A DNA stretch of 64,000 bases from Hypanus sabinus (Eukaryota): positions 186,001 through 250,000 of the forward strand of contig NW_026781355.1 of the NCBI RefSeq assembly GCF_030144855.1, read 5' to 3'. Position numbers and translations under genes: made by a program. The notes under the pieces are model-generated. The model searched no databases, had not been told where the DNA came from, and saw only the letters and a program-made list of their open reading frames with translations. Positions 1 through 64,000 of this stretch are shown here, one piece after another; position 1 is the first letter of the stretch; every line of letters starts with the position of its first letter.

Positions 1-3000
1 CCCCTATAACCAAACCCAGTCTGTCCGATGTCCCTCAGACCAAACCCAGTCTGTCTGATCTCCCCTCAGACCTAACCCCGTCTGTCCGATCTCCCCTCAG
101 ACCAAAACCAGTCTGTTCAATCTCCTTTCAGACCAGACCCAGTCTGTCCGATCTCCCCTCAGACCAAACCCAGTCTGTTTGATCTTCACTCAGACCAAAC
201 CCAGTCTGTCTGATCTTCACTCAAACCAAACCCAGTCTGTCCGATGTCCCTCAGACCAAACCCAGTCAGTTCGACCTCTACTCAGTCCAAACCCAGTCTG
301 TCCGATCTCCCCTCAGACCAAACCCAGTCTGTCTGATCTTCACTCAGACCAAACCCAGTCTGTCTGATCTTCACTCAGACCAAACCCAGTCTGTCCGATC
401 TCTCCTCAGACCAAACCCAGTCTGTCCGATCTCCCCTCAGACCAAACCCAGTCTGTCCAATGTCCCTCAGTCCAAACCCAGTCTGTCCGATCTCCTCACA
501 GACCAAACCCAGTCTGTCTGATCTCCCCTCAGACCAAACCCAGTCTGTCCGATCTTCACTCAGACCAAACCCCGTCTGTCCGATTTCCCCTCAGATCAAA
601 CCCAGTCTGTTCAATCTCCTTTCAGACCAGACCCAGTCTGTCCGATCTCCCCTCAGACCAAACCCAGTCTGTCTGATCTTCACTCAGATGAAACACAGTC
701 TGTCTGATCTTCACTCAGACCAAACCCAGTCTGTCCGATCTCTCCTCAGACCAAACCCAGTCTGTCAGATCTCCCTGCAGACCAAACCCAGTCTGTCCGA
801 TCTCCCCTCAGACCAAACCCAGTCTGTCCGATGTCCCTCAGACCAAACCCAGTCTGTCCGATCTCCCCTCAGACCAAACCCAGTCTGTCCAATGTCCCTC
901 AGTCCAAACCCAGTCTGTCCGATCTCCCCTCAGTCCAAACCCAGTCTGTCCGATCTCCCCTCAGACCAAAGCCAGTCTGTCTGATCTCCCCTCAGAACAA
1001 ACCCTGTCTGTCCGATCTCCCCTATAACCAAACCCAGTCTGTCCGATGTCCCTCAGACCAAACCCAGTCAGTTCGACCTCTACTCAGTCCAAACCCAGTC
1101 TGTCCGATCTCTCCTCAGACCAAACGCAGTATGTCCGATCTCCCCTCAGACCAAACCCCGTCTGTCCGATCTCCCCTCAGACCAAACCCAGTCTGTCCGA
1201 TGTCCCTCAGACCAAACCCAGTCTGTCCGATCTCCTCCCAGACCAAACCCAGTGTGTCTGATCTCCCCTCAGACCAAACCCAATCTGTCCAATCTCCCCT
1301 CAGACCAAACCCAGTCTGTCCGATCTCCCCTCAGGCCAAACCCAGTCTGTCCGATCTCCTCACAGACCAAACCCAGTCTGTCCGATCTCCCCTCAGGCCA
1401 AACCCAGTCTGTCCGATCTCCTCACAGACCAAACCCAGTCTGTCTGATCTCCCCTCAGAACAAACCTAGTCTGTCCGATTTCCCCTCAGACCAAACCCAG
1501 TCTGTCTGATCTCCCCTCAGACCAAACCCAGTCTGTCCGATCTTCACTCAGACCAAACCCCGTCTGTCCGATTTCCCCTCAGATCAAACCCAGTCTGTTC
1601 AATCTCCTTTCAGACCAGACCCAGTCTGTCCGATCTCCCCTCAGACCAAACCCAGTCTGTCTGATCTTCACTCAGATGAAACACAGTCTGTCTGATCTTC
1701 ACTCAGACCAAACCCAGTCTGTCCGATCTCTCCTCAGACCAAACCCAGTCTGTCAGATCTCCCTGCAGACCAAACCCAGTCTGTCCGATCTCCCCTCAGA
1801 CTAAACCCTGTCTGTCCGATCTCCCCTCAGACCAAACCCAGTCTGTCCGATGTCCCTCAGACCAAACCCAGTCTGTCCGATCTCCCCTCAGACCAAACCC
1901 AGTCTGTCCAATGTCCCTCAGTCCAAACCCAGTCTGTCCGATCTCCTCACAGACCAAACCCAGTCTGTCTGATCTCCCCTCAGAACAAACCTAGTCTGTC
2001 CGATTTCCCCTCAGACCAAACCCAGTCTGTCTGATCTCCTCTCAGACTAAACCCATTCTGTCCAATCTCCCCTCAGACCTAACCCAGTCTGTCCGATCTC
2101 CCCTCAGTCCAAACCCAGTCTGTCCGATCTCCCCTCAGACCAAAGCCAGTCTATCTGATCTCCCCTCAGAACAAACCCTGTCTGTCCGATCTCCCCTATA
2201 ACCAAACCCAGTCTGTCCGATGTCCCTCAGACCAAACCCAGTCAGTTCGATCTCTACTCAGTCCAAACCCAGTCTGTCCGATCTCCCCTCAGACCAAACC
2301 CAGTCTGTCTGATCTTCACTCAGACCAAACCCAGTCTGTCTGATCTTCACTCAGACCAAACCCAGTCTGTCCGATCTCTCCTCAGACCAAACGCAGTATG
2401 TCCGATCTCCCCTCAGACCAAACTCCGTCTGTCCGATCTCCCCTCAGACTAAACCCCATCTGTCCGATCTCCCCTCAGACCAAACCCAGTCTGTCTGATG
2501 TCCCTCAGACCAAACCCAGTCTGTCCGATCTCCCCTCAGACCAAACCCAGTCTGTCCGATGTCCCCTCAGACCAAAGCCAGTCTGTCTGATCTCCCCTCA
2601 GAACAAACCCAGTCTGTCCGATCTCCCCTATGACCAAACCCAGTCTGTCCGATGTCCCTCAGACCAAACCCAGTCTGTCTGATCTCCCCTCAGAACAAAC
2701 CCAGTCTGTCCGATCTCCCCTCAGACCAAACCCAGTCTGTCTGATCTCCCCTCAGACCAAACCCAGTCTGTCCGATCTCCTGTCAGAACAAACCCAGTCT
2801 GTCCGATCTCTCCTCAGAACAAACCCAGTCTGTCCGATCTCCCCTCAGACCAAACCAAGTCTGTCCGATCTCCCCTCAGACCAAACCCAGCCTTTGTGAT
2901 CTCTCCACAGTCTCTCATCAGAACAAACTCACTCTCTGAAAACACCTCAGTCACTCCAGAAAACAAAGACAGTCTCTGTCTGATCTCCCCTCAGAACAAA

Positions 3001-6000
3001 CCTACTCGGTCCAATCTCCCCTCAGACCAAACCCCGTCTGTCCGATCTCCCCTCAGACCAAACCCAGTCTGTCCGATGTCCCTCAGACCAAACCCAGTCT
3101 GTCCGATCTCCTCCCAGACCAAACCCAGTGTGTCTGATCTCCCCTCAGACCAAACCCAATCTGTCCAATCTCCCCTCAGACCAAACCCAGTCTGTCCGAT
3201 CTCCCCTCAGGCCAAACCCAGTCTGTCCGATCTCCTCACAGACCAAACCCAGTCTGTCTGATCTCACCTCAGAACAAACCTAGTCTGTCCGATTTCCCCT
3301 CAGACCAAACCCAGTCTGTCTGATCTCCCCTCAGACCAAACCCAGTCTGTCCGATCTTCACTCAGACCAAACCCCGTCTGTCCGATTTCCCCTCAGATCA
3401 AACCCAGTCTGTCTGATCTTCACTCAGACGAAACACAGTCTGTCTGATCTTCACTCAGACCAAACCCAGTCTGTCCGATCTCTCCTCAGACCAAACCCAG
3501 TCTGTCAGATCTCCCTGCAGACCAAACCCAGTCTGTCCGATCTCCCCTCAGACTAAACCCTGTCTGTCCGATCTCCCCTCAGACCAAACCCAGTCTGTCC
3601 GATGTCCCTCAGACCAAACCCAGTCTGTCCGATCTCCCCTCAGACCAAACCCAGTCTGTCCAATGTCCCTCAGTCCAAACCCAGTCTGTCCGATCTCCCC
3701 TCAGTCCAAACCCAGTCTGTCCGATCTCCCCTCAGACCAAAGCCAGTCTGTCTGATCTCCCCTCAGAACAAACCCTGTCTGTCCGATCTCCCCTATAACC
3801 AAACCCAGTCTGTCCGATGTCCCTCAGACCAAACCCAGTCAGTTCGATCTCTACTCAGTCCAAACCCAGTCTGTCCGATCTCCCCTCAGACCAAACCCAG
3901 TCTGTCTGATCTTCACTCAGACCAAACCCAGTCTGTCTGATCTTCACTCAGACCAAACCCAGTCTGTCCGATCTCTCCTCAGACCAAACGCAGTATGTCC
4001 GATCTCCCCTCAGACCAAACCCCGTCTGTCCGATCTCCCCTCAGACCAAACCCAGTCTGTCCGATGTCCCTCAGACCAAACCCAGTCTGTCCGATCTCCT
4101 CCCAGACCAAACCCAGTGTGTCTGATCTCCCCTCAGACCAAACCCAATCTGTCCAATCTCCCCTCAGACCAAACCCAGTCTGTCCGATCTCCCCTCAGGC
4201 CAAACCCAGTCTGTCCGATCTCCTCACAGACCAAACCCAGTCTGTCCGATCTCCCCTCAGGCCAAACCCAGTCTGTCCGATCTCCTCACAGACCAAACCC
4301 AGTCTGTCTGATCTCCCCTCAGAACAAACCTAGTCTGTCCGATTTCCCCTCAGACCAAACCCAGTCTGTCTGATCTCCCCTCAGACCAAACCCAGTCTGT
4401 CCGATCTTCACTCAGACCAAACCCCGTCTGTCCGATTTCCCCTCAGATCAAACCCAGTCTGTTCAATCTCCTTTCAGACCAGACCCAGTCTGTCCGATCT
4501 CCCCTCAGACCAAACCCAGTCTGTCTGATCTTCACTCAGATGAAACACAGTCTGTCTGATCTTCACTCAGACCAAACCCAGTCTGTCCGATCTCTCCTCA
4601 GACCAAACCCAGTCTGTCAGATCTCCCTGCAGACCAAACCCAGTCTGTCCGATCTCCCCTCAGACTAAACCCTGTCTGTCCGATCTCCCCTCAGACCAAA
4701 CCCAGTCTGTCCGATGTCCCTCAGACCAAACCCAGTCTGTCCGATCTCCCCTCAGACCAAACCCAGTCTGTCCAATGTCCCTCAGTCCAAACCCAGTCTG
4801 TCCGATCTCCTCACAGACCAAACCCAGTCTGTCTGATCTCCCCTCAGAACAAACCTAGTCTGTCCGATTTCCCCTCAGACCAAACCCAGTCTGTCTGATC
4901 TCCTCTCAGACTAAACCCATTCTGTCCAATCTCCCCTCAGACCTAACCCAGTCTGTCCGATCTCCCCTCAGTCCAAACCCAGTCTGTCCGATCTCCCCTC
5001 AGACCAAAGCCAGTCTATCTGATCTCCCCTCAGAACAAACCCTGTCTGTCCGATCTCCCCTATAACCAAACCCAGTCTGTCCGATGTCCCTCAGACCAAA
5101 CCCAGTCAGTTCGATCTCTACTCAGTCCAAACCCAGTCTGTCCGATCTCCCCTCAGACCAAACCCAGTCTGTCTGATCTTCACTCAGACCAAACCCAGTC
5201 TGTCTGATCTTCACTCAGACCAAACCCAGTCTGTCCGATCTCTCCTCAGACCAAACGCAGTATGTCCGATCTCCCCTCAGACCAAACTCCGTCTGTCCGA
5301 TCTCCCCTCAGACTAAACCCCATCTGTCCGATCTCCCCTCAGACCAAACCCAGTCTGTCTGATGTCCCTCAGACCAAACCCAGTCTGTCCGATCTCCCCT
5401 CAGACCAAACCCAGTCTGTCCGATGTCCCCTCAGACCAAAGCCAGTCTGTCTGATCTCCCCTCAGAACAAACCCAGTCTGTCCGATCTCCCCTATGACCA
5501 AACCCAGTCTGTCCGATGTCCCTCAGACCAAACCCAGTCTGTCTGATCTCCCCTCAGAACAAACCCAGTCTGTCCGATCTCCCCTCAGACCAAACCCAGT
5601 CTGTCTGATCTCCCCTCAGACCAAACCCAGTCTGTCCGATCTCCTGTCAGAACAAACCCAGTCTGTCCGATCTCTCCTCAGAACAAACCCAGTCTGTCCG
5701 ATCTCCCCTCAGACCAAACCAAGTCTGTCCGATCTCCCCTCAGACCAAACCCAGCCTTTGTGATCTCTCCACAGTCTCTCATCAGAACAAACTCACTCTC
5801 TGAAAACACCTCAGTCACTCCAGAAAACAAAGACAGTCTCTGTCTGATCTCCCCTCAGAACAAACCTACTCGGTCCAATCTCCCCTCAGACCAAACCCCG
5901 TCTGTCCGATCTCCCCTCAGACCAAACCCAGTCTGTCCGATGTCCCTCAGACCAAACCCAGTCTGTCCGATCTCCTCCCAGACCAAACCCAGTGTGTCTG

Positions 6001-7860
6001 ATCTCCCCTCAGACCAAACCCAATCTGTCCAATCTCCCCTCAGACCAAACCCAGTCTGTCCGATCTCCCCTCAGGCCAAACCCAGTCTGTCCGATCTCCT
6101 CACAGACCAAACCCAGTCTGTCTGATCTCCCCTCAGAACAAACCTAGTCTGTCCGATTTCCCCTCAGACCAAACCCAGTCTGTCTGATCTCCCCTCAGAC
6201 CAAACCCAGTCTGTCCGATCTTCACTCAGACCAAACCCCGTCTGTCCGATTTCCCCTCAGATCAAACCCAGTCTGTCTGATCTTCACTCAGACGAAACAC
6301 AGTCTGTCTGATCTTCACTCAGACCAAACCCAGTCTGTCCGATCTCTCCTCAGACCAAACCCAGTCTGTCAGATCTCCCTGCAGACCAAACCCAGTCTGT
6401 CCGATCTCCCCTCAGACTAAACCCTGTCTGTCCGATCTCCCCTCAGACCAAACCCAGTCTGTCCGATGTCCCTCAGACCAAACCCAGTCTGTCCGATCTC
6501 CCCTCAGACCAAACCCAGTCTGTCCAATGTCCCTCAGTCCAAACCCAGTCTGTCCGATCTCCCCTCAGTCCAAACCCAGTCTGTCCGATCTCCCCTCAGA
6601 CCAAAGCCAGTCTGTCTGATCTCCCCTCAGAACAAACCCTGTCTGTCCGATCTCCCCTATAACCAAACCCAGTCTGTCCGATGTCCCTCAGACCAAACCC
6701 AGTCAGTTCGATCTCTACTCAGTCCAAACCCAGTCTGTCCGATCTCCCCTCAGACCAAACCCAGTCTGTCTGATCTTCACTCAGACCAAACCCAGTCTGT
6801 CTGATCTTCACTCAGACCAAACCCAGTCTGTCCGATCTGTCCTCAGACCAAACGCAGTATGTCCGATCTCCCCTCAGACCAAACTCCGTCTGTCCGATCT
6901 CCCCTCAGACTAAACCCCATCTGTCCGATCTCCCCTCAGACCAAACCCAGTCTGTCTGATGTCCCTCAGACCAAACCCAGTCTGTCCGATCTCCCCTCAG
7001 ACCAAACCCAGTCTGTCCGATGTCCCCTCAGACCAAAGCCAGTCTGTCTGATCTCCCCTCAGAACAAACCCAGTCTGTCCGATCTCCCCTATGACCAAAC
7101 CCAGTCTGTCCGATGTCCCTCAGACCAAACCCAGTCTGTCCGATCTCCCCCCAGACCAAACCCAGTCTGTCCGATGTCCCTCAGACCAAACCCAGTCTGT
7201 CCGATCTCCCCTCAGACCAAACCCAGTCTGTCTGATCTCCCCTCAGACCAAACCCAGTCTGTCCGACCTCCTGTCAGAACAAACCCAGTCTGTCCGATCT
7301 CTCCTCAGAACAAACCCAGTCTGTCCGATCTCCCCTCAGACCAAACCAAGTCTGTCCGATCTCCCCTCAGACCAAACCCAGCCTTTGTGATCTCTCCACA
7401 GTCTCTCATCAGAACAAACTCCCTCTCTGAAAACACCTCAGTCACTCCAGAAAACAAAGCCAGTCTCTGTCTGATCTCCGCTCAGAACAAACCTACTCTG
7501 TCCGATCTCCTCCCAGACCAAACCCAGTGTGTCTGATCTCCCCTCAGACCAAACCCAATCTGTCCAATCTCCCCTCAGACCAAACCCAGTCTGTCTGATC
7601 TCCCCTCAGACCAAACCCAGTCTGTCCGATCTCCTCACAGACCAAACCCTGTCTGTCCGATCTCCCCTCAGACCAAACCCAGTGTGTCCGATCTCCCCTC
7701 AGACCAAACCCTGTCTGTCCGATTTTCACTCAGAGCAAACCCAGCCTTTGTGATCTCTCCACAGTCTCTCATCAGAACAAACTCACTCTCTGAAAACACC
7801 TCAGTCATTCCAGAAAACAAAGCCAGTCTCTGTCTGATCTCACCTCAGATCAAACCCAGT
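1..7860 (+). repeat. 31-bp tandem repeat array (consensus CAGACCAAACCCAGTCTGTCCGATCTCCCCT, with 30-bp variants) with higher-order structure; runs off the left edge
   Basis: Unit is directly visible throughout. Identical ORF-track entries recur 2,864 bp apart (1252/4116, 2398/5262, 2896/5760, 3602/6466). Confidence 0.97.
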
Positions 7861-8316
7861 GCGGGCGGGGTTGGGGTGGGGTGTTGGTGAATATGGAGAT
7901 AGTGATTGGCATGAATCAGCAGATGAAGCTACGATACTGTTACGATAATTACAAAACATCATTTCCCAACAAACTCCCACAAACACCCTACCATAGGGAG
8001 TCAGTGCTACTGTCTGCATGATTGGCACCCCGCATTACTCTCAGAGAGGAGGGAGCAGGACAGCAAATCAAACTCAGACTGTAACATACACCGCACTGTT
8101 CCGTGTACAGCAACTTAAAGATATTGCTGAGGATATCAGGACACGTGTGCTCAGAGACGATACTCAAGATCTTTTCCAAGCAACTAGCCATCAGAGAGAA
8201 CTTCAAGGAAAGGAGATTGATTATAATGTGTCCATCCAAATATGCACTCGTCTTTGCCGGATCTACAGTGAGATGGTGGGGAACTGAAGAACGCAATATT
8301 GACTGCTAAGGGTGTT
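7861..8316 (+). pseudogene. Extra, more diverged partial copy of the 5' part of the retroelement gag
   Basis: Colinear with ~8470-8920 (e.g. CACCCCGCATTACTCTCAGAGAGGAGGGAGCAGGACAGCAAATCAAACTCAGACTGTAACATACACC); ends at ...GGGTGTTAAC, joined to a repeat unit. Confidence 0.85.
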
Positions 8317-8457
8317 AACTCAGTCTGTCCGATCTTCAGTCAGAACAAACCCAGTCTGTCTGATCTCTCCACTGTCTCTCATCAGAACAAATTCACTCTC
8401 TGATCACACCTCTGTCACTCCAGAAAACAAAGCCAGTCTCTGTCTGATCTCACCTCA

Positions 8458-9432
8458 GTGCAAACCCAGTCCCAATGGGGGAGGGCGGGATGTGAATATG
8501 GAGGTAGTGATTGGCATGATTTAGCAGATGAAGCTACTAGATATGGTTATGATAATTATAAAATACCATTTCCTGAGGAATTCCCACCGACTCCCTACCA
8601 TAGGGGGTCAGTGCTACCGTCTGCACGATTGGCACCCCGCATTACTCTCAGAGAGGAGGGAGCAGGACAGCAAATCAAACTCAGACTGTAACATACACCA
8701 CACTGTTCGGTGTACAGCTACTTAAAGATATTGCTGAGGATATCAGGACACGTGTGCTCAGAGACGATACTCAAGATCTTTTCCAAGCAGCTCGCCATCA
8801 GAGAGAACTTCAAGGAAAGGAGATTGATTATAATGTGTCCATCCAAATATTCACTCGGCTTTGCCGGATCTACAGTGAGATGGTGGGGGCTGAAGAACGC
8901 AATATTGACTGCTAAGGGTGTTAACAGAGGGGACCCAGGCGACGCACAAGACAGATTTTACCGGAGGAGAGGGGAACATCCCACTGCATTTGCATCCCAT
9001 TTCTGGACTGTGTTCCAAGGAGTGTAGGAACAGCAGTAGAGTGCGGCCATTTAGATGGTTGTGGATACTGGCGTCTCACTATACCGTTGAATCTAAAAAG
9101 GCACTGGAAGTGTTTGATCCTTCTGAACCCACACATACTGAGGCATGGTCACTGAGGAAAATGTGTAGAGCGAGGGAAAAGGAGACACAGAGACCATCTA
9201 AACTCCCTAATGGGAAGGGAAGGTGATGTCTGTTAAAAGTCAGGCACCTGCCTGGAGAAATAAGGGTAGGGGACCCACCCTGAGGGCCTCCCTGCCACAC
9301 CATCAAGGGACAAGGAAGGGCAGCAGAAATGGAAATGGGCCAACAACAGGGAGAACTGAAGGTGGAGTAATTAAATGCTATAACTGTGGTCAAAAGGGAC
9401 ACATGAAGAGAGAATTTCCAAACCTGAGATGA
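8458..9432 (+). pseudogene. gag: gag remnant with degenerate CCHC zinc knuckle
   Basis: IKCYNCGQKGHMKREF (CX2CX4HX4C with last Cys changed to Phe); capsid-like AILTAKGVNRGDP...GEHPTAFAS; split over several frames. Confidence 0.75.
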
Positions 9433-9524
9433 GTAAGAGCAGAGCAATGTGGTTTCTTCTTGGAGGTACCAGAAAGACGGAGCCCACAAAATAACATGTT
9501 CCTCCAGCTTGTTTGTGCATGTTG

Positions 9525-9926
9525 AATGACTCACCCATATTGCCCGTGAGGAAACCAGATGGCTAGTTGGAGGCTGAATATCGAGAGGTGAATAAAGTAA
9601 CTCAGTAAACAGCCCCAACTTGTAGCAACTAACCCAGAAACTGTGGTCAAACAAAATGAAAATGCACAATTGTTCAGTTTTAAACATAAATAATGGATTT
9701 TGGTCATGGTCAAGTTTGCATTTGCTTTTCAGAGACAGCAGTAGAACGTGGACTACCCTACTACAGGGGTTCCATAATTCCCCATCTATATTTCACCAGC
9801 GCTCAGGGGAAAGGTTTAAATGGTTTTCAAAACCCGAGTGCTTGATACAGTACATAGAAGATCTATTCCTGCAGATAGAAACTAAACAGGAATATCAGCT
9901 GTTGACAGAACTGCTGCAATTATTAG
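9525..9926 (+). pseudogene. pol: Reverse transcriptase core fragment (left arm)
   Basis: PVRKPDG, LNINNGFWS, WTTLLQGFHNSPSIFHQ and QYIEDLFLQ (degenerate YxDD). Confidence 0.9.
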
Positions 9927-10346
9927 CAACACACACAAAATGCTGGAGGATCTCAGCAGGCCAGGCAGCATCTTATGGGAAAGAATACAGTCAACATTTC
10001 AGGCCTAAACCCTTCAGTGGGACTGGAGGGAAAAAGTCGGGAGGGATGAGTGGAGAAGGGAGTCACATAGGGTGCGAACTCTGCGGGAAGCAGAAATTGG
10101 GGGGAGGGAAAGATGTGCTTTGTGGTGGGATCGCATTGGAGGTGGGGGCAGTTTCAGAGAATTGTGTGCTGGACGCAGAGGCTGGTGGGGTGGTAGGTGA
10201 GGACAAGAGGAACATTATCACTGGTGGGGTGGCGGAATGATGGGGTAAGAGCAGACATGTGTGAAATTGAAGAGATGAGGTCGAGGGCAGTGTTGATGGA
10301 GGGAGAAGGGAGGCCCCTTTCTTTGGAAAAAGGAGGACATCTCCAT
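9927..10346 (-). mobile_element. Internally deleted remnant of the Penelope-like insertion (same insertion site as in the right arm)
   Basis: Reverse complement of ~15490-15606 followed by ~14520-14835. Confidence 0.85.
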
Positions 10347-10349
10347 TCA

Positions 10350-11695
10350 AAAATGAGATAGGAATGAAATAGAGAGGCTGAGAATTGGTGAAGCAATTCT
10401 CAATACAGGTTGTGAGACTGGAAGGCAGAAGGGAAAACAGATTAAGTTTATTGACTTAACAGAGGAGCAGAAAAAAGATGAAGATTTAAAAAAATAATAG
10501 AAGGTTCAGGGTCTGAAATATACAAAGAGGACAAGGGAGTCTTTGTCGAAGATAGAGTTGTCCTTCACGAAGGAAAGTTTGTGGCTCCAGAGGGAGGAAG
10601 AAACAAGAAGATCCATTGTTTCCATGATCTATGGGGACATCAGGGTGTGAAAGCACCCTGGAAAAGATCACGAAAGTGGGCTGGTGAAGGATGATGTGGA
10701 GCATTATGTCAAAAACTGCTTGATTTGTGCACAATATAATCCCAACAGACATGAGAAAAAAGGAGCCCTTTGACACACCAGGCCAGTGGAAGGGCTTTGG
10801 TCTATTTGCAGATAGGTTATGTTGGTCTCTTACCACCCACCCCAGGAGGGTACAAATATATTCTGGTAGAAATAGATACAAAGTGGGTGGAAGCTTTTCC
10901 AGCTAAAATAACCACAAAGGTCACTGCAGAAGTCTTATTGGAAAGGATATTGACTCATTGAGGATCACCCCGGAGTATTGAATCAGATCAAGGCGCACAT
11001 TTCTCAGCCCAGATAATGCAAGAAGTCATGAGACCTTTAGGGATCAAGCAGAGATTTCATATACACTGTGGACCACAGTCCAGTGGAATTGTGGAAAGGA
11101 TGAATCAAACACTAAAAAATATGATTACAAAAATGGTGCAACAACATGGAATAACGTGGCAAGTAGTTTTGCCTTATGCCTTGATGATAATAAGAAATTC
11201 AGTGGTATCTTCAATATGTTACACCCCGCAAGGGTTGAGCAGAAGGGACATTAGAGGATTAGAAGAGTTAGGATTAGATTTTCCTTGTGCCTTGATGATA
11301 ATAAGGAACTCAGTGGCATCTTCAACTGGTTATATCCCGTATAAACTCATGACCGGAAGGGATATGAAAGGCTTGGAGGAGTTGTTAGGATTAGATTTGT
11401 CAGAACCTGATATCGATGTGTTTGTGTCAGAAAAGTGGAACAACAATTGGTAGAGACAGTGGAAGAGGCCAGTTATGTGGCAGCCTACCAAATAGGAAAG
11501 AAGAAGCAACAGAGTAAAGCTGACTTTGACAAACGCATGACAAAGAGTGATGACTAGAAACACCAACCCACTCATTGTTAAATCCAAGGTTCGCAGGGCC
11601 CTATGAAATTATAGACAAAGCAAAACCTTCAGTGTACAGTGCTGACTCCTCACGATAAAAGTGGGTGGTACCATATCAACCAGCTGAAATTGGTG
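10350..11695 (+). pseudogene. pol: Integrase remnant (HHCC zinc finger, catalytic core, GPY/F C-terminus)
   Basis: FHDLWGHQGVK...VKNCLICAQYNP; LQIGYVG (first Asp lost), IESDQGAHF, PQSSGIVERMNQTLK; GPYEIIDK...GWYHINQLK. Confidence 0.92.
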
Positions 11696-12939
11696 GGGGA
11701 GAAACAGGAATGTTATCACCATCAGCACATAACAATTGATGTACATGGTAGTCCTGATTTGGGGGACTCGAGGATGGAACAACTGTTCCAAGAAGATGGG
11801 AATCTGCCCACTCAAGGAGGTGATTTTTATTTTCCACATCCTGAGAACCGGGGGAGTTCTGTCAAAAAATCAAAGGGAAAGGAAGATATGCCAGTGTTTG
11901 TCTCTCCTATCCCAAAATATAGTTGGATGAGGAAAAGTGGATGCCTTGAATCCAAAGACAACTGGAAATCTGGACTGGTTTGTCTAGAAAAACAAGTAGA
12001 AAATATGCACAAAATAATTTAAGATTTAAACTGGAAGTAAGAGTGGAGATGATCCTTAAATGTTACAGGTTTAGTTCAACATGAAGAGGATAATATACAT
12101 TGTTGCAATGTAATTAGCCATGACTGGGGCCATGGTCCATCTTGCTCCAGAGCCAGTCCAGTGGACAAATTTGTCAACAGTGATGCTGTTGCTTGGAAAA
12201 CCCTGAACAGAAACAAATCTTCCTCAACGACTCGGGGAATATGATCTAACAAAGGAAAATGGAGGAGTCAAACTTGTGCCTTTGTACTGGGTAGATGGCT
12301 TGACACACGTGGACAAAAGCCTAGGTGTTCCAGAAGATACAGTTTCTATGTAATAACATTCTAGGGGTGACATTGTTCAGTATCCCAGAGAGGGTAATCA
12401 TGAGTCAGTCTGTCGATCCAATTATTGAACAACCTTCAGGTAATGACGGCCATGGTAAGGTTACAGTTCTGTGGGATCACACTTGTGTGAATATTGAATG
12501 GGGCAATGACCTACACCAGAGGTAGTTTGACTGGGGGGGCCACCCCAAGCGTTTCACTAAGGTTGCTTCCATCATTATAAACTGCCCACGAGGGAATGTA
12601 GTACACAGGGAGAGTAGAATGGGGAAGGTGCTAAAGAACACAGAGTGGCCAGGCTCTCTCCAGGTTTTCAAAACTATTAGAAAAATACCCACAAGTGATG
12701 GAAACTACACCAGAGCCTAAATGTAGTGAGACCCAGCGTAACACAAACAGGATAGGATTAGGGTTAGGAGATCTGGGGAATTTGTCATTTTGGTACCTGG
12801 GTACCAGCACTTGCAGATAATTTTTAATCTAACTGAAATAATGGTGTCTGAATAGTGCTGACCTACAACAAAACAATTATTTACTCACCCTTATGAGAGA
12901 CAACTAAGCAGAGCGAGGTTAGGCCATTCAGGTTGTAAT

Positions 12940-13225
12940 AAAGCAGTAGATGGCAGGGGCCTCCCATCAGCTGAAACAACCCCCCTGGCTTCCCACAGAG
13001 GCAAGTGTTCTGTAAGGCTGTTACAAACATACACACTATCAGAGTGTGTGACTGGCCCTGATGGAAAACACTTTGGTGGCTAACCACAAATACCACAGCT
13101 GCCATTTCTGCTGCCTGTACACCCATGGATTTGGCCATGTTCATCCTCTACATATATGCCACACCCAGTTCTCCTCTCACCATCCTGTACTGATGAGGAG
13201 CCATCCACAAAAATTTTAAAGTAGG
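12940..13225 (-). pseudogene. pol: Second, retrovirus-type RNase H domain (right arm)
   Basis: Manual minus-strand reading gives IFVDGSSS...GCGIYVED, GVQAAEMAAV and SDSVYVCNSLTEHLPLWE across frameshifts. Confidence 0.78.
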
Positions 13226-13399
13226 ATTGTCTTTTTCCTTTGTGTCTCTGTTCTCAGTCAGTACTTTATCTGATCTGCTTCCACCCGTCCTTTTTGTTTT
13301 GATACAAATGGACCCTTGGGATCATTTGCTATCATAACTTGACATTCATGTTCACTTCCTTGGTGTACCAGGTTATCGACTAACATAAAGGTAGCGTTT

Positions 13400-14090
13400 A
13401 AACTCACTTTACACTAATATTTCTCCCTTGCAACAGCAATGTCCATCTAGCAATTCTGTTTTGGCTTACTGACCAATCGTGAATCCTTCCATCTAACAGT
13501 AAATGTATGGAGGTCTGTTCTGTCAGTATTGAAAGTGGATTAGGTCCTACTTTGTAGGTGAAATGTTGTACTGCCCAGAAAACCACTAACAAGTGTTTTT
13601 CAGATATAGTCTACCCCTTTTCTAATGGTGAGAGCATGAGTGATGCATAGGCTACTGGTGTTAACTTTCCATGCGTCTGCTGTAACAGTTCTGCTGAGAA
13701 GCTGGCATCAGTTGTAGCCACCTCCAATGAGAATGACTCATTCGGATTTGGGGTTTTTAAAGCAGGCAGAGTGGCCAATGCTTGCTTCAGATCTGTGATG
13801 GCCTGGGTGTGTTCTGATTTCCATTCCCACACCACATTCTTTTTCAGTAACTCCATTAAAGGAGCTGCCTTAATGAATTAATGAATTGATGAATCTATCA
13901 ATGTGATTCCTGCAGTAGCTTACCAGCCCCAGAAAGGACCGCAGAACTTTCAGGTCTCAGGGAATAGGCAGTTTCATAATCGATTCTACTCTTTGCTTAT
14001 CAATTTCTCTTTTTCCCAGTGTCAAGATCATTCTCATACAACGAACTTTTGTTTCATTTCCTTTGCTTTTCTAGGGTTTATCTTTAGTCC
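13400..14090 (-). pseudogene. pol: RT thumb/connection and Ty3-type RNase H-like (tether) remnant (right arm)
   Basis: GLKINPRK, IDKQRVESIMKLPIP, LLKKNVVWEWKSEH...LKQALATLPAL, PVAYASLMLSPLEK, FWAVQHF and RIARWTLLLQ. Confidence 0.9.
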
Positions 14091-15606
14091 CAATGCAAAT
14101 TGGCAGTGGCATTGGTCCCAGCTATCCCTGCCTGTTTGATGTCCACGTGAAAATGTCTGTGTTCCAAGCCTACACTGATGACTGTCCTGCACATTTCCTA
14201 TATTACATCGAAACTGCATTGGTGCTGCTTCCTGCACCCATGTTGAACTCATCAACTTCATTCATTTTGCCTCCAAGTTCCACTCTGCCCTCAAGTTCAC
14301 CTGGTCCATTTCCGACACCTCCCTTCCCTTTCTCGATCTCACTGTCACTATCTCCAAAGGAAGCTTATCCATCGATGTCTATTAGAAACCCATGAACTCT
14401 CAAAGCTACCTGGACTATACCTTATCCCACCCTGCTACTTGTAAAAATTCCATCCCATTCTCACCATTCCTCCATCTCTGCCACATCTGCTCTCAGGATG
14501 AGGCTTTTCATTATCAAATGAAGGAGATGTCCTCCTTTTTTCAAAGAAAGGGGCCTCTCTTCTCCCTCCATCAACACTGCCTTCAACCGCATCTCTTCCA
14601 TTTCACACACGTCTGCTCTAACCCCATCTTTCCGCCACCCCACCAGTGATAGTGTTCCTTTTGTCCTCACTTAACACCCCACCAGCCTCTGCGTCCAGCA
14701 CACAATTCTCCAAAACTGCCCACACCTCCAATGGGATCCCACCACCAAGCACATCTTTCCCTACCCCCAATTTCTGCTTCCCGCAGAGATCGCTCCCTAC
14801 GTGACTCCCTTCTCCACTCGTCCCACCACACTCTTCTCTCTCCTGGCACTTAACCTTGCAAGTGGAACAAGTGCTACAACTGCCCTTACACCTTCTACTT
14901 TATGACCATTCAAGGCTTAAACAGCCCTTCCAGGTGAGGCAACATTTCATCTGTGAGTCTGTTGGCGTCATATACTGTGTTCAATGATCCTGGTGTTACC
15001 TCTTGTATAATGGTGAGACCCGATGTAGATTGGGAGACCACTTCACTGAGCATTTACACTCCATCTGCCAGAACAAGTGGCATCTCTGAGTGCTGCCCAT
15101 TTTAATTCCACCTCCCGTTCCCATTCCGATATGTCAATCCACGGCCTCCTCCACTGTCGTGATGAGGCCACACTTAGGTTGGAGGAATAACACCTTATAT
15201 TCCGTTTGGGCAGCCTCCAACCTGATGGCATGAACATCGATTTCTCAAAAATTCAGTAATACCCCCCACCTTCATCCCACCCTTCACCATTCCCCATCCC
15301 TTTTTCCTTGTCTCATGTTATCTCCTTGAATACCCATCGCCTCCCCCGGTGCTCCTCCCCCACCTTTTTCTCTCTTCCATGGCCTTCTGTCTCATTCACC
15401 AGTCAACTTCCCAGCTCTTTACTTCATCCCTTCCCATCCAGGTTTCACCTGATGTTTCTCTCTCCCTCCCCCCACCTTTTAAATCTACTCCTCAGCTTTT
15501 TCCCTCCAGTCCCACTGAAGGGTTTAGGCCTGAAATGTTGACTGTATTCTTTCCCATAAGATGCTGCCTGGCCTGCTGAGTTCCTCCAGCATTTTGTGTG
15601 TGTTGC
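14091..15606 (+). mobile_element. 5'-truncated Penelope-like element (RT C-terminus, GIY-YIG endonuclease, terminal repeat) inserted in the retroelement RT
   Basis: SYLDYTLSHPATCKNSIPFS...ICSQDEAF...EMSSFFQ; GIY-YIG-like region ending ...IFRLGSLQPDGMNIDFS; 3' tail GATGCTGCCTGGCCTGCTGAGTTCCTCCAGCATTTTGTGTG. Retroelement RT frames resume on both sides. Confidence 0.87.
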
Positions 15607-16007
15607 TAATAACTGCACCAGTTCTGTCAATAGCTGATAATATTCCTGCTTAGTTTCAATCTGCAGGAATAGATCTTCTATGTACTGAATCAAGCACTCA
15701 GGTTTTGAAAACCATTTAAACCTTTCCCCTGAGCGCTGGTGAAATATAGATGGGGAATTATGGAACCCCTGTGGTAGGGTAGTCCACGTACACTGCTTGC
15801 TCTGAAAGGCAAATGCAAACTTGACCATGACCAAAACCCATTATTTATGTTTAAAACTGAACCATTGTGCAATTTCATTCTGTTTGACCACTGTTTCAGG
15901 GTTAGTTGCTACAGTTGGGGCTGTTAACCGAGTTACTTTATTCACCTCTCAATAATCAACCTCCAACTACCATCTGGTTTCCTCACGGGCAATATGGGTG
16001 AGTCATT
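15607..16007 (-). pseudogene. pol: Reverse transcriptase core (right arm)
   Basis: KFAFAFQSKQCTWTTLPQGFHNSPSIFHQ...QYIEDLFLQ...ELVQLLA. Confidence 0.92.
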
Positions 16008-16081
16008 CAACATGCACAAACAAGCTGGAGGAACTCAGCAGGTCGGGCAGCATCCATTGAAACAAGCATCCGTTGTGTTGC
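16008..16081 (-). mobile_element. 74-bp Penelope-terminal-repeat-type insertion with a 12-bp target-site duplication
   Basis: Flanked by GGGTGAGTCATT (15996-16007) and GGGTGAGTTATT (16082-16093); interrupts the RT motif NNSP|ILPVRKPDG. Confidence 0.85.
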
Positions 16082-16720
16082 GGGTGAGTTATTAGTGGAG
16101 GCTACTGGCCTCAGTACCCCTTGTTGTACCAAACTCTGTATTCCCTTACCTACATCTTCCTTTGCTTTTTTTGGAAACTCATATTGGTTCGGTGCTTTGG
16201 GGTCTGGACCTAGTATGCACACACTGCCAGCTATCTTTCCACAGTCATGCTTATGCCTTGCGAATGCCCCCAAGTTCTGTACAATAATTTGCTGCACCTT
16301 CTGATCATTGCTCATCTCCCCCGGTTTTATCCACATTTCACCCATTTTACATATTCGATCCTGATATTCTCCTGCCCGGATCTGTATGTGGTGTACGTTA
16401 TTCATGTCAATTGGCATCTGCCAAATCATACAATTAACTGGATCAAAGCAAAGCCCCACTTTGGCCAAGTAATCAGTCCCCAATATATGATCCTGCTCCC
16501 TGGGTAATTCCACCAGCACTGTTGAATGTTTCAATGCTATGTCTCCTATCCTTAATTCCAAAGTCACACTCACACGTCCCACTGGTGGATGTCTGAGAAT
16601 CCAATGAGGATAACTCTACCTTGTATCTCCCAATTTATGTTATTTACATTAGTGGTGTTGACGGTGGTTCGGGATCCTCCAGTGTCCCATAAAAAGGTAA
16701 CAGGGCGGCCTCTGACCCTA
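16082..16720 (-). pseudogene. pol: Aspartic protease and RT N-terminus (right arm only)
   Basis: RPVTFLWDTGGSRTT (DTG at ~16678-16686), DHILGTDYL, NQYEFPKKAKEDVGKGIQSLVQQGVLRPVASTNNSP. Confidence 0.9.
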
Positions 16721-16834
16721 CAACTCACTCAAGGTCTTCTGGTTTCATCCCATCTTGTATCACACCCATGTTGGTGAGACCTGACACCGTCATTCAGGCT
16801 CAGGGTACAAATCCCTGGATGGTTGTGTCTCCAC

Positions 16835-17871
16835 CATGTTATTTTGTGGGCTCCATCTTTCTGGACCCTCAAAAGACAAACTGCATTGTTCTGCTCTTTC
16901 TCGTCTCAGGTTTGGAAATCCTCCCTTCATGTGTCCCTCTTGGCCACAGTTACAGCATTTAATTACTCCACCTTCAGTTCTCCCTGTTTCTGGCTCCATT
17001 CCATTTCCTCTGCCCTTCTTTGCCCCTTGATGGTGTGGCAGGGAGGCCCTCAGGGTGGGTCCCCTACTTTCATTTCTCCAGGCATTTGCCTGACTTTTAA
17101 CAGACATCACCTTCCCATTAGGGAGTTTAGATGGTCTCTGTATCTCCTTTTCCCTCACTCTACACATTTTCCTCAGTGACCGTGCCTCAGCATGTGTGGG
17201 TTCAGAAGGATCAAACATTTCCAGTGCCTTTTTAGATTCAACGGTATAGTGAGACGCCAGTATCCACAACCGTCTAAATGGCTGCACTCTACTGCTGTTT
17301 CTACACTCCTTGGAAGACAGTCCATAAATGGGATGCAAATGCAGTGGGATGTTCCCCTCTCCTCCGGTAAAATCTGTCTTGTGCGTCGACTGGGTCCCCT
17401 CTGTTAACACCCTTAGCAGTCAATATTGCGTTCTTCAGTCCCCACCATCTCACTGTAGATCCGGCAAAGCCGAGTGCATATTTAGATGGGACACATTATA
17501 ATCAATCTCCTTTCCTTGAAGTTCTCTCTGATGGCTAGTTGCTTGGAAAAGCTCTTGAGTATCGTCTCTGAGCACACGTGTCCTGATATCCTCAGCAATA
17601 TCTTTAAGTTGCTGTACACTGAACAGTGTGGTGTATGTTACAGTCTGAGTTTGATTTGCTCCCCTGCTCCCTCCTCTCTGAGAGTAATGCGGGGTGCCAA
17701 TCGTGCAGACGGTAGCACTGACCCCCTATGGTAGGGAGTCGGTGGGAATTCCTCAGGAAATGGTATTTTATAATTATCATAACCATATCTAGTAGCTTCA
17801 TCTGCTAAATCATGCCAATCACTACCTCCATATTCACATCCCGCCCTCCCCCATTGGGACTGGGTTTGCAC
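16835..17871 (-). pseudogene. gag: gag remnant (right arm), inverted copy of 8458-9498
   Basis: Near-identical ORF-track peptides on opposite strands (8458..8691 vs 17638..17871; 8918.. vs 16790..17410); IKCCNCGQEGHM. Confidence 0.8.
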
Positions 17872-19405
17872 TGAGGTGAGATCAGACAGAGACTGGCTTT
17901 GTTTTCTGGAGTGACTGAGGTGTTTTCAGAGAGTGAGTTTGTTCTGATGAGAGACTGTGGAGAGATCACAAAGGCTGGGTTTGCTCTGAGGTGAGATCAG
18001 ACAGAGACTGGCTTTGTTTTCTGGAGTGACAGAGGTGTGATCAGAGAGTGAATTTGTTCTGATGAGAGACAGTGGAGAGATCAGACAGACTGGGTTTGTT
18101 CTGACTGAAGATCGGACAGACTGAGTTTGGTCTGAGAGGAGATCGGACGGACTGGGTTTGGTCTGACGGAGATGGGACAGACTGGGTTTGGTCTGAGGGG
18201 AGATCAGACGGACTGGGTTTGCTCTGAGAAGAGATCGGACAGACTGGGTTTGGTCTGAGGAGAGATCGGACAGACTGGGTTTGGTCTGAGGGGAGATCAG
18301 AGAGACTGGGTTTGGTCTGAGTGGAGATCGGACAGACTGGGATTGTTCTGAGAGGAGATCGGACAGACTGGGTTTAGTCTGACGGAGATGGGACAGACTG
18401 GGTTTGGTCTGAGGGGAGATTGAACAGACTGGATTTGGTCTGAGGGGAGATCGGACAGACTGAGTTTGGTCTGAGGGTAGATCGGACAGACTGGGATTGT
18501 TCTGAGAGGAGATCGGACAGACTGGGTTTAGTCTGAGGGAGATTGAACAGACTGGATTTGGTCTGAGGGGAGATCGGACAGACTGAGTTTGGTCTGAGGG
18601 GAGATCGGACAGACTGGGTTTGGTCTGAGGGGAGATCAGAGAGACTGGGTTTGGTCTGAGGGGAGATCGGACAGACTGGGTTAGGTCTGAGGGGAGATTG
18701 GACAGAATGGGTTTAGTCTGAGAGGAGATCGGACAGACTGGGTTTAGTCTGACGGAGATGGGACAGACTGGGTTTGGTCTGAGGGGAGATTGAACAGACT
18801 GGATTTGTTCTGAGGGGAGATCGGACAGACTGGGTTTGGTCTGAGGGCAGATCGGACGGACTGGGTTTGGTCTGAGGGGAGATCAGAGAGACTGGGTTTG
18901 GTCTGAGGGGAGATCGGACAGACTGGGTTAGGTCTGAGGGGAGATTGGACAGACTGGGTTTAGTCTGAGGGAGATGGGACAGACTGGGTTTGGTCTGAGG
19001 GGAGATTGAACAGACTGGATTTGGTCTGAGGGGAGATCAGACAGACTGGGTTTGGTCTGAGGGGGGATCGGATGGACTTGGTTTGCTCTGAGGAGAGATC
19101 GGACGGACTGGGTTTGGTCTGAGGGGAGATCGGACAGATTGGGTTTGGTCTGAGGGAGATCGGACAGACTGGGTTTGGTCTGAGGGGAGATCAGACAGAT
19201 TTGGTTTGATCTGAGGGGAGATCGGACAGACTGGGTTTGGTCTGAGGGAAGATCGGACAGACTGGGTTTGGTCTGAGGGAACATCGGACAGACTGGGTTT
19301 GGTCTGATGGAGATCGGACAGACTGGGTTTGGTCTGAGGGGAGATCGGACAGACTGGGTTTGGTCTGAGGGTGATTGGACAGACTTGGTTTGGTCTGAGG
19401 GAAGA
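17872..19405 (-). repeat. Inverted copy of the 31-bp array, with two degenerate boundary blocks at ~17872-18125
   Basis: AGGGGAGATCGGACAGACTGGGTTTGGTCTG units are the reverse complement of the left array. Boundary blocks match 7733-7848 and 8317-8458. Confidence 0.95.
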
Positions 19406-19619
19406 TAATGATAATGCCCAATTAGTTTCACAGCTGAAAAGATTGAACTTGCCTTTTGGGGATGTGGTAAATGAGGAAGTAGCTGGAAATATCTCCTCTT
19501 TCATTGCGGTAGGAAAAACAACACAGAACTAACAGTGACTTGGGCAGGATTATGTTACAGATTGTCTTTAACTGTCAGATATTCATCGAAATAAAGAGTT
19601 TCTTGTGTCACCGACAGAG

Positions 19620-19810
19620 ATGTACCACATCGAGCCGAGATGCACCCAGACAGGGTGCTGTCTATGGTGTTTGATAACTCTGGTCTTGTACTCACTGCAG
19701 TTTAGAAGAATGCTGGGGGGATGCAGGGAATCTCATTGAAACCTATGCAATACTGAGAGTCTTAGATAGATTGGACATGGAGAAGGTGTTTCTGATTGTG
19801 GGGAAGTCCT
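19620..19810 (+). mobile_element. CR1-type LINE 3' fragment
   Basis: TTGTACTCACTGCAGTTTAGAAGAATG...CTCATTGAAACCTAT matches the RT C-terminal region of the other CR1 copies here. Confidence 0.6.
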
Positions 19811-22189
19811 GATGATTCAGCTGTGTGCAATAACTTTAATAATAGACTGTAAAATAACAAGCCACGGGGGTGGGGGCACAAAACGAGTGAGACTGAAACT
19901 GAACACAACAGGCAACAATGTAAACTTTAGGCAGGGAGAGTGAGGACTGGGAGCAACTATTTGAGGTCAGTTCGTTCGATGAGTGAACAAGGAGTGTGGA
20001 TGGGAGCTGGGTTGAAATAGGCTGCCGGTGATGATTCTGGAACGATCGGCAGTTGAATCCTATTGGCTGGGTGGCGATGCGAGGTGCCTGAATGTGCCGG
20101 CTGGGGTTGTCAATGTGACTGAGCCTGACACTTTGATCTGCCCAAAACTTGTTGGTCACCCAGAGAAACGAGATGTTCAGTACCTCAATTGGAGGGCTGA
20201 GTCCGGTGGGGAAGCCCCTTGAACAGCCTCGAGGCCACTTAAATGACAGTGGTGGTATAATTGCTAAAGATTGGTGAACACTAATTAATGACCTGAATAT
20301 AAAGATTTTGTAGCTTCCTTGTTTGTATATATTTTTAATACGTACAAGGGTTATTTTTGAAATATAAAAAAGTGATGAAAACTTGCAAGATTTATTTATT
20401 TTATTTAAAGTTCAAAGTACATTTATTATCAAAGTTCGTGTGCAGTATTCAACCCTGAGATTTGTCTTCCACAGACAACTACAAAACAATGAAATACCGT
20501 GGAACCCTTTCAAAGAAAAAGCTCAAACACCCAACGTGCAAAAAAACAGAAGAAATTGTGGAAACAAGAAAGAAAAGCAAGCAATTAAAACACAGAATAT
20601 AAAATATCAATCTGCAGACCGCAGAGCCAGTCGGTCCTGATCAAAGTCACACAATATAGCCAAAAAAAAGTGCAACCAGAAATCAGAAGCACATCATAAC
20701 ATGAACTGCAGAGTCTCATCCACATCGATTAAACCTTGCCCAAGACCCAAGACTCCAGTATCATCCGCTGGTGGTGGTGAGAGAGAGGGAGGGAGAGAGA
20801 GAGATATAGAGGGAGAGACTGAATTTATTGATGGAGCATGGACCAGGCATTTCCCAGCCATACAGCATCACTGCCCAGCCACCCACCTGCCTGCTGGTTG
20901 TATTGTACATTCCTACTTTGAGAATAAAATGAAACTTTGAACATTGATAATAAATGTACTTTGAACGTTGAACCCTAGTCTAATCACAGGACAATTTACA
21001 AACGTTTGTACAAAGACAAATTAACTTACTAACCAGTACATCTTTGGACAATGGGAGGAAACTGGAGCTCCTGGTGGAAACCCACGTGTTCACAGTAAAG
21101 AATGTACAAACTTAAATAACTTTCTGTTTTAATGTGGTGATTATGACATAACTATGCAGTTGCGATCTCAAAAGGGTTTTGAAAATCACCTATACGTCTG
21201 CATGTGTGTGGGGTGTTTCTATTGATTATGTGAATCTGTTGATCTTCTTTGCAATTCAGTGTACAGAAGATGCTGTCAACGTTTCTGGTTAATATCAGAG
21301 AATGTACATAGTATACAACCCGAATCACTTACTCTATTCAGACATCCACAAAACAGAAGAAAACCTCCAAAGAAAGAATGAAAAACGTTAAAACCTCAAA
21401 GCTGCCTCTCCCCAGTCCCACACACAAACAGATGCAAAGTATCAACCTCCCCCCTCCCCCTCCCCACTTGTTACAGCAGGAATCATCAGATCCTCCATCA
21501 CTCACCAGGGAAACAATAGCAAATCCCCAAAGAGACCATGATCTGCAGTCCAACAAAAAACACTGTTCACTCAACAATTCCACATGCTGCAGTCTCTCTC
21601 TCTCTCTCTCACTAACAAGGGGAGATCTAGCACTGCAAGAGGGGTGATCAACAGATCGATGTTTCAACAATACGATTTGAAATGATGCTTATTCGAGCTC
21701 ACCCAACTCGAGAACCAGCAGACCCTCTCCCTACTGAGAGAGAGAGAGAGGGAGGAAGGGAGAGAGAGAGAGAGACAGAGGAAGGGAGAGAGGGAGAGTG
21801 TAGTGCAGAGGCCTTCGCCAGCCACACCCCCGACTCAATGTTTCAATCTTTTGCAACGGTTCAGTTGGTGACACTATCAAGGAACCCAGTCCACAGGAGC
21901 TGTGCAAGACCACAGCCCAAAGATACACATCGTGCAGGCCACTCCTGGAGATATCAAAAATGGGCAGTCAGCAAGCTCTGGGAGCTGGAACCCACTGCAA
22001 TGAAGAACTGCAGTTTGAGTGCAGTCGGAGATCATGGACTCCGACAGGACTCCTTCATCCTTGAAAAGGGAAAAAAGAGACTGGAATTTGAGCTCTTTTG
22101 CAGACAAGCTCAAAGAAGTCATTCTCTGGCACCATCTAAGTTCCTCTTTTTGGTTGTCACTATTGTAACCAATCTTGTAACATGAACAT

Positions 22190-22810
22190 GTGTTCTCTGA
22201 TGTGACTAACTTCTGTAATTCACAGTGGAGAGTATGTGGACTGGTCGCATCATGACCTGCTATGGAAACCCCAATGCCCAAGAACCAAAAATCCTACAAA
22301 GAGAGCTGGGTATGGCCCAGTCCATCACAGGAGGTGCCCTCCCCACCATTGAACACATCTACAAGGAGTGCTGCCAGAAGAAAGCAGCTTCCATCATCAA
22401 GGACCCCCATCATCCAGACCATGCTCACCTCTCACTGCTGCCATCAGGCAAGAGGTACAGAAGCCTCTGGACCCACACCACCAAGTTCAGGGACAGTTAT
22501 GACCTCTCTACCATCAGGCTCCTGAACCAGAGTGGAATGCTTCACTCACCTCAACTGATTCGACAACCTACGGACTCACTTTCAAGGATTGTGGAACTCA
22601 TGTTCTCAGTATTACTTATCTCTTTTTTTTGACAGTTTGCCTTTTTTCGCATGTTGGTTGTATGTCCGTCTTTGTTTGTGTGTAGTTTTTCATTGATTCT
22701 ATTGATTTCTTTGTTCTACTGTGAATGCCTGGAAGAAAATGAATCTCAGGGTAGCATCTGGCCACATATTCATACTTCGACAATAAATTCATTTTGAACT
22801 TTGAATCTCT
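22190..22810 (+). mobile_element. Rex1/Babar-type LINE 3' fragment
   Basis: KKAASIIKDPHHPDHAHLSLLPSGKRYRSL. Confidence 0.75.
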
Positions 22811-23199
22811 AAGGAAGAGATCGATCAGGTAGGACGTGAAAGGACCTGTAGACAAAGTTAATGAGCAAATGAGTTGTCTAGCCTGTGACTTGCAAATAAC
22901 AAAAATACCAATAAAAACCAGGCTGATTACCAATAATCAGAAGGGAACTGAAAATCAGAAGAGAGACAGTAAGAGTTTACAGTATTCTTACTCTTCACAG
23001 ACATCCATGAAAAAAACAGAAGGAAATTTTGTAAAACGTTAGCCCCCAAAGCCCCCCCCCCCCCGAAGCAGCCACAAAGCATCAACCCTTCCCCCTGTCA
23101 CTTGTTCCAACAGGAAGCAGCAGCCCTCAACAATTAACCCACTAAATGTGTGTCTTTGGACCGTGGGAGGAAACTGGAGGAAACCCCCATGGTCACGAG

Positions 23200-24000
23200 G
23201 CCAACACAGAGTGGGCAGTGTTGCTCTGTTGTAAAAAGTGAAATAAAATCATTAGAAAGAGGTGACAGAGGGTTGGAAGGTGTTGAATCATTGTGGATAG
23301 AACTAAGGAACTGCAAGGGTCAAACAGCCCTGATGGGAGTTGTATACAGACACCCAAACAGAGGTAAGGATGTGTCCTACAAATTACACTGGGAGATAGA
23401 AAATGAACTCCAAAAGGATAATGTTACAATAGTTATGAGGGAGTTTAATACGCTAATAGAGTGAGAAAATCAGAGAAAATCAAATAATAGAGTGAAAAAA
23501 AGGTTGGTGCTGGATTCCAGGAGGAGGAATTTCCAGGGTGCCTACCAGATGGCTTTTTACAGCACCTTGTGGCTGAGCCCACCAGAGGATCAACTATTCT
23601 GCATTAGGTATTGTGCAATGAACCAGAATTGATTGAGAGCTTAAGGTAAAAGAACCCTGTGGTGCAAGTGATCATAATATAATCAAATTCACCCAGAAAT
23701 ATGAGAAGAAGAGGTGGAAGCCAGATGTATTAGAATTCCAGTGGAGCAAAAGGAATTACAGAGGCATGAGTAAGGAGATGGTCGGATTTGATCGGAAAGA
23801 ACACTGGCAGGGATGATGGCAGAGCAGCAATGGCTGCAATTTCTGCAAGCAATGCAGAAGACTCAGGATATATCCATCCAAAGAGGAAGAAGTATTCTCC
23901 AGGAAAGATGGCACAACCATGGCCAACAAGGGAACTCAAAGCCAACATGAAAACCAAAGAAAGGGCATATAATAGAACAATGCCTTTCTTGATAACTTTC
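23200..24000 (+). mobile_element. CR1 LINE endonuclease fragment
   Basis: VESLWIELRNCKGQTALMGVVYRHPN...VTIVMREFN. Confidence 0.8.
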
Positions 24001-24049
24001 CTTGTGACAAGGAAGTTATGGTAGGGTACAGAACCTGTGGTGTACAAAG

Positions 24050-26048
24050 GCTGTAATAAATCTAGTCAAGAAGAAAAGAAAATCTTACAAAAGGTTCAGA
24101 GATCTAAGTAATGTTAGAGATCTAGAAGATTATAAGGCTACTAGGAAGGAGCTTAAGAAGGAAATTAGGAGAGCCAGAAGGGGCCATCAGAAGGCCTTAG
24201 TGGGCAGGATTAAGGAAAGCCCCAAGGCATTCTACAAGTATGTGGAGAGCAAGAGGATAAGACGTGAAAGAGAAGGACCTATCAAGTTTGACAGTGGGGA
24301 ATTGTGTATGGAACCAGAGGAAATAGCAGAGATACTTAATGAATACTTCAATGTTTACTATGGAAAAGGATCTTAGTGATTGTAATGATGACTAGCAGCA
24401 GACTGAAAAGCTTGAGCATGTAGATATTAAGAAAGAGGATGTGTTGGAGCTTTTGGAAAGTATCAAGTATGATAAATCAAGTTGGATAAGTCGCTGGGAC
24501 CAGAAGAAATGTACCCCAGGCTTCTGTGGGAGGCAAGGGAGGTGATTGCTGAACCTCTGGCAATGATCTTTGCATCATAAATGAGGATGAGAGAGGTTCT
24601 GGAGGATTGGAGGGTTGTGGATGTAGTTACTTTATTAAAGAAAGTGAGCAGAGATAGCACAGGAAATTATAGACCAGTGAGTCGGTTCAGTGGTTGGTAA
24701 TTTGATGGAGAAGATCCTGAGAGGCAGTATTTATGAACATTTGGAAAGGCATAATATGATTAGGAATAGTCAGAAAGGCTTTATCAAAGGAAGGTCATGC
24801 GTTACAAGCCTGATTGAATTTTGTGAGGATGAGATTAAACACATCGTCGAAGGAAGTGAAGTAGATGTAATGTATATGGATTTCAGCAAGGCATTCGATA
24901 AGATTCCCCATGCAAGGCTTATTGAGAAAGTAAGGAGGCATGGGATCCAAGGGGACATTGTTTTGGGAATGGAGAATTGGCTTGCCCCCAGAAGGCAAAG
25001 GCGTGTAGACGGGTCATATTCTGCAAAGAGGTCAGTGACCAGTGGAGTGCCTCAGGGATCTGTTCTGGGACACTTACTCTTCATGATTTTTATAAATGAC
25101 CTGGATGAGGAAGTGGAGGAATGTGTTAGTAAGTTTGCTGAAGACACAAAGGTTGGAGGTGTTGTGGATAGTGTGGAGGGCTGTCAGAGGTTACAGTGGG
25201 ACATTGATAGGATGCAAAACTGGGCTGAGAAGTTGCAGATGGAGTTCAACCCAGATAAGTGTGAAGTGGTTCAATTTGTTAAGTCAAATATGATGGCGGA
25301 ATATAGTATTAATGGTAAGACTCTCGGCAGTGTGGAGGATCAGAGGGACCTTGGGGTGCGAGTCCATAGGATGCACAAAGCAGCTGCGCAGGTTGACTCT
25401 GTAGTTAAGAAGGCGTATGGTGTATTGGCCTTCATCAATCATGGAATTGAACTTAGGAGCCGAGAGGTAATGTTGCAGCTATATAGGACCCTGGTCAGAC
25501 CCCACTTGGAGTACTGTGCTCAGTTTTGGTCACCTCACTACAGGAAGGATGTGGGTACCATAGAAATGCTGCAGCAGAGATTTACCAGATTCTTAACTGG
25601 ATTGGGGAGCATGCCTTATGAGAATAGGTTGAGTGAACTCGGCCTTTTCTCCTTGAAGTGAAGGAGGATGAGAGGTGACCTGATAGAGGTGTACAAGATG
25701 ATGAGAGGCATTGATCACGTGGATAGTCAGAGGCTATTTCCCAGAGTTGAAATGGTTACCACACGAGGACACAGGTTTAAAGTGTTGGAGAGTAGGTACA
25801 GGGGAGATGTCAGGGTTCAGTTTTTTACTCAGAGAGTGGTGAGTGTGTGGAATGGGCTGTTGGCAACTGTGGTGGAGGCAGATATGATAGGGTATTTTAA
25901 GAGGCTTTTAGATAGGTACATGGAGCTTAGTAAAATAGAGGGCTATAGGTAAGCCTAGTAATTTCTAAGGTAGGGACATGTTCGGCACAACTTTGTGGGC
26001 TGAAGGGCCTGTATTGTGCTGTAGGTTTTCTATGTTTCTATGTTTCTA
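24050..26048 (+). mobile_element. 5'-truncated CR1 LINE with a long RT frame (24690-25661) and (TTCTATGT)n tail
   Basis: [45 protein letters not shown]; 3' microsatellite tail. Confidence 0.93.
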
Positions 26049-26061
26049 CAATTAGAAAATA

Positions 26062-27215
26062 AGACCATAAGACATCGGAACAGAATTAGGCCATTCTGCC
26101 CATTGCGTCTGCTCCATCATTCAATCATGGTTAATACTGTTTGTTCCCTCTTCAGCACTACTACCCAGCCTTCTCCCAGTAATCTTTGATGTCATGGCCA
26201 ATGAAGAACCCATAAATCGCCACCTTAAATACATCCAACAACCTGGTCACCACAGCTGCCTGTGGTTATAAATAACACAAATTCATGATCCTCTGGCTGA
26301 AGAAATTCCTCTGCACATCTGTTTTAGATGGACACCAGTCTATCCTGAGGCTGTGCCCTCTTGTCCTAGACTCCCCCACCATGGGAAACATCCTTTCCAC
26401 ATCTACTCTGTCTAGAGGCCTTTCAACATTCGAAAGGTTTCAGTGAGATCCCTCTCATCCTTTTTAAATTCCAGCGAGTACAAGCCCAGAGTCATCAAAT
26501 GTTCCTCATATGATAACCACTTCATTCCAAGAATCATCCTTGTGAACCTCCTCTGAAGAGTCCCCAATGCCTGCACATCTTTTCTTAGATAGAGAGCCCA
26601 GAACTATTCATAACAGTCAAGGTGAGGCCTCACCAGTGTCTTATAAAGCCTCAGCATCACATCCCCGCTCTTGTATTTTAGACCTTTTGAAATGAATGCT
26701 AACATTGCATTTGCCTTCCTCACCACCGACTCTACCTGCAAGTTAGTCTTTAGGGTGTTCTGCACAATGACTCCCAAGTCTCTTTGCATCTCAGATTTTT
26801 GAATTTTCTCCATTTAGAAAATAGTACGCAGATTTATTTCTTTTACCATGCCCATACATTTACCAACATTGTATTTCATTTGCCAATTTCTTGCCCATTC
26901 TCCTAATCCGTCTAATTCCTTCTGCAGCCTACCTGTTTCCTCAGCATTATCTGTCCTTACACCAATCTTCGTATCATCTGCAAATTTGGCAACACAGTCA
27001 CTATTCCATCATCTTAATCATTTATATACAGCATAAAAGGAAGTGGTTCCAAAACCGACCCCTGTGGAACACCACTAGTCTCTGGTAGCCAACAAATAAA
27101 GAATCTTGAATTTCCGCTCACTTCCTCCTACCAATCAGCCAATGCTCTAACCAGGCCAGAAGCTTCCCTGTAATACCATGGTTCTTAACTTGGTAAGCAG
27201 TCTCACATGTAACAC
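26062..27215 (-). mobile_element. CR1 LINE 3' fragment
   Basis: QRDLGVIV...KANAMLAFISKGLKYKS...LYKTLVRPHL on the minus strand. Confidence 0.85.
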
Positions 27216-27219
27216 TTTT

Positions 27220-30200
27220 TCAGTCGAAGCAAGCAGCTGAGAGTGGAAGACCGAAGCATCGCGGAGGGGAGGTCATTTTTCTTTTCTTTAACTGATCGGG
27301 GAAAAGAGGCTCTACTGCGCAGGCGCGTGATGTAGCGCACCAAGGTTTAAAAGAAAGACCTCCATGTACAGCGGCCATCGTTGGAGTGGCCTGAGTCGGA
27401 GTGGGACGGCTTTGGCTCAATCAGACTTCGGTGAGAAACAGGCAGAAGCAAGGGTCGGTTCCGGTAAGTTTCTGTTTACTTCTTTTTTTTATTCAGACAA
27501 GAGAATATGCCAGGCAGGATGTTGGAATACTCCTCTTGCAAGATGTGGGAAGTCAGGGAGACCTCCGGTGTCCCTGAACAAAAATACCTACGAGAAATGC
27601 ATCCAGCTCTAGCTCTTAACAGACTGCGTTAGGGAACTGGAGCTGGAGCTGGATGACCTCCGGATCATTCGGGAGACTGAGCAGTTTATAGACAGTAGCT
27701 TTCAGGAGGTAGTTACACCTAAGGAACAGGGCACAGGTAATTGGGTTACCATCAGGCGAGGAAAGGGGAAAGGACAGGTAGTGCAGGGCTCCCCTGTGGC
27801 CATTCCCCTCCAGAACAGGTATACCGATTTGGATACTGTTGGGGGGACGGTTTACCTGGGACAAGCTGCGGTAGCCAGTTCTCTGGCACTGAGTCTGGTT
27901 CTGCAGAGCAGAAGGGAGGGAGGAAGAAGAGGAAAGCGGTAGTGATAGGGGACTCCATAGTCAGGGGTACAGACAGGAGATTCTGTGGTCGTGACAGAGA
28001 CTCCCGGATGGATAGTTGCCTCTTGGGTGCCAGGGTCAGGGATGTCTCTGATCGCATGCAGAGCACTCAGAAATGGGAGGGTGATCAGCCAGATGTCGTG
28101 GTACCCATCGGCACCAATGACATAGGTAGAAAGAATCAAGAAGTCCTAAAGAGTGAGTACAGAGAGCTTGGTGGGAAGTTGAAAAACAGGACCTGCAGGG
28201 TAGTAATCTCCGGATTGCTGCCTGTGCCACGTGCCAGTGAGGGTAAGAGTATGATGCTCTGGCAGATGAACACATGGCTGAGAAACTGGTGTGTGGGGCA
28301 GGGTTTCAGATTTCTAGATCATTGGGACCTCTTCTGGGGCAGGTGGGACCTGTACAAGAGAGACAGGTTACACCTGAACTACAGGGGGACCAATATCCTT
28401 GCAGGGAGGTTTGCTAGTGTTATTGGGGAGGGTTTAAACTAGATTTGCAGGGGGATGGGAACCAGAGTGCCAGAGCGAATAGTGGAACAGAGGTAAAAAT
28501 AAATGATGTTAGTAGTTCCTGCAAAGTCACAAATAGTAAGGTTGTGTGTGGTGGCAATAATCTTCTGAGGTGCGTATATTTCTATGCAAGGAGTATTGTG
28601 GAAAAGGCAGAAGAGCTGAGGGCCTGGATTGACACGTGGAATTATGACATCATAGCTACAGGAGGGGCAGGACTGGCAGCTCAATGTTCCAGGGTCCGAT
28701 GTCTCAGACGTGATAGAGGCAGAGGGATGAAAGGTGGTGGGGTGGTTTTGCTTGTTAGGGAAAATATTACAGCAGTGCTCAGGCAGGACAGATTAGAGGG
28801 CTTGTCTACCAAGGCCATATGGGTGGAGCTGAGAAACAGGAAAGGTATGACCACATTAATAGGGTTGTATTATAGACCACTCAATAGTCAGCGAGAACTG
28901 GAGGAGCAAATCTGCAGAGAGATAACAGACAACTGCAGGAGAGAGAAAGCTGTGATTGTAGGAGATTTTACTTTTCCACACATTGATTGGGACTCCCATA
29001 CTGTTAAAGGTCTAGATGGGTTAAAGTTTGTGAAACGTGTTCAGGAAAGTTTTCTAAATCAATATATAGATGTACCAACTAAGGAGGATGCAATATTAGA
29101 TCTCCTATTAGGAAATGAGTTAGGGCAGGTGACGGAAGTGTGTGTAGGGGAACACTTTGGTTCTAGTGATCATAACGTCATTAGTTTCAACTTGATCATG
29201 GATAAAGATAGATCTGGTCCTCAGGTTGAAGTTCTAAACTGGAAAGAGGCCAAATTTGAAGAAATGAGAAAGGATCTAACAAGCATAGATTGGGACAGGT
29301 TGTTCTCTGGCAAGGATGTGATTGGTAAGTGGGAGGACTTCAAAGCAAAAATTTTGAGAGTGCAGAGTCTGTATGTTCCTGTCAGGGTTAAAGGTAAAAT
29401 GAATAAGAATAAGGAACCTTGGTTCTCAAGGGATATTGGAACTCTGATAAAGAAGAAGAGAGAGATGTATAACATATATCGGCAACGGGGAGGAAATAAG
29501 ATGCTTGAGGAGTATAAAAAGAGTAAGAAAATACTTAAGAAATCAGGAGGGCTAAAAGAAGACATGAGGTTGCTTTGGCAGTCAGGGTGAAGGTTAAGAA
29601 CTTCTACAGGTATGTGAAGAGCAAAAGGATAGTAAGGGATTAAATTGGTCCTCTTGAAGATCAGAGTGGTTGGCTATATATGGAACCAAAATAAATGGGA
29701 GAGATATTAAATGGGTTTTTTGCATCTGTATTTACTAAGGGAACTGGAATGGAGTCTATAGAAATAAGGCAAACAAGTAGGGAGATCATAGAACTTTACA
29801 GATTAATGAGGAGGAGGGGCTTGCTGCCTTGAGGCAAATCAGAGTAGATAAATCCCCAGGACCTGACAGGGTATTCCCTCGGACCTTGAAGGAAACTAGT
29901 GTTGAAATTGTAGGGGCCCTGGCAGAAATATTTAAAAGATCAATATCCACGGGTCAGGTGCCGAGGATTGGAGGATAGCTCATGTAGTTCAGTTGTTTAA
30001 AAAAGGCTCAAAACGTAAGCCAGGAAATTATAGGCCAGTAAGTTTGACATCAGTAGTAGGTAAATTATTGGAAGGAATGCTAAGAGATAGGATCTACAAG
30101 TATTTGGATAGACAGGGACTTATTAGAAACAGTCAGCATGGCTTTGTGCCTGGTAGGTCATGTTTAAACAATCTATTAGAGTTCTTTGAGGAAGTTACCA

Positions 30201-31397
30201 GGAAAGTGGATGAAGGGAAGGCAGTGGATGTTGTACATATGGACTTCAGTAAGGCCTTTGACAAGGTCCTGCATGGGAGGTTATCTAGGAAGATTCAGTC
30301 ACTAGGTATACATGGGGAGGTAGTAAATTGGATTAGCAGAAGCCAGAGAATGGTAGTGGAGGATTGCTACTCTGAGTGGAGGCCTGTGACTAGTGGTGTG
30401 CCACAGATATCAGTGCTGGGTCCATTGTTATTTGTCATCTATATCAATGATCTGGATGATAATTTGGCAAATTGGATCAGTAAATTTGTTGATGATACAG
30501 ATTGGAGGTGTAGTGGATAGTGAGGAAGGTTTTCAAAGCTTGCAGAGGGATTTGGACCAGTTGGAGGAATGGGCTGAAAACTGGCAGATGGAGTTTAATG
30601 CGGACAAGTGTGAGGTATTGCACTTCAGAAGGTCAAACCAAGGTAGAACATACAAGGTAAATGGTAGGACACTGAGGAGTGCAGTGTAACAGAGGGATCT
30701 GGGAGTACAAATACATAATTCCCTAAAAGTGGCATCACAGGTTGATAGGGTCGTAAAGAGAACTTTTGGTACATTGGCCTTTATAAATCAAAGTATTGAG
30801 TATAAGAGTTGGAATGTAATGGTGAGGTTGTATAAGACACTGATGAGACTGAATTTGGAGTAGTGTGTGCAGTTTTGGTCACCTAATTACAGGAAAGATA
30901 TTAATAATGTTGAAAGAGTGCAGAGAAGGTTTACAAGGATGTTGCTGGGACTTTAGAAACTGAGTTGCAGAGAAAGGTTGAATAGGTTAGGACTTTATTT
31001 CCTGGAGTGTAGGAGAATGAGGGGTGATTTGATAGAGGTGTATAAAATTATGATGGGTATAGATAGAGTGAATGCAAGCAGGCTTTTTCCACTGAGGCCA
31101 GGGGAGAAAAAAAACAGAGGTCATGGGTTAAGGGTGAAGGGGAAAAAGTTTAAAGGGAACATTGGGGGGGCTTCTTCATGCAGAGAGGGTGGGAGTGTGG
31201 AATGAGCTGCCAGATGAAGTGGTGAATGCTGGCTCACTTTTGACATTTAAGAAAAACCTGGATAGGTATATGGATGAGAGGGGTTTGGAGGGATATGGCC
31301 CAGGTGCAGGTCAGTGGGACTAGGCAGAAAAATGGTTCGACACGCCAAGTGGGGCCAAAAGGCCTGTTTCTGTGCTGTGATGTTCTATGGTTCTATA
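27220..31397 (+). mobile_element. Near-full-length decayed CR1 LINE: 5'UTR, ORF1 (SGNH esterase), ORF2 (APE endonuclease + RT), TTCTATGG tail
   Basis: ORF1 VIGDSIVRG...IGTND...DRLHLN (27741-28442); APE YYRPLN, IVGDFTFP, SSDHNVI (28445-29590); [20 protein letters not shown] (29993-); stops and frameshifts. Confidence 0.95.
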
Positions 31398-32130
31398 GAA
31401 CCTTGTCAAAGGCCTTCTGAAAATCCAAATATACAACATCCACTGCATCCACTTTATCTATCCTACATCTAATCTCCTCAAAGAATTCCAAAAGGTTTGT
31501 CAGGCAAGATTTTCCCTGAAGGAAACCATGCTGACTTTGTCCTATCTTGTCCTGTGTCACCAAGTACTCCATAAACTCATCCTTAACAATTGACTCCAAC
31601 ATATTCCCAACCACGGAGGTCCGGCTAAATGGTCTATTGTTTCCTTTCTGCTGACTCCCTCCTTTCTTAAAGAGTGGAGTGACATTTGCAATCTTCCAGA
31701 ACCATGCCAGAAATATCATTACAAATGCCTCCGCAATCTTTACCACTGCCTCTCAGAACCCTTGAGTGCAGTTCATCTGGTCCACGTGACTTATGTATCT
31801 TTAGGTCTCTCAGCTTTTTGAGCATCTGCTCCCTGGTAATAGTAATTGCACTCGCTTCTCTTCCCTCACACTGTCCAACACCTGCTCACTGCTAGTGCCT
31901 TCCAAAATACTCATTTAGTTCACCTGCCATCTTCTTATTATTTCTCTGGCCTCATTTTCAAGCGGTCCTGTATCTACTCTCATCTCTCTTATGTTTTGTG
32001 TACTTGAAAACAGCTTTTTCTATCCACCTTGATACTGTTTGCTAGCTTGCTTTAAATTTCATTTTTACCCCCAATGACTTTTATTAGGTATTTAAAAGCT
32101 TCCTTATCCTCTAGCTTCCCGCTCATTTTT
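31398..32130 (-). mobile_element. CR1 LINE RT fragment
   Basis: ANVTPLFKKGG...[20 protein letters not shown]...DFQKAFDKV. Confidence 0.88.
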
Positions 32131-32149
32131 GCTTTGTTGTATAAGATAA

Positions 32150-32935
32150 CACTTAATTTATCCCGAAGGAAATTATTGTTGCAACGTTGCTCAGTCAGAA
32201 ATATAAACTTTTAAATACAAAATGTAAGCATTGGGATATTAAAAAATACAAAATGTGCATTAAAAATTAACAGTGGAAAATACAGATGAACAATGAAACC
32301 ATTTACTAACATTATTAAGGAGTTGGAGTTGTAGAGACTTAGAGCCAGAGGGAGAAAGGATCTCCTGTGGCGTTCAGTGGTGCACCTCGGTGGAATCAGT
32401 CTGTTACTAAAGGTGCTCCTCTCTTTGTCCAATGTGTCATGGAGGGGTGAGAGGGATTGTCCATAATGCACTGTAGCTTCTGCATAATCATCGTCTCAGA
32501 CAGCCACCAGGGGATCCAGTTCCACCCCCAGAACAGAACCAGCCTTCCTGGCAAGCTTATCGATCTTCTAAGCATCAGCTGCTCTCACCCTGCTGCCCCA
32601 GCGACTACAATGCAGAGTAGAATGCTGGCCACCACTGAGTTGTAGAAGATCTGCAGCAGAGTACTGTAGACGTTGAATGACTGGAGCCTCCTCGGGAAGT
32701 ATAGTCGGCTCTGTCCCTTCTCGTACTGAGCTACTGTAGTTTTAGTCCAGTCCAGTTTATTGTCCATGTGAGTTCCCAGGAATCTGTAGTCTTGGACGAC
32801 CTCCACACCTGTTCCCCTGATGGAGATGGGAATGCAGGGTGCTTTCACCTTCCTGAACTCCACCACCAACTCCTTTGTCTTGGTGATGTTGAGCTGCAGG
32901 TGATCCAGCCCACACCACTCAATAAAGTTGTCCAC
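32150..32935 (-). mobile_element. Rex1/Babar-type LINE 3' fragment inserted in a CR1
   Basis: HLQLNITKTKELVVEFRK...NKLDWT...KGQSRLYF. Confidence 0.85.
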
Positions 32936-32939
32936 CATT

Positions 32940-34260
32940 CCTCTGTACTCAGCCTCTTGCCCTGCCTTTTGCTTTTACTGTAGCTTTGACTTCCCTTGTC
33001 AACCACAGTTGTATTATTTTGCCATTCGAGTTTTTTTTTTGGTTTTGGAATGCATCTACCCTGCACCTTCCTCATTTTTCCCAGAAACTCAAGCCATTGC
33101 TGCTCTGCTGTCATGCCTGCCAGCATCTCCTTCAATTTACTCTGTTCTCATACCACTGTAATTTCCTTTACGCCACTGAAATACTGCTACATCAGACTTT
33201 CCTTTCTCCCTATCAAATTTCAAGTTGAACTCTCAATCATATTGTGATTATCGGTTCCTAATGGTTCTTTTACCGTCAGCTCTCTAATCACCTCCAGTTC
33301 CATTATATAACACCCAATCCAGTAGAGCTGATTTTCTAGTCGGCTCAATGTCAAACTGCTCCAAAATGCCATCACTCAGTTATTCAACAAACTCACTTTC
33401 CTGAGATCCATTACCAACCTGATTTTCCCAATTGACATCCATGCTAAAATCTCCCATGACAATCATAACATTGCTCCTTTGACATGTCTTTTCAATTTCC
33501 CTTTGTAATCTATAATCCAAATTCCAACTTCTGCTCAGAGGCCTGTACATAACTGCCATCAGGATCCCTTTACCCTCGCAGTTTCTTAATTCAACCCACA
33601 AGGATTCAGTATTTTCCAATCCGATGTCACGTTTCTACTGATTTGATGCCATTCTTTACCAGTAGAGTCTGGGATGATTCTGCATCCCTAATGCACTGAC
33701 ACTCACCCTGATGGCTGCCTGCCCTTCCTGACAGTCTGACTGCAAGCAATCTTTGCTTTTTTACCATCCATCCTATCCTGAGTCCCTGAATTCCAGTTCC
33801 TATCCCCCTGCCAAATTAGTTTAAACTCTCCCCAACAGCTCTAACAAACCTGCCCGTGAGAATATTGGTTTCCCTTGAGTTCAGGTGCAACCTGTCACTT
33901 TTGAACAGTGTCATACCTCCCCCAGAAGAGATCGCAATGATCCAAGAACCTGAAGTCCTGCCCCCTGCACCAGCTTCTCAGCCACACATTGATCTGCCAA
34001 ATCATCCCATTTCTACCATCACTGCCGCGTGGCACAGGCAGCAATCCAGAGATTACTACCCTGGAGGTCCCGCTTCTCAGCTTTCTACCGAGCTGTCTAA
34101 ATTCTCTCTTTGCTTCTCTTTCCGATGTCATTGGTACCAACATGTGTCAAAATGTCTGGCTGCTCTCCCTCCCTCTACATAAAGCTGTGGATGCAATCCG
34201 TGATGCCCCTGACTCTGGCATCTGGGAGGCAACATAGCATCTGGGTGTCCTCTTCACATC
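32940..34260 (-). mobile_element. CR1 LINE fragments (ORF1 esterase and endonuclease)
   Basis: VVISGLLPVPRG...FRFLDH (33895-34143); ESLWVELRNC...IVMGDF (33380-33619). Confidence 0.82.
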
Positions 34261-34289
34261 CACAGAATCTTCTGTTTGTTCCTCTGAAT

Positions 34290-35150
34290 ATCAGAAGCAG
34301 TTTTGGGCCCCTTATCTTAGAAAGGATGTGCTGAAACTGGAGAGGGTTCAAAGAAGGTTCATGAAAATGATTCCAGGATTGAATGGCTTGTCACATTAAG
34401 AGTGGTTGATGTCTCTGGGCCTGTACTCACCAGAATTCATTAGAATGAGGAGTGACCTCATTGAATCCTATCGAATGGTGAAAGGCCTCGATAGAGTAGA
34501 TGTGGAGAGGATGTTTCCTATGGTGGGGAGTCTAAGACCAGAGGACACAGCCTCAGAATTTGAAGCACACGCCATTGGGAGCATTTAATAGGTAGTGAGA
34601 GCTTGTCCGTATTTCCACCCTCAGCTATAACAACATTAACCCTTTACAACAGGTACTCAAAACTGCCCAACGCATCGCTGGCACCAGCCTACCCAGCATC
34701 AAACTCATATATACACAGAAAGGTGCCAATAAAGGCCAGGTAACATCATGAATGATCTCACAACACCACCCCCCCTCGCTCATGGACTGTTTGTCCCACT
34801 CCCATCAGCACCACACCAGGACCACCAGACTCAAAAACAGTTACTTTGCCCAAACAGCAAGTCTGATCAACCCCTCCCCTCTCCACACCCCCACCACCAC
34901 CTCTTCATCATTTCCTGACAGTCACCTTATGTGCACACACTCCTGTGCCTCATGTCACTTTAAGGACACACAATTGATCTGTGTAGAGAAACTAGCTTAT
35001 GCGTTTATACTTATCTTGTGTATTTTTTGTATCATTGTGTTCTTTATCTCAGTGTTTTTTTGAGTTGCTTCGAACCCAGTGTGACAGTTATTTTATTCTC
35101 CTTTACACTTGTCTACTGGAAATGATATGAAACAATTTGAATGTTGAATG
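34290..35150 (+). mobile_element. CR1 RT C-terminal fragment followed by a Rex1/Babar 3' fragment
   Basis: LGLYSPEFIRMRSDLIE; TRTTRLKNSYF. Confidence 0.7.
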
Positions 35151-36719
35151 TTGAATCCGGGGTTCCTGCAGTGTGTTTTGTTTCCAGCAACTGCAGTCTC
35201 TGTGTCCCCGTGATGATGGTCACACTGCCTTCAGTGAAACCCCGGACACTAACTCCGCCTGTGTCCAGTTATCTGCAGGACCTCTTCCTCCTGGTCAGTT
35301 CTCTCCCCCTCCAATCCCCTGCTTTATGGTCTCTTTCCCTTTGACTTCACCCACTAATTGCAATTGCCAGATCCATGTATCTTATCCATGTTCACTCTAG
35401 GAATTGGAGCGTAAGGTCGCAAGATATAGGAGCAGAATTAGGCCATTCGGTGCATCTAGTCTGTACCACCATTCCATTATGGCTGATTTAGTTTCCCCCT
35501 CAACCCCATGTTCCTGCCCTCTCTCTGTAACCTTTGATACACTTCCTAATGAAGAAACTATCAGACTCCGTTTTAAATATACGCAGTGACTTGGCTTCCC
35601 ACAGTCATCTGTGGTGATGAATTTCACAGAATCACGACTGTCTGGCTGAAGAATGTCTGATACCAGAGGGTGTGTGATTCAGCTGGGAGGGGGTAAGTTC
35701 AAAGGGGGTGTGGGGACAAATTTATCTTTACAGAGAGAGTGGTGGGTGTGTAGAACACACTGCCGGGGTTGGGGGGGGGGGGGAGAGACAGATTGCATAG
35801 AGGCGTTTAAGAGACTCTTGGACTGATGCATGAATTGTGGTTTGGGATATAGACTTGGTGTAGCAGAAACAGTTGGTTGGTTTAGTTAAGCATTTAATTA
35901 CGAGTTTAAGTAGTTTGTGGACTGAAATGACTTTTCCTGTGCTATACTGTTCTATGACTTTCTATCCAGCCTCCTGCAGAATTCTCTGTAAATTCTACAG
36001 TTCCGTGCAAAAGTCTTAGACACCTATATATAGCTGGGGTGCCAAAGACTTCTGCAGTTCTGTATTTGTCAACGTGGAGCGGAGAGAGAGTTTGTAAATC
36101 TGGTGGAAGCAAAAGCTGTTGGGAATGGTGAGGATGAAGTGTGGGACGGGGGCAGAGAAGGAGTGCTGGGGCAAGGGATGGTGTGGGTGCAGACACCCCC
36201 AGACCTGAGACGCCAAGATCATCTGATTCCAAACAACTGTTTTACCGATCACTACACGATGTCTCTCTGGTGTTTCCCGCTCCCTTCCCCTTTTCCCAGC
36301 CATGATTGCCCCCTCCCTGTCCCCTTTCCCACTCTCAGTCCACAATCGAGTCCCCTATCAGCATCAGGTTTATCATCACTCACAAATGCCACAGAACAGA
36401 GAACATTGAAGAGTACAGTGAAGGAACAGGCCATTCGGCCCATAATGTTCACTGAACCAACTAAAAAGTAAATCAACCCCCCCACCACCATCTCTCCACC
36501 TTCCTCACACCCATGCACCTACCCAAACGTCTCTTAAAAGCCTCCAATGTATTTGCCTTCACCACCCTACCAGGGGGGGCATTCCAGGCACCCATCACCC
36601 TCTGAGTAAAAAACTTACTCCTCACGGCCCCCTTGAGCCTACCCCCCTTTCACCTTCAATGCCCTCTGGTATTGGACACTTCAACCCTCACCTTAACCCT
36701 AATGTCGGCAGATCAAGCA

Positions 36720-36875
36720 GCATCTAGTGAAAAGAGCCCAGAGTCAACGTTTCAGGCCGAGACCCTTCTTCAGGATGGAAATGAAAGGGTCTCAGCCTGA
36801 AACATCGACTGTTCACTCCCCTCCTGCCCGGCCTGCTGAGTGCCTCCAGCATTTTGTGTGTGTTGCTCTGGGCTT
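36720..36875. mobile_element. Inverted pair of Penelope-type terminal-repeat fragments with a hammerhead-like motif
   Basis: Minus strand 36742-36776 reads CTGAAGA-AGGGTCTCGGCCT-GAAA-CGTT-GACT; the plus strand has a degenerate copy and the GAGTGCCTCCAGCATTTTGTGTG tail. Confidence 0.7.
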
Positions 36876-37051
36876 GCAGAATCTGGTGTTTGCAAATTAC
36901 TGCAGGACTGTGCAAAAGTCTTTGGCACCAAGCTATATATATGTAAGTGCCTAAGACTTTTCCACAGCATCGTACTTGCATAAAATTTGCTTCCAGTAAA
37001 CGCGAAGAGTTTGTAACTACCGTCATGAGAAAGTGCACTGTGTTTGAAATG

Positions 37052-37109
37052 ACTTCCTGCCAGCTACTAACTTCGAAATTTGCTGAAAATGTTTTTTTGA
37101 GGAAGTGAA
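37052..37109 (+). promoter_or_regulatory. Two ETS/PU.1-type sites upstream of the receptor start codon
   Basis: ACTTCCTG (37052-37059) and GAGGAAGTGAA (37099-37109), 90-145 bp 5' of the ATG; no clear TATA box. Confidence 0.5.
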
Positions 37110-37195
37110 GCAGCAAATCGAGCAGCTTCTGTATTTCAGCGAGAGAATGAAGAAAGAACTGAAGTGTGAGAGGACTCCACACTGAAGCGCTGGAA

Positions 37196-37256
37196 ATGCT
37201 CTCTCTCCGGGTTTGTCTCTGCACCGTCCTGTTGTCCGTCTCAGTCCGGGGATACA
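37196..37256 (+). CDS. Exon 1: signal peptide of an Ig-superfamily receptor (MLSLRVCLCTVLLSVSVRGY)
   Basis: ATG at 37196, hydrophobic core, phase-1 donor TACA|GTAGGT in frame with the acceptor at 45287. Confidence 0.75.
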
Positions 37257-37689
37257 GTAGGTGTTTTCCATTGTCCCCTGTCTCCCCGCTGTCTCTCTCC
37301 TAAAGGCTCGTTTTACTTTGTGGTGCAGCGCGATCTATTTGGATGTTGGTTCTGCCCGTGGAGGGTTGGCGTTGGGACCCTGTCCTTCCCTGAGTGCTGG
37401 GGTGGACTGCCTTCTGGTGACAATGAACCCCAGTACTATTGGGAAGAGACGTCCAAGTTTGATCCCAGTTAAAGGCCGGGCACAATTCCAAGCCTGGGTG
37501 GTGATGAATTTGGAGCGAGGCTGTAGTGTGGTGGTTAGCGTGATGCTTTACATTCCCTGTGACCCAGGTTCAATTCTCTCCGCTGTCTGTACATTCTTCA
37601 GTTCTCAATGCTACTTGCGTATTTTTATTGTTTTCACGATCTTTCCCCTTTGCACATTGCACATTGGCTGTTGGACGGCCTTCAGAATC

Positions 37690-38590
37690 AGAATCAAGCT
37701 TACTATCACCGACATATGTTGAGAAACTTGTTGACTTTGTGGCGGCAGTACGATGCAATTGCTAATAACAGAGAAAAACTGAATCACAGTAAGTGTACAT
37801 ATGTGTATAAAGTAGTTAAATAATAGCACCAAAACAGACATAAAAAAGTAATGAGGTAGTATTCAGGGTTCATTGTTCATTCAGAAATCGGATGGCAGAG
37901 GGAAGAAGCTGTTCCTGAATCGCTGAGTGTGTGTCTTCAGGCTCCTGTACCTCCTGCCTGGTGGTAGCAATGAGAACAGGGCATGTCCTGGGTGATGGGG
38001 GTCCTTAATGATGAATGCTGCCTTTCTGAGGCACCACTCCTCGAAGATGTGTTGGAAACTACAGAGGCTAGAGCCATGATGGCGCCCAGTTATTTTACAG
38101 CTCTCTGCAGATTCTTTCCATCTTATGCTGTAGTTCCCCACCCCCCATCCCCCATCCCAGGCGGTGATGCAGCCAGTCAGAATGCTCCCCACCGTACGTC
38201 TGTAGAGATGGGCGAGCCTTTTACGTGACATACCAAATCTCCTCAAACTCCTGGTGAAATATAACCGCTGTCGTACCTTCTTTGTAATCACATCGACATG
38301 TTGGGACCAGGTTCGGTCCTCCGATGTTTTGAAACACCCTGGAATTTGAAACTGCTCACTCTCTCCACTTCTGATCCCTTGATGAGGATTGGTTTGTGTT
38401 CCCTCGTCTTACCCTTCTGAAGTCCACGGTCAGCTCTTTGGTCTTACTGACGTTGAGTGCAAGGTTGTTGCTGCGACACCACTCCACTAATCGGCATATC
38501 TCACTCCTGTACGCCCTCTCATCACTGCCTGAGATTCTACCAACCATGGTTGTATTGTCGGCAAATTTATAGATGGTGTTTGATTGTCAG
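37690..38590 (-). mobile_element. Rex1/Babar-type LINE 3' portion
   Basis: WCRSNNLALNVSKTKELTVDFRR; QRLYFTRSLRRFGMS...IIKDPHHPGHALFSLLP. Confidence 0.85.
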
Positions 38591-38799
38591 TGAGATGGAG
38601 ATGTTATTAGCAATCTGCACAGATTGTGGCATTCCAGTTAGGAATTCCAGGATCCAGTTGCAGAGGGAGGTACTGAGGCCCAGGTTCTGTAACTTATCAA
38701 TCAGGACTGTATCAATGATGGGTTCTTTTGTGTTTCTTTGTTCTGTGGCTGCCTGTAAGGAGAGAAATCACAAGGTTGTATAATCTATATATACATTGA

Positions 38800-38970
38800 A
38801 CTCTGAACTCCCTGTGACCTCATGGGTTTCCTCCAGGTGCTCTGGTTTTCTCCCACAATCTACTGGTTGGTGGGTTAACTGGTCTTTGTGAATTGTCCCG
38901 TGATTAGGCTCGGGTTGTTAGGCATCACGGCTCAAAAGGCCGGAGGGGGCCTATTCTGCATTGTGTCTCA
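38800..38970 (+). mobile_element. HE1/V-SINE-like SINE fragment (related copies at ~21040-21115, ~23135-23205, ~56480-56620, ~57785-58090)
   Basis: Core GGGTTTCCTCCAGGTGCTCTGGTTTTCTCCCACA is repeated across the window. Confidence 0.6.
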
Positions 38971-40989
38971 GTTAATGAATATACTTGGGAGGGGTGCCTG
39001 CGGGTGGTGGTGTTCACATCCACCCGATACCCTGATGTGGAGAGGTGGTGGCTGCTGGAATAGCAGGGCGAGTAACTGCGTTGCGTGTTGTAGATGGCGC
39101 ACACTGCGGCCACTGTGCGCTGGCGGTGGAAGGAGGGAGTACTGACTGGGTGCTCAAGTGGTCACTGTTGTCCTGCGTTGTGTGAAGTTGTAGTTGTACA
39201 AGATGTTGGTGAAGACATATTGAGTACAGAGTTGGGATGTAATATTGACGTTGAATAAGAATAACATAATAATTTATAATACGAAAGAACACATTAAGTA
39301 TCAGTACATTAGACAGCTTATATACGTGGATTGATTGTATATGCATAAAGTTTCATATGAATGACAACTTCATCATTTCCTGTCAGTAGCCTGAAGTACA
39401 GACACTCCTGAGCCTGGAGTCACTTTATGGACATAAAGTCTATCTGTCAATCTATATATCAATCTATGTATAGAAACTATCATACGTACAGTGTTTATAT
39501 TTATTGTGTTATTATTATTGTGCTCTTTATTTTATTATATTTTTGTGCTGCATTGGATCCAGAGTAACAATGGTTTTGTTCTGCTTCACACTTGTGGCCA
39601 TCTATTGAATACCAAAAGGACGCAGAGAACACTGGACAGTCCAGCACAGTACAGTCCTTCAGCTCTCAATGTTGCTCCAATCTTTTATCCTGCTCCAAGA
39701 TCAATCTAACCCTTCCCTCCCACATAACCTCCATTTCTCTTCCATCAGTGTGTCTATCTAAGTGTCCCTAATGTCTCAGCCTCTATGACCACCAGGATGT
39801 TCCACACACCCACCACTCTCTGTCAAAAACTTATTCCCTATACTTTCTGCCAGTCACCTTAAAATTAGACCCTCTCATATTAGCCAGTTCTGCTCTGGGA
39901 ATGTAAATAACTCTGTCTTGTTGGACATGGTCATAATTTGACCCCCATCTCAACCTCCCAATGAAGCCTTGTTGTTTATAGAGTCATAGAGAAGTACAGC
40001 ACTGAGACAGGCCCTTTGGCCCATCTAGATCATGCCAAAACCAGTTAATCTGCCAACTCCCATAGATCTGCACCGGAGACCATAGCCCTCCAATTCCTTC
40101 AATGTACCTCCCAAACTTTTCTCAAACGTTGAAATCGAGCTCTTTGCACCATTTATACTGTCAGCTCATTCCAGTCTCACCAGCCTCTGGGTTCCTCTTA
40201 AAATTTTCACCTTTCACCCTCTACCCGTGACCTCTGTTTGTAGTCCCACCCATCCTCAGTGGAAAAAGCCTGCTTGCATTTACCCTGTCTGTAAAGGATG
40301 CAAGATCTCCAGGCGTGCGGTTAGATCGGGGGAAGCTAAACATTGATGTAAGCAAAACTGTCACAGGTTCCACTGAAATGCATTGAAGCGAGAGGTTTCA
40401 CTGCTTGATGGCATTGAGCGGCGGTTGTAGCCCTTTTAAAAGGCCACTCTGCCCATTGACCTCAGGCTGGCTCCTTTCAAAAGCACAAACAGAAAAGATT
40501 TGGCAGATGCTGGAAATCCAGAGCCACATAAAATGCTGGAGAAACAGCAGGTCAGGCAGAATGTATGGAGGGGAATAAACTGTTGAGGTTTTGGGCCAAG
40601 ACCTTTCATCAAATTCCATACAGGTAACTGTGGGAATTGAACCCAAGTCGCTGGCTCTGTAACAGTGTAACACTAACAGCTGTACTACTGTAGCAACTCG
40701 AAATTTTAGAAGGATTTATTATCCCTCTTCACTCCATTCTCCTGCCTTCTGCATGTAACCTTTGATGCCTTTAGAAGTCAAAAACCTATCAACCTCTGCT
40801 TTAACTACACCCAATGACAGCCTCCACAAACACCTGTGGCAATAAATTCCACAGATTCAACCCCTTCTGGCTAAAGACATCCCTCCTCATCTCCATTCTA
40901 AAGGTACGTCCCTCTAAGCTGAAGCTGTGCCCTGTGGAGTAACACACAGGAAATGCTGGAGGAATTCAGCAGATCAGGCATCAACTACT

Positions 40990-43140
40990 GAGAGGAATGT
41001 ACAGTCATCGATTTGGGCTGGAAAGGACGGGGGCAGTCCACAATATCCTGAAATGGGAGGGTGAGGAGCCAGAGGTCGTGGTACATATTGGTACCAACGA
41101 CAAAGGCAGAAAAAGGGTGGAGGTCCTAAAAACAGAATACAGGGAGATCGGAAGGGAGCTGGGAAGCAGGACCTCGAAGATAGAGGAGCAAAGATCCACT
41201 CAGCCTTTTGGTTTGAGATGTGTCTATTTTCATGCAAGGAGTATCATAAACAAGATCGATTAACTGAGAGCGTGGATCAATACATTGACGTTGTGGCCAT
41301 TACAGAGACTTGGATGCCTCAGGAATAGGAATGGCTGCTGAGTATGCCAGGCTTTGGATGTTTCTAAAAGAACAGAGAGGGAGACAAAAGAGGTGGGGGC
41401 ATGACATTGCTAATTAGGGATAGTGTCAGGGCTGCAGAAAAGGAGGAAGTCATGGAGGGATGGTCTACTGAGTTAGTGTGGGTGGAGGTCACAAACAGAA
41501 AGGGGCAATAACTCTACTGGGTGTTTTTATAGACCCTGCAATAGTAATGTGGATACCGAGGAGCAGATAGGGAGACAGATTATTCTAATAATAGGGTTGT
41601 TGTGATTGGTGATTTTAACTTTCCTACTATTGACTGGAATATCCCTAGAGAGAGGGGTTTAATGGGGTGGAGTTTGTTAGATGTGTTCAGGAAGGCTTTC
41701 TGACACAATATGTAGATAAGCCAACAATAAGCTGTACCCGATCCGGTATTGGGAAATGAACCTGGTCATGTGTCAAATCTCTCGGTGGGAGAACATTTTG
41801 GAGGTAATGAACACAACTCTGTCTTCTTCACCATAGTGCTGGAGAGGGATAGGAACAGACAGTTTGGGAAAACACGTAATTGGGGTCGGGGGAAATATGA
41901 TGCTGTTAGGCAGTGTGATGAACCCCTAGGTCTATCTTGCCATGGACTGTCATTTTAAGAGAGAGTGTCTGAGTGACGTCAGCCACCAGCTTTCTCAGCT
42001 CCTGTTTGATTCTCACTAAGAGAGAGAGAGGGGCGGAACTATTCAACTCTGCAGCTTGTTTTGATTTAAGCAAGGACACTCACTCACACACAGTCAGTCG
42101 CAGTTGGAGTCGGACAAGGGAAGGAAGCCACTGACTAAGGGGTCACTGGTTGGAACTGCCGAGTGCCCACAAGGGTGGGTTGTGCATTGACCCAGCACGT
42201 TGATAAGTGGCTATCACATTGTGTGATTGGGGGCAACCTTCTGGAATCTACCTATGTGTTAACCCTTGCCTGGGTGGTAGTTCCCTTTGAAGACGGTACC
42301 CCTGTGACAAGCTACTATTGGTGATAATTCGTAAGTGGATTTGGAATGACGACGGATAAAACCTACACCGATTGCTACCCTGTTTTATCACCGTGGAACC
42401 TGTGGAATACGACATAAATGCCCTCTCTCGACATTCACCTTGGATTACAAATCTCTCTCTCACATCATTTAATCTGTGGATGAACTGAAATTTCATACCT
42501 CACCATCTCACGATTTTAAACCTGGTGCCCCCACACCCCCCGCCCCCTGAGCTCAGTAGTTTGGGAGTTATATTTACACATATGGATACTCATAATACTG
42601 TTAACTTTTGATTATTCTTGTTTACTTTGCTATATTAAATAGATACTTATAAAGATAGTGGTTTCAACATCAAAACCAGACTACAGGCGTGGTCTATTGC
42701 TGCTTGTTCATTTAAACCGTTACGGGTGCTTAACAGGCAGGAAATTAGGAGCATAAATTGGGAGCAGATGTTGTCAGGGAAATGCACGGCCAAAATGTGG
42801 CAAATGGTCAGGGATCATTTGCATGGAGTTCTGCACAGGTATGTTCCATTGAGGCAGGGAAAGGTTGGTAGGGTTAAAGAACCATGGTGTACAAAGGATG
42901 TAGAAAATCTAGTTAAGTAGAAAAGTTTACAAAAGGTTCTAGAAACTAGGTACTGTTAGAGCTCTAGAAAATTACAAGGTTGCTCAGAAGGAGTTTAAAA
43001 ATGGAATTAAGAGAGCCAGAATGAGAAGCCCTTGGTGATGAGGATTAAGAGAAGCATTGTACAAGTACGTGAAGAGCAAGAGGATGATCCGTGTGAGAAT
43101 TGGACTCATTAGGTGCGATGGTGGAAACGTGTGCACGAGA
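40990..43140 (+). mobile_element. Decayed CR1 LINE (ORF1/endonuclease region) interrupted by a solo LTR
   Basis: VVVHIGTND, CVYFHARSIINK; the CR1 sequence GTTAGGCAG|GAAATTAGGAGC rejoins across the LTR. Confidence 0.82.
41914..42735. mobile_element. Solo LTR (822 bp) with TG...CA termini and 5-bp TSD GGCAG
   Basis: GGCAG at 41909-41913 and 42736-42740; starts TGTGATG and ends TTAACA; removing it restores the CR1. Confidence 0.85.
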
Positions 43141-43204
43141 GATTGACAAACCCCCGAAACCCTGACTTGACCCCAGCCTGTAACGCTCTATATTTCAATA
43201 AGAG

Positions 43205-44510
43205 TCTGAGGTGAACTGGTTTGTCACCAAAGACACTGGCAAATTTCTACAGAGATACCTGGAGAGTGTTCTAACTGGCTGCATCACCGTCTGGTCTGGT
43301 GGGGCCACTGCTCAGGATCAGAAAGACCAGCAGAAAGTTATAAACTCAGTCAGCTCCATCGTGAGCACTGGTGTCCCCAGCACCCAGGACACCTTCAAAA
43401 TGCAACGCCTCAAAAAGGCGGCATCCATCATTACGGACCCAGCACCCAGGACATGCCCTCTTCTCATTGCCACCATCAGGGAGGAGGAACAGGAGCCTGA
43501 AGACACACACTCACCGATTCAGGATCAGTTTCTTCCCCTCCGCCAGTTAGAACACTCACCAGGTATATCTGTAGAAATTTGCCAGAGTACAGGAGCCTGA
43601 AGACACACACTCACCGACTCAGGAACAGCTTCTTCCCCTCCGCCATCAGATTTCTGAATGGTCAATGAATCCATGAGCTCTTCCTCAGAATTTTTTCACT
43701 CTTTTTGCCCAACTTGTTTATTTCCTTTCCTTAGTTTATATGCACTGACTGTAATTTATAGAATTTATTATTATACATTGCCTTGTACTGTAGCTGCAAA
43801 ACAACAAATCTCGTTGTCTATTCAATTGTTTCTATATTAAATCTGATTCTGATTCTGACGTATACCCCCCACTCCGGTCTCTACAGCAACAGACCGCAGT
43901 GTGTAGCCCACTCCTGAGTATCCATTATTGCACATATAAACCCCCCAGCCTGGACCCTCCTATGGATCACAGCCTGTTCTCAGTCCTGACTATCCATTAC
44001 TGATCATTTAGTTGTCAGGCCCTGCTCGTGTATCTGGAAGATCGCTGAAAGCCTGTGTCGATCAACTGTTGGGAAAGATGAAGGATATCTTCAATCCCTC
44101 ACTGCTGCAGTCAGAGGCCCCACCTGCTTCAAAAGGGTAACATCAGACCGGTCGGTGTCCAGGCAGAGCAGGGTGAGCTGCCTTAACGACCATCACCCAG
44201 TGGCACTCACATCTACTGCCATGAAATGCCTTGACAGGTTGGTCTTGGCTGGAATCCACTCCTGCCTCAGGAAGAGCCTGGGCCCATGGCAATTTGCCCG
44301 TCACCACAACAGGTCTACAGTGGATGCAATCTCACTGGCTTCTCACGTGGCCTTGGCTCACCCGGACAACAGCAAAACCTTTGCGCTGCTTATCGAATTG
44401 AACTTTTATATATATTTATTGTAAATAATAGTTTTTATTTTATGCTTTGCACTGTACAGCTGAGGCAAAACAACAAATGTCACGACAGATGCCGGTGATA
44501 TTAAAGCTGA
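43205..44510 (+). mobile_element. Rex1/Babar-type LINE fragments (3' part 43205-43860; RT 5' part ~44000-44510)
   Basis: ESVLTGCITVWSG...KKAASIITDP; HPVALTSTAMKCLDRLV...NRSTVDAISL. Confidence 0.78.
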
Positions 44511-45142
44511 TTCTGATTCCCCTCCCCCATGTCAGGGCCCAGTCTGTAACCCACTCCCCTGGTTTGATGGTCGTCAGGCCCACTGACATCTGAAGATCCA
44601 CTCGTGACAGTAGTGAAACTCCAGGTCTGTTTCCCAGATTTTTCACCCACTTTCCCCACCTTCCCCACCTTGACCCGGTTGCACCTGCCAGATGCATCTC
44701 CCCCAGTGGGTCCCATTCTCATCTCAGAGTATCAGGCTGGAGAGTGAGCCCTTGGTGGCCCTCCCTCAAACAACTGATTACAATCACCTCCATCTGAATC
44801 TCCTTTCCTTCCCTCTTCTCCATCTTTCACCACCTACCACATCTCCCATCTCCCTTCCCCCTCACTACCCAGCACAACCTGCCCTTAACCTTGTACCCCA
44901 CCTCAATCCTCAATCACCTCAGAATCCTGTCCCACCCCTTCTATCACCTCTGACTACTCTCTCACCCCTCCTCAGTCCATCAATCACCTCAGACTCCAGT
45001 CTCACCTCCATTTTCTCTCTGGCCATTCGACACTCCTCTATCAGTCCCGATGCAAACCAAAACCTCAACGTCCTTTCACACCCACAGATGTAGCTCCACC
45101 GGCTGAATTCCTTCAGCAGATTGTTGTTCAAATATCGATCTC

Positions 45143-45145
45143 TCG

Positions 45146-45190
<45 letters not shown>
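45143..45190 (+). repeat. Compound (TC)n(AC)n microsatellite in a long pyrimidine tract before exon 2
   Basis: Direct reading. Confidence 0.95.
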
Positions 45191-45286
45191 AATTTCTCAC
45201 TCACTCTCTCTCTCCCTCCTCTCTCATTCAGTATCTCTCTATCTCATTCACTCACATTTTCTCTCTTTCACTCTCTTTCTCTGCAG

Positions 45287-45419
45287 ACAATTCGATGAAT
45301 GGTTGGCCAATGTCCGGTGCTGATGTGGTCTCTGCGGTGGAAGGAGCCTCCGCTGTGTTACCGTGTACTTTCACCCTCCCACCGAAAGACAGCGTCTCGT
45401 CCGGCACCGTGATCTGGTA
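45287..45419 (+). CDS. Exon 2 copy A (partial, cut by gap): N-terminal part of a V-set Ig domain
   Basis: Acceptor TTTCTCTGCAG| at 45286; reads NSMNGWPMSGADVVSAVEGASAVLPCTFTLPPKDSVSSGTVIW. Confidence 0.85.
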
Positions 45420-45571
45420 NNNNNNNNNNNNNNNNNNNNNNNNNNNNNNNNNNNNNNNNNNNNNNNNNNNNNNNNNNNNNNNNNNNNNNNNNNNNNNNNN
45501 NNNNNNNNNNNNNNNNNNNNNNNNNNNNNNNNNNNNNNNNNNNNNNNNNNNNNNNNNNNNNNNNNNNNNNN
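45420..45571. other. Assembly gap (152 N)
   Basis: Run of N. Confidence 0.99.
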
Positions 45572-45938
45572 GGTTGGACAATGTCCGGCGCTGATGAGGT
45601 CTCTGCGGTGGAAGGAGCCTCCGCCGTGTTACCGTGTACTTTCACCCTCCCACCTGATGTCGCCCTGAGCGGCTCCGTGATCTGGTACAGGGAGAAACCA
45701 GGTGCTACAACACTGGTGTTTAACTGCACATATCCCGGTTCCGGCCCCTCCGGGTGCGATACAACGACACAGGAGGCTGGAGGAGGGCGGTTCGGATTCG
45801 TGGGGAACCTCAGTCGGAGAGATGCCTCGATAATGATGGAGCGACTGAACCGGAGTGACGGTGGTCAGTATTGGTGCCGGGTGGAGCTCAATGTTGGCAA
45901 CTTTCAAACGGTGGTTCTAACAAATCTGTCTGTGAGAG
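45572..45938 (+). CDS. Exon 2 copy B: V-set Ig domain D1, Siglec-15/PILR-like
   Basis: AVLPCTF (B-strand Cys), VIWYR (C-strand Trp), RFGFVGN...DASI, DGGQYWCRVEL (F-strand Cys plus Arg); phase-1 donor AGAG|GTGAGG. Confidence 0.92.
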
Positions 45939-46829
45939 GTGAGGACCGATGTTTAAGCATTGAGTTGTAAAACTACACTAATCATTTCACATTTTATCTC
46001 CCTGAAAACTCATTTTATTCATAATTTGCAAGTACATTTTGCAGGATAATAAGAAATCTACAGCACATTACAGGCCATTAGGCCCACAATGCTGTACTGA
46101 CCATGTAACCTACTCTAGAGAGATTACCTCAGGGCTCTTGAACTCAATCCCACGGCTGATGAATGCCAGTACACCAGACACCTTCTTAACACCACTGTCA
46201 ACCTGTGCAGCAGCTTTGAGTGTCCTATGGACAGAGTCCCCAAGATCCAGCTCATCCTCCACACTGCCACCAGTCTTACCATTCATTTATTCTGTATTCA
46301 GATTTGACCTACCAGAATGAATCACTTCACACTTATCTGGGTTGAACTCCACCTGTTCTACACACCCTCCACTCTCTGTGTAATGAACCTGCCTCTCACC
46401 TCTGACATCCCCCCAATACTTTCCAGGAAAAGTCTCTGGCTGTCTGCTCGATTATGCCTCTTATCATCTTGTTCACCTCTATCAAGTCACCTCTCATCTT
46501 TCTTCACTCCCAAGAGAAAGTCTCCAGCTCGCTCAACCTTTCCTCATTAAACATCCTCTCTGGTCCAGGCAGCATCCTGGTAGATCTCCTCTACATCCTC
46601 TCGAAAGCTTCCTCATCCTTCCTGTAATGAGGTGAGTGGAACTGAACTTACTTGCTGCTGCAGGTTTGATTTTCATTGCACGTCTGCCTACGTGTCTGCA
46701 CAGGTGCAGTGAAAATCCAGTTGCCGTAGCAACACGGGCGCAGAGCGTTGCATCAGAAAAGCAGCAATCAAGGTCAAGTTTATTGCCATCTGACTGTACA
46801 CAGATACAGAACGTCAAGGTGTCTTGTAC

Positions 46830-47455
46830 ATCAGTCAATGAAAGTAAGCATGCAGGTACAGCAGGCAGTGAAGAAAGCTAATGACATGCTGGCTTTTATA
46901 ATAAGAGGAATTGAGTGTAGGAGTAGCTATGATCTTTGAATCCTCTTTGGCTGCAGGGGAGGTGCCGGAGGATTGGAGAATGGCAAATGTAGTTCCCTTA
47001 TTTAAAAATGTTAATAGAGAGAATCCTGTGAACTAGACTGGTGAGTCTTACGTCGGTGCTCTGAAAACTATTGGAAAGGATTCTTAAGGATAGGATCTGT
47101 GAGCATTTGGAGAAGTCCAGTCTACTCAAGGATAGTCAACATGGCTTTGTGAAGGGAAGGTTGTGCCTCACCAGCCTGACTGAGTTTTTTGAAGAGGTAA
47201 CACAAGAAATTGATGAGGGTAGGGCAGTAGATGTGGTCTACATGGATTTTAACAAGGCATTTGACAAGGTCCCCCATGAGAGACTCATCCAGAAAGTCAT
47301 GAGGCATGGAATCAATGGAACCTTGGCTGTTTGGATGAAAAATTGGTTTACAGGAAGAAAGCAGAGGGTCGTAGTGGAAGGAGAGTATTCTGCCTGGAGG
47401 ACGGTGACTAGTGGAGTGCCACAAGGATCTGTCCTGGGACCCCTACTCTTTAAGT
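46830..47455 (+). mobile_element. CR1 RT fragments
   Basis: QHGFVKGRLCLTSLTEFFEE...DFNKAFDKVPH...[14 protein letters not shown]. Confidence 0.88.
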
Positions 47456-47529
47456 ATAACTGAGAATGCATGTAGTTTGCAGCACAGGTAAACAGTAAAC
47501 GGCTCAGTGCACTATCTTTGTAGAAAGCA

Positions 47530-47868
47530 GGGTTCACTGTAGAATTTCTTCTCAAACACACCAGCTCAGGTTGTAGAACACTTTCAGTATAGTAAGTATT
47601 ACACTGGAGAGGGTTCACAGTAGAATTCCCTGTCAAACACACCAGCTCAGGCTGTTGAACACTTTCAGTACAGTAAGTATTACACTGGAGTGGGTTCAGT
47701 GTAGAATTCCCTGTCAAACACACCAGCTCAGGCTGTTGAACACTTTCAGTACAGTAAGTATTACACTGGAGAGGGTTCACTGTAGAATTCCCTGTCAAAC
47801 ACACCAGCTCAGGCTGTTGAACACTTTCAGTAAGGTCAGTATCACACTGGAGTGGGTTCAGTGTAGAA
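47530..47868. repeat. 81-bp tandem repeat, about 4.2 units
   Basis: GGGTTCA starts at 47530, 47611, 47692, 47773 and 47854. Confidence 0.92.
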
Positions 47869-48049
47869 GAGATTCAAGTACAGATGAAGATTGTGTTCAT
47901 TGTCGTCTGAGTGTACATCTCCACAACAAAATGTAACAGCATTCCTCTGGATCACGGTGCACCCAGAAAACATCTACAGTATCACATCACACACAGCTCA
48001 TAATGCAAAATATTCCCATAGCTAAGTTAAATAGTTAGTGACTAATGCC

Positions 48050-48895
48050 ATTACACTGGACTGACTGGTGTTGTTATACTGTATTGATCAGTATTGTTAC
48101 TCTGTATTGATTAGGCTGTTACAGTATAGTGACTAGTGTTGTTATACAATACTGACTGGTGTTGTTTCATTGTGGTGATTGTGTTGTCACACTGTACTGA
48201 TTAGTGTTGTTATACTGCAGTGACTAGCATTTTTACACTGTACTGAGCAGTGTTATAATTCTGTAGTGACTAGTGCTATGACACTGTTATGCCTAGTGAT
48301 ATGCTGTTGTGACTAGAGATTTTACTCTGTAGTGTGTAGTGTTATTACACTTCAGTGAATAGACTGGTCACACTACAGTGACTGGTGTTGTTACAATGTA
48401 GTGACTGATGTTCTTACACGGTACTGGTTAATGTTGTTATACTTCAGTCGTTAGCATTATTGCACAGTAGTGGCTAGTGTTGTTACACTGTACTGATTAG
48501 TGTATTCACACCATAGTGATTAGTATTGTTTCACTGTACTGACTAGAGTTGTTACACTGTACTGATTAGTATTGTTTCACTGTACTGACTAGAGTTGTTA
48601 CACTGTACTGATTAGTGTATTCACACTGTAGTGTTTAGTATTGTTACACTGAAGTGACATTGTACAGTGACTGTATCTACTGGTGTTGTTACACTGTAAT
48701 GGCTAGTTTTGTTACACTGTACTGATTGGTGTTATACTGTACTGATCAGTGTGGTTACACTGTACTGATTGGTGTTGTTGCAGTGTATTGATTTGTGCTG
48801 TTTCACTGTAATGGCCAGTGTTTCACTGTACTGATCGGTGTTGTTAGACTGTACTGACTGGTCTTGTTGCACTCCACTGATTAGTGACAGTGTCA
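48050..48895. repeat. Degenerate ~23-bp minisatellite (GTTACACTGTACTGACTAGTGTT-like)
   Basis: Recurring TTACACTGTACTGA(C/T)TAG motif. Confidence 0.85.
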
Positions 48896-49176
48896 ATTGG
48901 TTCACCAACTGAATGTCTGAAGGGAATTAACTGTTCCTGAACGTGGTGGTGTGAGATTTAGGCTTCTCTGCCTCCAGTCCGATGGGGCTGTTTTATATTC
49001 GAAAGAGTTTCCCTAGTTTGAATGGTTTGCAATGAGTGAGACACATGTGGGGGTCTTTTCATTTTGGTGGTCACTGAGGGGAGTATTTATTGTTTTGTTG
49101 GCTGGAAATTTTGTCAGTGGTTAAACATGTTTGCTGAGGGTTAACTGATATATTCAGGCACCTGTCCTTCCCTCAG

Positions 49177-61530: not shown

Positions 61531-63925
61531 TCAGGAGGATTTAAACTAATGTGGCAGGGGGATGGGAACAAGTGCAGAGAGACAGAGAGGAGTAAAGTGA
61601 GGGTAGAAGCAAAAAGTAGTAAGGTGAAAAGTAAACGTGGCAGACAGGCAAATCCAGGGCAAAAATCAAAAAGGGCCACTTTTCAACATAATTGTATAAG
61701 GGCTAAGAATGTGGTAAAAACAAGCCTGAAGGCTTTGTGTGTCAATGCGAGGAGCATTCGTAACAAAGTGGATGAATTGAATGTGCAGATAGTTATTCAT
61801 GAATATGATATAGTTGGGATCACAGAGACATAGCTCCAGGGTGAACAAGGGATGCGGGATGGTTTTCTGAACCAACATGTTGAGGAACCAACTAGAGACT
61901 AGGCCATTCTAGACTGGGTATTGAGCAATGAGGAAGGGTTAGTTAGCAATCTTGTCGTGCGAGACTCCTTGGGTAAGAGAAAAAGCAGCACGTCTGAGCA
62001 CTGGGAGAAACTCAGAGTCCAGCAGAGGAGGACAAAGGGCTTAATTAGGAAAAGGGAAAAAAGATTATGAGTGAAAGCTGGCAGGGAACATAAAAACTGA
62101 CTGTAAAATCTTTTATTGATATGCGAAAAGAAAAAGATTGGTTAAGACAAATATAGGTCCCTTACAGTCAGAAACAGTCATGGGGAACAAGGACATGGCA
62201 GACCAATTGAATAACTACTTTGGTTCTGTCTTCAATAAGGAGGACATAAATAATCTTCCGGAAATAGTAGGGGGCCGAGGGTCGAGTGAGATGGAGGAAC
62301 TGAGGGAAATACATGTTAGTAGGGAAGTGGTGTTAGGTAAATTGAAGGGATTAAAGGCAGATAAGTCTCTCGGGCCAGATGGTCTTTATCCCAGAGTACT
62401 TAAGGAAGTAGCCCAAGAAATAACAGATGCATTACTGATAATTTTTCAAAACCCTTTAGATTCTGGATTAGTTCCTGAGGATTGGAGGGTGGCTAATGTA
62501 ACCCCACTTTTTAAAAAAGGAGGGAGAGAGAAACTGGGGAATTATAGACCGGTTAGCCTGACATCGGTGTGGGGGGAAAATGCTAGAGTTGGTTATGAAA
62601 GATGTGATAACAGCACATTTGGAAAGCGGTGAAATCATCAGACAAAGTCAGCACAGATTTGTGAAAGGTAAATCTTATAGAACCTTTTGAGGATGTAACT
62701 AGTAGAGTGGATGGGGAGAACCAGTGGATGTGGTATATTTGGATTTTCAAAAGGCTTTTGACAAGGTCCCACACAGGAGATTAGTGTGCAAACTTAAAGC
62801 ACACAGTATTGGCGGTATGGCATTGATGTGGATAGAGTATTGGTTGGCAGACAGGAAGCAAACTGTGGGAATAAACAGGACCTTTTCAGAATGGCAGGCA
62901 GTGACTAGTGGGGTACCGCAAGGCTCAGTGCTGGGACCCCAGTTGTTTACAATATATATTAATGATTTAGACAAGGGAATTAAATGCAGCATCTCCAAGT
63001 TTGCGGATGACACGAAGCTGGGCGGCAGTGTTACTTGTGAGCAGGATGCTAAGAGGATGCAGGGTGACTTGGATAGGTTAGGTGAGTGGGCAAATTCATG
63101 GCAGATGCAATTTAATGTGGATAAATGTGCAGTTATCCACTTTGGTGGCAAGAACAGGAAAACAGATTATTATCTGAATGGTGGCCGATTAGGAAAAGGG
63201 GAGGTGCAACGAGACCTGGGTGTCATTGTACACCAGTCATTGAAGGTGGGCATGCAGGTACAGCAGGTGGTGAAAAAGGCAAATAGTATGTTGGCATTCA
63301 TAGCAAGAGGATTCTAGTACAGGAGCAGTGGGGTTCTACTGTAGTTGTACAAGGCCTTGGTGAGACCACACCTGGAGTATTGTGAGCAGTTTTGGTCCCC
63401 TAATCTGAGGAAAGACATTCTTGCCAGAGAGGGAGTACAGAGGAGGTTCACCAGATTGGTTCCTGGGATGGCAGGACTTTTATATGAAGAAAGACTGGAT
63501 CGACTAGGCTTATACTCACTGGAATTTAGAAGATTGAGAGGGGATCTTATTGAAACATATAATATTCTAAAGGGATTGGACAGGCTAGATGCAGGAAGAT
63601 TGTTCCTGATGTTGGGGAAGTCCAGAACGAGGGGTCACAGCTTGAGGATAAAGGGGAAGCATTTTAGGACCAAGATGAGGAAAAACTTCTTCATACAGAG
63701 AGTGGTGAATCTGCAGAATTCTCTGCCACAGGAAACCGCTGAGGCCAGTTCATTGGCTATATTTAAGAGGGAGTTAGATACGCCCTTGTGGCTAAAGGGA
63801 TCAGGGGGTATAGAGAGAAAGCAGGTACAGGGTTCTGAGTTGGATGATCAGCCATGATCATACTGAATGGCGGTGCAGGCTCGAAGGGCCGAATGGCCTA
63901 CTCCTGCACCTATTTTCTCTGTTTC
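61530..63925 (+). mobile_element. Internally deleted CR1 LINE with RT and 3' end
   Basis: CVNARSIRNKVDEL; LKADKSLGPDG...NYRPVSLTS; DFQKAFDKVPH, SKFADDTK; YKALVRPHLEYC. Confidence 0.92.
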
Positions 63926-64000
63926 TTATTCACGGGACAGACTCAGACACAGGATAGAAAGCATTGAGCATGGAATCCTCCTTAGGCACTGGACAGAGTC

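Follow-up and report, generated by a model that had tools for sequence, protein, structure and literature searches.

The left part of the window (the whole stretch of 64,000 nucleotides analysed, C2488:186001-250000) holds one dead retrovirus-like LTR element on the minus strand, copy A, which is split by insert B, a partial copy of the same element and its host flank in the reverse orientation. The most probable history, to which we assign a probability of roughly 0.8, is a single template-switch insertion followed by passive amplification with a unit of about 100 kb, deletion of the centre and slippage of the arrays. The preliminary description had seen two convergent dead proviral copies here. 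Broken genes are indeed present on both arms, but they belong to a single interrupted provirus and not to separate ones. The features are as follows.

1-7744, plus strand: left 31-bp minisatellite, part of inverted insert B; the window half of an array of ~15.2 kb and ~494 units.
1089-6129, plus strand: exact internal array duplication of 2,177 bp (1089-3265 = 3953-6129), from an exact-run scan.
7745-8316, plus strand: a 115-bp unit derived from the array, with the gag 5' region in its first copy (B type).
8317-8925, plus strand: extra segment of ~610 bp, missing from the C25 copy.
8926-9498, plus strand: broken 3' portion of gag, including its CCHC zinc knuckle (PF00098, E 1.5e-6); protease and RT start deleted after it.
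9525-9925, plus strand: retroviral-type RT fragment, copy B, 92.8% identical to the right arm.
9926-10349, plus strand: remnant of the high-copy non-LTR insertion with an internal deletion, sited at the point where copy A carries it too.
10405-11700, plus strand: broken integrase, copy B, 90.9% identical to its counterpart in the outer copy, which lies upstream of the window.
11701-12932, plus strand: broken 3' ORF region in the env position, without a family match; right end of insert B.
12933-12987, no strand: RNase H stretch of 55 bp, the direct duplication flanking insert B; the other copy is C2488:177404-177458, 51/55 identical.
12933-14099, minus strand: copy A, RT end, tether (RT_RNaseH_2; PF17919, E 2e-13) and second RNase H (PF00075, E 0.054, weak), broken.
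14100-15606, no strand: high-copy non-LTR insertion, 1.5 kb, interrupting the RT of copy A; the dispersed copies read through this site without a break.
15607-16834, minus strand: broken protease and 5' portion of RT, copy A.
16835-17858, minus strand: broken gag of copy A, joined to the array and lacking a 5' LTR.
17858-18120, minus strand: a pair of 115-bp units; that on the inner side is of B type and has no counterpart in the right arm of the C25 copy.
18077-19406, minus strand: right 31-bp minisatellite, 43 units (Tandem Repeats Finder).
19407-19912, minus strand: host flank X, inverted-homologous to the DNA left of the left array; the true right limit of the inverted repeat.
37196-57357, plus strand: putative Siglec-15-like receptor gene of the ~100-kb unit, with leader, two V exons and transmembrane exon.
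About 45265-45970 (V), 49173-49580 (V) and 57235-57357 (transmembrane), plus strand: exons of this receptor gene.

In the window, Tandem Repeats Finder places 251 copies of the 31-bp repeat at 9-7744 and 43 copies in the opposite orientation at 18077-19406. With the arrays masked, three blocks are mirrored between the arms, namely 8324-9498 with 18005-16835 (93.9% identity), 9498-10036 with 16034-15496 (94.5%) and 10025-10349 with 14843-14519 (90.8%), so that about 2.0 kb is mirrored outside the arrays and the arms diverge by 6-9%. The opposite-strand arrays and these three blocks confirm the earlier observation that array and gag on the plus strand are mirrored on the minus strand. The structure had been put at 19 kb or more; the mirror is real, but the entire inverted structure spans some 28.5 kb (approximately C2488:177455-205912). 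Its left end was correctly placed outside the window; the left array starts 7.5 kb upstream, at C2488:178502. The reported presence of RT on both arms holds for the RVT_1 pieces, which were found on each, but not for 9926-10349 and 14519-15606, which are non-LTR insertion rather than retroviral RT. The broken genes were identified by six-frame reading and Pfam, and the longest open frame between the arrays is 237 codons. The apparent spacer, 10350-14518, is not neutral sequence: it consists of the left copy's integrase and 3' ORF and the right copy's RT-RNase H, which abut at 12932/12933.

Copy A is split between RNase H and integrase. It reads flank, array, gag, protease, RT, insertion, RT and RNase H as far as 12933 and resumes 21.5 kb further left; the remainder is found 8.5-11 kb upstream of the window, at C2488:175031-177490 on the minus strand, and comprises the end of RNase H, an integrase with a deletion, the 3' ORF and the sole LTR. 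Insert B, in the opposite orientation, reads flank, array, gag, RT piece, insertion piece, integrase and 3' ORF. The left junction of the insert carries a 4-nt microhomology, the right junction has two unexplained bases and no clean microhomology, and the junctions are old. The left junction is identical in all nine units aligned, of 15 that carry the insert, and the insertion therefore happened once.

The Pfam matches follow in the order PF00098, PF00078, PF17919, PF00075 and PF00665. The features that define a retrovirus-like LTR element are all present in the family, namely LTRs, a gag zinc knuckle, RT, a tether with a second RNase H, and an integrase after RNase H. Dispersed members of the family, examined at 12 loci, are 73-87% alike in their blocks; one of them (L063) has a pair of 854-bp LTRs at 97.4% identity. 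The 31-bp array is absent from all 12 of these loci. In the dispersed members RNase H leads directly into integrase, as it does at the single-copy site C25:11.2 Mb and in run X4, which joins 10404 to 12933. In these members RT also runs uninterrupted across 15607/14098, and since they continue straight through that point 14100-15606 is a later non-LTR insertion. Its presence in both arms at one site places it before the duplication. This insertion reaches a depth of 1e4-1e6 in four other runs and its relatives carry PF26215; eight of its short ORFs matched no Pfam family, and we presume it to be likely Penelope-like.

The nearest relatives of pol are found in amphibians and a turtle, and a pol relative matched the structures from Ty3, foamy virus and MLV with roughly equal scores. 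A tether with a second RNase H is the retrovirus-type layout (PMC7947760), and the order LTR-gag-protease-RT-tether-RNase H-integrase-3' ORF-LTR is shared with the lokiretroviruses and dual-RNase-H elements described there. The RT of lokiretroviruses is described as sister to that of other retroviruses and their Env as similar to a paramyxovirus fusion glycoprotein (PMC7947760). Such a fusion-protein-like Env (PF00523) was not detected for the ray element in Pfam, the PDB or the atlas, where all queries were short broken fragments. A genome search for Env gave no match, and its controls likewise gave none. The list of lokiretrovirus hosts, as it is given in PMC7947760, is without cartilaginous fishes, while the element described here is from a ray.

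The inverted pair sits in a tandem unit of about 100 kb, some 18 kb upstream of the leader exon of a receptor gene. We provisionally call the receptor 'Siglec-15-like' from its best PDB match (Siglec-15, E 2.7e-8) and from database names. Its transmembrane exon bears a lysine, and the nearest named relatives are in stingrays and mantas. A search with the V exon returned 77 matches, all of them at C25 9.72-13.50 Mb, on C2488 or on C577. An immunoglobulin or TCR cluster was considered and rejected: seven sources yielded one weak recombination-signal match, and none near the V exon. The receptor gene is non-rearranging, with no recombination signals. A thin search of titles and abstract openings found no literature on this cluster or element.

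The pair recurs in 15 of the 16 provirus-bearing sites mapped. In the 4.04 Gb of genome searched, gag identified inverted pairs approximately every 100 kb at C25 11.2-13.46 Mb and on C2488 (44 matches; 40 of 503 candidates scored); among these scored candidates, matches of at least 90% are confined to those two places and the others are at 76-81%. All 40 flank candidates scored, of 2,827, fall in the cluster. Exact 43-mer matches to the array behave in the same way, with 243 of 244 genome-wide located in one cluster and one not located. The centre of the pair is deleted in 13 units, which we refer to as standard units, a count that may include both haplotypes since several C25 units are identical in the compared blocks and the assembly has a gap at 12.94 Mb. 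At C25 12.03 and 12.31 Mb the flank, the array and an LTR end are kept and the pair is lost, and at seven sites of the cluster flank-plus-array repeats occur without a provirus. Five further C25 and C2488 regions contained no provirus parts. An Rfam scan of eight sources (134 kb) gave no matches.

A second assembled copy of the window type was found at C25:12.655-12.725 Mb. It follows the window and the DNA upstream of it in the same order at 95-99.96% identity, and probably represents the second haplotype or else a paralogue of very recent origin. Positions 8317-17671 align to it as one 9,404-bp piece at 97.3%. The left array is 15.2 kb long on C2488 as against approximately 1.5 kb (~49 units) in the C25 copy. 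The exact 2,177-bp duplication within the C2488 array may be a recent expansion or an assembly artefact.

The arms group by class and not by unit. In the gag 3' region of the standard units, A arms are 98.2% identical to one another (66 pairs) and B arms 97.2% (78 pairs), with 92.0% between A and B (156 pairs); flank X and protease show the same split. These comparisons used 29-37 rows per block, from which arms divided between two stretches of sequence or shorter than the length threshold had been dropped. Since A groups with A and B with B, the inversion preceded the amplification. This grouping, together with the breakpoints and flanks shared across units, bears out an inverted segmental duplication, one of the two interpretations offered in the preliminary description. 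A palindrome maintained by conversion was rejected, within-unit arm pairs being 90.8-94.3% identical in gag 3' (14 pairs) against 97-98% for like arms across units.

The window itself departs from this regularity. In gag its B arm is 93.2% identical to standard B arms, no higher than to A, and in both window-type copies the 5' end of gag in the A arm is of B type; the arms are therefore mosaics, and with such a mosaic history in the trees the donor of B cannot be named. Arm-to-arm conversion, named in the preliminary description as something that large palindromes promote, is supported for short transfers in the C2488 copy. The first 153 bp of the extra ~610-bp segment are 99.3% identical to the right arm of the same copy, 96.8% to that of the C25 copy and at most 92.2% to other units, and a B-type 115-bp unit has been added to the right arm. 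A transfer from arm to arm is thus the likely origin of 8317-8925, as judged from these identities. Overall the arms are not homogenised, and converted patches are short only. Inverted arms, centre deletions and arm-to-arm transfer are shared with the ampliconic palindromes of the primate X and Y chromosomes, for which spacer deletions have been described (PMC8327919). The primate arms are reported to be gene-bearing and less than 0.2% divergent (PMC8327919), whereas the ray arms are 6-9% divergent, amount to ~2 kb plus arrays, carry broken retroelement DNA only and are not homogenised.

In the history that we favour, an LTR element with a tether and second RNase H would have come to lie beside a cluster-specific unit of flank plus 31-bp array, and with loss of the 5' LTR the array would have become fused to gag; the anatomy can be read from copy A and the order of these events is what we infer. 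The non-LTR element had inserted in RT before the duplication. Synthesis would then have paused in RNase H and jumped to the other strand within the flank, using the same locus or a paralogous unit as template, copied flank, array, gag, pol and 3' ORF, and returned 55 bp early. The junctions of this step are present in the DNA and suggest its mechanism. The unit was subsequently amplified, with most copies derived from one whose centre had been deleted, as shared breakpoints and trees indicate. Judging from the two assembled copies, arrays appear still to change length and arms to swap short patches at the array/gag border. Template switching is known to yield inserted segments with microhomology (PMC9199198). 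A two-junction inverted insert, short microhomology at one junction and non-recurrent breakpoints are shared with the FoSTeS/MMBIR insertions described in that source, in comparison with which the present insert is old, is fixed in a multigene array, has a 55-bp flanking duplication and owes its proposed mechanism to the junctions.

A variant of the switching step alone, in which insert B came from an oppositely oriented paralogous unit by ectopic repair or recombination, is possible but doubtful. It is kept alive by the flank of B, which retains ~620 bp missing from the flank of A. The unit at C25:11.2 Mb and the provirus-free units are likewise undeleted, and the difference fits a later deletion in A as well as a paralogous donor. 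The variant would also suit the occurrence of units in both orientations and the near-star tree of arm classes that are 92-95% alike. Against it, B sits inside the element that it copies and spans its insertion point, for which a local switch is the simplest account, and none of the units examined is closer to B. Were the donor paralogous, the mirror would be a by-product of cluster reshuffling.

It is very unlikely that insert B is a retroposed read-through transcript with the 55-bp duplication as its target-site duplication. A direct duplication does flank B and the region is rich in non-LTR elements, but the 3' junction has no poly(A) or simple-repeat tail, and landing in its own source would be a coincidence. 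Furthermore, 55 bp is long for target duplications of the LINE type, which counts against retroposition of B.

The other interpretation in the preliminary description, a composite foldback-like unit, we regard as highly improbable. Foldback transposons such as FB, Galileo and Tetris have as their ends long inverted repeats with internal tandem repeats, flanked by target-site duplications of 8-10 bp (PMC4079207), and the inverted tandem-repeat blocks around a variable middle resemble that layout. Many copies of the present structure exist, as would be expected if it were mobile as a unit with the 31-bp arrays as long terminal inverted repeats. In this case, however, the arrays are not the ends. 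Inverted homology continues 0.5-1 kb past them, on the right for 353 bp at 90.4% and then 102 bp at 77%, to about 19912, and the 20-nt sequences just beyond the two arrays match each other as reverse complements and not as direct repeats. The arrays are thus host minisatellite and not termini, and the target-site duplications looked for at their outer ends are absent; the only direct duplication found is that of 55 bp, around the left arm alone. The 3' half of the element itself lies outside the supposed termini, and arrays occur partnerless at the seven sites noted above. Other array-gag units in the genome are indeed many, but all have the same flanks and lie within one gene cluster, in contrast to the dispersal of foldback elements (PMC4079207). 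No transposase domain of the Mutator or P type was seen among the ORFs of the structure scanned, a set that covered the short ones in part.

An assembly artefact, whether from a foldback read or from two loci or haplotypes wrongly joined, has scarcely any probability: the 372-kb contig C2488 does duplicate part of C25, and the exact 2,177-bp array duplication and the ~610-bp extra piece, both private to the C2488 copy, may be artefacts, but the junctions recur in the C25 copy, the left one in each unit aligned, and the 6-9% divergence of the arms argues, as the preliminary description had it, against a simple foldback read. A 175-bp contig in run X3, from another organism, spans 12824-12985 with six differences and no gap, the sole outside bridge among the matches listed; a contig of run X1 in the same matches covers 10153-10598. 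No sequencing run contained half of the words searched for, and none of the runs listed was of RNA.

No function is indicated for the mirror, which is ordinary genome plasticity and repeat debris rather than a new transposon. We consider it unlikely that the 31-bp minisatellite and the proviral inverted repeat act together as a recombination engine of a ray-specific Siglec-15-like cluster, with polymorphic array lengths tuning the receptors. If they did, array and inverted repeat would seed duplication, inversion and loss of units, and array lengths from less than 0.3 kb to more than 15 kb upstream of receptors could tune copy number or expression. Fish immunologists may find more of interest in the large, non-rearranging cluster of two-V-domain receptors than in the mirror itself, and so may paleovirologists in the dual-RNase-H retrovirus-like family of this ray. 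The mirror nevertheless provides a dated marker by which the cluster's duplications can be put in order and a well-resolved example of an inverted duplication decaying inside an amplifying immune-gene array, the tally of decay being deletion of the centre in 13 units, total loss in two, short exchanges between arms and a tenfold change in array length.

The Siglec-15-like receptor genes, which are non-rearranging and have two V domains, form a large cluster at G000:C25:9.72-13.50 Mb, on C2488 and on C577 of the Hypanus sabinus genome (G000). A V-exon search gave 77 matches for this cluster, many of them broken, and one database look-up returned relatives of the gene from rays only. The transmembrane exon encodes a lysine; in Siglec-15 the transmembrane lysine pairs with an activating adaptor. 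The following features lie in the window.

27741-29590, LINE with ORF1 (GDSL/OSK-like) and endonuclease frames fairly intact
37196-57357, receptor gene of the cluster
47529-47868 and 48051-48886, tandem repeats with units of 81 bp and 23 bp within the intron that separates the two V exons
49484-49505, TAT trinucleotide run in a V exon, giving six tyrosines

These tyrosines are fewer or absent in the database relatives, and both intronic repeats recur in the next unit. Over the LINE stretch, the collinear C25 copy is 99.7-99.96% identical to the window.

C25 contains an assembly gap at 12,939,737, with minus-strand units before it and plus-strand units after it. The plus-strand units at 12.94-13.5 Mb match the minus-strand units at 11.57-12.57 Mb, with identity throughout the compared blocks, as in the following pairs.

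12.94 Mb and 12.22 Mb
13.06 Mb and 11.58 Mb
13.35 Mb and 12.57 Mb

This identity reflects either an inverted duplication of very recent origin or the false duplication of a haplotype.

The inverted provirus pair has been lost from the units at G000:C25:12.03 and 12.31 Mb (L086-L089), where a flipped flank and array are joined to the 3' ORF end and LTR. A lone provirus at G000:C25:11.203-11.213 Mb (L037-L038) has RNase H contiguous with integrase, and its gag-protease piece is locally inverted. Flank and 31-bp array also form higher-order repeats that contain no provirus; these reach about 22 kb and occur at the following positions.

G000:C25:11.667-11.688, 12.42, 11.34, 12.79 and 12.92 Mb
C577:10-19 kb
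C2488:24-38 kb

One dispersed family of retrovirus-like LTR elements (L059-L070; for example L063, G000:C110:32884501-32894500) has dual RNase H and a length of about 8.6 kb. Its pol relatives are from amphibians and a turtle, and the family is possibly loki-like; its host group is absent from the host list of PMC7947760. Env was not identified in Pfam, PDB and atlas look-ups using short broken fragments as queries. The LTRs of one copy are 97.4% alike.

Inside the unit, an LTR element (L011:5710-9812; G000:C2488:255710-259812) encodes a SCAN domain and a zinc knuckle, and integrase precedes RT, a domain order that we take to be Gmr1-like. Upstream of the window's unit lies a 43/44-bp G-rich minisatellite of at least 12 kb (G000:C2488:86013-101961; L001-L002).
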